Part shown: positions 1-64,000 of the stretch, in pieces
Layout: the number at the start of each line of letters is the position of its first letter
How positions within the stretch are numbered: position 1 is the stretch's first letter
Source of the DNA: Candidatus Latescibacterota bacterium
Lineage (GTDB): Bacteria; Latescibacterota; UBA2968
Assembly: GCA_022823725.1 (NCBI GenBank)
Contig: JAJEHL010000022.1
Location: forward strand, 15,881-79,880
Direction: 5' to 3'
Length of the DNA stretch: 64,000 bases
The notes under the pieces: model-generated
The model's database searches: none
What the model saw: only the letters and a program-made list of their open reading frames with translations
Told to the model about the DNA's origin: nothing
Position numbers and translations under genes: made by a program

Positions 1-432
1 AAACGCTGGGCAATAGCCACCCGCGGCGACGCCGACGACGTGGTCAAAGCCTGGGTAAAAAAAGAATCTGGGCAACTCTTAGATGTGCAAATCAATCAGG
101 CCTCTGCCTATACAATGCCCCTCTGGCATATTTGCGGAAAATACGGCACGGCCATCCGGGAGGACAACGTATTCAAAGTACGATATTACGACCCCGCAGA
201 AGCGCCTCCATTAGACATCGTCGAAGGCGCGGCACCCGAACGCAGCTATGACAATCGGGACCGACTGCCCTGGCGGGAAGAGGATATCCCCATTACCCGG
301 GACAAACAGCGCGACTTCTACGCCAACATCTACGACGTAATCATCAACAACGCCATCCCCTATATTCGCATCGAAGAATCGCGCGAACTCATGCGCGTCA
401 TGGACTTATGCCGCCAGAGTGCCAAATTTTAA
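1..432 (+). CDS. Probable Gfo/Idh/MocA oxidoreductase, C-terminal part (5' truncated by window edge)
   Basis: Frame open from base 1. The C-terminal pattern (DFYANIYDVI...EESRELMRVMDL) resembles Gfo/Idh/MocA C-termini. Upstream of a sugar isomerase. Confidence 0.5.
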   Translation, partial: KRWAIATRGDADDVVKAWVKKESGQLLDVQINQASAYTMPLWHICGKYGTAIREDNVFKVRYYDPAEAPPLDIVEGAAPERSYDNRDRLPWREEDIPITRDKQRDFYANIYDVIINNAIPYIRIEESRELMRVMDLCRQSAKF

Positions 433-444
433 TCAGGAGAAACA

Positions 445-1293
445 ATGAAACTTTCACTCACTTCTGTCATGCTTCCCAGATGGGATTTGGAAACCACATT
501 CAAAAAATTGGAAAAACACGGTTACGAAGGCCTTGAGCTCCGCTGCCGATACAACGACCCCAATGCTGAATTGTCCAATTGGGGCCGCCACCTCACGGAT
601 GTAAGCCCGGAAAATATCGTGGATAAAGCAGCGCAGATACGCGACCTCTCAAACCAAACCGGGATACGCGTTTGTACCCTTGCGTCCAATTTCACGTATG
701 ATCGAACCGATATTATCGAAAAAATATTCAAAGGCGCACGCGCAATCGACTCCGATAACCCACCCCTCATTCGCGTTGGAGCCCAGAGCCACGACCGCCA
801 CGCACCCTATATACCCCAATTCCTCAAAGCGCGTGCGGGATTTGCCGATCTCGTCGAAATGGCGCGCGATTACGGCGTCAAAATCATCTATGAAATCCAC
901 GTCGGCACCATCGCTGTAACCGCATCGCGCACCATTGCCCTCTTAGAAAACCTCGATCCCAATCACATCGGTGCCATCTGGGATGTGCCCAATATGATCC
1001 GCGTGGGCCTCGAAGACAGCAAAATGGGCCTCGAACTCCTCGGCCCGTATCTCGCGCATGTACATATCGGCAATGCCACGCCCGTGCAAACCGGGCGCGA
1101 CGAAACCGGAAGCATGCAATGGGAATGGGATTTCAGCGACCTGCGAGAGGGCATGGCAGACATTCCGCAAATTATCCAGGACCTCAAAGACGTCGGATAT
1201 CGGGGTTATATCTCACTCGAAGAATTTGGTCCCGGCGATGACGAAGAAAAAATCAGTTCCCAGGGCAAATATTTGAAATCCCTCATCAATTAA
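445..1293 (+). CDS. Sugar phosphate isomerase/epimerase (xylose isomerase-like TIM barrel)
   Basis: GYEGLEL, YEIH, WDVPN, HVHIGN and ISLEE metal-ligand motifs; RBS AGGAG. Confidence 0.85.
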   Translation: MKLSLTSVMLPRWDLETTFKKLEKHGYEGLELRCRYNDPNAELSNWGRHLTDVSPENIVDKAAQIRDLSNQTGIRVCTLASNFTYDRTDIIEKIFKGARAIDSDNPPLIRVGAQSHDRHAPYIPQFLKARAGFADLVEMARDYGVKIIYEIHVGTIAVTASRTIALLENLDPNHIGAIWDVPNMIRVGLEDSKMGLELLGPYLAHVHIGNATPVQTGRDETGSMQWEWDFSDLREGMADIPQIIQDLKDVGYRGYISLEEFGPGDDEEKISSQGKYLKSLIN

Positions 1294-1306
1294 TAAGGAG
1301 CACAAT

Positions 1307-2191
1307 ATGATCCCCCTCATCAGCAGCCTTGCCTATGGCCCGCTCGGCGCGTGTCAATTGCCCCGAACATGGTGGAAAGTCCTCACGCGCAACGCCGGTA
1401 TTTTAGACGACGAATATCCCGACGTCAGCGATGGCCTGGACCGCAGAGTTCTCGAAGTACTCGGCCTGGACCGCGAGACCACATTGGCTTACCTGCGCGA
1501 AAACATGCCCTCGTACCTCGAATTTGAAGCCTGGGTACTCGAACAAAAGGGCGACGACTTCTGGGGCTTTGAGCAACAAGACGCTATCGTCCGATGGAAC
1601 GCATTTATCCACGCACGGCGGCACAGAAGCCCTGAAAAAATCGAAGAAACGTACACAGACACGGGCCTGCCGCGAGATGCGGGCATCGACTCTGCAACCG
1701 TGCTCAACAGCCTTCAGGATTGGCAATTATTTTACAAACGCGACCTATCCGAACTCAGCGGAAACATCGTACCCCTCGTCGCCACAATCGACTACGGCCC
1801 CCTCGGCGTGCGCCAGCTGCCCCGCACCTGGCACAAAATCCTCCTCCGCGCAAAAGGCCTGCTACACCCCGACTACCCCGACATGACGGAGAGCGGCCTT
1901 GACCCCCGCGTACTGCGCGCATTAAATCTGGACATCGACGCCACATTAAACCACATCCGCGAAAACCTGCCGTCCTATCTCGAATTTGAAGGCTGGGTAC
2001 TCGAACAATGCGGCGGTCAAATTCCCGCGCAAGCCGTTGACGAATGGAATGACTACTTGTGCAATCGCATCCACAACGACGCCAAACGCGCAGAAATCCG
2101 CGCAACCGTGGGTTGTGGCGACATATCCTCAGCTGTCGTACTCAACCACATTGAAGACTGGCATTTCGCACACCAGTGGCTCTTAATATGA
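1307..2191 (+). CDS. Protein of two tandem DUF5069-like domains
   Basis: Internal duplication: PL...YGPLG.xQLPRTW.K...YPD...GLD.RVL...RENxPSYLEFExWVLEQ...VLNxxxDW occurs twice. The family assignment is by resemblance. Confidence 0.6.
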   Translation: MIPLISSLAYGPLGACQLPRTWWKVLTRNAGILDDEYPDVSDGLDRRVLEVLGLDRETTLAYLRENMPSYLEFEAWVLEQKGDDFWGFEQQDAIVRWNAFIHARRHRSPEKIEETYTDTGLPRDAGIDSATVLNSLQDWQLFYKRDLSELSGNIVPLVATIDYGPLGVRQLPRTWHKILLRAKGLLHPDYPDMTESGLDPRVLRALNLDIDATLNHIRENLPSYLEFEGWVLEQCGGQIPAQAVDEWNDYLCNRIHNDAKRAEIRATVGCGDISSAVVLNHIEDWHFAHQWLLI

Positions 2192-2206
2192 AAAGGAAAA
2201 AAGAAA

Positions 2207-3316
2207 ATGTCTATCGAACTCGGCGAATTATCCAATGGCGTGTCACTCACACAGGTGACCACAGACACACGCGACAAATCCAACATCTACTGCGAACTGC
2301 CCTACTGCTCTGCTGACTCGCGCGTCTTTGTCTATGAGCAAAAAAATTCAGACACCGCGCCCAACACCACCGAATACGTCGCCTGCGAATTTGGCACCTG
2401 GGAAACCGAAGTCATCGGCCGCGGTCTGGGCGGACCTGGCATGACCCACAGCGGTATCTTCTTTTATCGGCGCATTGTCCCCAACAAATGCCAGGAACTC
2501 GTGCGCGTTGACCTGCGCACGGGCAAACAGCGCGTCATCCAGGAATTTCCCGAAGACCTTCAAACACGCGGACTGGGCACCTTATCGCCCAATGAACGCT
2601 ATTACGCTTATGGCGTCACCATCAGCTATCACCCCAAAATGTTTGGCATAGAACTCGTCGATCTCCAAAAGGGAACGCGAGAAATCATCAACACCGACCC
2701 CGACATCTGCAACCCACACACGCAATTTGAACCCACAGAAGGCAAACAAATCATGGTTCAGCACAACCGGGGTTGCGAATTTAAACCCGACGGCACCCGC
2801 GTCAAACTCGTCGGCGACGAAGGCGCCACCGAATACCTCGTCGATATACCCGACGGCAAAGTCACGCGCCTTCAGGTCGGGCTACCCCATACACCGAGCA
2901 TCACGGGCCATGAAGCCTGGATCGCGGGCGCGAATGAAATCCTCCTATCCGTCCGCGCCGAAGGCGAGTACGCATCCGACAAGGGCAACCTCGTCAAAAT
3001 ATCGGCAAACAATCCCCCAGAGCGCGTCGGCACACCGGGCTATCGCTTCAACCACGTCGGCACCTCCCCGTGTGGTCAATACTTCTTCTGCGACGACTGG
3101 CAAGGCGCCAGCAAACTCATCGTCGGCAATATCCGGACCGGCAAAACCGCAGTCGTATGCGAAGCGCACACATCCATGAGCACCGCGCAAAACACCCACG
3201 GGCATCCCTATCTCTCGCCCGATCTCAAATGGCTCGTCTTCAACTCCGACCGCTCGGGCCATCCCCAAATCCACGTCGCATCCGTGCCTTCTGATCTCAT
3301 CGCGCAGTTGAATTAG
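2207..3316 (+). CDS. Oligogalacturonate lyase-like / TolB-type beta-propeller protein
   Basis: [21 protein letters not shown] and VFNSDRSG motifs typical of Ogl-like propellers. Confidence 0.65.
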
Positions 3317-3342
3317 ACAACCCACAACCAACAGGAGCACAC

Positions 3343-4746
3343 ATGAGTGAAAGACCCAATATCCTATTTATCATGACCGATGATCATGCATCGCATGCTA
3401 TGAGTTGTTATAACAGTCGGATTAACGAAACGCCCAACCTGGACCGCATTGCCGAAGGCGGAATGCGCTTTAACAACTGCTTTTGCACCAACTCGATCTG
3501 CGCGCCGAGCCGGGCGGTAATCCTCACCGGAACTTACAACCACATCAACGGCGTAACCACACTGCGCACAAATTTAGACGGACGACAGGTCACATTTCCC
3601 AAACTGTTACAAGCAGCGGGATATCAAACCGCAATGGTAGGCAAATGGCATCTCGGGCACGGCGGACACAATGACCCCACCGGATTTGACTACTGGAACG
3701 TACTCCCCGGCCAGGGCGCGTATCACAACCCCATGATGTACGACATGGGCAAAGAAGTCCATTACGAGGGATACACCACAGACATCATAACCGACCTCGC
3801 ACTGGATTGGTTAAAAGACCGCGACAAAAACAGGCCATTCATGCTCATGTATCACCACAAAGCACCCCACCGTCCCTGGGAGCCAGACGACAAACACGCG
3901 GACATGTACGAAGACATCGACATCCCGGAACCCGAAACACTATGGGACGACTACAGCAACCGCGCCACAGCCGCATCTCAGGCTGAAATGCGCGTCAACC
4001 GCGACCTGAATCCCCGCGACCTGAAACAGCCCGTACCCGAAGGCTTGAGTCCCGAAGAAGACATGAAATGGAAATACCAGCGCTACATAAAAGACTACTT
4101 GCGCTGCGTGGCATCTGTCGATGACAACGTCGGCCGCGTACTGGATTACCTGGACGAAGAGAACCTGACCGACAACACCATCGTCGTCTATACATCGGAC
4201 CAGGGCTTTTACCTGGGCGACCACGGCTGGTACGACAAACGCTTCATGTACGAAGAATCTCTCCGCATGCCGTTCCTCATCCGGTACCCCAAAGAAATCA
4301 AAGCCGGCAGTGTCTGCGACGACATGATCCTCAACGTAGATTTCGCATCCACATTTTTGGACTACGCTGGTATAAACATCCCCAGCCATTTTCAGGGACA
4401 CAGCATGCGCCCCCTGTTAAACGGCGACCGACCCGCGTACTGGCGCGCCTCGATGTATTACCGCTACTGGATGCACCTGAACGGACACAATATCTACGCG
4501 CACTACGGAGTCAGAACGCATCGGCACAAACTCATCTACTACTACGCCGACGGATGTGGACAAGAAGGCGCCTCGGACGACGCCCGAGAACCAGAGTGGG
4601 AATTATTTGACCTGGACAAAGACCCGTATGAATTGAACAGCGTCTATCACAACCCGGAATACGCAGAAATAGTCGCCGAACTAAAAGACGAACTCCACCG
4701 TTTGCAGGATGAAGTGGGAGATGAGCGGTATGAAAAAGACATTTAA
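3343..4746 (+). CDS. Sulfatase (Cys-type)
   Basis: [16 protein letters not shown] signature, [23 protein letters not shown]. Confidence 0.95.
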
Positions 4747-4782
4747 ATAGTTGTCTATGAGTTTTATGGTAAAAAAAACCTT

Positions 4783-4841
4783 CTGGATCGCGGCTAAGCA
4801 TGTCCCCGCATGATTTAAGCGGGGAACCATGCCGCGATGAC
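4783..4841. repeat. REP-like hairpin family, copy A (with inner stem-loop insert)
   Basis: CTGGATCGCGGC...GCCGCGATGAC enclosing TCCCCGC/GCGGGGA. Confidence 0.85.
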
Positions 4842-4916
4842 AGAGGGTGTAGCATCAGGTCGCTTTTTGATGCCGATCTCATTCGCTTAGAAATGACTAC
4901 TTAAGAGGATTGTTTA

Positions 4917-6263
4917 ATGCCCAATGTCGTATTCATCATGACCGACAACCAGGGCGCCTGGACCCTGGGCTGCTATGGCAATCCAGACATACAAACCCCC
5001 AACATCGACAGACTCGCAGATGAAGGGGTCCGGTTTTCCAACGCCTACTGCGTAAACTCGGTCTGCTCGCCCAGCCGCGCCACATTCATGACCGGACTGA
5101 TCCCCTCCCAACACGGCGTACACTGTTACCTCGGCGGAGAAAGACCAGATGCACAAATGGGACCAGACGCGTACTGCACCATTCGCGAATTTGCAAACCT
5201 CCCCCGCGTAATGGCAGATGCGGGCCATGTATGCGGACTGAGCGGAAAATGGCATCTGGGAGACAGCATGCGGCCCCAGGAGGGATTCTCATACTGGTTT
5301 ACCCGCCCAAAGGGACACACCACCACATTTTACGACGATGAATGGATCTGGCGAGAACAGGTTTACACCGAACCGCGATACACAACCGAAGCCATAACAG
5401 AACACGCCCTGAAATTTCTGCGGCAAAACCACCACCAGCCGTTCTTTCTCTACGTAGCGTACAACGGACCCTACGGCCTGGGCCAGAGCATGCTGGAAAC
5501 ACATGTCAACCGGCACACCGAATACTACGCGGACAAAGAACTGCCGAGTTTTCCCAGAGAACCGGTACATCCGTGGCTACGCAGCAATCGGGACATGATC
5601 AACAACCCGGTGAGCATTCGAGGATATGCCGCAGCGGTGAGTGGGGTAGATGATGGGGTAGGCGAAATAACAAACGCCATAAAAGAATACGGCCTGGAAG
5701 AAGACACCCTGATAATATTCACAGCAGATCAGGGCTGGTGCGGTGGACATCACGGAATGTGGGGCATGGGAGACCACTCCCGGCCCCTTCATACTTATGA
5801 AGAAACCATCCACATTCCCCTGATATTCCGCCAGCCCGGGCGGATACCGGCAGACAGGGTCTTTGAAGGTAGAACATGCAACTACGACTTCTTCCCATCC
5901 GTACTGAACTACCTGGGATTACAGGATCGGATCGCCGACAACCCCAATCTCCCGGGCACGAGTTATGCCCCAGCACTTATGGGAAAAGAAATGGCGTGGC
6001 ATAATGAAATATACCACGAATTTGAAAACGCGCGCATGGTGCGAAATGACCGCTGGAAATACACCTGGCGTCACCCTGATGGCCCGGATGAACTATACGA
6101 TATGCAGGCAGACCCGGAAGAACGCAACAACCTGGCGAACCGCTCCCACACAAACGTCATCAACGAATGTCGCAACCGCATCCAGAACTTCTTTAACCAG
6201 TACGCAGACCCTCAGTACGACCTGTGGCGCGGGGGACGCTCCAAAGCGGGACGAATCGGATAA
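4917..6263 (+). CDS. Sulfatase (Cys-type)
   Basis: PNVVFIMTDNQ, CSPSR, GKWHLG, FTADQG. Confidence 0.95.
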   Translation: MPNVVFIMTDNQGAWTLGCYGNPDIQTPNIDRLADEGVRFSNAYCVNSVCSPSRATFMTGLIPSQHGVHCYLGGERPDAQMGPDAYCTIREFANLPRVMADAGHVCGLSGKWHLGDSMRPQEGFSYWFTRPKGHTTTFYDDEWIWREQVYTEPRYTTEAITEHALKFLRQNHHQPFFLYVAYNGPYGLGQSMLETHVNRHTEYYADKELPSFPREPVHPWLRSNRDMINNPVSIRGYAAAVSGVDDGVGEITNAIKEYGLEEDTLIIFTADQGWCGGHHGMWGMGDHSRPLHTYEETIHIPLIFRQPGRIPADRVFEGRTCNYDFFPSVLNYLGLQDRIADNPNLPGTSYAPALMGKEMAWHNEIYHEFENARMVRNDRWKYTWRHPDGPDELYDMQADPEERNNLANRSHTNVINECRNRIQNFFNQYADPQYDLWRGGRSKAGRIG

Positions 6264-6273
6264 CAGTACCTCC

Positions 6274-7443
6274 CTACTCCTCCCAAATCAGTGCCAGCGC
6301 GCCCGTATAACTATGTACAAAATTGCGCCCGCCCACAGGTGCCAACTCCGAGTTGCCAAAAAAGCCAGCCATTGGAAAAGCGCCCAGGTGTTTTCGAATC
6401 ACCAGAACATCGTGATCGGGCTGGCCATAAAGCCCAAATCCGCGTCCCATACAGTTAAAATACAAACCACATGTATTGGACGGGCGCCCGACAGATTCCC
6501 GCAACTCCTGCATCACCTTCACCATATCTTCATGTCCCGCATGGGGTGTGCGCCTATTAAATTGAATGGTCTGTCCCACAGACACCTGTTCATTAACTGC
6601 AATCGCGCCCGACTGCTCGTCGATATGTGTCAAACTGCGAATTAAAAAATCGCCTCGCCCCCGTTCAATTGCGTATTCATCCATCGCCAGACCCACAAAA
6701 ATATTGTAGCGCAAATCGGCCTTTTCCTCTGCCGAAAGCGTATTGAGCGCCTCCTTCAGCGCATCCACAGCCGGAACAAATGCGATCTGCTGAATCACAT
6801 TGTCCTCGGCTCTGGTAATCGCATAAGCCTGTCCAAACGGTTGGCAACCTTGTGCCACCCCCGTAGCCACCTTTACTCCGGACAACAACGCCCCCACCAC
6901 GCCGTGTTCACCAATCCACTGTCCACACCATTGCAATGTCTGCGGCGACGCTGATCCCCACGGATTGCCCGACGCAACGCCCCCCACAACGGGCACATCG
7001 CCAGCCATCTCGGCAATCTGTTCCAGACAAATCGCCGGATTGGAATAAATCCCACACATAAGCACCAGCAACGCATCCTCTGTGCCCTGGGCTGCCACGC
7101 GCTCGCCAATCACAACCCCGGCATCGGCACCCTCTGCCACAAGAGGTGTCACCTCGAGATGATCTCCGCCCAAAACCAGCACCGCCACCCCAGGCTCGCG
7201 ATCATTTTCTCGGGCATCTGTCAAAACCCCCATGCCACTACATCCAAACACAGCCTCTGTCTGCACCCGATCGATAACAACATCCACCATAGCAGCCGCA
7301 TCGCCCATGTGGTGATAGGTCAAAAAAAGAAACGCAGCATCAACCGCAACATCGCCCAGCCCCTTCATGGCTTCTGACAAAGCGGCCTCAACAGCGTACA
7401 TGCCTTCGGCTTCATTTGAATGTCCAGCCCCGGATCGCAGCAT
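6274..7443 (-). CDS. FIST (FIST_N + FIST_C) signal-transduction domain protein
   Basis: GGVASG, QGCQPFG, YFNCMGRG and GFFGNSE motifs. Start moved to ATG 7443 (MLRSGAGHS) behind GGGGAAG. Confidence 0.85.
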   Translation of the reverse strand: MLRSGAGHSNEAEGMYAVEAALSEAMKGLGDVAVDAAFLFLTYHHMGDAAAMVDVVIDRVQTEAVFGCSGMGVLTDARENDREPGVAVLVLGGDHLEVTPLVAEGADAGVVIGERVAAQGTEDALLVLMCGIYSNPAICLEQIAEMAGDVPVVGGVASGNPWGSASPQTLQWCGQWIGEHGVVGALLSGVKVATGVAQGCQPFGQAYAITRAEDNVIQQIAFVPAVDALKEALNTLSAEEKADLRYNIFVGLAMDEYAIERGRGDFLIRSLTHIDEQSGAIAVNEQVSVGQTIQFNRRTPHAGHEDMVKVMQELRESVGRPSNTCGLYFNCMGRGFGLYGQPDHDVLVIRKHLGAFPMAGFFGNSELAPVGGRNFVHSYTGALALIWEE

Positions 7444-7674
7444 ATCTTCCCCACGGCAAAAACGACTTCTAAAAATATTGTTATGCAATATAGAGGCAAA
7501 AAATCGCAGATCAAACAATTTCCGAACTGACCTTTTTGAACAGATGTATTGGATTTGCCTCTCATGCTATATTATTAGAACAATACTTGCGACACACATG
7601 TAAATACCTTATATTAAATTGCTCTAAAATTATACCTCCAAATCCCTCTAAAATCACCCCAAAGAGCCTTCCCA

Positions 7675-8142
7675 ATGGATCTGAATTACAGTCTCCACAA
7701 CGACACAGTAAAACACGTTGATCTCTCCTTTTACGTCGAAGTACAAAAAGACAATCCCGTTGATCAGGTCATCGCCAAAATGCAGAATAGTCAGCGCAAA
7801 TGCGCGCTGGTCATGGACCAGGGCAAACTAATCGGCATCTTTACAGCACACGATATTGCCCGCCGCGTAATCGACCAATCCGAAGTAATCAACGAGCCTA
7901 TAGAAGCGATCATGACCCCCGATCCGCTCACCCTGAAATCGGATATCACACTCATCGAAGCCATCCGATTTATGAGCGACAAACCCCACCGATACATGCC
8001 CGTTGTAGATGCAGAAGGGCGCGTATTGGGCACACTGACACACTATGCCATCATCAAATACATGAGCGATCATTTCCCAGAAGAAATCTACAACTTACCG
8101 CCAACCCCCGACCACTTTGCCAGCGCTCGGGATGGTGCCTAA
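7675..8142 (+). CDS. Stand-alone CBS-pair (Bateman) protein
   Basis: Two CBS repeats (LIGIFTAHDI; IMTPDP...MPVVD...GTLT). Confidence 0.85.
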   Translation: MDLNYSLHNDTVKHVDLSFYVEVQKDNPVDQVIAKMQNSQRKCALVMDQGKLIGIFTAHDIARRVIDQSEVINEPIEAIMTPDPLTLKSDITLIEAIRFMSDKPHRYMPVVDAEGRVLGTLTHYAIIKYMSDHFPEEIYNLPPTPDHFASARDGA

Positions 8143-8160
8143 AATACTTCAGGAGGATTT

Positions 8161-10050
8161 ATGGCCGAAATAGACATCGAAGAAACGGCCGAATCGACAC
8201 TTTTCGAACTGTCCGAAATCGAATCCATTGCCATTCGCTTTGCGGGTGATTCCGGTGATGGCAGTCAGCTCATAGGCAAAGAATTTGCCAACACCTCGGC
8301 AATAGTCGGCAATGACATCAGCACCCTTCCGGACTTTCCCGCTGAAATCCGCGCGCCCGCTGGCACATTGCCCGGTGTTAGCGGGTTTCAAATCCACATA
8401 TCCAGCGAAGACATATACACGCCCGGGGATGAGCCTCAAGTCCTCGTAGCGATGAACCCGGCAGCACTCAAAGCCAATGTCAACGACCTTCCAGACGGCG
8501 GCATCATCATTGCCAATACAGACAACTTCACGCGCAATAATCTGCGCAAAGCCGGATACGACAGCGATCCCCTCGAAGGCAATGGCCTCTCCAATTATCG
8601 CGTGGTCAAAGTACCCCTCACCACGCTGCACAAAGAAGCGGTCGCACACGTTGAGGGCCTGACCAATCGCCAGATTGACATGATGAAAAACTTCTTCGCA
8701 CTGGGCCTGTCCTACTGGATCTTCGACCGCCCGATAGAGCCGACCATTCGCATGCTCGAAAAGAAATTTCAGGGCAAAGACGAAATCATCGACGGCAATG
8801 TGAGCACCCTGAAAGCCGGCTACAACTTTGGTGAAACAGTCGAAGAATTTCAGATTCAGTACCAGGTCAAGAAAGCCGTCGTCGCACCGGGCACTTATCG
8901 CGCTGTCACGGGCACACAAGCCACGGCAATAGGCATGGTCACCGCAGCTCACAAAGCGGGCAAAACCCTCTTTTACGGCAGCTATCCCATCACGCCAGCC
9001 AGCGCAGTACTCGAAGAATTGGCCGCATTGAAAAATTTTGACGTGCGAACCTTTCAAGCAGAAGATGAAATTTCCGCACTGGGGGCGGTCATCGGCGCTG
9101 CTTTTGGGGGTGCGTTTGCCGCCACAGGCACCAGTGGTCCCGGCATCGCACTAAAAAGCGAAGCCATGAACCTCGCCCTGATGATGGAATTGCCCCTCGT
9201 TATCTGCAACTTTCAGCGCGGCGGTCCCAGCACCGGCATGCCCACCAAAACAGAACAATCTGATCTGCTCCAATGCATGTTTGGTCGCAATGGTGACAGC
9301 CCCATCCCCATTGTCTCACCGGCCACGCCATCAGACTGCTTTGACATGGTCATCGAAGCGTTCCGCATCGCCGTAGAAACCATGAGTCCGGTCATTTTCC
9401 TCTCCGATGGATACCTCAACACCAGCGCTGAACCGTGGAAAATTCCCGATCCGGATGATATTCCGACCATTTCAGTCGAACACAGAACCGATCCCGAGGG
9501 CTTCTTGCCCTATCTGCGAGACCCAAAAACGCTATCTCGCCCCTGGGTATTGCCGGGCACGCCGGGCCTTGAACACAGACTGGGTGGACTGGGCAAAGAA
9601 GACGGCACGGGCAATGTATCCTACGACCCGGATGACAACCAGCACATGGCGAACATACGCGCCGAACGTTTGGCGCGCATCGCCGACCGTATTCCACTCC
9701 AGCACGTCATGGGGCCCAAATCGGGCGATCTGCTCGTCCTGGGCTGGGGATGTACTTATGGTGCGATCCGCTCGGCAGTGCGCCGAATGCGACAGCAAGG
9801 CTATTCGGTTGCCGCAGCACATCTGCGCTATCTCAACCCATTCCCCAAAAATCTGGGCGCGATACTATCGAGTTACAAAACCATACTCGTGCCCGAACTC
9901 AACATGGGACAATTGTCTTTGCTGCTCCAGGCCAAATATCCCACACAGGTCATCGCCCCCTTCAATAAAGTTCAGGGATTGCCCTTCAAAATTTCAGAAC
10001 TCGCCGACAAAATCGCCGAAATACTGGGTGCTCCAAAGAACGCATCATGA
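8161..10050 (+). CDS. korA: 2-oxoacid:ferredoxin oxidoreductase alpha subunit (gamma-alpha fused; likely 2-oxoglutarate type)
   Basis: FAGDSGDGSQ, SYPITPAS, QAEDEI, TSGPG, QRGGPSTG motifs. Confidence 0.93.
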   Translation: MAEIDIEETAESTLFELSEIESIAIRFAGDSGDGSQLIGKEFANTSAIVGNDISTLPDFPAEIRAPAGTLPGVSGFQIHISSEDIYTPGDEPQVLVAMNPAALKANVNDLPDGGIIIANTDNFTRNNLRKAGYDSDPLEGNGLSNYRVVKVPLTTLHKEAVAHVEGLTNRQIDMMKNFFALGLSYWIFDRPIEPTIRMLEKKFQGKDEIIDGNVSTLKAGYNFGETVEEFQIQYQVKKAVVAPGTYRAVTGTQATAIGMVTAAHKAGKTLFYGSYPITPASAVLEELAALKNFDVRTFQAEDEISALGAVIGAAFGGAFAATGTSGPGIALKSEAMNLALMMELPLVICNFQRGGPSTGMPTKTEQSDLLQCMFGRNGDSPIPIVSPATPSDCFDMVIEAFRIAVETMSPVIFLSDGYLNTSAEPWKIPDPDDIPTISVEHRTDPEGFLPYLRDPKTLSRPWVLPGTPGLEHRLGGLGKEDGTGNVSYDPDDNQHMANIRAERLARIADRIPLQHVMGPKSGDLLVLGWGCTYGAIRSAVRRMRQQGYSVAAAHLRYLNPFPKNLGAILSSYKTILVPELNMGQLSLLLQAKYPTQVIAPFNKVQGLPFKISELADKIAEILGAPKNAS

Positions 10051-10065
10051 TAGAGGAATCCAAAC

Positions 10066-11607
10066 ATGGCAGACGCTATTGAAACACTGACGCGAAAAGA
10101 CTTCGTATCCGACCAGGAAGTGCGCTGGTGCCCCGGTTGTGGCGATTACGCCATCCTCGCACAGATGCAACGCGTATTGCCCGAAATGGGCATTGCGAGA
10201 GAAGAAATGGTCTTTATATCGGGCATTGGTTGTTCCAGCCGTTTCCCCTATTACATGAACACGTACGGTCTGCACACCATTCACGGTCGTGCGGCAACCG
10301 TGGCGACTGGCCTCAAAGTAGCCAATCCCGACCTGCACGTGTGGGTAATCACCGGCGATGGCGACAGCCTATCCATAGGCGGCAATCACCTGTTGCATGT
10401 GCTGCGTCGCAACGTCAATCTCAACATCATACTCTTCAACAATGCGATCTACGGTCTCACCAAAGGACAATATTCACCCACATCGCCGCCGGGTACGCGC
10501 ACCTATTCGTCGCCCATGGGCTCCGTGGAACAGGACTTCAATGCCATAAGCGTTGCCCTGGCAGCCGAAGCCACCTTTGTCGCCCGCAGTGTTGACCGCA
10601 ATACCAAGCACATGGCCGAGATCCTCAAACGCGCCACCGAACATCGCGGCACGTCCTTTGTCGAAATCTACCAGAACTGCAATATCTACAACGACGGTGC
10701 CTGGTCTTTTGCTACCGAGGCGAATGTCAAAGACGATCAGACCGTGATCCTCGAACACGGCCAACCCATCATCTTTGGCAAAGATCGCGACAAAGGCATC
10801 CGTATCAACGGGCTTGCGCCCGAAGTCGTAACCCTGGGCAATGGCGTATCGGAAAGCGACCTGCTCGCACACGACGAAACCCTGGACAATCCAGCCCATG
10901 CGTATTTGCTCAGCCGCCTCACACATCCGGACTATCCGGTGCCACTCGGCGTATTTCGCTGTGTAGAACGCCCAATTTACGAAGAGCAAATCATCGCACA
11001 GGGCCGCCAGGCAGTTGAAGACCGCGGCGCAGGCGATCTCAATGCACTGTATCACGCGACAGACACCTGGATTGTTCCGGAAGGTCCCGATGCCGAAACC
11101 GTGCAAGAGGTCCACGAAGAATTGCCCACATCGAATATCATTCCCGATATCGAACAAGAAGACCCCATGGCACCGCGCACCGCGCTTCAGCAACTGCTCT
11201 ACGATCCGATCTCATCGCTCGACCTGCCAGTACCTGAATGCGTATCCGCCGATACTTCGGTAGCCGATGCCGTTGAGACCATGCGCAGCAAAAATCTGGG
11301 CTGCTTACTGGTCGTTAACAAACGGGGCTTATTGCGCGGCATATTCGCGCAGGGCGATCTCTTTGAAAAAGTTGCCGGGCGCGATATAGACCTGACAAAA
11401 ATAACGATCGATAGCCTGATGACCAAAGACCCCACCGCATTGAAAACATCTGATCCCATCGGTCATCTCCTGCACCTGATGTCTCTGCACGGCTTCCGCC
11501 ACATACCCATTGTAGATCCCGATGAGCGTCCCGTGGGCCTGGCATCCTTCAAAGTCATGCTCAAGTTCACCGGCGGACTCTTCTCAGACGACATATCACC
11601 GAACTAA
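10066..11607 (+). CDS. korB: 2-oxoacid:ferredoxin oxidoreductase beta subunit fused to a C-terminal CBS pair
   Basis: WCPGCGD, SGIGCSS, GDGD...NN TPP motif, YGLTKGQ; then an acidic linker and two CBS repeats (GIFAQGDL; LMTKDP...HIPIVD). Confidence 0.92.
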   Translation: MADAIETLTRKDFVSDQEVRWCPGCGDYAILAQMQRVLPEMGIAREEMVFISGIGCSSRFPYYMNTYGLHTIHGRAATVATGLKVANPDLHVWVITGDGDSLSIGGNHLLHVLRRNVNLNIILFNNAIYGLTKGQYSPTSPPGTRTYSSPMGSVEQDFNAISVALAAEATFVARSVDRNTKHMAEILKRATEHRGTSFVEIYQNCNIYNDGAWSFATEANVKDDQTVILEHGQPIIFGKDRDKGIRINGLAPEVVTLGNGVSESDLLAHDETLDNPAHAYLLSRLTHPDYPVPLGVFRCVERPIYEEQIIAQGRQAVEDRGAGDLNALYHATDTWIVPEGPDAETVQEVHEELPTSNIIPDIEQEDPMAPRTALQQLLYDPISSLDLPVPECVSADTSVADAVETMRSKNLGCLLVVNKRGLLRGIFAQGDLFEKVAGRDIDLTKITIDSLMTKDPTALKTSDPIGHLLHLMSLHGFRHIPIVDPDERPVGLASFKVMLKFTGGLFSDDISPN

Positions 11608-11629
11608 CGCGCGTCAACATCACAGCGCG

Positions 11630-11667
11630 AAAAGAGTCCGCAAGCAACCTCGCGGACTCTTTTTTTG
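11630..11667 (+). terminator. Intrinsic terminator after the korAB operon
   Basis: AAAAGAGTCCGC / GCGGACTCTTTT stem plus T-run. Confidence 0.85.
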
Positions 11668-11678
11668 ATGGAGGAAAA

Positions 11679-12653
11679 ATGAACGACATTCGCTTATGCA
11701 TCATCGGCTCAGGCGGTATGGCGAGCCGCCACGCCCAGAATTTCTCTCAAACAGACGGCTTTAAACTCGTTGCCATTGCAGCGCGAAACCCAGAAACCGG
11801 GCCAGCACTCGCCAACAAGCACGCCGTAGATTACCTGCCGACCCATCGGGATATACTCAAACGCGACGACATCGACGCCATCGCAATATGCACCTATAAC
11901 GACACCCACAGTGAAATCGCCCTTGCCGCGCTCGATGCAAACAAACACGTTTTTACCGAATATCCCGCAACGCGCAATATCGATGAAGCGCGGCAATTGC
12001 TTTCCAGAATCGACCACTCATCTCGCGTCCTCCGCGTGGGCCACAACGAAGTACTCTCGCCATCTCACCGGGCACTCAAACGACAAACAGCCCAAACGGG
12101 ACATCTCATAACCGCACTTTTCACCCGCCTCACCCCGGGCCGAGGTCAACGTCCTGAGATCCTCTTTAATATTTCCATATCGGGTCCACCAGCCCTCTTT
12201 TTTGTCTATAATATTTATCCACTCGTCGATTGCTTTGGTCCCGCCACCTGGGTTGAAGCCGCTGCCCACTACGAAAATATACGCGATGACAGCACCTATG
12301 ATAGCTTTGCAAATTCCGTCACAGTCGGTTTTGAAAACGGCGGTATTGGGCAATGGAACTGGGCCGGTGGCATTGAAATTTCCGATGCCGAAGAATATCG
12401 TCGTATTGTCATGACAGGCGGGACACTCATCAACAGAGGCGATGGCTGGTGCCTATCGACAAAATCGGGCGAACACAACCTGCCCGCAGCCGAACCATCG
12501 GACGCCACAATCCAAACCCAATTCCTCAACGATATCCACAATGGCAACTGGCAAACCGACGCCCGCACCGCCATCAACGCCGCGCTGATCGGTCTCGCAG
12601 CCGAACGTTCAATGCAAGAAAACCGCCGTGTGACCCTCTCCGAACTTCTGTGA
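11679..12653 (+). CDS. Gfo/Idh/MocA family oxidoreductase
   Basis: IIGSGGMA Rossmann motif, KHVFTEYP. Confidence 0.88.
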   Translation: MNDIRLCIIGSGGMASRHAQNFSQTDGFKLVAIAARNPETGPALANKHAVDYLPTHRDILKRDDIDAIAICTYNDTHSEIALAALDANKHVFTEYPATRNIDEARQLLSRIDHSSRVLRVGHNEVLSPSHRALKRQTAQTGHLITALFTRLTPGRGQRPEILFNISISGPPALFFVYNIYPLVDCFGPATWVEAAAHYENIRDDSTYDSFANSVTVGFENGGIGQWNWAGGIEISDAEEYRRIVMTGGTLINRGDGWCLSTKSGEHNLPAAEPSDATIQTQFLNDIHNGNWQTDARTAINAALIGLAAERSMQENRRVTLSELL

Positions 12654-12740
12654 ATAAGCACAGAATATGCGTGACAGTTTGACTTACTTCGTGTATCATA
12701 AAGGTCAAAGTGTCCTCTCTCATAACTTTGAGCAAAAATC

Positions 12741-13607
12741 ATGACCCAAACCATCTCTCTAAACGACCTGGACTTCCAGTCCAAAAACATCGACATTCAG
12801 CGTGCAGCCGAAGCATTCAAAACGCATGGCGCGATAGTCGTGCGGGGATTGCTCCGCGAATACATCGACGCACTTCACCGCGACATTGAAGCCACAGCCA
12901 GGCAATCTCTCGCCCTCCTGGACCAGGCCACAGCAATCCCCGAAGGATGGCGCACACCCAACAGTACGCTCTTTATACCCGCGCCAGAAAATTACGAACG
13001 CGACCGACAAATCATGGTCCTGGGCATCAACTACAACACCAGTGCCACCTTCTTTCGCTCGGCATTTCACGCGCCCACCCTCGACATCGTCGAAGCCATA
13101 CTCGGCCCCAACATCGAACTCTACGGCAACGGCCAATGCCTGTACAAAGAACCCGTTGGAGGCCATCCCAAACACCTGCACCAGGACTCGGCCTATTTTG
13201 AACACCGATACGAAGGACCCGTTGGCATCCTCACCTACGTCGTCCCCACCGACCTCAAAAACGGCGCCCTCCACGTCGTACCCGGCTCTCACAAACTGGG
13301 ACAACTCGACCACATCGACACCTTCTCGCATCTGGGCCTCGCAGACCACGAATGGCCCTGGGAGCGCGCCCTCCCAATACCCGGTCAACCCGGTGACGCC
13401 ATCTTCTTCCACGTCAAAACTGTCCACGGCTCCAAACAGAACCACTCGGACAAACCCCGCCCCGTCTTCATACACCGCTATCGCAGAGCCGATGATTACG
13501 TCGTCATACGCGGCACCACCACAAAAAACCGCGCAGAATCGTCAAAGCGTCCGATAGAGGCAAAAAAAGAAAATGGATTTATGGTACGCGGTTTTCGTCC
13601 ATATTAA
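12741..13607 (+). CDS. Phytanoyl-CoA dioxygenase (PhyH) family 2OG/Fe(II) oxygenase
   Basis: HQD...VVPGSH...HGS facial triad. Confidence 0.9.
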   Translation: MTQTISLNDLDFQSKNIDIQRAAEAFKTHGAIVVRGLLREYIDALHRDIEATARQSLALLDQATAIPEGWRTPNSTLFIPAPENYERDRQIMVLGINYNTSATFFRSAFHAPTLDIVEAILGPNIELYGNGQCLYKEPVGGHPKHLHQDSAYFEHRYEGPVGILTYVVPTDLKNGALHVVPGSHKLGQLDHIDTFSHLGLADHEWPWERALPIPGQPGDAIFFHVKTVHGSKQNHSDKPRPVFIHRYRRADDYVVIRGTTTKNRAESSKRPIEAKKENGFMVRGFRPY

Positions 13608-13640
13608 AAAAAGCGCAGGATGCAATCCCACGCTTTTTTT
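13606..13640. terminator. Bidirectional intrinsic terminator between convergent genes
   Basis: A6-GCG...GGAT / ATCC...CGC-T7. Confidence 0.65.
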
Positions 13641-13676
13641 GCAAACAAAAACCCGTTTACGCCACGCCTCTTGCCT

Positions 13677-13716
13677 TTCATCTGCGTTCATCTGCGTTCA
13701 TCTGCGTTCATCTGCG
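13677..13716. repeat. Tandem repeat (TTCATCTGCG)x4
   Basis: Four exact 10-nt units overlapping the 3' end of the M14 peptidase gene. Confidence 0.95.
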
Positions 13717-14449
13717 GATAAACATTAACCTCCACCATCACCTCAATAGCCGCCAGATGCGCTGCAACGCGCACATCCATCGGCTGCGCCGTCGGGCTTT
13801 CTGACGTCACCAGATGCCCCGTATGTCCTCTCTGGTACAAAGCGATCGGTATGCCCTCCCCGTACTTCCGCCTCGCCACCTCCATATTGGGATGAATCAC
13901 CCCATCGACCGCAACCTCGCCCTCAATCTCAGCCTCTTTGTTAATCGGACACACCCGCGCCACCCGCGTCACCATCTCCCGCCCAAGAGGTCCCCGGTCT
14001 CCAAACATCTCGTATAAATAAAAACCCGGACTCTCCCAATCCTCGTGCAAATCGATCACCCCCGCAAAAACCCGCCCTTCCACAAACCCCTTCAAAATCT
14101 CAATCTCGGGCACATCATCGCGCAAAAACGCCCAATTCACATCCACCTCCTGTGCATTGAGCCGGGCATTGTGAACATAGCTCCACGGGCACAAACACGG
14201 AATAACCTCAAAACGCACCCCATCCACCCAGCGCTCCCATCCACCCTCCAAAAAAGCCAGCGCGGCCTCCACGCCAGCCGGTTCATCGCCGTGTGTCCCC
14301 CCATTGATATAAACAACAGGCGCGTCGCCCTTACCAGCAGACACACGCAAAACCGGCAACCCTTCAACCTCCCCCAGCTCATACACATCAACACCAGACA
14401 CCGCTTCCACGCGCTCGACAACAGCATCGTAATCCCGTTGACCCATCAC
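13688..14449 (-). CDS. M14 family metallopeptidase / succinylglutamate desuccinylase-like
   Basis: GGTHGDEPAG (HxxE), DVN, DLHED, ESP motifs. Confidence 0.85.
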   Translation of the reverse strand: MMGQRDYDAVVERVEAVSGVDVYELGEVEGLPVLRVSAGKGDAPVVYINGGTHGDEPAGVEAALAFLEGGWERWVDGVRFEVIPCLCPWSYVHNARLNAQEVDVNWAFLRDDVPEIEILKGFVEGRVFAGVIDLHEDWESPGFYLYEMFGDRGPLGREMVTRVARVCPINKEAEIEGEVAVDGVIHPNMEVARRKYGEGIPIALYQRGHTGHLVTSESPTAQPMDVRVAAHLAAIEVMVEVNVYPQMNADERR

Positions 14450-15405
14450 ACACCCCGAAGTGCGTCAATCACCTGCGCGTGAATCTCGCGGGCACTCACC
14501 ACCACCCCGCGATTATCTTCCATCTGAGCAGCAGACACAAAATCGAGCGGCCTACCAAACATATCGCTCACCTGTCCACCAGCTTCCTCAACAATAAGAG
14601 CACCCGCAGCGTGATCCCAGATATTCTCGCGATAATCCGGATATTCTGGCGACGGCAACCTCAAATACAACGCCGCATCGCCGCGAGCCACCGCGCCGTA
14701 TTTCACCTGACTATCCATCCTGAGCGATGGCGACTCAATACCCACCGCACGAGCCACTGCTTTGTGTGCATCTTGATCGCCGTGTGACGACTCCACACTC
14801 TCGGCAAACCGCCACGCAGGGTCATCAATCCGAACATCAGCAACATCGCCACCCGCAAGAGGCATCATCTGTGTACCCTCTCCCCGCACCGCCACAAATA
14901 ACACTCCACAATCACCGTCCGCCTCATCCATATCCACCGGCAGAGCCGGACACGCCAGCGCAGCAACCTTCACCTCTCCGCAATCGACGAGCGCCAGCGC
15001 CACCGCGTATTGATCCCCCCGCAAAAAACCCTTTGTCCCATCAATGGGATCCAGCGTCCAAAAACGCGCTGCAACATCTCCATTACCCGCATCAATCCAA
15101 TCGCAAATAGTATTTTCATCCGCCTGTGCATACGCCCGAACAAATTCGCATACAGTCTTCCGCATCGCAGATTGCTCTCCCCCCCGAAGCACCGACGCAT
15201 CTTCCTCCCCTACAATCGGATCCTCTGGAAAAACCGCCTTTAACCGCCTGCACACAAGCGCCTGCGAGCCAAAATCCGCAACCGTCACCGGACTGCGGTC
15301 CTCCTTCTCCATCGCCCCAACAAGTGATTTTCGCACATCGACACAAAGCCGAGCCGCCTCGCGCACAGCCTCGACAGCGACCTCGCACTCTTGATCATAT
15401 CCCAT
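14446..15405 (-). CDS. 3'(2'),5'-bisphosphate nucleotidase, HAL2-like (inositol monophosphatase family)
   Basis: SPVTVADF, GEE, DPIDGTKGFLRGDQYAVALAL, IWDHAAG. Start moved to ATG 15405. Confidence 0.9.
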   Translation of the reverse strand: MGYDQECEVAVEAVREAARLCVDVRKSLVGAMEKEDRSPVTVADFGSQALVCRRLKAVFPEDPIVGEEDASVLRGGEQSAMRKTVCEFVRAYAQADENTICDWIDAGNGDVAARFWTLDPIDGTKGFLRGDQYAVALALVDCGEVKVAALACPALPVDMDEADGDCGVLFVAVRGEGTQMMPLAGGDVADVRIDDPAWRFAESVESSHGDQDAHKAVARAVGIESPSLRMDSQVKYGAVARGDAALYLRLPSPEYPDYRENIWDHAAGALIVEEAGGQVSDMFGRPLDFVSAAQMEDNRGVVVSAREIHAQVIDALRGV

Positions 15406-15412
15406 AAACACC

Positions 15413-16312
15413 CTATTTCTCTTTCGCACCAAAATGATCCATCTCGCCGCGATCAATCCAACCCGGCAATCTAATCTTCTCCGACATCTTCCACGCCGTC
15501 AAATAAAGCGAAACCGTAAAACGCGCGGCCTCTCTTGCATGCTTCTCCGCAAAAGCGCGCACCGCAGGCTCATTCTTCCAATCTACATCTTTTGGAACGA
15601 GATACTGCTCCATAGACAGCGCGGACTCAACCTCTCCGAAACTCCTGCGCATCTGTGCCACAACACCCGCCATCAAACTATCCACGGGCGCAGCCGTCAA
15701 GCCCTCGGCAATATCTTCGGGTCTCAAATCCAAATTTTGAAGCAACCCATCAATCTTCTCGTGAATGCGCGTCCTGGACGACTTGCCATCTACAACGCGG
15801 CCATTCCAGTGAATCGTCAGATTCAGAGGCTGACAAACTTCCTGAGCAAAATGCGCCACATACCCGGCGTATATCAAACACTTATTTTGAACAAACGGAC
15901 TATCGGGCCACTTGCGAAACTCCGCAAATGCCAGAGCGAGTTGCTCCGTATATTCCGCTGTCGCGTACGGCAACAACCCCACCTGCTCCGGCCTCTTCCC
16001 CAACTCTGCACACAGCCTGCCAAACTCGTACCGCGACGCGGGCAAATCCCCCGCCTCGAACAGCTCCATATTAAAATAATGAACCGGATGACCAGCCTTC
16101 TCCAGATGAAGCGTACCGCGATTCTTTGCAACATCCGGATCAACAGCCGCGTGAGCCACCATACCCCCGCCAGCCCTGAGAAAAGCAGGCGCATCTGCCG
16201 GAAGAGCTTGAACAGCCGCCCGCGTCAAAATGCCATGCCCTCGCGGCCACCAGCCCCATGCCGAAGATCCAAAAATACATAAAAGAAATAACACAACACT
16301 CAATCGACGCAT
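15413..16312 (-). CDS. Secreted S1/P1 nuclease / Zn-phospholipase C fold protein, paralogue A (altered Zn ligands)
   Basis: Signal peptide, mature WWPRGH (W1/H6), DPD, HYFN, HFAQEVCQPLN, HEKID. Start at 16312 behind AAGGAG. Confidence 0.8.
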   Translation of the reverse strand: MRRLSVVLFLLCIFGSSAWGWWPRGHGILTRAAVQALPADAPAFLRAGGGMVAHAAVDPDVAKNRGTLHLEKAGHPVHYFNMELFEAGDLPASRYEFGRLCAELGKRPEQVGLLPYATAEYTEQLALAFAEFRKWPDSPFVQNKCLIYAGYVAHFAQEVCQPLNLTIHWNGRVVDGKSSRTRIHEKIDGLLQNLDLRPEDIAEGLTAAPVDSLMAGVVAQMRRSFGEVESALSMEQYLVPKDVDWKNEPAVRAFAEKHAREAARFTVSLYLTAWKMSEKIRLPGWIDRGEMDHFGAKEK

Positions 16313-16329
16313 AGATAATCTCCTTGAAT

Positions 16330-16425
16330 GAATAGACGAACCCCGCCCTACCACCCAAAACCTCTGGATTGCGGCTTACACCCTGCCGCAATGACGGCTT
16401 TCATGTACATTACCTGCTTCATTGA
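16330..16425. repeat. REP-like family, long copy B
   Basis: GAATAGACGAACCCCGCC...CAAAACCTCTGGATTGCGGC...GCCGCAATGACGGCTTTCA.GTACATTACCTGCTTCATTGA, near-identical to copies D, G and H. Confidence 0.9.
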
Positions 16426-16427
16426 TA

Positions 16428-16487
16428 AACTGGCCCCACATTACCCACTTGTGGGGCAGGCTCTGAGAGACGGCCAGTTGTACACCG
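16428..16487. repeat. Second hairpin module AACTGG...CCAGTTGTACACCG with nested CCCCACA/TGTGGGG stem
   Basis: Same module without the insert at 59009-59040. Confidence 0.7.
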
Positions 16488-16499
16488 CTCCGCGCCTTT

Positions 16500-17393
16500 C
16501 TACTCCCCGTCCCAAACCTCTCGCTTCACATAATCTGCAATCTCCAAACGCTCGGACAATCGCCAGGCAGTCAAATAAAGCTGTGCAGTAAATCGCGTCG
16601 CAGCCCGGGCGCGATCTTTTGCAAAAGCGATCACCTCGGCATTCGGTTCCCAATTCTCCTCGTCATATCTGGGAATATTCGGTCCCAATTCATAAACCCG
16701 ATCAACCAGTGCAAACCCCTCCTCAAACTCCCGCATAATCTCAGACATCACATTTTCAAAAGGCGTCACATCCTGATCCCGCGACAAAACCCCTGGCTCC
16801 ATCTTCAAAAACTGCACCAGACCATCCACCTTCTGATGAATACCCCTCTGCAACTTCTCGCCCCCCTCTTGCACGCGACCATCATAGTGAATCGTCAAAT
16901 GCAAAGGCTGGCACATATCCTCGGCATAGTGCGCGAGAAAACCCGCATAAATCAGACACTTACTCTGAATATGCGGATTATCGGGCCACTTGCGAAACTC
17001 TGCAAAAGCCACCGCCAAACGCTCTGTCCACTCATTCACCGCATAAGGCACAAAACCCATCTTCTCGGGCGAAACCCCATGCTCATAACACAACTTGACA
17101 AACGCGTATCGACTATCGGGCAACGTCTCCACAGCGAGCATCTCGCGATCCAAAAAATGCTCGGGATACTCTGCCCCTCGCACCTGCGGCGTCCCCCGAT
17201 TCTTGCCCATATCGGGATCAATACTCAAATGCGCCACCGTCTTTGCCCCCTGCCTGAAAAACGCAGGAACCTCATCGGGCAAAGCCGCCACAGCGGACAT
17301 AGTCAAAATATGATGCCCTTCCAGCAACCAGCCTCGAGCGGGGGAACACAACTCTGCGAGGAGTAAAACGGAAATAGCAAATCGTTTGATCAT
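16500..17393 (-). CDS. Secreted S1/P1 nuclease / Zn-phospholipase C fold protein, paralogue B (full ligand set)
   Basis: Signal peptide, WLLEGH, DPD, HFLD, HYAEDMCQPLH, HQKVD. Start at 17393 behind CAGGAGG. Confidence 0.85.
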   Translation of the reverse strand: MIKRFAISVLLLAELCSPARGWLLEGHHILTMSAVAALPDEVPAFFRQGAKTVAHLSIDPDMGKNRGTPQVRGAEYPEHFLDREMLAVETLPDSRYAFVKLCYEHGVSPEKMGFVPYAVNEWTERLAVAFAEFRKWPDNPHIQSKCLIYAGFLAHYAEDMCQPLHLTIHYDGRVQEGGEKLQRGIHQKVDGLVQFLKMEPGVLSRDQDVTPFENVMSEIMREFEEGFALVDRVYELGPNIPRYDEENWEPNAEVIAFAKDRARAATRFTAQLYLTAWRLSERLEIADYVKREVWDGE

Positions 17394-17451
17394 TAACACC
17401 TCCTGTAAATGCATAAGCAACCACAGATGGACACGGAGGAACACAGAGGAA

Positions 17452-17565
17452 AGCCTGCCCCCCGTATAAAAACACTACGGGGCAGGCTCTGCATGGTTTT
17501 GAGCAGGGGGCAAAACCTTCTGGATCGCGGCTAACAGCATGCCGCGATGACGGCTTTTATGTACT
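17452..17565. repeat. REP-like family, composite copy C
   Basis: AGCCTGCCCC...GGGGCAGGCT hairpin followed by CTGGATCGCGGC...GCCGCGATGAC (17520-17551). Confidence 0.85.
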
Positions 17566-17600
17566 GCATAGACCGCTGACTGCTTATTCACACATAAAGA

Positions 17601-17631
17601 CAGCGGAGAAACTCAAAAAGTTTCTCCGCTA
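17601..17631 (-). terminator. Terminator hairpin downstream of tRNA-Sec
   Basis: AGCGGAGAAACT / AGTTTCTCCGCT 12-bp stem. Confidence 0.75.
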
Positions 17632-17638
17632 TCAAAAA

Positions 17639-17736
17639 TGGCGGGAATGTGTGGGAATCGAACCCACCAGGCGTGGGGTTAGCACGCGACAACGGGTTTG
17701 AAGCCCGCGGGGGACACCAGTTCCCCATCCACTCCC
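17639..17736 (-). tRNA. selC: tRNA-Sec (anticodon UCA)
   Basis: Minus strand GGGAGTGGATGGGGAACTGGTGTCCCCCGCGGGC-TTCAAA-CCCGT...GGTTCGATTCCC...ATTCCCGCCA: 98 nt, long variable arm, encoded CCA, directly after selD. Confidence 0.97.
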
Positions 17737-17738
17737 AA

Positions 17739-18782
17739 TCACGCTCGTACCTCAATCTCACCGGGATGTTCTGCAACCACCTCGCCAATATCTCGAGCCA
17801 TCACACCGCGATCGTCTAACGCCTCAAGAAAAGCATTAGCCGCATCGGACGCAAGAGCAATTAACAGACCACCAGAAGTCTGCGGATCAAAAAACAAACG
17901 CCTCAAAGCCTCGTCAACATCATCGGCAAACCTCACCGCATGCCCTCGCGCCTCCCGATTGCGCCGCAAACCACCGCCCTCGCGCCCCTCTGCAATCTGC
18001 AAAGCCAGATCAAAACACGGCACATTAGAAGCGCGAATCCGAAACCCAACGCCACTCGCCTGCGCCATCTCCAACCCATGCCCGATCAACCCAAACCCCG
18101 TAATATCCGTACACCCGTCCGCATTGAATGCAACCATCTCCTCGGCTGCAATGCGATTCAACTGCACCATAGAATCCACGGCAATCTGCAAAGCATCTTC
18201 ATCGATCTCGCCATTTTGATAGGCATCCGACAACAAACCCGTACCCAGCGGCTTGGTCAAAATGAGACGATTACCCACCCGAGCACCTGCATTGGTCTTC
18301 ACATCATCTGGATGCACAACCCCCGTAACAGACAAACCGTACTTGGGTTCCACATCCTCCACAGAATGCCCACCGACCAGAACCGCACCGGACTCCGTCA
18401 CCTTCTCCTGTGCCCCTTTTAAAACCTCGGCAATCACCTCTGGCTCGACATCATCACTCGGAAACCCGCAAATATTCAGCGCAGTAATCGGACGCCCCCC
18501 CATCGCATACACATCGCTCAGCGAATTTGCTGCCGCAATCTGCCCATACGCATGCGGATCATCGACAATAGGCGTAAAAAAATCCACCGTCTGAATAAGA
18601 GCCACATCCTCAGAAATCCGAAACACGCCAGCATCATCAGCCGTATTCATCCCCACCATCAAATCGGGATGCGCCACACGCGGCAAATTTTTCAAAATCA
18701 CATCCAGCACCGCTGGATCGAGTTTCGATGCTCAACCACCGCAACTGACGAGCTGAGTCAATCTTTTAGCGCGATACTTCAT
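17739..18782 (-). CDS. selD: Selenide, water dikinase (selenophosphate synthetase), Sec-containing
   Basis: True start ATG 18782: MKYRAKRLTQLVSCGG-U(TGA 18734-18732)-ASKLDP, then DDAGV, TVDFFTP, GGHS, DITGFGL, DPQTSGGLL. Confidence 0.95.
18702..18718 (-). promoter_or_regulatory. Bacterial SECIS hairpin of selD
   Basis: ATCCAGC-GGT-GCTGGAT starting 13 nt after the UGA. Confidence 0.8.
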
Positions 18783-19609
18783 TTTTTTATTTCCTCATCT
18801 TCTCTCGCCATCTGTTCCTTTTGCCAGCGATAATCGACCTTGCCATCGTAAAACATCCCGGGGTTCTCTATCGCCCACAACTGCTTTCGAATCAACCAAT
18901 TCTTGGGATCCAGAACATAAGCGCGCTTTAATTCTGCAATCGCGTCTTCGCGCTTGCCCTGTTTTAGCAACGCGATAGCGCGCTGAAATATTGCATCGGC
19001 CTCCCGCTCATCCGCAGTCAGCGCGCGGGGTTTCGCACCCTCATCCGCATCGCGCCAGACACTGGGAACAACTCCCGATGTTATCCACTCAACCAGTTCT
19101 CCGCGCAGGGTCTCATTATCAATACTCACGCTACCAACACTGCGGACAAGTCGTCCTTCTTCATCCACAAAAATCCCAACCGGCACAAATTTCACATTAT
19201 ACGCCTTACCAATCGCATTGTGCTGATCCAGCAATGCGCGATATGTACCACCGGCTTTTTCAACCCAGGGTCTGGCAACCTCGGCACCCTGGGCATCCTG
19301 AGCAATGACCACCACCTCAACCTGCTCACCGTACTCCTGATAAAACGCTTGCCATCCAGGCAACTGAGCGCGGCACCCTCACCAGGACGCCCACATAAAA
19401 AACGCCGTCTTCTTCCCGCGAAAATCACTCGAAGAAATCATCTCCCCAGAATACAAATCCGGCAGTGTAAACGCAGGCGGCACCTGCCCAATGCTCAAAC
19501 CAATGTCATTCAGTTCAGACTCCAAAGTCTTCACAAATTCCTCCCCGGACAGGATATGAATAGGGATGAGTACACTCACCAGGATCAATACAAATGATAT
19601 TTTTTTCAT
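18779..19609 (-). CDS. Exported TlpA/AhpC-type redoxin selenoprotein (W-U-G-C) with C-terminal TPR, 276 aa
   Basis: Track ORFs 19379..19609 and 18779..19363 are in frame, separated only by TGA 19381-19379 plus 5 codons. Reads signal peptide, GQVPPAFTLPD, FFMWASW-U-GCRAQLP, YNVKFVP, TPR. Its stop overlaps the selD ATG (ATGA). Confidence 0.88.
19349..19363 (-). promoter_or_regulatory. Bacterial SECIS hairpin of the redoxin gene
   Basis: TTGCC-TGGAT-GGCAA starting 15 nt after the UGA. Confidence 0.7.
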
Positions 19610-19740
19610 CTCGTATCCAATCTAACAGAATTTGAACAAGACACAAGCCCGGTTGCATCTTTTATCCGAACCTGTGAACACCAAGCCGCTCGGCAATCAT
19701 CTCACCGAGCGGCTTGGCATGCAACGGACATCGCGTTTCA

Positions 19741-20700
19741 CTAACCGTACAGATGCGCCACATAATCGCCATACCCATTGTACATTTGGGTAGGCACGCG
19801 CTCCATCGTCCCGATCAACCGCTCCGTTGCTTGAGACCAGCGCGGGTGTGGCACATTGGGATTTACATTTGCCCAAAAATCGTACTCAGCAGGTGCCAGC
19901 TTGTTCCAGAAGGTAGGCGGTCTCTGTTTGGTAAACTCGATCTTCACAATGGACTTAATACTCTTAAATCCGTATTTCCACGGCGTAATCAACCGAATGG
20001 GCGCCCCGTGCTGCTTGGGCATCGCATGACCGTAAATACCCGTCGCGAGCATCGTCAGTTCATTCGTCGCCTCTTCCATTGTCAAGCCTTCAAAATAAGG
20101 CCACGGATACCAGGACTGCGTCTTGATACCCGGCGCCTGATCCGGACGATTGAACGTCACCATACGCACGTATTTTGCCGACGACTGGGGCTGCACATAA
20201 TCGATCAACGCCTTCATCGGAAACCCCGTCCACGGCACCGTCATCGCCCATGCTTCCACACACCGAAACCGATACACGCGCTCTTCCAGCGCGAACCGCT
20301 TGAGCAAATCATCCAGATCATACGTTCCGGGTTTCTCCACAAAGCCAGAAATCTCCACCTCCCAGGGACGCACCTCAAACTTATCCGTCAACTCGTGAAC
20401 TTTGCCCTTATTCGTGGTAAACTCGTAAAAATTATTGTATCGCGCGGCAATCTTCTCCCGGGTCAATTCCCGCTCCACCGTATAAATTTCATTGCGCTTT
20501 GCCGGATACAAACCCGGCAGTGATGGGGGGACTTCCACCTCAAACTCATCTTCTGCTGTCGCGCAACCCGCACCAATCACCGCGCTCGCGCCTGCGACAC
20601 CTATCGCTTGCATAAAGCACCGACGATTCACATAAATGTCTTCGGGCGTAACCTCGCCTTCGGGCAACTGCCAGCCTTTGGGAATATGGATAAAAGCCAT
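19741..20700 (-). CDS. msrP: Protein-methionine-sulfoxide reductase catalytic subunit MsrP (YedY), Tat-exported molybdoenzyme
   Basis: NRRCFM Tat motif, YNNFYEF, RCVEAW Mo-Cys, PWKYGFKSIKSI, HPRWSQA. Confidence 0.95.
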   Translation of the reverse strand: MAFIHIPKGWQLPEGEVTPEDIYVNRRCFMQAIGVAGASAVIGAGCATAEDEFEVEVPPSLPGLYPAKRNEIYTVERELTREKIAARYNNFYEFTTNKGKVHELTDKFEVRPWEVEISGFVEKPGTYDLDDLLKRFALEERVYRFRCVEAWAMTVPWTGFPMKALIDYVQPQSSAKYVRMVTFNRPDQAPGIKTQSWYPWPYFEGLTMEEATNELTMLATGIYGHAMPKQHGAPIRLITPWKYGFKSIKSIVKIEFTKQRPPTFWNKLAPAEYDFWANVNPNVPHPRWSQATERLIGTMERVPTQMYNGYGDYVAHLYG

Positions 20701-20732
20701 CGCCTGCCTCCAATTCTTGTTACAACGAGAAA

Positions 20733-22040
20733 TTACCGCTGATCCATCCCCACGTAATCGCGTATATCTACTCCGGTATAAATCTGGCGCGGGCGGGCGA
20801 TCTTCTGTTCGCTATCTCCCAGCATTTCTTTCCACTGCGCCAGCCAGCCACACGACCGTCCCACTGCAAATAACACCGTCATCATCCGCGTGGGCAACCC
20901 AATCGCCTGATAAATAATACCCGAATAAAAATCCACATTGGGATACAATTGCCGAGAGATAAAATACTCCTCCTGAAGCGCAATCCGCTCCAACTCCAGT
21001 GCAATATCAATCAACGGATTTTTACCCGTCACCTCAAACACACTATACGCGGTCTCTTTGACAATCGCCGCCCTGGGATCGTAATTCTTGTAAACCCGAT
21101 GCCCAAACCCTTGCAACACCACCTCTTTGTTCTCCACCCGCTCAATATAAGCTGGCACCTTATCCACCGAGCCGATCTCATTGAGCATATTGAGCACCGC
21201 CTCATTCGCGCCCCCGTGTGCCGGACCGTAAAGCGCCGCTGCTGCACCGGCCATAGATGAATACGGATCTGCCCCCCCACTGGCAATACCCCGCATAACG
21301 CTGGTAGATAAATTCTGACCGTGATCGGCGTGCAAAATAAGCAATACTTCCAGCGCGCGCTCGAGCACCGGATCAGCCCGATATGCCTCGCCCTCCGTGC
21401 CAAACAGCATATTCAAAAAATTGCCGTAAAGCCCCAAGCCGGGATCTGACGACACATAAGGCAGACCCGCACTGCGGCGATGCACCGCAGCACCTATGGC
21501 CACAACATTGCCAACCAGACGACAAATATGACGAAGTTGTGCCTCTTCGGTTCCAAAATCTCCCTCATCGTCGTAAAAAACCGACAGTGCCCCCAGCGCA
21601 CCCACCAGCATCCCCATCGTGTGAGACCCTCTGGGAAAACCATCGATAAAAGACAAAATATCGTCTGAAACCACCGTTTGAGAATTGACTTGTTCGGCAA
21701 ATGCATCGAGCTGACCGCAGCTGGGCAACTCGCCATAAACCAGCAAATAAGCCACTTCGAGATAAGACGACTCGGCCACCAACTGCTCAATGGGATATCC
21801 GCGATAGCGCAAAATCCCCTTTGCCCCATCGATATACGTAACCGAACTGCTGCAAGACGCCGTATTGACATACGACGGATCGTATCCCAAAAGTCCAAAA
21901 TCATTTTCCGAACTCTGGATTTGATTCAAATCTCCTGTGCGCACATGAGCACCGTCCTCAGAATACGTGCCATAAGTAATAGGTAAATCATACTTTTCAT
22001 CTGTCCGATTATCAATAACTGTAAGTGAATTCTTGCTCAT
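20733..22040 (-). CDS. gltA: Citrate synthase
   Basis: GILRYRGYP, HADHGQN, GPAHGGANE, GFGHRVYKNYDPRA, YPNVDFYSG. Confidence 0.95.
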   Translation of the reverse strand: MSKNSLTVIDNRTDEKYDLPITYGTYSEDGAHVRTGDLNQIQSSENDFGLLGYDPSYVNTASCSSSVTYIDGAKGILRYRGYPIEQLVAESSYLEVAYLLVYGELPSCGQLDAFAEQVNSQTVVSDDILSFIDGFPRGSHTMGMLVGALGALSVFYDDEGDFGTEEAQLRHICRLVGNVVAIGAAVHRRSAGLPYVSSDPGLGLYGNFLNMLFGTEGEAYRADPVLERALEVLLILHADHGQNLSTSVMRGIASGGADPYSSMAGAAAALYGPAHGGANEAVLNMLNEIGSVDKVPAYIERVENKEVVLQGFGHRVYKNYDPRAAIVKETAYSVFEVTGKNPLIDIALELERIALQEEYFISRQLYPNVDFYSGIIYQAIGLPTRMMTVLFAVGRSCGWLAQWKEMLGDSEQKIARPRQIYTGVDIRDYVGMDQR

Positions 22041-22088
22041 CACAAGCCCCTTTCTCATAATCCGCCCATTTGGAGGAGAATTGTTTTA

Positions 22089-22754
22089 CTATTGCGCTAT
22101 AACCTGATAAATTCTACGCGAACTGCTCTGATCTGCAGGATCGGACTGCACAGAAACCGCATCAAAAACGCGCTGCAATGCCCGTTCATAAGATCCCCCA
22201 CCCGCACAAATCGCAAGTGCTCCACCCGCCCGAAGTCGCATTTGCAACACGCGCAACATCGACAAACTATAAGCCTGGCGATTCTCTGCTCGTGCCACCT
22301 GATCTGGCCCAACATCAATATGCATCGCAATACCGTGATAATTGCGCGGTGTACCCTGCACATAAGAACAAAAATCGCCCACAATAAGCTCGACCCGTGC
22401 GTCATTTAGCAAATCGGCATTGGTCAAATAGGTGCGATTCCATTCTACAATTTGCGGCTCAATTTCCACCACACAAACGGACTGCACAGCCCTGTGCTTC
22501 AGCACCTGCCTCAGCGTCACACCCAGTCCAAGCCCACCGACCAACACATCGGCATATCTCTGACCTGGAGAAATGCCAGATAGTGCGAGGTCGGCAAGAG
22601 CGACCTCCAAATCGGAACTGCTACTCGCAATCGCACACCCATTTATAGAAAGCACATGACACCACTGCCCCTCAACCATTGTCTCATCAAGCCGAAAATT
22701 TCCATTTTGCGTCTCGACCGATGCCACATGGCTTAGCGTACTATCACTCTGCAT
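22089..22754 (-). CDS. Spermidine synthase-like SAM-dependent methyltransferase fold protein
   Basis: VLVGGLGLG motif I, VVEIE, DVGP. Confidence 0.7.
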   Translation of the reverse strand: MQSDSTLSHVASVETQNGNFRLDETMVEGQWCHVLSINGCAIASSSSDLEVALADLALSGISPGQRYADVLVGGLGLGVTLRQVLKHRAVQSVCVVEIEPQIVEWNRTYLTNADLLNDARVELIVGDFCSYVQGTPRNYHGIAMHIDVGPDQVARAENRQAYSLSMLRVLQMRLRAGGALAICAGGGSYERALQRVFDAVSVQSDPADQSSSRRIYQVIAQ

Positions 22755-22916
22755 TCATCGCGCCTTTTTTATTAAAAATTCAGTTTGGGCCAGTATTACA
22801 ATATAACGGAGATTCCAAAATTTTCAAATACATTTGGTCGGAAACAGGATCATTACTCCCTTGATTTTTAAAGCGCGAATCCCTTTATTGACGCACTGTT
22901 CAACAGGAATACACTT

Positions 22917-23738
22917 ATGAGTCAACACATCGGCAACATTGAAATCATAGCAACACATATCCCCCGCGGGCACTATCGCTCAGTGCTCTTTGATTTTGAC
23001 GGCACATTGTCGCTCATTCGCCAGGGCTGGCGCGAAATCATGATCCCTATGATGGTTGAGGTACTCTCAGAACTCAACACTGGCGAAACCGAAGCGGAAC
23101 ATCGCGCTCTGGTAGCCGAATTCATCGACCGCCTCACCGGCAAACAAACCATCTACCAGATGATTCAGTTGTGTGACGAAATCCAGAAACGCGGTGGCAC
23201 ACCAGACGATCCCCTCACCTACAAACAGCACTTTCACGACCAGCTCAACGCCCACATAGCCCATCGCATTCGCGGCCTCGAATCAGGTGATATCGCCCCC
23301 AACGACCTCATGCTGCCCCATACCCGCGCCCTGCTCGACAACCTGACCAAACGCGGCCTGGTACTTTATTTAGCCAGCGGCACCGACCTCGTCTTTGTCC
23401 GCCGCGAAGTCGAATTACTCGGCCTTACGGCCTACTTTGAAGACCGCGTCTTTGGCGCATTGGATCAGCACGAAAACTTTTCCAAAGCCATGGTCATTCA
23501 GAACATGCTCGAAACCCACGCCATAGACGGTTCTGAACTCCTCGGATTTGGCGATGGATACGTCGAAATCGAAAACGTAAAAGCCGTGGGCGGCACCGCT
23601 GTCGGCGTCGCATCAGACGAAGTCAAACGCGAAGGCATCAATGCCTGGAAGCGAAACCGCCTCATCGAAGTCGGTGCAGATATCATCATCCCGGAATACC
23701 GCGAGCAAGAAACCCTCATCGCGTATCTGTGTGATTAA
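22917..23738 (+). CDS. HAD family hydrolase
   Basis: FDFDGTLS, LASGT, GFGDG..E. Confidence 0.88.
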   Translation: MSQHIGNIEIIATHIPRGHYRSVLFDFDGTLSLIRQGWREIMIPMMVEVLSELNTGETEAEHRALVAEFIDRLTGKQTIYQMIQLCDEIQKRGGTPDDPLTYKQHFHDQLNAHIAHRIRGLESGDIAPNDLMLPHTRALLDNLTKRGLVLYLASGTDLVFVRREVELLGLTAYFEDRVFGALDQHENFSKAMVIQNMLETHAIDGSELLGFGDGYVEIENVKAVGGTAVGVASDEVKREGINAWKRNRLIEVGADIIIPEYREQETLIAYLCD

Positions 23739-23757
23739 CCACCCTAAAGGAGTTGAC

Positions 23758-24882
23758 ATGAAAATCACCAAACTCGAAACCTTCCTCGTCAAACCGCGCT
23801 GGCTCTTTCTCAAAATGCACACAGACGAGGGCCTCGTTGGCCTTGGCGAACCCATCCTCGAAGGACGCGCCCTTACATGTGCCCAGGCCGTAGCAGAACT
23901 CGAGCCCTATCTCATCGGCAAAGATCCCCGTCGCGTGGTCCATCACTGGCAGGCCATGTATCGCCATGCATTTTATCGCGGCGGACCCATTCTCACCAGC
24001 GCCCTATCCGGTGTCGAACAAGCACTTTGGGACCTCGCCGGAAAAGCCGCAGACATGCCCGTCTATGAAATGCTCGGCGGACCCTTGCGCGACCGCATCA
24101 AAATGTACAAAGGCACGGGAGGGGGCGGCACGCCCGAACAAGCCGCTGCCGCAGTAAAAGAGCGCAAAAAACAGGGATTTATCGCCATAAAGACCGGTCC
24201 AGCCAAAATTCGCCCGGCACGCATCGTCGAAAACCCGGCATTTATCGATCACGCCATCGAAACATTTGCCGCCATGCGCGAAGCGGGCGGACCGGACTTT
24301 GACATCGCCATCGACTTTCACGGCGCCATATCACCGCAAACCGCCGCCATCCTCATCAAAGCACTCGAACCCTACCAACCGATGTTTGTCGAAGAACCCA
24401 TCCAGTGTCAAGACATAGAAGGCATGGCAGAACTCGCGCGCAAAACCCACTTGCCCATCGCAACAGGCGAACGCATCTTCACCAAATGGGGCTTCCGAGA
24501 ACTCCTCGAAAAACGCGCCTGTTCCATCATACAACCCGACCTGTCACACGCTGGCGGCATCTTCGAGACCCGTCTGATTGCGGGCATGGCAGAATCCTAT
24601 TACGCCGCCGTTGCCCCGCACTGTCCACTGGGTCCCATTTCATTAGCTGCCTGTATCCAGCTCGACGCCAGCATACCCAACTTTCTCGCGCAAGAACACA
24701 CCATGTTTGGCGAAGACTACCTCAAAGAACCGTTCCAATTCAAAGACGGCTACGTCGAATTGCCCAAAGGTCCCGGCCTTGGCATTGAACTGGACGACGA
24801 CAAAATGGAAGACAAAATTGGCCACGACTGGAATAATCAAAGATCCCTTCACCCAGATGACGGATCGGTCGTCGATTGGTAA
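23758..24882 (+). CDS. dgoD: Galactonate dehydratase (enolase superfamily)
   Basis: MKITKLETF, GLGEP, DFHG, EEP, ATGER, APHCPLGP. Start moved to 23758 (RBS AAGGAG). Confidence 0.85.
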   Translation: MKITKLETFLVKPRWLFLKMHTDEGLVGLGEPILEGRALTCAQAVAELEPYLIGKDPRRVVHHWQAMYRHAFYRGGPILTSALSGVEQALWDLAGKAADMPVYEMLGGPLRDRIKMYKGTGGGGTPEQAAAAVKERKKQGFIAIKTGPAKIRPARIVENPAFIDHAIETFAAMREAGGPDFDIAIDFHGAISPQTAAILIKALEPYQPMFVEEPIQCQDIEGMAELARKTHLPIATGERIFTKWGFRELLEKRACSIIQPDLSHAGGIFETRLIAGMAESYYAAVAPHCPLGPISLAACIQLDASIPNFLAQEHTMFGEDYLKEPFQFKDGYVELPKGPGLGIELDDDKMEDKIGHDWNNQRSLHPDDGSVVDW

Positions 24883-24894
24883 CTGCAAAAGCGC

Positions 24895-24990
24895 GAATAG
24901 ACGAACCCCGCCCAACCACCCAAAACCTCTGGATTGCGGCTTAAAGCCTGCCGCAATGACGGCTTTCAGGTACATTACCTGCTTCATTGA
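24895..24990. repeat. REP-like family, long copy D
   Basis: Matches B, G and H; followed by GTTGATTC units. Confidence 0.9.
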
Positions 24991-25023
24991 TTCGTTGATT
25001 CACTGATTCCTTAAGGAGACCTC

Positions 25024-25761
25024 ATGTCACAACTCACTGGAAAAATCGCACTCGTCACAGGCAGTGGACGGGGTATTGGTCGCGCCATTGCCATCGCCTT
25101 TGCCAAAGAAGGAGCCGACCTCATACTCGCCGCACGCACGACCGAACAACTCGATGCCGTTGCCGAAGAAATTCGCGCCCTCGGTCGCAAAGTCTTGTCC
25201 GTCCCCACCGACGTCACCAACCGCGAGAGCGTAGATGCACTGGCAGAAAAAGTCCGCGGAGAATTTGACCGCCTGGACATCCTCGTCAACAACGCGGGCG
25301 GCGGCATAGAGCGCAACAGCATCCTCGACAGCGATCCCGATCTCTGGATCAAAGATGTCACGGTAAACTGCATCAGCGCCTACCTCGTCTCACACGCCCT
25401 GCTCCCCCTCATGATTGACTCCGGCGGTGGCAGAGTCATCAACGTGGGATCGGGCATGGGCCATCGCCCCAGAGCGGGCGGTTCTGCGTATCAAGTCGGC
25501 AAAGCCGGCATGTGGATGTTCACCCAATCCCTCTCAGAAGAAGTCTGGGAAAACAACATCACGGTCAACGAACTCATCCCCGGCCCGGTAGCCACACGTC
25601 TTACCGGCGACCGCATGAGAGTGGGCGGTCCACCACCCTTCGCACCCAGCGAAGTCGTCAAAGCACCCGAAGATGTCGCCCCCCTCGCGCTCTTCTTAGC
25701 CACCCAACCCGACGGGGGACCGACCGCTCAAACCTTCAGCCTGACCCGTCGCCCGATCTAA
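25024..25761 (+). CDS. SDR family oxidoreductase
   Basis: TGSGRGIG, NNAG, YQVGK. Confidence 0.92.
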   Translation: MSQLTGKIALVTGSGRGIGRAIAIAFAKEGADLILAARTTEQLDAVAEEIRALGRKVLSVPTDVTNRESVDALAEKVRGEFDRLDILVNNAGGGIERNSILDSDPDLWIKDVTVNCISAYLVSHALLPLMIDSGGGRVINVGSGMGHRPRAGGSAYQVGKAGMWMFTQSLSEEVWENNITVNELIPGPVATRLTGDRMRVGGPPPFAPSEVVKAPEDVAPLALFLATQPDGGPTAQTFSLTRRPI

Positions 25762-25783
25762 CCCCATCCCAAAAGGAACAGCT

Positions 25784-27736
25784 ATGTCAAAAAAAATCAT
25801 CGCCTATGGCATGGACGGATTCATCACCCCGATGATGAAATACTTTGCCGACGAAGGCGTTATCCCAACTTTCAAACGCCTGCTCGACGAAGGCGCAGTC
25901 AACGAAACCTTCCCCTCTTTACCCGTCTGGACGCCCACCAACTGGGCAACCCTCTCCACTGGCGCGCACACCGGCACACACAGCGTCACGCGCTGGCGCG
26001 TCGAAGTAGGTCCCGGCGAACGCATCAACTCTTTTCACGGCCGCGCCAACAATGCCGAGCGCCTGTGGAACGCCCTCGAGCGCGAAGACCTCAAAGGCGT
26101 TGCTCTGCACTATCCGGCAGCACATCCCTCAGGCGTGGAAAAAGGATATGTCATCGACGGCTTTGGTCACCCCGGACACGCCAGCACCGACTATGAAATC
26201 GCCGCCGCACAGGCTTATACCACCGCCAAACACGTCGAAGAAATCGTACAAATGGACCACGACGGCACAGCCGTCCGCAGAAGACAGCGAAGCATAGAAC
26301 CCATCCCCGCACTATCGCCTGCAGATGGCTGGACCAATCTTCCGCAGAGCGCAGCCCCGCCCCTCGTTTCCACCATTGAAATCCACGCACGCCTCGGCGG
26401 CGACATCAACCGCTTTTACCTGCTCGTCTTTGCCAGTGCCAACAACGGATACGACACCCTCCGCGTTTGCCGATCCCAAAATGGCAACGACCACATCGCC
26501 GAAGCCAGCACGGGGTCGTGGAGCAACTGGGCCATCGAACCTTTCAGCATTGAAAGCCGCGAACAACGCGCCTCTGTGCGCTTCAAACTCCTCGAACTCG
26601 AACTCGACGGCTCCCATCTCAAGCTCTACCGCTCTCAGATCACATATAGCGATGGCTTCACATATCCAGATGACCTCGCCGACGAACTCATCCAGCGATT
26701 TGGTCCCTATCAAGAACACGCCTCCATGACCCCCTACACCTCTGGCATGACCGACTTTGACACCGCCCTTGAAGAATGCGAATATCAGGGCCTCTGGTTT
26801 GCCGACGTCGCCAATTATATGCTCCATGAAAAAGGTGCCAATTTCTTTATCTGTCACTGGCATCTCTACGACTACATCAACCACATCCACCTCGACGGCG
26901 TCGATCCGGTTTGCCCGGCTTACGATCCCGACAAAGCCGACGATATTATGCACCTCTTCCGCAAAGCCTATATCGTTGGCGACAAAATTTTAAAACGCAT
27001 GTGGGATGCCGCCGATGATACCACATACGTCGGCGTGCTTTCCGATCACGGCGCATCGCCAGATGTGCGCATCGCCAATATCCGAAAATTCCTGCACGAC
27101 AGCGGATTCACCGTCCTGAAAGAAGACGCCGGCGACGGCGTTGAGCGCGATGAAGTCCTGGAAAGAGAAATCGACTTTGAAAAAACCCGCGCCTACCTCA
27201 AAGACGACAAGGGATTCGACATCTGGATCAACGCCGAACCCGGTCCCGTATTCGACGAAATCGAACGCGACCTCCTCCTCGCCCTTCGCACCTGGGTCGA
27301 TGAAGAAATCGGTCGCAATGTCGTAGCCATCGCCCTGCCCAGACGCGACGCGTACATACTCGGGCAATGGGGCGACCAGTGCGGCGATGTCATTTTCGCA
27401 TGGGATCACGGATTCGTCAGCGGCTACTACGGCCAGTGGAAAGGCATTGTAGGCGGTGGCTGCGTCGGCGCGCCCGAAGTCTTCGGCGCACACCACGGCG
27501 GCTTTATCCCCACGCGCAGCGACATCTCATCGAGCTTTGGTTCTTTTTTCCTTTCAGGTCCCGGCATCAAAAAAGGCTACGAACGCCCCACAGAAAAACT
27601 CGGCTACATCCACGCCGCAGACGTCGTCCCCACGCTTTGCCACATCTTCGGCATTGCGCCTCCCGACCAGAGCCAGGGCGCGGTTGCCTACGACATTCTC
27701 GAAGGGCATGAAATGGTGCGGGAACGACCTGAGTAA
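25784..27736 (+). CDS. Alkaline phosphatase superfamily protein (nucleotide pyrophosphatase/phosphodiesterase type) with large insert
   Basis: GMDG, PVWTPTNWATLSTG (Thr nucleophile region), SDHG, AHHGG, DVVPTL. Confidence 0.8.
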   Translation: MSKKIIAYGMDGFITPMMKYFADEGVIPTFKRLLDEGAVNETFPSLPVWTPTNWATLSTGAHTGTHSVTRWRVEVGPGERINSFHGRANNAERLWNALEREDLKGVALHYPAAHPSGVEKGYVIDGFGHPGHASTDYEIAAAQAYTTAKHVEEIVQMDHDGTAVRRRQRSIEPIPALSPADGWTNLPQSAAPPLVSTIEIHARLGGDINRFYLLVFASANNGYDTLRVCRSQNGNDHIAEASTGSWSNWAIEPFSIESREQRASVRFKLLELELDGSHLKLYRSQITYSDGFTYPDDLADELIQRFGPYQEHASMTPYTSGMTDFDTALEECEYQGLWFADVANYMLHEKGANFFICHWHLYDYINHIHLDGVDPVCPAYDPDKADDIMHLFRKAYIVGDKILKRMWDAADDTTYVGVLSDHGASPDVRIANIRKFLHDSGFTVLKEDAGDGVERDEVLEREIDFEKTRAYLKDDKGFDIWINAEPGPVFDEIERDLLLALRTWVDEEIGRNVVAIALPRRDAYILGQWGDQCGDVIFAWDHGFVSGYYGQWKGIVGGGCVGAPEVFGAHHGGFIPTRSDISSSFGSFFLSGPGIKKGYERPTEKLGYIHAADVVPTLCHIFGIAPPDQSQGAVAYDILEGHEMVRERPE

Positions 27737-27742
27737 AAAAAT

Positions 27743-27958
27743 ATGACACGACAATTTGCTCTCTGCATCAATAACGAGGGATACGAGGCATCTCTTGAAG
27801 TGGGTAAGGTTTATCGCATGATTCCCGATGAAGAAGCCTCTGCGCCTGGCTATATTCGCATCATTGATGAAAGTGGTGAAGATTATGCCTTTAGCGACCA
27901 CCACTTTTATCGTATTGACCTGCCCAATGCCGTTGGGGAGATATTGGCATCTGCGTAG
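27743..27958 (+). CDS. Small hypothetical protein
   Basis: 71-aa ORF right after the preceding gene and ahead of a terminator; composition differs from its neighbours. Confidence 0.6.
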   Translation: MTRQFALCINNEGYEASLEVGKVYRMIPDEEASAPGYIRIIDESGEDYAFSDHHFYRIDLPNAVGEILASA

Positions 27959-27983
27959 CAGGGATAGCTCATAAACACATGGC

Positions 27984-28024
27984 ACAGAAAAGGGCGTGCG
28001 AAATCGAATCGCACGCCCTTCTGT
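27984..28024. terminator. Bidirectional terminator
   Basis: AAGGGCGTGCGA / TCGCACGCCCTT stem between convergent genes. Confidence 0.8.
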
Positions 28025-28048
28025 ATTAAAATGAGACTGTTTTTCAGA

Positions 28049-28255
28049 TCATGACGCCCACTTGAGCTTTTTCTTGGTATGGACGCAGTCCCGGAGATAC
28101 AGATTGATCAAACTCTGATATGGAATACCCGTTTCTTCCGCCAAATCCTTAAAATACGCAATTACATCTGTTCCCAAACGAAGCGTAACCTGCTTCTTAA
28201 AATGCTTTGCATAGGGATTCCTGACGGATTTCGAGAAGTCGTATTCTTTTCTCAT
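28049..28255 (-). CDS. brnA: BrnA/CopG-type antitoxin
   Basis: EYDFSK, VTLRL..DVIAYFK, GIPYQSLIN; ATGA overlap with the toxin. Confidence 0.85.
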   Translation of the reverse strand: MRKEYDFSKSVRNPYAKHFKKQVTLRLGTDVIAYFKDLAEETGIPYQSLINLYLRDCVHTKKKLKWAS

Positions 28256-28545
28256 AACATATACCTTTCGTATTGTCGTTGTTCGTTCTTATTGGCCTTT
28301 CGAGCTGAAATAATTCTGATCATCGTATCTTCTTCTCGATAACAGTGAATGACAACCAGGATCCGAAAAGATGAACTGAACCCGAGCATAATAAACCGAT
28401 CTTCTTCTTCAGAGTGGTCTGGATCAAAAATCATTCTTGCATTGGGATCGTAAAATACTGTTTGAGCTTCTTCAAAAGAAACTCTGTGTTTTCTTAAATT
28501 CGCTTCAGCTTTATTATGATCCCATATAAATTTGACCGGCTCCAT
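28252..28545 (-). CDS. brnT: BrnT family ribonuclease toxin
   Basis: FIWD..KA..N..KH.VSFEEA, EEDRF, RIISARKA. Confidence 0.9.
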   Translation of the reverse strand: MEPVKFIWDHNKAEANLRKHRVSFEEAQTVFYDPNARMIFDPDHSEEEDRFIMLGFSSSFRILVVIHCYREEDTMIRIISARKANKNEQRQYERYML

Positions 28546-28611
28546 AATTAAAATATAATTATATTAGCAACATATTGTCAATATAAATTTTTACCTCTTC
28601 CATGTCTCACA

Positions 28612-29373
28612 TCACCGACAACAGCGAAACCCGATCGCCTTGCCCTGCCATATAGGACTCAGTCGTCCGCGCTCTTGCACTCGCACGGCTGGTGCGCCAT
28701 TTACCCAACCGCCACCGCGCATCACGCGCAAGCTCCCACTCTCTGGACCCGGGGGATTCTCTCGAGGACTATTGCGATAATAATCCACGCGATACCAATC
28801 CGCCACCCACTCCCACACATTACCCGACAAATCCGACACCTCAAAAGGACTCATACCCTCGGGAAAACTACCCACAGTCGCAGGCTTGCCCACATGCCCA
28901 TTAAAATTCAATCGCATCGGATCGGGCTCCTCATTGCCCCAAGGATAAATACGCCCATCGCCTCCTGCGGCCTTTTCCCACTCCGCCTCGGAACACAACC
29001 GCTTGCCTGCCCACGCGCAAAAATCCTGTGCATCAAACCAGGTCACACCAACGACGGGTTGCCGCGCAGCATTAAACCCCACGGAATCGGCACAAGCCGA
29101 AGGATCGCGTCCTGTAGTCGCAACAAACAACCTGTAATCCGCGTTCACCACCTCAAAGCGATCAATCCAGAAAGCATCTAAAAAGACCACATGCTCGGGA
29201 CCTTCATCCCGTCCATATTCATTGGTACCCATCGCAAATTCGCCCGCGGGAATTTGAATCATCTCTTCAATCAAATCGCCCTCTGATTCTGGCTGAACGG
29301 GATAATCATCTCCGCAACCAGCGATCAACCCCATCCCAATGAGCACGCATAAAAATTTTAAAATACCGCCCAT
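28612..29373 (-). CDS. FGE/SUMF1-fold lipoprotein (lacks the catalytic Cys pair)
   Basis: Lipobox LIAGC, FAMG, EVVNADY, EAEWEKAA, GNVWEW, RGGGW, GFRC. Confidence 0.85.
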   Translation of the reverse strand: MGGILKFLCVLIGMGLIAGCGDDYPVQPESEGDLIEEMIQIPAGEFAMGTNEYGRDEGPEHVVFLDAFWIDRFEVVNADYRLFVATTGRDPSACADSVGFNAARQPVVGVTWFDAQDFCAWAGKRLCSEAEWEKAAGGDGRIYPWGNEEPDPMRLNFNGHVGKPATVGSFPEGMSPFEVSDLSGNVWEWVADWYRVDYYRNSPRENPPGPESGSLRVMRGGGWVNGAPAVRVQERGRLSPIWQGKAIGFRCCR

Positions 29374-29479
29374 TGCAGCCTCCTGAATGACATCGCTAAA
29401 ACAGCGGCATCCGAAAGAGGTTGTTTGTTCTCAATATCGCGTGTATTTTTGCAATCTACAACATGGATAGCAAAACAAA

Positions 29480-29539
29480 CTGGATCGCGGCTCAAGCATG
29501 TCCCTGCATGGTTTAAGCAGGGAATCATGCCGCGATGAC
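29480..29539. repeat. REP-like family, copy E (with inner stem-loop insert)
   Basis: CTGGATCGCGGC...TCCCTGC/GCAGGGA...GCCGCGATGAC. Confidence 0.85.
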
Positions 29540-29581
29540 ATGGGTGGATTGCAGTCCTGCAGATTACTACGCGGAGAAATC

Positions 29582-30085
29582 ATGAACAAAGTCACCACAT
29601 ACTACCTCGAAATGAAATCGCCATCTTCTCTCAAAGAAAAAACGGAATCGAACGGATTGCAAGTACACGAATGTGAAATCCAACAATATCAATTTAACAA
29701 ATTCCTATATCAATTCATAGGCGGACCCTATGAATGGACAAACAAACTCTCATGGTCAGATGAACAATGGAAAGCACATGTAGAAAACGGCAACCTGAGA
29801 ACATGGCTTGCCCAGTACAAAGGCGCGCCTGCTGGATACTACGAACTCCAGAAGCAAGACAATGGCAATGTCGAAATCCTCTATTTTGGTCTGGCTACCA
29901 AATTCATCGGCCAGGGCTTTGGGGGGTATCTCTTATCCCATGCAATAAAATCCGCCTGGAAGTGGGGAAAAACAAAAAGAGTATGGGTGCATACCTGTAC
30001 CCTTGATCATCCACATGCACTGCAAAATTACAAATCACGGGGCATGGAAGTCTATCGCGTGGAGACTGATGAACATGAGCCTTAA
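29582..30085 (+). CDS. GNAT family N-acetyltransferase
   Basis: YFGL...FIGQGFGG, VWVHTCTLDHPHAL.NY..RG. Start moved to 29582. Confidence 0.88.
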   Translation: MNKVTTYYLEMKSPSSLKEKTESNGLQVHECEIQQYQFNKFLYQFIGGPYEWTNKLSWSDEQWKAHVENGNLRTWLAQYKGAPAGYYELQKQDNGNVEILYFGLATKFIGQGFGGYLLSHAIKSAWKWGKTKRVWVHTCTLDHPHALQNYKSRGMEVYRVETDEHEP

Positions 30086-30130
30086 GTAGTGATCGCTCAA
30101 TGTCATACCGTGATGACAACCAAAAACCTT

Positions 30131-30188
30131 CTGGATTGCGGCTCAAGCATGCCTGCCCCTGTATGATTTAAGCAGGGGCCGCAATGAC
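30131..30188. repeat. REP-like family, copy F (with inner insert)
   Basis: CTGGATTGCGGC...GCCCCTG/CAGGGGC...CGCAATGAC. Confidence 0.8.
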
Positions 30189-30211
30189 AATCAAAACCTT
30201 AAGGAGAACCC

Positions 30212-30946
30212 ATGAGACTGGAAAACAAAAACATCGTCGTAACGGGCGGTGCATCGGGCATAGGACAGGCGGCAGCGCGGTGCTGTGCCCGGGAAGGCGC
30301 GCGCGTAGCCGTCGTCGATCTGGACGGAGCAGGCGTGGAAAGCACAGTTCGAGAAATCGAAAACTCAGGTGGGAATGCAGCGGGATTTCAGACAGACATA
30401 AAAGAAGAAACGCAGGTACGCGCACTCTTTGAAAACATCGGCAACACCTTCGGACACATCGATGGCTTAATCAACGCCGCTGGCATCCTTGAAGGCGCCT
30501 TTGTACCCATTGATGAATTTGATGAATTCACCTGGGACAGGGTCATAGACATCAATCTAAAAGGAAGTTTTCTCGTCTCAAAATACACCGTACCACTAAT
30601 GGAAAAAGCTGGCAAAGGCGTCATCGTACTCATCGCCTCTGGCGCAGGCGTCAAAGGTGGCAGCTCATCCGTCGCCTATGGCTCCAGCAAAGGCGGTGCC
30701 CACGGCCTCTCCCTCGTCTTGGCAGCCCAGCTGGGCAACCGCAACATCCGCGTCCACGGCGTATGCCCGGGCGGCATTGAAACACCGCTCAAAATGCGCG
30801 TTGTACAAAAACAAGCCGACGCCTCAGGGCGCGATGTCTCACGCATGGCAGCCGGACTCGGCGACCCCGAAGGCGTGGGTAAAATACTATCCTTCCTCGT
30901 ATCTGACGAAGCCGATTATCTTCGCGGCAGCATCTTCACGCGATAG
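30212..30946 (+). CDS. SDR family oxidoreductase
   Basis: TGGASGIG, NAAG, YGSSK. Confidence 0.92.
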   Translation: MRLENKNIVVTGGASGIGQAAARCCAREGARVAVVDLDGAGVESTVREIENSGGNAAGFQTDIKEETQVRALFENIGNTFGHIDGLINAAGILEGAFVPIDEFDEFTWDRVIDINLKGSFLVSKYTVPLMEKAGKGVIVLIASGAGVKGGSSSVAYGSSKGGAHGLSLVLAAQLGNRNIRVHGVCPGGIETPLKMRVVQKQADASGRDVSRMAAGLGDPEGVGKILSFLVSDEADYLRGSIFTR

Positions 30947-30957
30947 GAGACCAGACC

Positions 30958-31821
30958 ATGCGCTTAGGTGTTGTAGGCCTTTTGCCCAGAGATTTTCGCA
31001 CCCTTGAATCGCCACATCTTCAAACCATCCAGGACCTCGGATTCACCGGCGGAGCCTTTCACTTTCCCGCAGAACTATGCGAAGAAATCACAACCGCCGA
31101 CACAGACCGCTGTCGCACACTCTTTGCCGATCACAACCTCGACCTCGCACAATTCTCCATCACATACCCCGAATGCCTCTTTGATCCCGATCCAGAAATC
31201 CGAAACGCAATCATCCGAAAAATCAAAAAAGGAACAGAAATCGCCGCGGGCCTATCTGCACAAACCTATCTCCTGCGACCGGGCAGCCGAAACCCCGCCG
31301 GAAGCTGGACACCCCACCGCCACAACCACACGCCGGAAGCGTGGGATCACCTCATTGAAACCCTGCGAAAAATCGCCCCCATCCTCGAACAAAACGGCGT
31401 CACAGTCGTCATGGAAACCCACCTCGTCTCCATCCTCAAAAACCCGGAAACCTGCCGCAAAATGGTCGAAAGCGTCGGATCGCCCAACCTGCGCCTGGTC
31501 ATGGACTACGTCAACCACTTTGAAACCCTGAGCCAAGTCTATGATAGCACCGACCGCCTGGACCACATCTTTTTCCAAATGGGTGCCTATTCCCCGGTCA
31601 TGCACATCAAAGATATATCCATCGGCAAAGGACTCGTCATCCACCTCGACGAAACCGTACCCGGCAAAGGCGAACTCGACCTCGCCCACTGTTTCCAACA
31701 TTTCCAGAACCACCACCCCAACAACTACGGCCTCATCGAACACCTCAAACCCGACCTCATACCCGAAGCTGCATCCAACACCCGCGCCATCGCCACCCGC
31801 GCTGGTGTTCCGATAACATAA
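30958..31821 (+). CDS. Sugar phosphate isomerase/epimerase (TIM barrel)
   Basis: METH, MDYVN, HIKD, PGKGELD, LIEH. Confidence 0.85.
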   Translation: MRLGVVGLLPRDFRTLESPHLQTIQDLGFTGGAFHFPAELCEEITTADTDRCRTLFADHNLDLAQFSITYPECLFDPDPEIRNAIIRKIKKGTEIAAGLSAQTYLLRPGSRNPAGSWTPHRHNHTPEAWDHLIETLRKIAPILEQNGVTVVMETHLVSILKNPETCRKMVESVGSPNLRLVMDYVNHFETLSQVYDSTDRLDHIFFQMGAYSPVMHIKDISIGKGLVIHLDETVPGKGELDLAHCFQHFQNHHPNNYGLIEHLKPDLIPEAASNTRAIATRAGVPIT

Positions 31822-31860
31822 AAAAACGGCGTCCGAGCAATGGGTCGGACGCCGCAAAAA
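31821..31860. terminator. Terminator hairpin between convergent genes
   Basis: CGGCGTCCGA / TCGGACGCCG flanked by A-runs. Confidence 0.7.
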
Positions 31861-31996
31861 ACAAGTCAATTCGGAAAAATCCAGCGTTTTTTCCACTCCC
31901 GCATCATGTGAAAATGCTGCTGCACCTTATTATAACGGCGCAAAATCTCGAGCACCTTTAACCGTAAAATATATTTCTGTTCCATAACGCCTCCTC

Positions 31997-33391
31997 TCAA
32001 GTACTCCTATCGCCTTCCCGATACCGATCCAAAATCCCCAGCAATTCTTCCACCACCTCTGACTTTTCACAGAACAAATTATTCTGCTCCTCCGGATCAG
32101 AAGCCATATCGTAAAGCTGCATTGGCGGTGCATCTTCTGGCACATCTGCCTCTCTCAAACTCCAGCCCCCTGAACCGCGACACGCCACCAGCTTCCACTC
32201 ATCTTTGCGAATCGCAAACTCCCCGCTAATCGAATGATGCACCGTCGCCTCCCGAATCGTCGTCTCCTGATCCCCCTGCATATACGGCAAAATATCATAA
32301 CTATCCTCCCCCGCATCCCTCGGCAAATCCACATCGCAAATCCCCGCTACAGTCGCCAGCAAATCCGTCAAACACACCGTCTTATCACAACGCGACCCCG
32401 GTTCAATCGCCCCGGGCCACGAAGCGATAAACGGAATGCGATGCCCACCATCCCACGCATCGGACTTCTGCCCCCGATAAATATAATTCCCCAGATGATC
32501 GTACTTCTCCTTCAACCCTATCGGCTCTTCGTGACAGCCATTATCGCTCGTCACAACAATCAGCGTATCATCCGCCAACCCATTGCGTTTAACCGCCGCC
32601 AAAATGCGCCCAACACTCCAATCGTGTTCCGTCACATAATCCCCGTATTCCCCTGCCTGGCTCCGCCCTGCAAAACGCCCCCGTGCAAAATGCGGCGTAT
32701 GCGGCGAAGGCGCGGGAAAATACAAAAAGAACGGCTTATCCCCATTCTCCTTCGCGTGCTGATTGATAAACCCCTCGGCGCGAATCGTCAGCTCCAGCAA
32801 ACACGTATCATGCATAAACCCGGGCGCACACGCACCCCCGCGCCAAAATTCTGGCCTCGGCGAATCCGCAGTCTCCTCAAGCGGTTGCTCCACCACCACC
32901 CCATCTTCAATATAACAATATGGCGCCATATCCAGCGACGCCGGAATAATAAACGAATAATCAAACCCCACCGTATGGGGACCATCTGACAACGGCGCAG
33001 AAAAATCCACCGACTCCCCATTCGCCCTCTCCGCCCCATCCCCAACCTGCCAGCCCAAGCCCAAATGCCACTTGCCCACACACGCCGTCGTATAACCCTC
33101 ATCGCGCAACAGCGACGGCACAGTCATCCGCCCCTCTTCAATCAACGGCTCAGAATACCCATTCAAAACCCCGCGCTTCAACCGCGACCGCCAGCAATAG
33201 CGCCCCGTCATCACCCCGTACCGCGTGGGCGTACACACCGCAGAATTACTATGTGCATCCGTAAAAATCATCCCCTCAGACGCGAGTTGATCCGTATGCG
33301 GCGTAGGAATCTTCGAATCGGGATTCAAACAACTCACATCTCCGTATCCCCAGTCATCGGCCAACAGGTAAATAATATTTGGCTTGCGCAT
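31997..33391 (-). CDS. Arylsulfatase (Cys-type)
   Basis: PNIIYLLADDWGYGD, CTPTR, GKWHLG, SDNG, GGHRIP. Start moved to 33391. Confidence 0.95.
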   Translation of the reverse strand: MRKPNIIYLLADDWGYGDVSCLNPDSKIPTPHTDQLASEGMIFTDAHSNSAVCTPTRYGVMTGRYCWRSRLKRGVLNGYSEPLIEEGRMTVPSLLRDEGYTTACVGKWHLGLGWQVGDGAERANGESVDFSAPLSDGPHTVGFDYSFIIPASLDMAPYCYIEDGVVVEQPLEETADSPRPEFWRGGACAPGFMHDTCLLELTIRAEGFINQHAKENGDKPFFLYFPAPSPHTPHFARGRFAGRSQAGEYGDYVTEHDWSVGRILAAVKRNGLADDTLIVVTSDNGCHEEPIGLKEKYDHLGNYIYRGQKSDAWDGGHRIPFIASWPGAIEPGSRCDKTVCLTDLLATVAGICDVDLPRDAGEDSYDILPYMQGDQETTIREATVHHSISGEFAIRKDEWKLVACRGSGGWSLREADVPEDAPPMQLYDMASDPEEQNNLFCEKSEVVEELLGILDRYREGDRST

Positions 33392-33473
33392 AAGACAAAC
33401 TCCCTTCATTATGTCTATTCAAAAGCTACAAAAATCATGATCATCGACCACTATAATACACCCATCCAATACT

Positions 33474-34511
33474 ATGACACAACCTCATTTTCTCCAAACA
33501 CTCCAGCGCTCTAATTCCAACCCCCTCTTAACCATCGACGACATCACCTGGGATTTTAAAAAAAGGCGATCCATCATGTTTCCCAGCGTCATCGACATGA
33601 GTGACAAACTGGACAACCCCATTGATCGCTACTACATGTATCTCGCCTCACACGGCGGCAGAGAAATCGGCTTTGCAACCGCGCCAACGCTCGAAGGCCC
33701 CTGGACAATGCAAAAAGAAGCCGTCCTCCACCTCGACAATTGCCCCGCCATCAAGGGCCACCTCAGCTCGCCCGAAATCATTTATTGCAACAACCGCTTC
33801 ATCCTCTACTACCACGGCAACTGTCCGGCAGAAGTGCTCGAAGAACAAAACCGCCGAATGCCCACCCACTATTATCGCCGCATTCAAAACTCAGGCGCAG
33901 CCACTTCAACCGATGGCATCCACTTTGATGTACATCCCAACAACCTCCTCTTGCCCATCACCACACCCGATCATTGGCGCGCAGCCACCAACATGTATCT
34001 GCGCGTCGTACCCACAGAAAACGGATGCCACGGCTTCTTTATGACCATGAGCCGCGAAGAAGCTGATTACAATGGTGAAACCAAAAAACTTCCCAAAGAA
34101 CAACAGGCAGGTCGCCCCCATCCCACAAGCATTGGACACGCCTATTCACCCGACGGATTAGATTGGACGATTGATGAAACCGGTGCCATCCTCACCGCCG
34201 AAGAAATATATGGAGAACACCAGCGCATTCGCCATATTGGATGCACGCGCATCGACGACACACACATCCTGGCGACCTATTCTTGCTTTGCCAACACCGA
34301 TGCAACCTTTGAAAGCATCTTCGCTGCCACATTGCAAATCAACGGCCAGGCGGTACGCCTTGTTCACAAACACGGTACAATTCTAACACCTCAGGGAGAA
34401 TGGGAAAAGCAAAATGTGCGCGACCCCTTTCCCATATTTCACGATAAAAAACTCTATCTCTATTACGCTGGTGGCGGAGAAAAAGGCATTGGACTGGCTA
34501 TCAGCGCGTAA
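33474..34511 (+). CDS. Five-bladed beta-propeller glycoside hydrolase-like protein (GH43/32/130 clan-like)
   Basis: YYMYLASH, SSPEII, YSPDGLDW, VRDPFP, LYLYYAG repeats. Confidence 0.55.
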   Translation: MTQPHFLQTLQRSNSNPLLTIDDITWDFKKRRSIMFPSVIDMSDKLDNPIDRYYMYLASHGGREIGFATAPTLEGPWTMQKEAVLHLDNCPAIKGHLSSPEIIYCNNRFILYYHGNCPAEVLEEQNRRMPTHYYRRIQNSGAATSTDGIHFDVHPNNLLLPITTPDHWRAATNMYLRVVPTENGCHGFFMTMSREEADYNGETKKLPKEQQAGRPHPTSIGHAYSPDGLDWTIDETGAILTAEEIYGEHQRIRHIGCTRIDDTHILATYSCFANTDATFESIFAATLQINGQAVRLVHKHGTILTPQGEWEKQNVRDPFPIFHDKKLYLYYAGGGEKGIGLAISA

Positions 34512-34547
34512 TTGTTTGTGGTATTCATTATATAACACGAGGTCTCC

Positions 34548-35993
34548 ATGTCCGACAAACCAAACATCCTCTGGATCTGCACCGACCAGCAACGCTTTGA
34601 CACCCTCGGCTGTTATGGCAACCCCTTTGTCCACACCCCCAACCTGGATCGCCTCGCCGAACAAAGCGTCCTCTTTGAATACGCCTTCTCTCAAAGCCCC
34701 GTCTGCACGCCCAGCCGGTCCAGCTTCCTCACAGGACGCTACCCGCGCACCACGCGCTGCCGACAAAACGGCCAATCCATACCCGGCGACGAAATCCCCG
34801 TCACCAAACTGCTTCACGACGCCGGATACGTATGTGGCCTATCCGGCAAACTCCACATCTCGGTCTGCAACCCCAGCGCGTGTCACGGCACAGAACGCCG
34901 CATAGACGACGGCTATGACCAATTCTTCTGGTCGCACGACCCGGCCCCCAGATGGCCCACCAATGACTATCACCAGTGGTTGCGCGACAAGGGCCTGACG
35001 CGCGATGTCCAGCCCTTCTCCGACTCCCGATACGTACAGACACTCCCCTCAGAAGAACACAGCCAGACCACCTATTGCATCCAGCGCGCCATCACCTTCA
35101 TCCGCCGATGCGCTGAAGAAAACATGCCCTGGACCTTCTCCCTCAATCCCTTTGACCCGCATCACGCCTTTGATCCCCCGCGCGAAGACCTCGAACGCTA
35201 CCGCGATATAATCGACGACATACCTTTGCCCAACTACGTTGAAGGCGAACTCCATGACAAACCCCTCTGGCAACGCATCGATCACGGCGGCTCCTACGGC
35301 GGCAAAGGCATGTATGCGTACGACCAAATGACCGATACCGATCACCGCTGGGTCACCGCGGCGTACTGGGCCATGGTCGATGTCATCGACCGCCAGATCG
35401 GCCACCTGCTCGACTGCCTTGAAGAAACCGGACAGCGCGACAACACCTATATCATCTTCACCTCTGACCACGGCGAAATGCTCGGCGACCACGGCATCTA
35501 CCTCAAAGGCCCCTTCTTCTACGAACCCGCTGTGCGCGTCCCCCTCCTCATCTCAGGACCCAACCTTCGCAACGACGGCTCGCGGTCATCTGCACTCGTC
35601 GAACTCGTTGACCTCGCGCCCACCATCCTCGAATGGGTCGGCCTCGACCGCCAGCCTGCCATGCAGGGCCGCACCCTCCAACCCCTCCTGAAAGGCGACA
35701 CGCCCCTCGATCAGCACCGCGACGACATCTACTGCGAATACTACAACGCCATGCCAGGTCATAAAAATCCGCCAGCTCATGCCACCATGGTACGCACCGA
35801 CCGCTACAAACTCGTCGCTGCACACGGCACGGGCAGCGGCGAACTCTACGACCTCGAAACCGACCCCAATGAAACGCACAACCAGTGGAACAACCCCAAC
35901 TATACCGCCGTAAGACTCGACCTCATGACCCGCCTTGCCGACCGCATGGCCTGGACCGTTGATCCCCTGCCCCCGAGAGAAGCAGGGTTTTAA
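34548..35993 (+). CDS. Sulfatase (Cys-type)
   Basis: PNILWICTDQQR, CTPSR, GKLH, SDHGEMLGDHG. Confidence 0.95.
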   Translation: MSDKPNILWICTDQQRFDTLGCYGNPFVHTPNLDRLAEQSVLFEYAFSQSPVCTPSRSSFLTGRYPRTTRCRQNGQSIPGDEIPVTKLLHDAGYVCGLSGKLHISVCNPSACHGTERRIDDGYDQFFWSHDPAPRWPTNDYHQWLRDKGLTRDVQPFSDSRYVQTLPSEEHSQTTYCIQRAITFIRRCAEENMPWTFSLNPFDPHHAFDPPREDLERYRDIIDDIPLPNYVEGELHDKPLWQRIDHGGSYGGKGMYAYDQMTDTDHRWVTAAYWAMVDVIDRQIGHLLDCLEETGQRDNTYIIFTSDHGEMLGDHGIYLKGPFFYEPAVRVPLLISGPNLRNDGSRSSALVELVDLAPTILEWVGLDRQPAMQGRTLQPLLKGDTPLDQHRDDIYCEYYNAMPGHKNPPAHATMVRTDRYKLVAAHGTGSGELYDLETDPNETHNQWNNPNYTAVRLDLMTRLADRMAWTVDPLPPREAGF

Positions 35994-36006
35994 GAAGGAG
36001 AATTTC

Positions 36007-37791
36007 ATGCCCGAAACACAACCGCGACCCGAACACCCCCGTCCGCAATTTCAGCGCACCACATGGCTAAACCTCAACGGCACCTATAACTTCGCCATTG
36101 ACACTGGACAATCCGGTGAAGCCAAAGACTGGCCCCAAAATCCCGCTGAATTAAACCGCGCCATCACCGTGCCTTTCTGCCCGGAATCCAGCCTCTCGGG
36201 CATACAACACACGGACTTCATGCCCTCGGTCTGGTATCACCGCACCCTCGACATCCCCGACGAATGGACGGACAAACGCGTACTCCTGCACTTCGGCGCG
36301 GTCGATTACCACTGCAAAGCCTGGGTCAATGGTCAGCTCATAGGGCAGCATTACGGCGGCAGTTCATCCTTCACTTATGACATCACAGACGCGCTCACGT
36401 CTAACGCAAACCACCTCGTCGTCTGCGCCAATGACGACACGCGCTCAGGCGACCAGCCATCGGGCAAACAATGCCCTGACCTCTACTCCCGCGGCTGCCA
36501 CTACACCCGCGTCACGGGAATATGGCAAACCGTCTGGCTCGAAGCCGTACCCGAGTCGCGCATCGAAACTGTGCGCATCGTACCCGACCTCGACAGCAGC
36601 CGCTTTGTACTCACTCCCACATTCAAAAACGCACACCGCGGACACATCTTTCGCGCCGTCCTCCTCAACGGCAAAGAAGAAGTCGCAGTCTCCACCATGC
36701 CCGCCACGAGCGGTACAGCCATGTCCCTGCGCATCAAAAACCCGCAACCCTGGTCGCCAGATAATCCCCACCTCTACGACCTCCGCTTTGAGCTCCGAGA
36801 CGGCGACACCACCATCGACGCCGTCAACAGCTATGCCGGACTGCGAAAATTTCACATCGAAGGCCACAAATTCTACCTCAACAACACCCCCATCTTCCTG
36901 CGCCTTGTACTGGACCAGGGATTCTATCCCAACGGAATATGGACTGCCCCATCCGACGACATGCTCAAAGCCGACATCGAAAAATCGCTCGCCGTCGGCT
37001 TCAACGGCGCGCGCCTCCACCAGAAAGTATTCGAAGAACGCTTTCACTACTGGGCGGACAAACTCGGCTATCTCACCTGGGGCGAATACTGCGATTGGGG
37101 CATGAACTTCGGCTCACCCCAATCCATACACAACCAGCAGCGCGAATGGCGCGAAATCGTCCAACGCGACCTCAACCACCCCTCTATCCTCGCGTGGACC
37201 CCATACAACGAAACCCGGGGCGGCGCGACCAACCACTTTGAAGCGCACCGTCGGGCCGTGCAGGAAACATACGACCTCACCAGAGCACTCGATCCCTCTC
37301 GCCCCTGCCACGACACCAGCGGCTACGTACATGTCTGCACGGACATCTACACCGTACACGACTACGAACAGGACCCCGTCAAATTCAAAGCAACTTACGC
37401 ACCCGTATCCCCCGACGACTGGGAAAACACACCCATCCGCTTCCCCGAACTGAGCGCGCCCTATCAGGGCCAACCCTACGTCGTCGATGAGTACGGCGGC
37501 ACATGGTGGGATCCCAATGCCGTCGAAACAGAACAAGCCGCAGACCGCAAAAGTAGCTGGGGCTATGGCAAACGCCCCACCGACATCGAAGAAGTGTATC
37601 ACCGCATCGAAAAACTCACAGCAATACTCCTCAACCACCCCAACATCGCGGGGTATTGCTACACCCAACTCACCGACATCGAACAAGAACAAAACGGCAT
37701 CTACACATACGACCGCCGGGAAAAATTCGACGCAAAACGCCTGAAAAAATACTTCGGCGCTCCGGCGGCTATTGAACGAATAGACGAATAG
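36007..37791 (+). CDS. Glycoside hydrolase family 2
   Basis: LHFGAVD, TGIWQTVWLE, LVLDQG, WTPYNE (acid/base), DEYGG (nucleophile). Start moved to 36007. Confidence 0.9.
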   Translation: MPETQPRPEHPRPQFQRTTWLNLNGTYNFAIDTGQSGEAKDWPQNPAELNRAITVPFCPESSLSGIQHTDFMPSVWYHRTLDIPDEWTDKRVLLHFGAVDYHCKAWVNGQLIGQHYGGSSSFTYDITDALTSNANHLVVCANDDTRSGDQPSGKQCPDLYSRGCHYTRVTGIWQTVWLEAVPESRIETVRIVPDLDSSRFVLTPTFKNAHRGHIFRAVLLNGKEEVAVSTMPATSGTAMSLRIKNPQPWSPDNPHLYDLRFELRDGDTTIDAVNSYAGLRKFHIEGHKFYLNNTPIFLRLVLDQGFYPNGIWTAPSDDMLKADIEKSLAVGFNGARLHQKVFEERFHYWADKLGYLTWGEYCDWGMNFGSPQSIHNQQREWREIVQRDLNHPSILAWTPYNETRGGATNHFEAHRRAVQETYDLTRALDPSRPCHDTSGYVHVCTDIYTVHDYEQDPVKFKATYAPVSPDDWENTPIRFPELSAPYQGQPYVVDEYGGTWWDPNAVETEQAADRKSSWGYGKRPTDIEEVYHRIEKLTAILLNHPNIAGYCYTQLTDIEQEQNGIYTYDRREKFDAKRLKKYFGAPAAIERIDE

Positions 37792-37913
37792 ACGAACCCC
37801 GCCCCACCACCCAAAACCTCTGGATTGCGGCTTAAAGCATGCCGCAATGACGATGGATAGGATTGATCGCTGATTTTTGACCACTGACCGTTGATTCGTT
37901 GATTCGTTGATTC
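37778..37913. repeat. REP-like family, long copy G, with (GAATAGAC)n and (GTTGATTC)x3 tandem units
   Basis: Matches B, D and H; (GTTGATTC)x3 at 37890-37913. Confidence 0.9.
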
Positions 37914-37933
37914 GCGCTTTTACAGGAGACCCC

Positions 37934-39862
37934 ATGGACCCCCGATGGCAAAACCTCCCGCACACCAACACCGAATTCGCGCCCGCAACATATCCCGACC
38001 GCGAAACCTGGGAAAGAGAAAAGGCGAGACTCAAAAAGCAGATCCTCTTTGCCTCTGGACTCTGGCCAATGCCCAAAAAGCCCCCGCTCGACATCCACAT
38101 CTACGACCGCATTGAACGAGACGGGTACACCATCGAAAAAGCCTATTTCCAGAGCTTGCCCAACTTCTACGTGGGCGGCAGCCTCTTTCGCCCCCTCAAC
38201 TCACAACCCAAAAGCCACCCCGGCATCTTAAGCCCACACGGGCATGCACAACAGGGCCGCATACAACACGGGGACACATCCTATCCGGGCCGGGGCATCA
38301 CCTTTGCCCGAATGGGCTGCACAGCCTTCATGTGGGACATGGTCGATTACAACGACAGTGCCCGACATCTCTCCGGCGCATACCAGGAAGAAACCTACGG
38401 TATCGTACACCGCGCACCCTGGCCCCACGAACAAGACAACCGCATGCTCTGGAACATCGGCATCCTCGGTTTTCAACTCTGGAACAGCATCCGCGCACTC
38501 GACTTCCTCTGCGAACTCCCCGAAGTCGATACCAACCGCCTGGGTTGCACCGGTGAATCGGGCGGAGGCACCCAAACCTATAACCTCTACGCCGTTGACG
38601 ACCGCCTGCACGTCGCCGCACCCGTCTGCATGGTCTCCGCCTACATGCAAGGCGGCTGTGTCTGTGAAAATGCCCCCCTCCTGCGCATTGACACCAACAA
38701 CGTCGATATCGGCGCCACCTTCGCGCCCAAACCCCTCATCCTCGTCAGTTCCTCACAGGACTGGACACAACACACCCCCGACGTCGAATACCCCGCCATC
38801 AAACGCATATACGACCTCTACGACGCCAGTGACCACATCTCTCAAATCCAGATTGACGCGCCCCACGGCTACAACCTCGAAATGCGCGAAGCCGTGTACC
38901 GCTGGTTCGCCCGCTGGCTCGACCTGCCCTATGGCGACGACTTCCGCGAACCGCCCTTTGAAATCGAAGAACACAAAGACATGCTCGCCTTTTTCGATGG
39001 CCTGCCCGACGGCGCGATCACCCAACACGAAGACCTCATCCGCCAGTGCATCGACGCATCCAGAACAACACTGGAAACCCATCGCCCAAACACACCCGAC
39101 GCACTCGCCAAAAATCGACGCACCCTGGGCGAAGCACTGCGCATAACCGTCGGCTACGACGACAGCACCATCACTTATGAACACAACGCCAAAGAAAACG
39201 GAACCCTGATCGGCGACCGCCGCAATGTACGCGTCCCCATCCGCACCTTCACACCCGAATCTCCATCCGGCACATCCACCCTCTTAATTCACCCACAAGG
39301 CATGGACGCCCTGTACTCACCTCTCATCCAGGCCCTCCTCGACAAAGGTCAAACCGTCTATGCCATAGACCCCTTTGGCACGGGCCAAAACATCGGCGAA
39401 GAAAACCCCGAAGAACCGCGCGGAGGCGGGAACTTCTTCAACACCTTTAACCGCACCGACGATGCCGAGCGCATATACGACATCGCACTCGCATTGCGCC
39501 ACATCCCCGGTGGTCGGGTAAACATCGTCGGCTTTGGCAATGCCGGACTCTGGACCATAATCGCAGGTGCAATCACAGAACGCACCGATCTGCAAATCGC
39601 ATCCGACATCGGCGCATTCAACACCACAACAGAGAACGACTACCTCAAACGCCTGCCCATCCCCGGCATACTCAAAGCGGGAGGCTTGCCCAACGCCGCC
39701 GCGCTCATCGCCCCAAATAACTTGCTCTTACACAACACGGGCGATACCTTCGACACATCCTGGGCAGAAGCGGCCTATGCACTTTATCCCGAAGCGACCC
39801 TGACAGTAAAAAATGACCTTGCAAAAAACGAGGATTTAATCAATTTTTTGTGCGAAAAATAA
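37934..39862 (+). CDS. Two-domain alpha/beta hydrolase (acetylxylan/glucuronoyl esterase-like)
   Basis: SPHGH, TGESGGGTQT nucleophile elbow, PHGY; degenerate second hydrolase domain. Start moved to 37934 (RBS AGGAG). Confidence 0.75.
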   Translation: MDPRWQNLPHTNTEFAPATYPDRETWEREKARLKKQILFASGLWPMPKKPPLDIHIYDRIERDGYTIEKAYFQSLPNFYVGGSLFRPLNSQPKSHPGILSPHGHAQQGRIQHGDTSYPGRGITFARMGCTAFMWDMVDYNDSARHLSGAYQEETYGIVHRAPWPHEQDNRMLWNIGILGFQLWNSIRALDFLCELPEVDTNRLGCTGESGGGTQTYNLYAVDDRLHVAAPVCMVSAYMQGGCVCENAPLLRIDTNNVDIGATFAPKPLILVSSSQDWTQHTPDVEYPAIKRIYDLYDASDHISQIQIDAPHGYNLEMREAVYRWFARWLDLPYGDDFREPPFEIEEHKDMLAFFDGLPDGAITQHEDLIRQCIDASRTTLETHRPNTPDALAKNRRTLGEALRITVGYDDSTITYEHNAKENGTLIGDRRNVRVPIRTFTPESPSGTSTLLIHPQGMDALYSPLIQALLDKGQTVYAIDPFGTGQNIGEENPEEPRGGGNFFNTFNRTDDAERIYDIALALRHIPGGRVNIVGFGNAGLWTIIAGAITERTDLQIASDIGAFNTTTENDYLKRLPIPGILKAGGLPNAAALIAPNNLLLHNTGDTFDTSWAEAAYALYPEATLTVKNDLAKNEDLINFLCEK

Positions 39863-39878
39863 AAACAGGAAAACAACC

Positions 39879-41114
39879 ATGAACGACCAAATGCAACACG
39901 CCCGCGATGTCGCACTCGGCATCCTCAAACCGTCACAGCGCGACCTGGAACACGGCCTGGAACTCCACGAACACGCCCTCGTCATCGAATCCTACGGCCT
40001 AGGCCTGCGCTCACCCATTGATCCCGACCCCGTCAACGCAGCCATCGAAGCAGGCGCGTCTGACCGCGAACTGCAAGACCTCACCGAAGACATGGGCATG
40101 ACCCGCTGGGCACTCACACCCGAACTCCGTCGAGAATACCGGGAAATCTGGCATGCCTCTGGCGTCACCTGCACCTTTCAAAACGCAGGCGAAGAATGCA
40201 ACGACCCCCTGCGCATCATCAAACGCCTTGCCCGACACACGTACAACACCGACGCCATGCCCGACTTCCTCCAGCGCGTCACCACGCCCGACGACATCGT
40301 CGCAGCCCACAAAGCGGGCAAACGCTGCACCTATCTCACCTGCAACGGCATTCCACTCGCCGGCGACCAGACCAACCCCGAAGAGGAACTGCGCTACATC
40401 CGCGTCTTTGCACAACTGGGCGCGCGCATGATGCACCTCACGTACAACCGCCGCAACCCCATCGGAGATGGCTGCGGCGAACCCAACGACGCGGGCTTGA
40501 GCGACTTTGGACATGCCACAGTCGCCGAAATGAACCGCCTCGGCATCATCATTGACCTCTCCCACACCGGCTGGCAAACCTGCCTCGACGCAGCAAAAGC
40601 ATCCGCACAACCCGTCGTCGTCAGCCACTCCGTCGCCTGCACACTCAACGAACACATCCGAAGCAAACCCGACAACATCATCCGCGCAGTACTCGACACC
40701 GGGGGCACCATGGGCATCACCAATGTACCCGCATTCCTCGGCGGCAACGGCGACATCGGTGCCTTCCTCGACCACATTGACTACGTCGCCAAAACCTTTG
40801 GCACCGACGCCGTCACCATCGGCACAGACCGAGGCTACCCTTCTCAATACATCGCCGAAGCCAACCGCAAACTCAACCCCCGTCCCAAACAGCGCAACCG
40901 CTGGGAAGCACTCTGGCCGCCCAGAGACCCTCTCCATTCCTCCGAATGGCGACAACCCCACCAGGAACAAAGCCTCACCTGGACCAACTGGCCCCTCTTC
41001 ACCGTCGGCCTTGTGCAACGGGGCTACAGCGACGACGACATCGCAAAAATCATCGGCGGCAACATCCTCCGCGTAGCACGAGACGTCTGGAAAGACTCAG
41101 TTTACGCGGTCTAA
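39879..41114 (+). CDS. Membrane dipeptidase family (M19) amidohydrolase
   Basis: HLTYNRRN..GDGC, DLSH, VSHS, IGTD, IIGGNILRV. Confidence 0.85.
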   Translation: MNDQMQHARDVALGILKPSQRDLEHGLELHEHALVIESYGLGLRSPIDPDPVNAAIEAGASDRELQDLTEDMGMTRWALTPELRREYREIWHASGVTCTFQNAGEECNDPLRIIKRLARHTYNTDAMPDFLQRVTTPDDIVAAHKAGKRCTYLTCNGIPLAGDQTNPEEELRYIRVFAQLGARMMHLTYNRRNPIGDGCGEPNDAGLSDFGHATVAEMNRLGIIIDLSHTGWQTCLDAAKASAQPVVVSHSVACTLNEHIRSKPDNIIRAVLDTGGTMGITNVPAFLGGNGDIGAFLDHIDYVAKTFGTDAVTIGTDRGYPSQYIAEANRKLNPRPKQRNRWEALWPPRDPLHSSEWRQPHQEQSLTWTNWPLFTVGLVQRGYSDDDIAKIIGGNILRVARDVWKDSVYAV

Positions 41115-41136
41115 AAAATAAAAAGGGAGGAAAATC

Positions 41137-42264
41137 ATGAGCAAAGCGCGTCAAATCTACGAAGACCTGGGCGTTGTCCCTGTAATCAACGCATCGGGAT
41201 ATCAGACCGTCATTGGCGGGTCGCGAGTAGGCACAGAAGTGCAAGCCGCAATGGACATAGCGAATCGCTACTTTGCGGACATGGAAGCACTACTCAAAAA
41301 AACCGGCGCAATCATCGCCGACACCCTCAGCGCAGAAGCGGCAATGGTCACACCTGGATGCGCGGCAGCATTAGCCCTCAGCTCAGCCGCCTGCATGTCG
41401 GGCAGCGACCCCGAGAAAATGGAACAATTGCCCGACACAACGGGCATGAAACATCACATTTTAATACAAAAAAAACAGCGCTATCACTACGACCCGGTAC
41501 TCACTGTCTTCGGCGCCAAACTCATCGAAGTAGGCGATGAAAACGGAACAACCGAAGCCCAACTCGAAGCCGCCATATCAGACCAGACCGCAGCCATCCA
41601 CTATTTCGCACCCGGAGGCCAGGCAGGCGTCCTATCCCCCGAAGACGTCGTCCGCATCGCCCACGCCAACGGGATACCCGTCATCGTCGATGCAGCGAGC
41701 CAGGTCTATCCCCTCGAAACCATGCTAAAATATCCCGACATGGGCGCAGATCTAATCGGCTACGGCGCAAAATACATTGGCTCGTGTCACTCCACAGGCA
41801 TCTTGTGTGGACGCAAAGACCTCATCGACGCCGCCTTTCTCCACTCCTTCATCGGTTATGAAACCTGCCCTTACGACACCATAGGCCGCCCGCTAAAAGT
41901 AGATCGGCAAGAAGTCATCGCCGTCGTCGTTGCCCTGCGCGAATGGTTCAGCATGGACCACGAAACGCGCCTATCCGAATACAAACGCAAAGCCGAAGCA
42001 CTACTATCAGACCTGAAAGACATCCCCCACATCGCAGCCAAATTCTCGGCCGACTCACGAGGCCTGAGCGATGGCGTACACATCACAGTCGATGAAACCG
42101 CACTGGGCAAAACCGCAGCGCAAATAATCGAAGAACTTCGACAGGGCAATCCATCCGTATGGACACGCGGCAGCGCAAACACCTTCCGCGTCGCCGTAAC
42201 CAACTTCATCGAAGACGACCAGGAAATCGTCACCGCACGCCTGCGCGAAATACTGACCGGATAA
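41137..42264 (+). CDS. SelA-like / DgaE family PLP-dependent enzyme (probably not true SelA)
   Basis: VINASG..T.IGGS, VDAAS, YGAKYIG (PLP Lys), GRPLKV.RQE; 375 aa, with no N-terminal tRNA-binding extension. Confidence 0.8.
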   Translation: MSKARQIYEDLGVVPVINASGYQTVIGGSRVGTEVQAAMDIANRYFADMEALLKKTGAIIADTLSAEAAMVTPGCAAALALSSAACMSGSDPEKMEQLPDTTGMKHHILIQKKQRYHYDPVLTVFGAKLIEVGDENGTTEAQLEAAISDQTAAIHYFAPGGQAGVLSPEDVVRIAHANGIPVIVDAASQVYPLETMLKYPDMGADLIGYGAKYIGSCHSTGILCGRKDLIDAAFLHSFIGYETCPYDTIGRPLKVDRQEVIAVVVALREWFSMDHETRLSEYKRKAEALLSDLKDIPHIAAKFSADSRGLSDGVHITVDETALGKTAAQIIEELRQGNPSVWTRGSANTFRVAVTNFIEDDQEIVTARLREILTG

Positions 42265-42290
42265 CTTGCCACACAAAATCCCAACATAAA

Positions 42291-42322
42291 AAACGCCATC
42301 AGCTATTTTGCCGATGGCGTTT
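42291..42322. terminator. Bidirectional terminator
   Basis: AAACGCCATC / GATGGCGTTT between convergent genes. Confidence 0.8.
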
Positions 42323-42338
42323 GTGCTTATAACCTCTC

Positions 42339-43124
42339 TCAACCCCGTGCGAGATCGCGATACGCCCTGAACAGATCGGAATAATAAGCCACAAACATCC
42401 ACAGATCGCCCACCCCCTTATCGGGACGCCGCTCTGTCTCTGCCGACATGTAGCCCTCATAGCCCTTCTCGTGCAGCAGCCGGAACAACTCGCGATACGG
42501 ATAGCCCTGTCCCGCCAGATCGTGCATATGCACGTGATCCAGCCAGGGCCACACCATATCCAATGCCTGTTTCACAGATCCATCCACCACATCTTGCGGC
42601 ACCGAATTCCACACCAACCCAAAATTCTCGTGATCCACCTGCTCGGCCACTGCCCGGCATGCTTGCCAATCGAACTCACCGTGCAACTCCAGGCAGGGCT
42701 TTACCCCCTTCTCAGCACCGTAATCACACAGCGGCTTCAGGGCCTTTGCCACCTGAGCAATCGTCTGTTCCCTGGGCACTTCTGCTGGAAAATTATTCCC
42801 AAACACGCGCACGCGAGGCGCGCCCAGATCAGACGCCAGATCCATCCGAACCATCGTCTGCTCAATATGATCTCGAAGCTCGTCCGGATCCGTATCGTGA
42901 TACCGATTGCCAGTCGCAATACTCATAATATCGATCCCCATCGCCTCACAATCTGCCACCACCTGCTCTCGTTCTGCCTCGTCAATTGACGCCTCCACCC
43001 CGTGACCATGCCCCGCATCCGTGCGAAACTCCACCCCCTCAAACCCATGATCCTTCAACATCTGCAACAAATCCCGTCGGGAAAGATCCTTCAAAACACC
43101 ATAAGTCATCCACGAAGGTTTCAT
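42339..43124 (-). CDS. Sugar phosphate isomerase/epimerase (TIM barrel)
   Basis: GFEGVEFR, LELHG, HVHMHD, SAETE. Confidence 0.85.
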   Translation of the reverse strand: MKPSWMTYGVLKDLSRRDLLQMLKDHGFEGVEFRTDAGHGHGVEASIDEAEREQVVADCEAMGIDIMSIATGNRYHDTDPDELRDHIEQTMVRMDLASDLGAPRVRVFGNNFPAEVPREQTIAQVAKALKPLCDYGAEKGVKPCLELHGEFDWQACRAVAEQVDHENFGLVWNSVPQDVVDGSVKQALDMVWPWLDHVHMHDLAGQGYPYRELFRLLHEKGYEGYMSAETERRPDKGVGDLWMFVAYYSDLFRAYRDLARG

Positions 43125-43219
43125 GCTTATTCTCCTATTGAGTTAAAATTGCCTATCTCGATCAACTGGGCACCTGCAACAAAATCAACATCTTTTACGT
43201 CCTTATCCCGCCAGATATA

Positions 43220-43247
43220 TTGACAAACGGGCAGGTTGATCTATAAT
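43220..43247 (+). promoter_or_regulatory. Consensus sigma70 promoter for the R-M gene
   Basis: TTGACA-16 nt-TATAAT. Confidence 0.7.
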
Positions 43248-43310
43248 ATACTGAAAGGGTAGAAAACCTGGTGGATTTTCCATATCCAAAACCATCTAAA
43301 ATCTCACCGC

Positions 43311-45854
43311 GTGACTACTCCCAACGCTGAAGCTGTTGGGCTTTACGGGCTATTAGGTAAAATGATAGATATCAATGGACAACGCAATATACTGGACCAG
43401 GTTGATCTTCTTAGATATAACCTCGTTGTAAATGGCAAAAAGAAAAACCACCTCGGCCAGTTCTTTACTCCTGCTCCGATAGCTGAGTTCATGGCACAGA
43501 TGTTTCGCATATCAGAAGCCTCTGTTCATTTACTCGATGCTGGTGCTGGAATAGGGTCTCTTTCTGCTGCTTTTGCCGATTATGTCTGCACACAGAAGCA
43601 TCTCCCGAAGGAATTTACAATCACAGCCTATGAAATTGATGCTTCATTGACGCCACTTTTAGAAAATACATTGAACGCTTGCCGCTCAAAATGTGAGCAA
43701 CTGGGCATCCATTTTAGCTACAAAATAATCAATGAAGATTTTGTCAAAGCTGCTACATCTGCACTCAGACAAGATCTGTTCTCTCCCCATGTCAAAAAGT
43801 TCAATTATGCTATTCTCAATCCCCCTTACAAAAAAATCCAGAGTTCTTCTGAACACAGAAAATTATTGCGTCGCCTTGGGATTGAAACGAGCAATCTTTA
43901 TACAGCCTTTCTTGCAATAATAAAAAAATTATTAACTGACAAAGGACAACTCGTTGCAATTACACCGAGAAGCTTCTGCAATGGACCTTATTTCAAAGCA
44001 TTTAGAAATGACTTTCTTAAAGAAATGGCATTAAAGAGAATTCACATCTTTGAATCCAGAAAAAGGGCCTTCAGCGATGATGGTGTGCTGCAAGAAAACA
44101 TCATTTTTCAGGCGATCAAATCTAAGGCAAAACCATCAGAGATAGCGATTTCATCTCATTCATCTCCAGGAGACCCTCTATTCTGGAGAGATGTTGAACA
44201 TGACCAGGTGATACATCCAGAGGATCCCGATAAGTTCATTCACATCATTACAGATGAGATGGACCATCAAATAGCCGAAAAGATGAAGCATTTTCAATCA
44301 ACTCTGGAGGAGCTTGGCATTTCGGTGTCAACGGGCAGAGTGGTTGATTTTCGAGCGGACAAATTCTTGAAACAGGTGCCAAATAAAAAAACCGTGCCCT
44401 TAATTTATCCCATGCATTTCCAGCAAGGTTTTATTGAATGGCCCCCCAAAAACAGCAAGAAACCCCATGCCATTATTTTTTCAGAAGAATCCAAAAATTT
44501 ATTGGTCCCGTCTGGCACGTATGTTTTAGTAAGGCGTTTCTCTACAAAGGAAGAAAAGCGCAGGATCGTAGCTGCTATCTATGATCCAGAGCGAATAAAA
44601 TCAGAAACAGTAGGCTTTGAGAACCATCTGAATTATTTCCATTGCAATGGAAAAGGACTGCCTACAAGCCTTGCAAAAGGACTGGCAGTTTTTCTCAATT
44701 CAATGATGGTTGACGCTTACTTCAGATTGTTCAACGGCCATACTCAGGTAAATGCTACGGACTTGAGAAGTCTAAAATACCCTTCAAGAGTAAAACTCGA
44801 ATCTCTGGGGGAAAAAATTAAGGACAGATTACCGGATGACGATGCGTTAGATAATTTAATTGAGCAAGAGGTCTTTGATATGGCAAATGAAAGCGGGAAA
44901 CCAGATCCAATCAAAAGCAAACAAAAGATAGAAGCGGCACTCGCAATACTGAAATCTATTGGTATGCCAGGTGCTCAGCAGAATGAGCGTTCAGCATTAA
45001 CCCTGCTGGCATTGATCGATGTAAAGTCTGAAACGCAGTGGGAGGATGCGAATAATCCTTTGATCGGCATTACACCCATCATGAATTTTGCGGCTGACCA
45101 TTATGGGAAACAATACGCACCAAATACGAGAGAGACCGTTAGAAGACAGACAGTACATCAGTTTTTGGATGCTGGCATTATCCGCATCAACCCCGATGTT
45201 CCCAATAGACCGACCAACAGCCCTAATACGGTATATCAAATTGAAGACTCTACTCTTGACCTGATCCGCTCTTATGGCAGTGCAAACTGGAATGAAGAAT
45301 TAGAGAAATTCCTGCTATCAAGAGAGACTTTGCAAGCGAAGTATGCACAGGAACGTCAGGAACGAAAAATCCCCGTTGATATATCAAACACAATCCAGGT
45401 AAATCTCTCCCCTGGGGGACAAAACGAGCTTGTTAAGAAAATCATTGAGGATATGTTTCCCAATTTCGCACCTGAAGGCACGATAATCTATCTTGGGGAT
45501 ACTGCCAGCAAATTTGCCTATTTTGACCGGAAAGCACTTGAAATGTTAGGTGTAGATATTGAAGACCACGGTAAGATGCCAGATGTGGTCATTCATCATA
45601 AGAAAAAAAATTGGTTGCTGCTTATCGAAGCTGTAACCAGTCATGGTCCTGTTGATCCAAAACGTCGAGGAGAGTTGCAAAAACTCTTTGAAACCTCAAA
45701 AGCAGGACTTGTTTTTATTACAACATTTTTGACTCGAAGAGATATGATGAGATATCTCCCTGAAATCTCCTGGGAAACAGAAGTCTGGATCGCTGAATCT
45801 CCGACGCATATGATACATTTTGACGGGGAGAGGTTTTTAGGGCCTTATGAATGA
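43311..45854 (+). CDS. Fused N6-adenine methyltransferase + BsuBI/PstI-family restriction endonuclease
   Basis: LGQFFTP, DAGAGIG, NPPY, GHTQVNATDL in the N-terminal ~520 aa. From Met524: ERSALTLLAL, RETVRR, MPDVV...IEAVTSHGP, SWETEVW. Alternative start ATG 43362. Confidence 0.9.
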   Translation: MTTPNAEAVGLYGLLGKMIDINGQRNILDQVDLLRYNLVVNGKKKNHLGQFFTPAPIAEFMAQMFRISEASVHLLDAGAGIGSLSAAFADYVCTQKHLPKEFTITAYEIDASLTPLLENTLNACRSKCEQLGIHFSYKIINEDFVKAATSALRQDLFSPHVKKFNYAILNPPYKKIQSSSEHRKLLRRLGIETSNLYTAFLAIIKKLLTDKGQLVAITPRSFCNGPYFKAFRNDFLKEMALKRIHIFESRKRAFSDDGVLQENIIFQAIKSKAKPSEIAISSHSSPGDPLFWRDVEHDQVIHPEDPDKFIHIITDEMDHQIAEKMKHFQSTLEELGISVSTGRVVDFRADKFLKQVPNKKTVPLIYPMHFQQGFIEWPPKNSKKPHAIIFSEESKNLLVPSGTYVLVRRFSTKEEKRRIVAAIYDPERIKSETVGFENHLNYFHCNGKGLPTSLAKGLAVFLNSMMVDAYFRLFNGHTQVNATDLRSLKYPSRVKLESLGEKIKDRLPDDDALDNLIEQEVFDMANESGKPDPIKSKQKIEAALAILKSIGMPGAQQNERSALTLLALIDVKSETQWEDANNPLIGITPIMNFAADHYGKQYAPNTRETVRRQTVHQFLDAGIIRINPDVPNRPTNSPNTVYQIEDSTLDLIRSYGSANWNEELEKFLLSRETLQAKYAQERQERKIPVDISNTIQVNLSPGGQNELVKKIIEDMFPNFAPEGTIIYLGDTASKFAYFDRKALEMLGVDIEDHGKMPDVVIHHKKKNWLLLIEAVTSHGPVDPKRRGELQKLFETSKAGLVFITTFLTRRDMMRYLPEISWETEVWIAESPTHMIHFDGERFLGPYE

Positions 45855-45929
45855 TATTTTATTTTTTTAAAAATGGCGGATCAGTGCGTCAATATAAAAG
45901 GTAGGGAATTGAAGATAGGATGATGCGAC

Positions 45930-46739
45930 TTATTCCAGATCGGGGAGTTCCTCACGGGACAGGAGCAGCTTGATTGAGCGCGCTTGGCGGGGAACTCTCG
46001 ATATAAGACCGCGTTTTTCCAGGGTTTTGAGCATGCTGTTAACGGAAGGGCCTGTGATGCCAAAATACCTCTGTATATCTGCCTGGGCCGGGGGATAACC
46101 GTTCAACTTCGTATAATAATAGATAAATGTCAGATATTGTCCCTGTCTATGGGTATATACTGGTGCCTTCTCTCGCTTGAAGACCTTGTAGCAGTCGAGA
46201 AAAGATAGCATCCGATTGCTTTCCTCAAGATCAAAATTTTCGGGATCGAATAGCTCTCCTATCCACTCTGAATACATTTCATGCTCTGGATGATTTTTGT
46301 TCTGAAGTGCGCTTAAACATTCCTCGTACCCCCAAACGCCACCCACATCCTCTGGTGGGCATGCGCGTTTTCCCGTCAGACAGATAGGATAAAACACCCC
46401 GGCTTCTGGCTCCTTGATCTGTTCAACCCGAATCATGTGTTCCCAGCTATCACCGAAATCATATTCATATATGATTTGCGCCCCAACCTCAACGGCGACC
46501 TGCTGAAGAGAGGTTTCGTTTGCATTTCGATTATCCATTCCCCAGTCTAACATGCCTGGATAAGGGGTGCTATAATAGGTATCGTCAACGATGAATTGGT
46601 GAAGATGAGAATCTGTCCATCCCATCACAATCTGAATCACCTGGTGCAATTCTCCAAGTGAGATGTTGCCATCAACCTCAACTCGCCGCCATATCGGCGG
46701 TCTGGAACCCGTTAGAGTAATTTTGAGTCGATAGATCAT
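45930..46739 (-). CDS. Plasmid pRiA4b ORF-3 family protein with C-terminal LexA-like winged HTH
   Basis: PPIWRR, HLHQF, YEYDFGDSWEH, GKRACPPEDVGG; then T.RQGQYL.FI...PP...I...F.IT..SV..ML..LE.RG.I.R. Confidence 0.85.
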   Translation of the reverse strand: MIYRLKITLTGSRPPIWRRVEVDGNISLGELHQVIQIVMGWTDSHLHQFIVDDTYYSTPYPGMLDWGMDNRNANETSLQQVAVEVGAQIIYEYDFGDSWEHMIRVEQIKEPEAGVFYPICLTGKRACPPEDVGGVWGYEECLSALQNKNHPEHEMYSEWIGELFDPENFDLEESNRMLSFLDCYKVFKREKAPVYTHRQGQYLTFIYYYTKLNGYPPAQADIQRYFGITGPSVNSMLKTLEKRGLISRVPRQARSIKLLLSREELPDLE

Positions 46740-47877
46740 GATGTATTCCTTTTAAAACTCCCAATGCACTTGAGACAGATTTTGCGATTGCATAACCCAC
46801 CGGTGGACAAACAGAATTGCCAATTTGCCCAAGCATCTGGTAAGCTGCGCCTTGAAAAATCCAATCTTCTGGGAATCCCTGAAGAAGCGCACAATCCTGA
46901 ACAGAAAGCCTGAAATGACCATTCTCCGGGGGAAACATCATGGCTTCTTCTCTGGACTTTTGCACGCCATTGGGCCAAATCTGGAGTTTTTCCCACACCT
47001 TTTGACTCGCCTTACTATTCAAAATGCTGGTCGATTTTCTGGGACCAGTGAAGCCAGAGCGAAGCGTAGGCGCAAAGCAATCAAAACCAATATCTTCCAG
47101 ACCCAAAGCAGCCCTCGTTCCCATCGTATGTCTGCCAGAGTAGAACAAGCTATCTTTGGAGAAATGGGTCGGTTCAGGAATTTTGTAGCGATTGACTACT
47201 TGGAGAGACCGAAAGCCAACAAAAATAACTCGCTTCCTGATTTGTGGCACGCCGAAGTCGGATGCGACAGCTTCGAACTTTACGATGTGATAATGCGGTG
47301 TCAGTGGCGCGAGAATCACCTCGTTTACATACTTATCGAACTTTGGATTGAGCAAGCCTGGAACATTCTCAGCAATGAAAGCCTCGGGCATGAGCGTTAG
47401 CAAAGCATCAATAAATGCGGGCCACATATCTCTGTCGTCTTTGCTCCCACTCTGCTTTCCGGCAATTGAAAAAGGCTGGCAGGGAGGACCTCCGTGAATG
47501 AGATCTACTTTACCCTTATATGTTGACCAATCTGTTTTTGTAACATCACCCTTTGAGCCATACAGAACGCTCCATTGCGGACGGTTTTGTTGGAGTGTTG
47601 CGCCACAAATATCCAGGATATCAAAACTGGCAACATGCTCAAACCCTGCATATTCAAAACTAAGATCCAAACCGCCACCACCCGAAAAGAGAGAGAGGGA
47701 TCTCAAGCCGTTTTGTCGTTGTTTTGGCATCAACTTCTCTGGTTTCAGAACAGGCTTATTGATTCTGCCCAGTTCCTGTTGCAACTCACCATTGATTGCG
47801 GCCTTCTTCCTGAGTCTGGATCGAGTAGAAATCTCTCGATACCACTCCCGTTTGGCCTCCGATATATCGTATGGCAT
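46678..47877 (-). CDS. DNA (cytosine-5) methyltransferase, no adjacent cognate endonuclease
   Basis: LFSGGGGLDL, GGPPCQPFS, ENVPG, PQIRKRV, QGFP, IGNSVCP. Confidence 0.93.
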   Translation of the reverse strand: MPYDISEAKREWYREISTRSRLRKKAAINGELQQELGRINKPVLKPEKLMPKQRQNGLRSLSLFSGGGGLDLSFEYAGFEHVASFDILDICGATLQQNRPQWSVLYGSKGDVTKTDWSTYKGKVDLIHGGPPCQPFSIAGKQSGSKDDRDMWPAFIDALLTLMPEAFIAENVPGLLNPKFDKYVNEVILAPLTPHYHIVKFEAVASDFGVPQIRKRVIFVGFRSLQVVNRYKIPEPTHFSKDSLFYSGRHTMGTRAALGLEDIGFDCFAPTLRSGFTGPRKSTSILNSKASQKVWEKLQIWPNGVQKSREEAMMFPPENGHFRLSVQDCALLQGFPEDWIFQGAAYQMLGQIGNSVCPPVGYAIAKSVSSALGVLKGIHHDLSTQNYSNGFQTADMAAS

Positions 47878-47986
47878 TATTTTTTCTCTAATCTGTTGGA
47901 ATAAACGACAACTCTGTACAAAGTATAGCTATGCTTATCCGTTTTGCCCACCCTAAAATACGCAACATCATCAGACTTCATAGATC

Positions 47987-49096
47987 CTATAACCTGTCCA
48001 CCTGCGTCTCTCCGCGCTTCAGCTCTTCCATAAGCTCATCGTATTGATCCCGATCAACCGGAAATGCAACCTCCTCTTTTCGTATAGCCGAAAGCACAAT
48101 CGCGTTAATCAACTCCAGTGTTCGCCGCGCCGTCACCCCATCTGTAATCGCCTCGCCACCATCCAGAATCGCGGAAACAAAACTCTCCACCAGTGTTTGC
48201 CCGCCCTCATCGGACGGCACATCCTCCCAGCTAATACCTGGCTGATGCCCCTTTGCCCCCTTTATAAACGCCCGCATAGGCGCCTCGTACCGCCCCAGCC
48301 GAAACACATCTGGCACCTTTGAATTGGCATTCTTCTCATCCCGAAACTCAATCGTACCCAGATCCCCTGAAATCTGCCTGTAATTCAACCGTCGATCACA
48401 CGTACTCAACTGCACATTCGCATGGGCACCACAGGCAAAACGGATATTGGCAACAACCGTATCCTCAATCTCCACCCGATGACCCCAATTGCACATCATC
48501 GCAGAAACCGCAACCGGATCGCCCACCATCCAGCACAGCAAATCCAGATCGTGGCTGGTCTGATTCATCAGCACCCCGCCCCCTGCGTGCTCCCAGGTAC
48601 ACCGCCAGATATCCCGGTCGTAATACACCTCTGGCCGCGTCTCAATCCACATCCACAGCACCCGGTAAATCTCTCCCAGTGCCCCCTCATCAATCAGCCG
48701 CTTCAACGCGCGATTGCCGGGAAACGTGCGATAATTGTGTCCCACCGCCAGCTTCAGATCCCGCGCCTGCGCCGCCTCAATCATCCTATCCGCTTCGGAA
48801 ACCGTATTCGCAATCGGTTTCTCCACAAAAGTATGCAACCCCGCCTCCAGACAATCCAACCCCATCGGCGCGTGGAGATGGTGCGGCGTTGCAATCACCA
48901 CCGCATCCAGATCCTCGGACGCGATCATCTCCCGGTAATCGCCCCAGGCGCGCGCACCCCGCTCTTCCCCAACCTGCCGCGCATAATCCAGATCCAGATC
49001 CGCCACCGCCACCAACTCCGCCCGATCCAGTCCTGAAATCTCCCGTACATGCTGCCCGCCCATACCCTTCAAACCGACCACACCGAACCTGACCAT
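47987..49096 (-). CDS. Gfo/Idh/MocA family oxidoreductase
   Basis: VVGLKGMG, EKP, GGGVLMNQTSHDLD. Start moved to 49096. Confidence 0.9.
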   Translation of the reverse strand: MVRFGVVGLKGMGGQHVREISGLDRAELVAVADLDLDYARQVGEERGARAWGDYREMIASEDLDAVVIATPHHLHAPMGLDCLEAGLHTFVEKPIANTVSEADRMIEAAQARDLKLAVGHNYRTFPGNRALKRLIDEGALGEIYRVLWMWIETRPEVYYDRDIWRCTWEHAGGGVLMNQTSHDLDLLCWMVGDPVAVSAMMCNWGHRVEIEDTVVANIRFACGAHANVQLSTCDRRLNYRQISGDLGTIEFRDEKNANSKVPDVFRLGRYEAPMRAFIKGAKGHQPGISWEDVPSDEGGQTLVESFVSAILDGGEAITDGVTARRTLELINAIVLSAIRKEEVAFPVDRDQYDELMEELKRGETQVDRL

Positions 49097-49114
49097 AACG
49101 CTCTCCTTGATATG

Positions 49115-49140
49115 AGGGGCGAGGCATGCCTCGCCCCTAC
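49115..49140 (-). repeat. GTAG-type REP palindrome (single copy in the window)
   Basis: Minus strand GTAG-GGGCGAGGCATGCCTCGCCC-CT, a perfect palindrome. Confidence 0.6.
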
Positions 49141-49251
49141 GGTTGCTTTTCGCGCCTGATAGCTTATTTGCAGCACAGTACACCCATCAGACATATTGAC
49201 AAACAACGTGTCAATCCATAATATTCAAAAAACAAACTCGGAGGACTCCCC

Positions 49252-49815
49252 ATGCCCAACACCTTCCAAAATCGCGCCGAAGCCTTTGCCTGGCTCAGCC
49301 AAAATGACCCCCGTGCGCCCAAAGCAGGAGATCCCGCGCCAGACTTTGAACTATCGGACATCAACGGCGAAAACCCCGTGCGCCTCTCGCAACTATGCAA
49401 AGACAAACCCGTTGCACTCATCTTTGGCAGCTTCACGTGACCGCCCTTTGTCCGCGAGGCGGTCAGCCTCCGCGACCTCTATGCAACATATCACAAACAG
49501 GTACACTTTCTCGTAATCTATATCCGCGAAGCCCATCCAGAAGACGGCTGGAAACTCAAAGACACGGGCATCTACGACCCAAAAACCCTTGCGGAACGCC
49601 GAAAAGTTGCAAAAACATGCGAAAATGCTATGCAATACGGCATACGCACCTATGTTGACGACATGGACGACGCTGTCATGAACGACTATGTCGCCTGGCC
49701 CGAACGCCTCTACCTCATCGGCACGGACAACCGCATCGCCTACGCGGGCAAACACGGTCCCTATGGATTCAGCCCCGAAGAACTCAAAGCGGCAATAGAT
49801 CACATCACCCGTTGA
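49252..49815 (+). CDS. Iodothyronine deiodinase-like selenoprotein (Sec at TGA 49438-49440), 187 aa
   Basis: Track ORFs 49252..49440 and 49630..49815 share a frame. Readthrough gives GDPAPDF...FGSFT-U-PPF...YIREAHPEDGW...YVAWPERLYLI...GPYG, the deiodinase signature. Confidence 0.92.
49450..49476 (+). promoter_or_regulatory. Bacterial SECIS hairpin of the deiodinase-like gene
   Basis: GAGGC-GGTCA-GCCTC upper stem 15 nt after the UGA, with extendable lower pairing. Confidence 0.75.
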
Positions 49816-51272
49816 AATTTCTCAAACGCCTCGTCCCAGGCATCCGTATCCGTCGGGCTATACGTCTTAATCGCCGTAGAAGCGCGCACAATATCGCGCA
49901 ATTCATCCAAAGAGCCAATCTGCCCTTTGCCCATCGCCTGCATCAAAAGATTGCCCATTGCAGTCGCTTCAGCCGGACCTGACAGCACCGCACGCCCCGT
50001 TGCAGAAGCGATAAACTGGCACAAAAGCGTATTGTGAATGCCCCCACCCACAATGTGAATATCGCCGAGCGTCTTACCCAATACATCTTCGAGCTGACCC
50101 AGAACATAGCGACACTTGAGCGCCAGACTCTCCAGTGCCGTGCGAATAATATCCCCTTCGCTACCGGGTATCGATTGACCCGTGCGCCTGCAAAAATCCC
50201 GAATGCGAGACGGCATATCCCCGGGCGTACCAAAATCAGCGTGATCCGGATCGATAAACGACGCGAGCCGATCCGATTCCATTGCCAGCCCCATCAACTC
50301 CTCCCACGAATAATCCTTCCCCGCCAAAGCCCACACGCGGCGGCACTCCTGCACAATCCACAGCCCCGAAATATTTTTCAGAAATCGAATCGTATGATCA
50401 ACACCGCCCTCATTGGTAAAATTGTGCGCGAGCGCGCGCTTATTAATCGCGGGTTCAGGCAACTCCGCCCCCATCAACGCCCATGTGCCACAACTGATAT
50501 AAACCGCATCGGGTGAAGAAAGGGGCACAGCCGCAACCGCCGACCCCGTATCGTGACAAGCCGGTGCAATCACATCAACAGGCGCAATACCCATCTCATC
50601 CGCAATGCTCTTGCGAACAGGACCAAGCACCGTACCTGGCGACACCACATCCGGAAGCATATCCGTGGGAATATCGAGCGCATTGAGCATTGATTTTGCC
50701 CAGGCATTCTCGCGCGGATTGTAAAACTGCGTAGTCGTTGCATTGGAATACTCACACACCTTCATACCCGTGAACCAGAAATTGAACAAATCGGGCATCG
50801 TGAGAAACGTACGCGCAATATCGAGCTGAGGCGACTGCGCGAGACGCTGCGCGAGCAACTGATAAAGCGTGTTAAGCTCCATAAACTGAATACCCGTCTG
50901 CTCAAAAATCTCCTCGCGAGAAACGCGCTCAAACGCGACATCCATCATCCCCTGTGTGCGCTCATCGCGGTAACAAAAGGGATTGCCGAGCAAATTGTCC
51001 TGCGCGTCGAGCAAGCCATAATCGACCCCCCACGTATCACAGCCCATGCCATTGAGCGGTTCTCCGGACCGAACAGCGAGACGCAACCCCGTACACATCT
51101 CGTCAAACAGCCGCAGCGCATCCCAATAATAATGATTGCCAACAGGTATTCCCTGATTCGGAAAACGATGAATCTCTTCAATATCCAGACGCGCGCCATC
51201 AAAACGACCCAAAACAGCCCGACCGCTGGACGCGCCCAAATCATAAGCGAGATAATTGGTCGTCGATGCCAT
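49800..51272 (-). CDS. rhaB: Rhamnulokinase (FGGY family)
   Basis: AYDLGASSGR, DTWGVDYGL, HDTGSAV, SCGTW, GGGIHN, GPAEATA. Confidence 0.88.
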   Translation of the reverse strand: MASTTNYLAYDLGASSGRAVLGRFDGARLDIEEIHRFPNQGIPVGNHYYWDALRLFDEMCTGLRLAVRSGEPLNGMGCDTWGVDYGLLDAQDNLLGNPFCYRDERTQGMMDVAFERVSREEIFEQTGIQFMELNTLYQLLAQRLAQSPQLDIARTFLTMPDLFNFWFTGMKVCEYSNATTTQFYNPRENAWAKSMLNALDIPTDMLPDVVSPGTVLGPVRKSIADEMGIAPVDVIAPACHDTGSAVAAVPLSSPDAVYISCGTWALMGAELPEPAINKRALAHNFTNEGGVDHTIRFLKNISGLWIVQECRRVWALAGKDYSWEELMGLAMESDRLASFIDPDHADFGTPGDMPSRIRDFCRRTGQSIPGSEGDIIRTALESLALKCRYVLGQLEDVLGKTLGDIHIVGGGIHNTLLCQFIASATGRAVLSGPAEATAMGNLLMQAMGKGQIGSLDELRDIVRASTAIKTYSPTDTDAWDEAFEKFQRVM

Positions 51273-51370
51273 AAAAAACTCCATTTTTCACATTGTGTTT
51301 ATACAATTCAGTGGCTATTATAGGACGCAGTTGGAAAGTGTCAAGTATTTCGTTATCAGGAGTGTGTATT

Positions 51371-52987
51371 ATGAGCAAAGATTTGAAAGCAATTTTTGAT
51401 TTTTGGAAGCGTTTTGCGTGTCAAAGCGGTCTGCATCGCCGCGATTTAATCAAAGGCGTCGCCGCCGCAAGTCTCGGTCTGGCAGCCGGAACCTTTGGTG
51501 CGCCACAACTCTACGGAAATTCAAACGCATCGAAATCAAAACGACGCAATCGCATCCAACTCGAAAACGCCGAGCGTGGAACGCGGGACTGGATGCTCAC
51601 CAAGACACGCCAGCTTCCGGGGAAGATCAATCCCATCTTGACCAACGGGCGCTGCCCGTGGATTGAAGGGTATTGCTCGGCGAACAGCATTCGAGCTGGC
51701 GAGAAGTTGCAGATTATGGTGAGCACGGCTCCAGCATCCGCGTTCAAGTTGGAGATCTTTCGGACCGGTTACTACAACGGGGATGGGGGGCGGCTTGTTC
51801 GTACTTATGATGCGCTCGAAGGCACCCAGCAGCCGGACCCGCCCATCGATGAAAACTACCTGCGCGAATGCAGTTGGAAGCCCTCTGTGGAATTCGAGAT
51901 TCCCGAAGATTGGCTGAGCGGCGTCTACCTGGGGAAACTGACGGAAGAGACCAGCGGAATTCAGAGCTACGTCATCTTCATCGTCCGCGATGATCGCCCC
52001 TGCGATCTGCTGTTTCAATGCAGTGACCTGACCTGGTCTGCCTACAACCGCTGGCCTGCCGATTTCTCTATTTACACAAAACATGAAGGGTATTCCAGCA
52101 CCGGTGTGCCCAGCGGGACAGTGAGCTTCGATCGGCCCTACGGCTTGTTTACCCACCCCGTCAACAAGCACAAGACCTCCGGTGGCTCCGGCGAATTCCT
52201 GCCCTGGGAATTCCCATTGTCCTTTTGGCTGGAGCAACACGGGTACGATGTTTCCTATATCTCCAATATCGACACGCACGCCGACCTCGCGGGTTTGCTG
52301 CGCACCAAAGGGTTCATTTCGGTGGGGCACGACGAGTACTGGACTTTGGACATGTACGACAATGTGCTCAAAGCCCGTGACGAAGGCGTGAACCTGGCGT
52401 TTCTAAGCGCCAATTCAGTTCTCTGTGTAGTACCGCTGCTGCCTTCCGCAAACGGTACGCCCAACCGCGCCACGCGCAGAGAAGGCTGGTTCTTTCCATC
52501 CGAATACCACAGCAGGGTCGAACAAAGAACGCACAATCAGAAAGGTTTTCAACCCAACATGGGTCCCGATGGCGCACAATTAATGGGGGCACGGTGGACT
52601 CCCCCCGGTAGAGGAAGCGGCGATTGGACATGCGCCATGCCAGAACACTGGCTTTTTGAAGGGACCGGGATGGAAAAGGGAGATTCGGTCAAAGGTCTCG
52701 TTGGCTGGGAGTGGCACGGTGCTCCCGCGATGGACCTGCCCGGAATGCAAGTCGTTGCTGAAGGCGAAACACTGATCAACGGCAAAAATCCGGGCCATTA
52801 TACCGCAACCGTTTACGACGGGCCAAAAGGCAACATCGTGTTCAACTGCGCCACCATCTGGTGGGCCAATGGTTTGTCCAGCCCACCGGGGCACGTCAAC
52901 CCATCAAGGCATGGGGTAACGCAACAAGGCCCAGACGAGCGCGTCCAGCAAATTACTCACAATCTGTTTCAACGCTTTATTGGGTAA
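51371..52987 (+). CDS. Tat-exported N,N-dimethylformamidase beta-subunit-like domain protein
   Basis: RRDLIK Tat motif, IEGYCS, TWSAYN, VSFDRPY, GHDEYW, VFNCATIWW. Start moved to 51371. Confidence 0.75.
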   Translation: MSKDLKAIFDFWKRFACQSGLHRRDLIKGVAAASLGLAAGTFGAPQLYGNSNASKSKRRNRIQLENAERGTRDWMLTKTRQLPGKINPILTNGRCPWIEGYCSANSIRAGEKLQIMVSTAPASAFKLEIFRTGYYNGDGGRLVRTYDALEGTQQPDPPIDENYLRECSWKPSVEFEIPEDWLSGVYLGKLTEETSGIQSYVIFIVRDDRPCDLLFQCSDLTWSAYNRWPADFSIYTKHEGYSSTGVPSGTVSFDRPYGLFTHPVNKHKTSGGSGEFLPWEFPLSFWLEQHGYDVSYISNIDTHADLAGLLRTKGFISVGHDEYWTLDMYDNVLKARDEGVNLAFLSANSVLCVVPLLPSANGTPNRATRREGWFFPSEYHSRVEQRTHNQKGFQPNMGPDGAQLMGARWTPPGRGSGDWTCAMPEHWLFEGTGMEKGDSVKGLVGWEWHGAPAMDLPGMQVVAEGETLINGKNPGHYTATVYDGPKGNIVFNCATIWWANGLSSPPGHVNPSRHGVTQQGPDERVQQITHNLFQRFIG

Positions 52988-53007
52988 AAATAAAGGGGAA
53001 ATCTAGA

Positions 53008-53200
53008 GTCAACTACCACCGCCAGAGGCGGTGGCTTGTAGCTGTCACACCCCGAGGGGCGATTCGCTACATTAGGCTTGTTGACACAAAGCCCTTGCTC
53101 GGATGTTCCGAGCAGCGTTGCGGTCAGCATGGTCTTTATGACCACACACTTTGCACTGGAAGGATGCTTGGGTAGGTCTATTGTCTTTCTCACAATGCCC
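53008..53200 (-). ncRNA. Putative TnpB omegaRNA/reRNA scaffold (guide taken from the flank beyond 53008)
   Basis: Structured right end (CGCCCCTCGGGGTG; CCACCGCC/GGCGGTGG) overlapping the tnpB 3' end, as established for TnpB elements. The 5' limit is a guess. Confidence 0.6.
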
Positions 53201-54163
53201 GCATTCGGCACATGTCTGGCTGGTATATTTGGGGTCAACAGGTTCTATGTGGATACCAACACGTTTGGCCTTGTATTCGATAAAGGTGCGAAGTTGGAAG
53301 AAAGACCACCCAGACATCTTTGCACGCTGAGGCTTGCGAAACCGTTTCTGGCTCTTGCGTATGCCTTCGAGGTCTTCAAGAGCAATCGCTTTGCCAGTGT
53401 CTTTGGCCTTCTCAACGATGCGTTTAGAGAAGATATGGTTGGTGTTTCTACGAAACCTGCTCTCCCGGCCAGAGATGGCAGAGAGTTTTCTGCGAACATT
53501 CTTGGGTCTCTTGCCTTGCTTGACAAGGGCAGACGCTTTCTGTTGGAGCAACTTTTTCAGATCGTGCATCTTCTGGCGGACGTTTTCAACTGTGTCGCCG
53601 GAAAAAGTCTCGCCATCATCGGTGACAGCGATGTTCGTCACGCCGAGATCAACGCCGATAAAATCAGTAGCAGGTATTGGCGTACCATCAGGAACATCTA
53701 CAGAGACAAGCAAGAACCACTTGCCGTCTTTGCGGAGCACAAGGTCTGCTTGTCCTTTGGCATAGCCGAACTGCTCACGCTGGTAATTGCCCATAAGCAT
53801 CGGCACAAGCACGCGCCCTTCCAACGTGAGCAGAGATACCTGGTCTATGCCCTTGAAGCTATACAGGCGTTGATCGTAAGGCATACCAGCATGGCGACGA
53901 AACGACGGTTGCACCGCTTTGTCGCGCTTATACGCCTCTACAACCTGGGCAATACAGCGACACGCCATCTGGGACGAAAGGCTAAATCGCTCGCGCAACT
54001 CGTAGTAATATAGCTTGTGTAACGCAATGCCGTTTGCCAGCTTGCGCTCATAAGCCTTCGGTGCAAGCCAATTGGCAGCTTCGTTGAACCGCTCAACAGT
54101 CGCTTTTAACCTCTGTGCTGTGTCCGTATCCGGTAGCAGTTGTGTTTGTAAAGTAAGTATCAT
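53072..54163 (-). CDS. tnpB: RNA-guided endonuclease TnpB, 363 aa
   Basis: RuvC-I IGVDLG, RuvC-II ALEDL, Zn finger TSQTC..CG...C..CG, RuvC-III HADRNAARNI. Start moved to ATG 54163. Confidence 0.95.
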   Translation of the reverse strand: MILTLQTQLLPDTDTAQRLKATVERFNEAANWLAPKAYERKLANGIALHKLYYYELRERFSLSSQMACRCIAQVVEAYKRDKAVQPSFRRHAGMPYDQRLYSFKGIDQVSLLTLEGRVLVPMLMGNYQREQFGYAKGQADLVLRKDGKWFLLVSVDVPDGTPIPATDFIGVDLGVTNIAVTDDGETFSGDTVENVRQKMHDLKKLLQQKASALVKQGKRPKNVRRKLSAISGRESRFRRNTNHIFSKRIVEKAKDTGKAIALEDLEGIRKSQKRFRKPQRAKMSGWSFFQLRTFIEYKAKRVGIHIEPVDPKYTSQTCAECGHCEKDNRPTQASFQCKVCGHKDHADRNAARNIRARALCQQA

Positions 54164-54170
54164 ATTGATA

Positions 54171-54198
54171 ACTATAATCAGTATGAAATGTTTGTCAA
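54171..54198 (-). promoter_or_regulatory. sigma70 promoter of tnpB inside the left end
   Basis: TTGACA-16 nt-TATAGT. Confidence 0.65.
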
Positions 54199-54265
54199 CA
54201 TCCACTTTTACGGCAAAGCCCAGTTTCTCTGACCACGCCCAAAGGACGTGGGTTCCGCAGGTAAA

Positions 54266-54928
54266 ATGAAAAAAAAGGGAGATGTCCGGCTCCATGTGGA
54301 TCATATCGTGCGCGCTGGCCACGCTTTCCGAAGAACGCCCCAAGGAGGTATCGTCTTACAGGAGAAACTGTGGGAGGCCCTCTCGCAATTTGTGGGTCCA
54401 AATGTGCCAAAGGGCCCGTTGGTTGACCCCGGCAAAGAATACTTCAAGGTCAACAGAAAGACGCGACGCTTTGAGAAACTTGAGCTGAAAGACGGCATGC
54501 ATCCATTCAGCATGGATATGCCAGTCGGCATCATGAGAGGCGATACCATCACACTGGTTTGCACGGGAGAACCAGGAACCACCTATCGCGTAGAACTCAG
54601 CCCGGTAGAAGGCCTTGATGCACCCGGTTTCGAAACAAAGGGAGAGATTGCGGCAGACACAAGTATGAGAGGCGTGAGTCTTATAGAAGTGCCACTGGAT
54701 CAGCCCCTTGGCAGATACCGATATCGCCTGTGGATCAAGAAACCAGGCCAGGAAGAAGTGGAATTGGACAAGAGCCATACCGTATCAGGCGGAGGAGCCT
54801 TTATGGAAATATGGGATGAGAAATCGGCAGACAACATCGTGAGCGGCGACCACGTCTGGCGTAAACTCTATCTACCGCTCTTGCCAAAAAAGCTCGGGCC
54901 TGTAGGCTGGGGATTCTCTGAATATTAG
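54266..54928 (+). CDS. Hypothetical protein, possibly a 5'-truncated gene remnant
   Basis: Coding-like ORF that begins immediately outside the IS left end. N-terminal VRLHVDHIVRAGHAF recalls the C-terminal His loop of alpha/beta hydrolases. Confidence 0.5.
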   Translation: MKKKGDVRLHVDHIVRAGHAFRRTPQGGIVLQEKLWEALSQFVGPNVPKGPLVDPGKEYFKVNRKTRRFEKLELKDGMHPFSMDMPVGIMRGDTITLVCTGEPGTTYRVELSPVEGLDAPGFETKGEIAADTSMRGVSLIEVPLDQPLGRYRYRLWIKKPGQEEVELDKSHTVSGGGAFMEIWDEKSADNIVSGDHVWRKLYLPLLPKKLGPVGWGFSEY

Positions 54929-54957
54929 CCTGGATCTTCAGTTAATAAGGAGGAACC

Positions 54958-56196
54958 ATGAACAAACAACGCCCAATCCTACTCTTAGTGATCCTCGCCC
55001 TGGTGGCGGCCGCACCCTTCTCGAATGCGCAAGCGCAACAGTTCTCCGAAGAAGAACTGTCTCGATTCCTCAGGCAACATCCCGGCGCGGATGCGGATGG
55101 CGATGGCAAGCTGACCGCAGAGGAGATCAAGGCCGCCCGCGCACGCAAGGAGCAAGCTGAGGCCGCAGCAGCGCAATGGAAGGGGAGATTTCACCCCGGC
55201 TGGGAGAAGGATGAATTCCCGCCGCACGCGGTAAGCTTTAAGACGCCTGATGAGATTATGGCAATTTATAAGCGCGGCCCTGCGGGTCGAAGTTATGTGG
55301 ATGCGAGCGACGCCCTTTCCTTTCCCAAGCCTGCCGACGGCATCATGCGCATCGTGGGCACGGGCCACAGCTTCACTGCGCCCGGCTACAGAACCTTACC
55401 CGCCATCACCCGTGCCGCCGGGTTCGAGCAGCCCTTTTGCCTGCATAACGGCGGCGGGGAAACGGGCAGCGTTCGCTACAAATGGGAGCAGGAAAATGGC
55501 ATCTTCCAATTCGACGGCAAGCCCCTGCCCAAACTGCTGTCTGCTATTTCCAACGCGGAATGGGAGGCGATGATCTGGGGACCCTACGTCGGTGATCGTC
55601 CGGAATTTTACACGTGCTGGATCGATTTCTGCGAACAATACAATCCCGGCATGAAGTTTTTTCTCATCGACGGCTGGCCCACGCTATCTCAGGTCCAGAG
55701 CGTCTTCAATCGGAAAGGAAACCCGGAGTCTGAAGCGTTCTTCACCGATGCGGTCTTCGATCAGCTCAACGCCCCTGTGAACACTGGCTTTGCGGCCTTC
55801 GTGAAAACGCTGCGCGAATCAACCGATGAAGTCTATATCTTGCCGACGCGCGCCGCCATGACGGAGGCGGCCAAACGCTTCATCCGAGGAGAGCTTCCCG
55901 GCGTAGAAGGCCTGTATAAGGTCATTGGCGGAAAAGAAAGTTCTATCTGGGCAGACCAACGCGGCCACTTGGGGCCCGGCTTCGACCGCCTGGAGGGCTA
56001 TGTCTTCTACGCCACGCTCTACGGCAAATCCCCCGAACTCATTTCAGCGCCTATCAAGTTCAATAGAAATCCGAGTTTCCTAAGCGCCGACCTTGACGAA
56101 ATTTTCCGCGAAATCGCCTGGAAAGCGGTGGTGGAGCATCCCCTCTCCGGCGTTACAGATAAAAATAAGAACGGCATTGGCGATCATCTTGAGTAG
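54958..56196 (+). CDS. Secreted protein with EF-hand and SGNH-like domain
   Basis: Signal peptide, DADGDGKLTAEE EF-hand loop, GTGHSF block I, DQRGHLG block V-like. Confidence 0.65.
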   Translation: MNKQRPILLLVILALVAAAPFSNAQAQQFSEEELSRFLRQHPGADADGDGKLTAEEIKAARARKEQAEAAAAQWKGRFHPGWEKDEFPPHAVSFKTPDEIMAIYKRGPAGRSYVDASDALSFPKPADGIMRIVGTGHSFTAPGYRTLPAITRAAGFEQPFCLHNGGGETGSVRYKWEQENGIFQFDGKPLPKLLSAISNAEWEAMIWGPYVGDRPEFYTCWIDFCEQYNPGMKFFLIDGWPTLSQVQSVFNRKGNPESEAFFTDAVFDQLNAPVNTGFAAFVKTLRESTDEVYILPTRAAMTEAAKRFIRGELPGVEGLYKVIGGKESSIWADQRGHLGPGFDRLEGYVFYATLYGKSPELISAPIKFNRNPSFLSADLDEIFREIAWKAVVEHPLSGVTDKNKNGIGDHLE

Positions 56197-56329
56197 CGGT
56201 CGAGCAGCGTATAACGGCGAATCTATTCGATCGGTTTATTCAGACGAATCTACAGTCGCATGGCGTGACACAAAATCAGATAGAGTGCAAACCCGGTCAG
56301 CCCCATCTACAGATTATATAAGGAATCGC

Positions 56330-57463
56330 ATGAAACCTGTCGTCGCGCACAGTGCCAACCCCTATTTACCAGCAACAGCCACCTGGATATACGACCAGAT
56401 TCGCGCATTAAAACGGTACCGCCCCATCGTCCTCACACAAATGCGCCAGAACCTGGATCGTTTTCCCACAGAAACCGTCTTATCAGCTGAAGATATATCG
56501 CCCATCCGCAGAACAACCCTGCGCCTCATTCGCAAAATGCGCGGCACGTACGCCGGCTATAAAAACTGGCTTTGCGAACACAACGCCGCCCTCATCCACG
56601 CGCATTTTGGGCAGGAGGGATACCGGTGCCTCTCCGCAAAACAACGAGCGGGCATCCCCTTGATCACCACCTTCTACGGCCTGGACGTATCGGCACTACC
56701 CCGGCAAAAAAAATGGCAAAAACGGTATAAACGCCTCTTTGCCGAAGGCGACTACTTCCTCGTCGAAGGCCCCTTCATGGGCGAACAACTCATCGCACTT
56801 GGATGCCCTGCCAACCGGGTAATCGTACAACACCTAAGCGTAGATCTCGAAAAAATCCCCTGCAGAACAGACCACACACCCGAACAACCCATCGTATTGA
56901 CATATAGCGTATTCCGAGAAAAAAAAGGCTTGAAATACGCAATCCGGGCTTATGCAAAAATAGCGGAAAAATATCCGGACGCCCAACTGCGCATGATAGG
57001 CGACGGACCTTTGCGCCCACAACTACAAGCTGAAATACGAAATCTACACCTCGAAAACCGCGTAAAAATGCTCGGCCTGCTCCCCCATCCTCTCGCACTG
57101 GAAGAACTAAAACGCGCAACAATCCTCCTCTATCCCAGCGTCACAGCATCAGATGGCGACACCGAAGGCGGTGCCCCCGTAGCCCTCATCGAAGCCATGG
57201 CAATGGGCGTCCCCATTGTATCGTCCCGACACGCCGACATCCCCGAAGTCGTAATCGACAAAACCTGCGGCCTATTATATCCCGAACGAGACATCGCGGG
57301 CCTCGCCGAAGGATTGGACACCCTCCTCAACTCCCCCGAACAATTTGGTCGCGCTGGCCGCGCTCACGTCGAAAAGCAGCACAACCTGGAAAAACAGGGT
57401 AAAAAATTAGAGGTGATTTACGATCGGGTTGTGATGAACAAGCCCCCAATGCATAATCCTTGA
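56330..57463 (+). CDS. Glycosyltransferase family 4 (WcaL-like)
   Basis: HAHFG, TTFYGLD, EKKGL, DGDTEGGAPVALIEAMA. Start moved to 56330. Confidence 0.9.
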   Translation: MKPVVAHSANPYLPATATWIYDQIRALKRYRPIVLTQMRQNLDRFPTETVLSAEDISPIRRTTLRLIRKMRGTYAGYKNWLCEHNAALIHAHFGQEGYRCLSAKQRAGIPLITTFYGLDVSALPRQKKWQKRYKRLFAEGDYFLVEGPFMGEQLIALGCPANRVIVQHLSVDLEKIPCRTDHTPEQPIVLTYSVFREKKGLKYAIRAYAKIAEKYPDAQLRMIGDGPLRPQLQAEIRNLHLENRVKMLGLLPHPLALEELKRATILLYPSVTASDGDTEGGAPVALIEAMAMGVPIVSSRHADIPEVVIDKTCGLLYPERDIAGLAEGLDTLLNSPEQFGRAGRAHVEKQHNLEKQGKKLEVIYDRVVMNKPPMHNP

Positions 57464-57528
57464 CATCCGCGACTATTAACACAATTTATTCAGTGCTCAT
57501 TCCTCGCGTACTTAAAATGGAGACAGAA

Positions 57529-58908
57529 ATGCCTGAACACCCCAACCTCGTATTTGTATTCCCCGACGAATATCGCAAACAAGCCATGGGATTCATGAAC
57601 GAAGACCCCGTAATAACCCCTAACATCGACCGATTTGCATCTGAAAGCCTGGTATTAACCGACGCCGTAAGCACCAGACCTGTATGCAGCCCCTATCGGG
57701 CAATGCTCTTCACCGGACAATATCCCCACGCCAATGGCGTACTCAGCAACGTCAACTCCACCACAGTACAATACGAAAACTACCTCCGGGAAAACGCACG
57801 GTGCTTCTCTGACGTCTTACACGACGCTGGCTACAACCAGGCGTATCTGGGCAAACTACACCTCGATCCCCCTAATGAACAATATCAATACACCGAAGGA
57901 CCGAGAGGAAATGGCGTCATCTGGGACTCATATACCCCGCCGGGACCGCGCAGACACGGCTATGACTTCTGGTATTCCTACGGCTGTTGCGACTGGCACT
58001 TCGACCCCCATTACTGGACTGGCAATGACCCCATAGACAAACGCATCGACCCGAAGGAATGGTCTCCCAAACACGAAACCGACATCGCAATAAACTACAT
58101 CCGCAACGAAGGTGGAAAATACAGAGATCCCAAAAAACCATTCTCACTCGTCATATCCCACAACCCGCCGCACATGCCATTCAAACAAGTACCGGAAAAA
58201 TACGTCGCCCAATACGGCGATGCCACCCATGAAGACCTCTTGACGCGCCCCAACGTACCCACAGACACAAGCGGCGACAGCGCCCGCGAAAATGTAAAAC
58301 ACTACTTCGCCATGGTAACCGGCGTCAATGAAAACTTCGGACGCATACTGGACTGTCTGAAAACAGAGGGCATGGAAGAAAACACCATCGTCGTCTTCAC
58401 CTCTGACCACGGCGAAATGATGGGCAGCCATGGCCGCATCGGCAAAACCGTACACTACGAAGAATCCTTCACCGTGCCATTCATCATCCGCTGGCCCGGA
58501 AAAATCACACCCGGCACAGATGACCTGTTAATCGGCACACCCGACTTGATGCCCACACTGCTCAACCTCATGGGCGTGGGACAGGTCCCCGACAGCGTCC
58601 AGGGAATGGATTACTCCGATATCCTCCTGGGTAAAAAAGGCACGCGCCCAGCATCTGCACTCTACCTCAACGTAATGCCCGACAACCCCGCTGGCGGATC
58701 GCGTGGCGTGCGCACACACCGACACACGTATGTGGTCACGCAAACAGGCGAAGACGAAGAAACAATCCTCCACGACAACATCGCGGACCCCTACCAGCTA
58801 CAAAACATCGCTGGCGATCATCCCGGCCTTGAAGCAGAACTTGAGGAAGAAATGAACAACTGGTTGAAAAAAACCGGCGACCCATGGTTGACGCGAATAG
58901 ACGAATAG
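57529..58908 (+). CDS. Sulfatase (Cys-type)
   Basis: PNLVFVFPDEYR, CSPYR, GKLHLD, SDHGEMMGSHG. Confidence 0.95.
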   Translation: MPEHPNLVFVFPDEYRKQAMGFMNEDPVITPNIDRFASESLVLTDAVSTRPVCSPYRAMLFTGQYPHANGVLSNVNSTTVQYENYLRENARCFSDVLHDAGYNQAYLGKLHLDPPNEQYQYTEGPRGNGVIWDSYTPPGPRRHGYDFWYSYGCCDWHFDPHYWTGNDPIDKRIDPKEWSPKHETDIAINYIRNEGGKYRDPKKPFSLVISHNPPHMPFKQVPEKYVAQYGDATHEDLLTRPNVPTDTSGDSARENVKHYFAMVTGVNENFGRILDCLKTEGMEENTIVVFTSDHGEMMGSHGRIGKTVHYEESFTVPFIIRWPGKITPGTDDLLIGTPDLMPTLLNLMGVGQVPDSVQGMDYSDILLGKKGTRPASALYLNVMPDNPAGGSRGVRTHRHTYVVTQTGEDEETILHDNIADPYQLQNIAGDHPGLEAELEEEMNNWLKKTGDPWLTRIDE

Positions 58909-58998
58909 ACGACCCCCGCCCCACCACCCAAAACCTCTGGATTGCGGCTAAAACCCTGCCGCAATGACGGCTTTCAGGTACATTACCTGTTTCATTGA
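58895..58998. repeat. REP-like family, long copy H
   Basis: Matches B, D and G; followed by the AACTGG...CCAGTTGTACACCG module (59009-59040). Confidence 0.9.
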
Positions 58999-59061
58999 TT
59001 CGTAGATGAACTGGTCTGAGAAGCGACCAGTTGTACACCGTTCCGCTGAAAGGAGCAATAA

Positions 59062-60372
59062 ATGGCAGACACCCCAAATCTCCTCGTCATCCACACCGAC
59101 GAACAAAGCTGCTGGACATTGAGCGCGTATGGCGGAACACTCGTCGAAACGCCCCACATCGACTCCCTCGCAAACGAAGGCGCGATCTTGACCAACTTCA
59201 TGGTCAACGTCGCCGTATGCACCCCATCCCGAGGCGTCTTCCTCACCGGGCGCTACGAACATGTACACGGTGCCTATCGCAACAACATCCCCCTCAACCG
59301 CGATGAAATCACATTTGCCCAGGCATTAAAAGACCGCGGATACGACACCGGATACGCGGGCAAATGGCATCTGGACGGACCCCCGCGCCCCGGCTGGGTA
59401 CACCCCGAACGCACAATGGGCTTTGACGACGCCCAATACATGTTCAACCGCGGACACTGGAAAAAAATTGAAGACGTCGAAATGGGCGATGTGCAACCCA
59501 CGGTGTTTAATTACAGGACCATGGGCGACGAAAAAACCTATCCAACAGACTGGCTAACCGAAAAAACCAATGAATTTTTGACGCGAGATCGAGAAAACCC
59601 ATTTTGTTTTATGCTCAGCATCCCCGATCCCCATCCGCCATTTACCGTGCGCCCACCCTACGACACCATGTACAACCCCGCAGACATGCCATTGCCCGAC
59701 ACGCGCAACGAAGAAAATAAGCCAAGCTGGGTAGCCAACAGACAGGCTCCGAAAGACGAAATCCTGCGCAAACACATGGCCCAATACTGCGGCATGGTCA
59801 AAGTCATAGACGACTGCGTGGGCAAAATGCTCAATGCACTCCGCGAAAAAGGGATCTTAGACAACACAATCGTGGTCTTCACATCCGACCACGGCGAATA
59901 CCTCGGCGAACACGGATTAATGGGCAAAAATCAACTCTATGAAACGGCGTATCGCGTCCCCATGTTAATCCGCTGGCCCGAAAAAATTCCGGCTGCCACG
60001 CGAATAGATCGCCTGGTCGGCTCCGTCGATTTCATGCCCACCATCTTGACCCTCATGGGATTTGAACCCTGTGGTCGCGAGCACGGACGAGATGCATCCG
60101 CACTCTTGCGCGGCGAAGAAACCGAATGGGACGACATCTGTTATATCCACCACGACCCCGACAGAGCCGGCGTATTCACCCCCAATTACGAACTCGCTTA
60201 TGTAAAGGACCACGACGCCATTCTCTTTGATCGTCAAAACGATCCCGACCAGGTGAACAACCTGTTTGACGCCCCCGAACACCGGGAAATGATCGCAACC
60301 ATGACCGCTGATCTCGCCGCACATCACGCATCGGTAGATTCCCCAGCGACGGAGTGGTTGCGGGAGTTGTAA
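59062..60372 (+). CDS. Sulfatase (Cys-type)
   Basis: PNLLVIHTDEQ, CTPSR, GKWHLDG, SDHGEYLGEHG. Confidence 0.95.
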   Translation: MADTPNLLVIHTDEQSCWTLSAYGGTLVETPHIDSLANEGAILTNFMVNVAVCTPSRGVFLTGRYEHVHGAYRNNIPLNRDEITFAQALKDRGYDTGYAGKWHLDGPPRPGWVHPERTMGFDDAQYMFNRGHWKKIEDVEMGDVQPTVFNYRTMGDEKTYPTDWLTEKTNEFLTRDRENPFCFMLSIPDPHPPFTVRPPYDTMYNPADMPLPDTRNEENKPSWVANRQAPKDEILRKHMAQYCGMVKVIDDCVGKMLNALREKGILDNTIVVFTSDHGEYLGEHGLMGKNQLYETAYRVPMLIRWPEKIPAATRIDRLVGSVDFMPTILTLMGFEPCGREHGRDASALLRGEETEWDDICYIHHDPDRAGVFTPNYELAYVKDHDAILFDRQNDPDQVNNLFDAPEHREMIATMTADLAAHHASVDSPATEWLREL

Positions 60373-60381
60373 GGAGGATCT

Positions 60382-60861
60382 ATGGCATTTGATTCACGGC
60401 TGCAACGAGACATAATGGGGCGGTTTGCAACAGGTGTCACCGTCGTCACCACGCGATATAAAAACGGCGACATAACCGGCATGACAGCCAACGCCGTCAT
60501 GTCTTTGTCGCTGGATCCACCGCTCGTCGTGGTATCGGTCGATAAATCGGCCACCATGCACAGCGCCTTATCGGACGGACAGTGTTATGCAATCAACATC
60601 CTCACCCGAGAGCAAGAGCATCTGTCCAACCGATTTGCCATGCCGGGGCCAAAGGACTTTTCCGACCTGACATTGCGCGAAAGCGAAACAGGTGCGCCGA
60701 TCCTGGAGGAAACACTGGGATATCTCGACTGCAAGATAGTGAACATCTTGCCAGCAGGCGACCACGACATGTTTGTAGGAGAAATACTGGCGGGAGAATT
60801 GGGAGAGGGAAATCCGTTGCTCTATTATGGAGGGAAGTATCGAAGTATGGCAGAAGAATAA
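60382..60861 (+). CDS. Flavin reductase-like protein
   Basis: FATGVTVVT, GMTAN, SLDPP, GDH.MFVG, PLLYYGG. Confidence 0.92.
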   Translation: MAFDSRLQRDIMGRFATGVTVVTTRYKNGDITGMTANAVMSLSLDPPLVVVSVDKSATMHSALSDGQCYAINILTREQEHLSNRFAMPGPKDFSDLTLRESETGAPILEETLGYLDCKIVNILPAGDHDMFVGEILAGELGEGNPLLYYGGKYRSMAEE

Positions 60862-60863
60862 GC

Positions 60864-62579
60864 TCAGGTATGGACATACATATCCAAAAATTGCTTTTCC
60901 CCTTCCGAACTGCCAATAAGGAGGATCTCCGCCGCTCCTGGCAAAGGTTCATTGGGATCGGGGTTGAGCTGCATTTCGTGGTTATCATTAACAGCGATAA
61001 CCGTACACCCCGTATTTTTGCGAATAGCCGAATTTGCAATCGTCTTTCCAACAAGAGAAGAGGGCATCTTCATCCTGAACACGCTGATATCCTCACTAAA
61101 CACACTCAGGCTCTCTGCCACCGTCAGGGTATCACTGCGTTTTAAGAAATTGAAAATCGCATCTGCGCCCATCGACGCATAAGACATGACAAAATCCGCG
61201 CCTGCGCGGTGCAGTGTTGCGATATTTCTCTCTTGCGTAACACGGCTTATAATCTGAATTTCCGGATTTAATCGCCGGCAATAAACCGTGAGATAAACAT
61301 TGATATCATCGTCGTGCGTCGTAATAATAACCGTCAACGCATTCATAATCTCGGCTCTTTTTAAAACCTCAAAATCTGCGGCATTGCCCACAATACAATT
61401 ATCGAGCCTCTGAGCTTGCTCGGGATCTTTTTCCACAATCCGATAGTCAATACCCTGTTCCACAAGTGTGCGTGCAACCTCCATGCCAACGCCACCACCA
61501 CCGATGATGACAACGGGAGCATTTGAAACTTTGTAGATACAGAACAACTCGTTAAATCTATCCAATTGACTCTGTGTCCCCGTCATAACCAGCACAGTGT
61601 GGGGGCCAATACGGGTATCGGGCAATGCCGACTGAAAAATACCGCGTTCCCAAACGCCGACAGCCGTCAGACCCAGTTCTCTACGCAGGCCAATCTCCTC
61701 GAGCGTTTTGCCCACAAGGGGCGTATGCGCCGCTGTGGTCTCCGCAATAAACAGATCTTCGTACTGACCGATCACATGCGCTGCGGTATCCCCGCTCTGG
61801 GTGCGTCGCGCAAGAGATGAGCCGAGCATCTTGTCGAGCTGAAGAACATGGTCGCATCCCGCTAATTCGAGAATATCCACGGAATCGGGATCGTCTGCTC
61901 TGGCAATAATCGGCACAGTGGGATTGAGGTCGCGCACAGTAAATGCAACGTGAGTATTGATCGGATCGGTATCTGTTGCCGCGACAAGAGCCGCTTGTTC
62001 AATCTGCATTTTTTTGTACGTTTCAGGATTGTCCAAATCCCCAACCACAACATTGATACCCTGATCGTACAGTTGCTGTGCATGCGCCAAATCTGGCGTG
62101 ATGAGATAATAGGAATAGTGGTAGCGATCCAGCTTGTTGATAAGCGCTTGTGTAATGGGGTCATAATGGGTCAAAAGAACATGGTCTCGCGCACTGCGGG
62201 GCAACTGACGCGGCGCGCGGGTTTCGGATTGGGCTTGAATCCACGGCGCGTAAAAAAACTGAATAAAAGTAAACGGCAAAACAATAAGCAAAAAAACCAT
62301 ACCAGTCAGCAAAACGATCATAGAAAAAAAACGCCCCAAATCCCCATGGAAGGTAATATCGCCAAAACCCAATGTTGACATAACCGTAAGCGTCCAATAA
62401 AAACCCGTAAACCAGCTAAACTCCTGGCCCTCTCTCAGCATAATCAGATGAAAAAAAACACTGAAAATTGTAACAATCACCGAAAAGGCCAGCAACAATT
62501 TGAACAGCACACCCAGATTTCGCCGAGCTGTGCGCTTTCCCAATAAAAAGGCGAGTTGCGGGGCAAGGCCTTTGAGCAT
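60864..62579 (-). CDS. Two-TM potassium channel with tandem RCK (TrkA-N/TrkA-C) domains
   Basis: TVMSTLGFGDI filter, two RCK N+C repeats, GGGGVG. Confidence 0.88.
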   Translation of the reverse strand: MLKGLAPQLAFLLGKRTARRNLGVLFKLLLAFSVIVTIFSVFFHLIMLREGQEFSWFTGFYWTLTVMSTLGFGDITFHGDLGRFFSMIVLLTGMVFLLIVLPFTFIQFFYAPWIQAQSETRAPRQLPRSARDHVLLTHYDPITQALINKLDRYHYSYYLITPDLAHAQQLYDQGINVVVGDLDNPETYKKMQIEQAALVAATDTDPINTHVAFTVRDLNPTVPIIARADDPDSVDILELAGCDHVLQLDKMLGSSLARRTQSGDTAAHVIGQYEDLFIAETTAAHTPLVGKTLEEIGLRRELGLTAVGVWERGIFQSALPDTRIGPHTVLVMTGTQSQLDRFNELFCIYKVSNAPVVIIGGGGVGMEVARTLVEQGIDYRIVEKDPEQAQRLDNCIVGNAADFEVLKRAEIMNALTVIITTHDDDINVYLTVYCRRLNPEIQIISRVTQERNIATLHRAGADFVMSYASMGADAIFNFLKRSDTLTVAESLSVFSEDISVFRMKMPSSLVGKTIANSAIRKNTGCTVIAVNDNHEMQLNPDPNEPLPGAAEILLIGSSEGEKQFLDMYVHT

Positions 62580-62708
62580 ATCATTTATTCCTTAAAAAAA
62601 GGGGCTGGGGACTGGTTGAGTTGATCGCTGGAAATCAGCCATCAGCTAACCGCTTGTTTTCAAAGATAGAATATCACAATAGCCGTGTCAAATAGGAAGG
62701 AGTTCAAA

Positions 62709-64000
62709 ATGTCATCCAGGTACAACATCCTGCTCATAATCTCAGAAGACAATGGGCAACATATCAGTTGTTATGGTGACCCTTATGCACGAACGCCGCA
62801 CATAGACAAACTCGCCTCTGAAGGCGTGCGATTTGAAAACATGTATGCGACACAGGCCGTATGCAGTCCCGGGCGGGCGAGTATTCTAACCGGATTATAT
62901 CCGCACCAGAATGGTCAGTTCGGATTGGCAACTCACAAGTACGCATTGTACGATGATTTTCCCAACATGCCTCGCCTGTTAAAAAACGAAGGATACAGAA
63001 CCGGACTAATCGGCAAATTGCACATCAACCCCGAAAACGCCTTTCCCTACGACCTGCGGTGGAATCCCAAAGAATTTATCAGCTTTGCCAACCGCGACGT
63101 ACGCAAAATGGCCGAAGTAGCGGGCGAATTTATGAAACCATCCGACGCGCCGTTCTTTTTACAAATCAGCTTTCCCGACGCGCACCTGCCATTCCACCGC
63201 CAACAATTCGGCGTACCAGAGTACCCACAGGAAGGCAAAGACGTCGAGACACTCCCATTCGTCGGTATCGACACCCCCCGCCTCAGAGAGGAAACCGCGG
63301 ACTATTACAACTGCATGTCCAGATTGGACACCGGCATAGGACTGGTATTAGAACAACTCAGAGCACTTGGAAAAGCCGAAAATACACTCGTGATCTTTAC
63401 AACCGATCACGGCGCCCAGTTCTCTCGGGGAAAAACATCGATCTACGAAGGCGGATTGCGCATACCGCTAATCGTGCGATGCCCCGGCATTGGTCTTGAA
63501 GGTCACACACGCGACGAATTGGTATCGCAAATCGACATTTTGCCAACCGTGACAGACATTTTGGGAATAGCGTGTCCCACAGGTGTGGCAGGCGCATCCT
63601 TTGCCCCCCTGTTAAAAGGACAAAAAATTGAATGGCGCACCCATCTATACGCCGAATGGGGAAGCGGTGGCGTCGTCACGTATTTCCCACAGCGCTCCGT
63701 GCGAAACGACCGATACAAACTCATCGCCAATCTCCTCCAGGACCGCCCAAGCCCGAGCGCACAGGGATATTCGGACAGAAACCAAAAGTGGACATCCGGC
63801 GCGACACAAGAAGAAATTGCCGGTTCCGATAAGCGCACCCGGGCAGCATACCAACTCTACGAACAACCGCCCGAATACGAACTCTACGACCTGCAAAACG
63901 ACCCCTATGAATTTGAAAACCTATCCGACAACCCGGCATACCGCGACATATTGCAGGCATTAAAAAATCGCCTTGAAATCTGGCAAAAAGAAACCAGCGA
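62709..64000 (+). CDS. Sulfatase (N-sulfoglucosamine sulfohydrolase-like), 3' truncated by window edge; absent from the ORF track
   Basis: MSSRYNILLIISEDNG...CSPGRASILTG...GKLHI...TTDHG...ELYDLQNDPYE; no stop before 64000. Confidence 0.93.
   Translation, partial: MSSRYNILLIISEDNGQHISCYGDPYARTPHIDKLASEGVRFENMYATQAVCSPGRASILTGLYPHQNGQFGLATHKYALYDDFPNMPRLLKNEGYRTGLIGKLHINPENAFPYDLRWNPKEFISFANRDVRKMAEVAGEFMKPSDAPFFLQISFPDAHLPFHRQQFGVPEYPQEGKDVETLPFVGIDTPRLREETADYYNCMSRLDTGIGLVLEQLRALGKAENTLVIFTTDHGAQFSRGKTSIYEGGLRIPLIVRCPGIGLEGHTRDELVSQIDILPTVTDILGIACPTGVAGASFAPLLKGQKIEWRTHLYAEWGSGGVVTYFPQRSVRNDRYKLIANLLQDRPSPSAQGYSDRNQKWTSGATQEEIAGSDKRTRAAYQLYEQPPEYELYDLQNDPYEFENLSDNPAYRDILQALKNRLEIWQKETS

Follow-up and report, generated by a model that had tools for sequence, protein, structure and literature searches.

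The window, a stretch of 64,000 nucleotides from a Candidatus Latescibacterota genome, carries an insertion that is very probably an intact but non-autonomous tnpB-only IS200/IS605 element of the IS1341 type, lying immediately 3' of the motif TTCAT. In itself it is a further, ordinary representative of its group, and as such routine. Comparison of its TnpB with those of relatives points to a residue code in which position 49 of the protein probably recognises the final target base. Neither this code nor the docking of related elements at start codons, described below, was found stated in the literature that we searched, which took in some of the key papers.

Table 1. Coordinates of the element and its neighbouring features, as positions in the window
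Feature	Position	Strand	Remark
Guide, 20 nt	52988..53007	-	On +, ribosome-binding region of the originally targeted sulfatase gene
Whole tnpB-only element	53008..54265	-	1,258 bp; ends from paralogues and empty alleles
Predicted omega-RNA scaffold	53008..53120	-	~113 nt; overlaps last 16 tnpB codons
Right subterminal hairpin (53016-53034) and DNA guide G_R, CAAG (53035-53038)	53016..53038	-	
tnpB, 363 aa	53072..54163	-	Profile matches; intact active site
Pseudoknot partner, loop of second stem	53080..53085	-	Predicted to pair with terminal hexamer 53008-53013
RuvC triad codons	D172 53648-50; E263 53375-77; D347 53123-25	-	
Zinc finger cysteines C318/C321/C337/C340		-	
His49 codon	54017..54019	-	REC-helix position tracking the last target base
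tnpB promoter	54171..54198	-	Sigma70-type, 11/12 consensus; -35 54198-54193, -10 54176-54171
Left subterminal hairpin	54233..54251	-	Predicted TnpA binding site; identical to both L312 hairpins
Left-end DNA guide G_L, GAAC here	54252..54255	-	IS608 guide rule
Outward Shine-Dalgarno-like motif in left end	54256..54265	+	3-4 nt before target ATG; putative function
Target motif/TAM TTCAT, outside the element	54266..54270	-	Reads ATGAA on +
220-codon C-terminal remnant of 635-aa gene	54266..54928	+	Far end of 7,028-bp deletion

The right end was set by four paralogues in the same genome (84-91% amino acid identity) together with empty alleles in sister genomes. The paralogues and a gene-less copy (C7) share the terminus GTTGAC and then run into unrelated DNA, while the empty alleles of four sister genomes run on from 53007 without a break into a sulfatase gene (481 aa) at its start codon. 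These alleles match TTCAT plus guide perfectly in G005, G020 and G012 and with one mismatch in G002, and they place the original insertion right after the ribosome-binding site of that gene and right before its ATG. A preliminary description of this DNA covered 52985-54260 and read a guide from a conditional right end; aligning the other genomic copies upheld that guide (52988-53007) and a right end at 53008, and moved the left end to 54265. Sister copies are 1,258-1,260 bp long, 93-96% identical and present at many sites, and close relatives were found in Candidatus Latescibacterota genomes. Inside the ends tnpB stands alone and no tnpA was found; the two 8-bp end hairpins noted earlier are both present, and terminal inverted repeats and a target duplication are absent. 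An Rfam search of the element gave no matches. It does not resemble an IStron, as no group I intron core was found at the left end in that search, and the gap from the left end to the tnpB ATG is 102 nt. An antisense ORF of 311 aa (53078-54013) was discarded as a shadow frame, since in close copies its length varies between 183 and 311 aa.

Sequence comparison likewise shows that the TAM is TTCAT and the 5' boundary 54265. L002, L003, L004 and L028, four near-identical elements inserted at unrelated sites, each have TTCAT and then the left end seen here, and the reconstructed empty sites of the first three aligned over 800 of 800 nt to this genome's own alleles. The C16 paralogue has a different left end but likewise lies at TTCAT, and its empty site restores a desaturase motif. 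The motif was thus found at the original site and at five other independent insertions, six sites on which the fifth base (TTCAT as against NTCAT) rests. The preliminary description had placed the left end at 54260 and proposed TTTTAC as the TAM. Those letters do occur at the left end, and TTAC is the target of IS608 (PMC3201880), but TTTAC forms bases 1-5 of the element's own left end: in all sister copies it falls within the conserved sequence of the element, varies there (TTTTC in L004) and is missing from the junctions of the empty alleles, whereas TTCAT precedes every independent insertion. We regard a left end at 54260 as scarcely tenable, and a TAM screen built on TTTTAC would fail, since the true motif is TTCAT.

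By the IS608 guide rule, G_R predicts a TGAC cleavage site at 53008-53011. G_L is GAAA in three sister copies; GAAC (here) and GAAG (L003) are one-base deviants, and in GAAC the altered base is the one whose expected partner is the final T of TTCAT. The insertion lies 3' of the motif predicted by the left guide, with this deviation of one base. The register of pairing between guide and target, which we took to be that of IS608, was afterwards validated among 161 loci, 117 of which had a left hairpin and a GA.. guide. In 89 of these 117 left ends (76%) the TCAN that the guide predicts was present 12-32 nt upstream, as against 18/351 (5%) for unpredicted motifs. In IS608 from Helicobacter pylori, the cleavage sites are specified by DNA guides of four bases, one 5' of each hairpin (PMC3201880), and the same rule fits both ends here and holds across the 89 relatives; IS608 differs in its target, TTAC, and in encoding TnpA.

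The 363-aa protein matched the profile NF040570 (guided_TnpB) with 204.9 bits against a cut-off of 100, and PF07282 and PF01385 also scored above their cut-offs. The three acidic RuvC residues and the zinc finger are in place, as first described, and all seven positions are invariant among 23 relatives (47-91% identity). An AlphaFold model (pLDDT 87) resembles Cas12f and TnpB folds, and the best PDB matches by structure and by sequence are Cas12f proteins, namely AsCas12f1 and OsCas12f (8dzj, 7wju, 9nzq; E ~1e-22, 21-23% identity), as might be expected of a stand-alone Cas12f-like CRISPR effector. However, those proteins are CRISPR-associated, dimeric and 420-500 aa long, whereas array and cas genes are absent here; no CRISPR array was found within 44000-64000 of the window, the Cas12f2 model NF049972 gave 146 bits against a cut-off of 450, and transposon ends and empty sites, both demonstrated, exclude an effector of that kind, to which we give practically no credence.

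Among TnpBs, inspection of motifs and RNA layout would place the protein in the 'Derived' clade of the AmaTnpB type; the Typical-clade model NF038281 scored 88 against a cut-off of 425. AmaTnpB of Alicyclobacillus macrosporangiidus (373 aa; PMC10278001) has, by inspection, like N-terminal and REC motifs and the same omega-RNA layout, with two 5' stems, a pseudoknot between loop and terminus, a CAAG guide, a 3' hairpin and a TGAC end. Its TAM is also of the TCAN type, measured as TTCAC with K45/Q49, compared with G45/H49 and TTCAT here. ISDra2 TnpB (8h1j, 8bf8, 8exa; PMC10097598) shares the RuvC-zinc finger arrangement and a pseudoknotted RNA overlapping the end of the ORF, but belongs to the 'Typical' clade, has 16-18% structural identity and a TTGAT TAM, and comes from an autonomous element. 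As in the IS1341 group (PMC13565253), tnpB occurs without tnpA, with subterminal hairpins and without inverted repeats or duplication, 3' of a short motif. The present copy differs from that group in bordering a 7-kb deletion and in its mutated left guide, and its subtype in lying at start codons.

The promoter attributed to tnpB in the preliminary description is present and kept in sister copies. Its -10 box ends 7 nt ahead of the tnpB ATG, with no Shine-Dalgarno sequence between, and for both reasons the transcript is probably leaderless. The 3' region of the element folds more than expected by chance (z = -5.2), and the pseudoknot is supported by covariation: pairing was perfect in 76 of 106 relatives, compared with 1.5% when termini were swapped between elements (pairs were counted by script, and an alignment with a mis-oriented row, L063, was kept out of the counts). 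With its 5' end set from the 106-nt AmaTnpB scaffold, the predicted product is a structured, pseudoknotted omega-RNA that takes its guide from the flanking DNA. As in AmaTnpB, the promoter would give one transcript, which TnpB would trim to this RNA plus guide. The complex is predicted to cut TTCAT plus guide, that is, any element-free copy of the site; no near-perfect target of the guide was found elsewhere in the genome. Cleavage of element-free sites is the mechanism described for the family (10.1101/2023.03.14.532601, PMC10278001), including donor sites cut by AmaTnpB, ISDra2 and ISGst TnpBs (10.1101/2023.03.14.532601), and the present protein is predicted to work in the same way; recombinational repair of a cut empty site would then favour retention of the element, as is established for the family.

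It could be argued that this TnpB is decayed, or binds without cleaving in practice. In a survey of orthologues spanning 353-550 aa, 27 of 59 were active in a TAM screen and 32, many of them intact-looking, were inactive (PMC10278001); the only His49 member, orthologue 10, scored inactive. We consider such a loss unlikely here, given intact catalytic and zinc-binding residues, a full omega-RNA, a strong promoter and sister copies that occupy many sites at 93-96% identity. The earlier label of a ready-to-test miniature nuclease is apt in that the protein can be tested, but a length of 363 aa is nothing unusual in the family and the enzyme unremarkable in this respect.

The non-autonomous element would have been inserted 3' of TTCAT by the Y1 transposase of another element. 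A search of the genome for tnpA found one Y1 transposase gene (C37), carried by an IS605-type element whose left end and left-end hairpins differ from those here. In contrast, an IS200-type tnpA element in another genome (L312 in G006) carries the left hairpin of the present element letter for letter at both of its ends. The C37 transposase is only 27% identical to L312 TnpA, and no tnpA with the same hairpin was found in this genome. Gene-less elements of 430 bp with the same hairpin, the guide GAAG and the target TTCAC are spread through the genus, which also holds many independent insertions. On these sequence matches an L312-type TnpA is the likely mobiliser, and trans-mobilisation by a Y1 TnpA is probable for this element group. 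With its probable cognate tnpA absent from this genome and a mutation in its left-end guide, the copy in the window is probably stranded and its present mobility doubtful. The earlier proposal that tnpA acts in trans is in keeping with these findings.

The two flanks of the element are not neighbours: the left flank is foreign to the original insertion site. In three relatives the ORF at 54266-54928 corresponds to the C-terminal 220 codons of a longer gene (635 aa), and in G005 the two junctions that bound the element in the window are separated by 7,028 bp, which hold the sulfatase gene, a DMFA2-like gene, a beta-lactamase-family gene and the front of the 635-aa gene. This segment is absent from the assembly of the present genome (98% complete, 51 contigs). 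Both junctions are TTCAT, the second being an ATGAA inside the 635-aa gene. The junction between left end and sulfatase gene and the far junction also have 10 identical bases in common (17/24 overall), in a sequence context found at 0.66% of the genome's ATGAA sites and at 0/20 of the intervening sites that were skipped. On account of this shared sequence we favour, as somewhat more likely than not, a homology-assisted deletion of the 7,028 bp, which would have joined the left end to the second ATGAA; a nick there, at the end of the element, may have set it off.

Two other histories would give perfect target motifs at both junctions. Two identical copies, one at each ATGAA, could have recombined or been collapsed by the assembler; in a 51-contig assembly either event yields the same sequence. 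Against this, the additional identity at the second junction would not be expected of an independent insertion, the segment occurs nowhere else in the assembly and no second copy above 86% identity was found, so that we think two copies improbable. A deletion made by TnpA, with the left end rejoined to a new TTCAT 7 kb away, would explain a junction exactly at the left-end cleavage site with the correct motif, and IS200/IS605 ends tolerate alternative boundaries (10.1101/2023.03.14.532601). Yet 20 nearer TTCAT sites were skipped and the site used is the one with flanking homology, and this history seems to us more improbable still. The junction leaves the nuclease logic unaffected, as excision would still create TTCAT plus guide. 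We also considered that excision might give the 220-aa ORF back a ribosome-binding site of its own; this was rejected, as the ORF is a gene tail and the site belongs to the deleted sulfatase gene.

The relation between protein and target was examined in 50 representatives, chosen below 85% N-terminal identity within class; target classes were inferred from DNA, with three loci (L030, L003 and L063) set by hand and 28 motif-less loci left out. Column 49 was by far the most informative on the last target base, with His in 19/19 of the TCAT class, Gln in 17/17 TCAC and 8/8 TCAA, and Arg in 5/6 TCAG; columns 72, 45, 68 and 69 came next. On a tree built without the code columns, His49 and TCAT went together in all seven independent pairs on supported branches (p = 0.016). 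Residue 69 followed the distinction between purine and pyrimidine in 4/4 independent pairs, too few to reach the significance threshold. Measured TAMs fit by inspection: AmaTnpB (Q49/R69) has TTCAC, orthologue 1 (Q49/R72) TTCAA and orthologue 5 (R49/Q68/K72) TTCAG, the same screen containing no measured TTCAT TAM (PMC10278001). In ISDra2, Y52 and S56 contact TAM base -1 (PMC10097598), and residues 45 and 49 would occupy the corresponding helix positions, in a register set from the helix starts (the residue-level alignments cover the C-terminal part only). His49 would then give TnpB a preference for T at TAM position -1.

If the code holds, as we think likely, TAMs of the Derived clade could be deduced from the sequence of the protein and altered through point substitutions; the code would also show how the specificities of TnpA and TnpB stay matched. 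That the two co-evolve is in general well known. The five TnpBs of this genome (84-91% identity), with inferred targets TTCAT and TCAC and few differences in REC residues, form a matched set and a natural experiment for target specificity. One of them, the C51 paralogue, has K45/Q49 and the expected target TCAC.

Finally, TTCAT reads ATGAA on the opposite strand, which begins with a start codon. At each of the five insertions of this subtype of left end, a long ORF starts from the junction: a sulfatase (here), a D-Ala-D-Ala ligase (L003), a sugar-binding lipoprotein (L004) and further sulfatases (L028, L002). The true start of the L002 sulfatase may lie five codons later, which makes the start-codon sites 4-5 of 5. 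Three of these insertions are at ATGA stop-start overlaps inside operons. With rough gene calls for this genome, starts account for 6.1% of all ATGAA sites and for 31% of those outside genes; the enrichment, assessed post hoc, has p = 0.003 for 5/5 and 0.036 for 4/5. Docking at starts is not supported as a family-wide property, since 8 of 26 TCAT insertions across phyla were start-like (31%), equal to the 31% null.

The ddl gene struck by L003 is the only one found in G005 (98% complete), and for this reason is probably still expressed. The outward-facing motif in the left end reads GGAGG in L003, L004 and L028 and is weak in the present copy; Shine-Dalgarno-like motifs are about equally common in TCAC (15/34) and TCAT (13/29) left ends, and a consensus scan of the left end found no outward-facing promoter. 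That the left end supplies a functional replacement ribosome-binding site is a tentative suggestion, which we would not expect to hold; were it functional, an intron-less IS could in this way be tolerated inside operons. The spacing between motif and ATG is short, which speaks against such a role, as do the lack of an outward promoter in that scan and of any enrichment at starts across the family.

Taken jointly, the last target base in this TnpB clade may be fixed twice over and in concert, by one base of the left guide for TnpA and by the REC code of TnpB (49, with help from 45, 68, 69 and 72), with the TTCAT subtype surviving at starts by means of the left-end ribosome-binding site, a combination that we hold to be somewhat unlikely as a whole. 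In its details, transcription would read through the element, survival would extend even to the essential ddl, and the code would have undergone repeated switches, in this genome even between copies of 90% identity.

Within its own genome (G000), the window copy has a paralogue on contig C16, L063. Its left end differs from that of the window copy, yet despite their unlike ends the two have in common Gly45 and His49 of TnpB together with the TTCAT target. Other IS605-family elements of this genome encode different TnpB types, and their right ends (TCAA, TCAC and CGAT) also differ.

Both hairpins of a tnpA-only element in the sister genome G006 (L312) are the same as the left hairpin of the window element; its guide is AAAC and it targets TTAG. 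In G000, contigs C35, C39 and C49 carry the right-end hairpin of L312 on its own, with T-runs after it. In addition, elements of about 430-455 bp without genes (L136-L150) occur at many sites across the genus. They have the left hairpin of the window element and a matching right end, and their target is TTCAC. At the DNA level their interior is not derived from tnpB, and it is possible that a structured RNA is encoded there.

Positions of related elements and associated sites
Feature	Position	Description
L063	G000:C16:47290-48580	paralogue of window element; inside fatty-acid-desaturase-like gene
L312	G006:C1:354300-354900	IS200-type, tnpA only (144 aa)
L069	G000:C51:37670-38950	TCAC-type paralogue; inserted at GTG start/TGA stop overlap
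Further IS605-family elements	G000:C37:34800-36400; C9:178-900; C21:7-440; C16:9150-10540	
L147	G000:C7:12100-12570	gene-less element
L153	G005:C11, junction 1488/1489	window-type element
Block surrounding element	window 51371-56196	

In the sister genome G005, an insertion (L153) lies exactly at the start codon of a D-Ala-D-Ala ligase gene, the only one found there, and splits an ATGA stop-start overlap. The ORF downstream of the L069 insertion is, judged by its motif, putatively citrate-lyase-beta-like.

The block surrounding the window element contains a DMFA2_C-family gene and unknown exported proteins, and is a shortened version of a variable cluster that in sister genomes holds several DMFA2_C paralogues and sulfatases. 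Finally, we noted that the near-identical sister copy L002 terminates in TTGAT (L002:2650-2660) rather than TTGAC. This breaks the last pseudoknot/guide match, and probably reflects a change after insertion.
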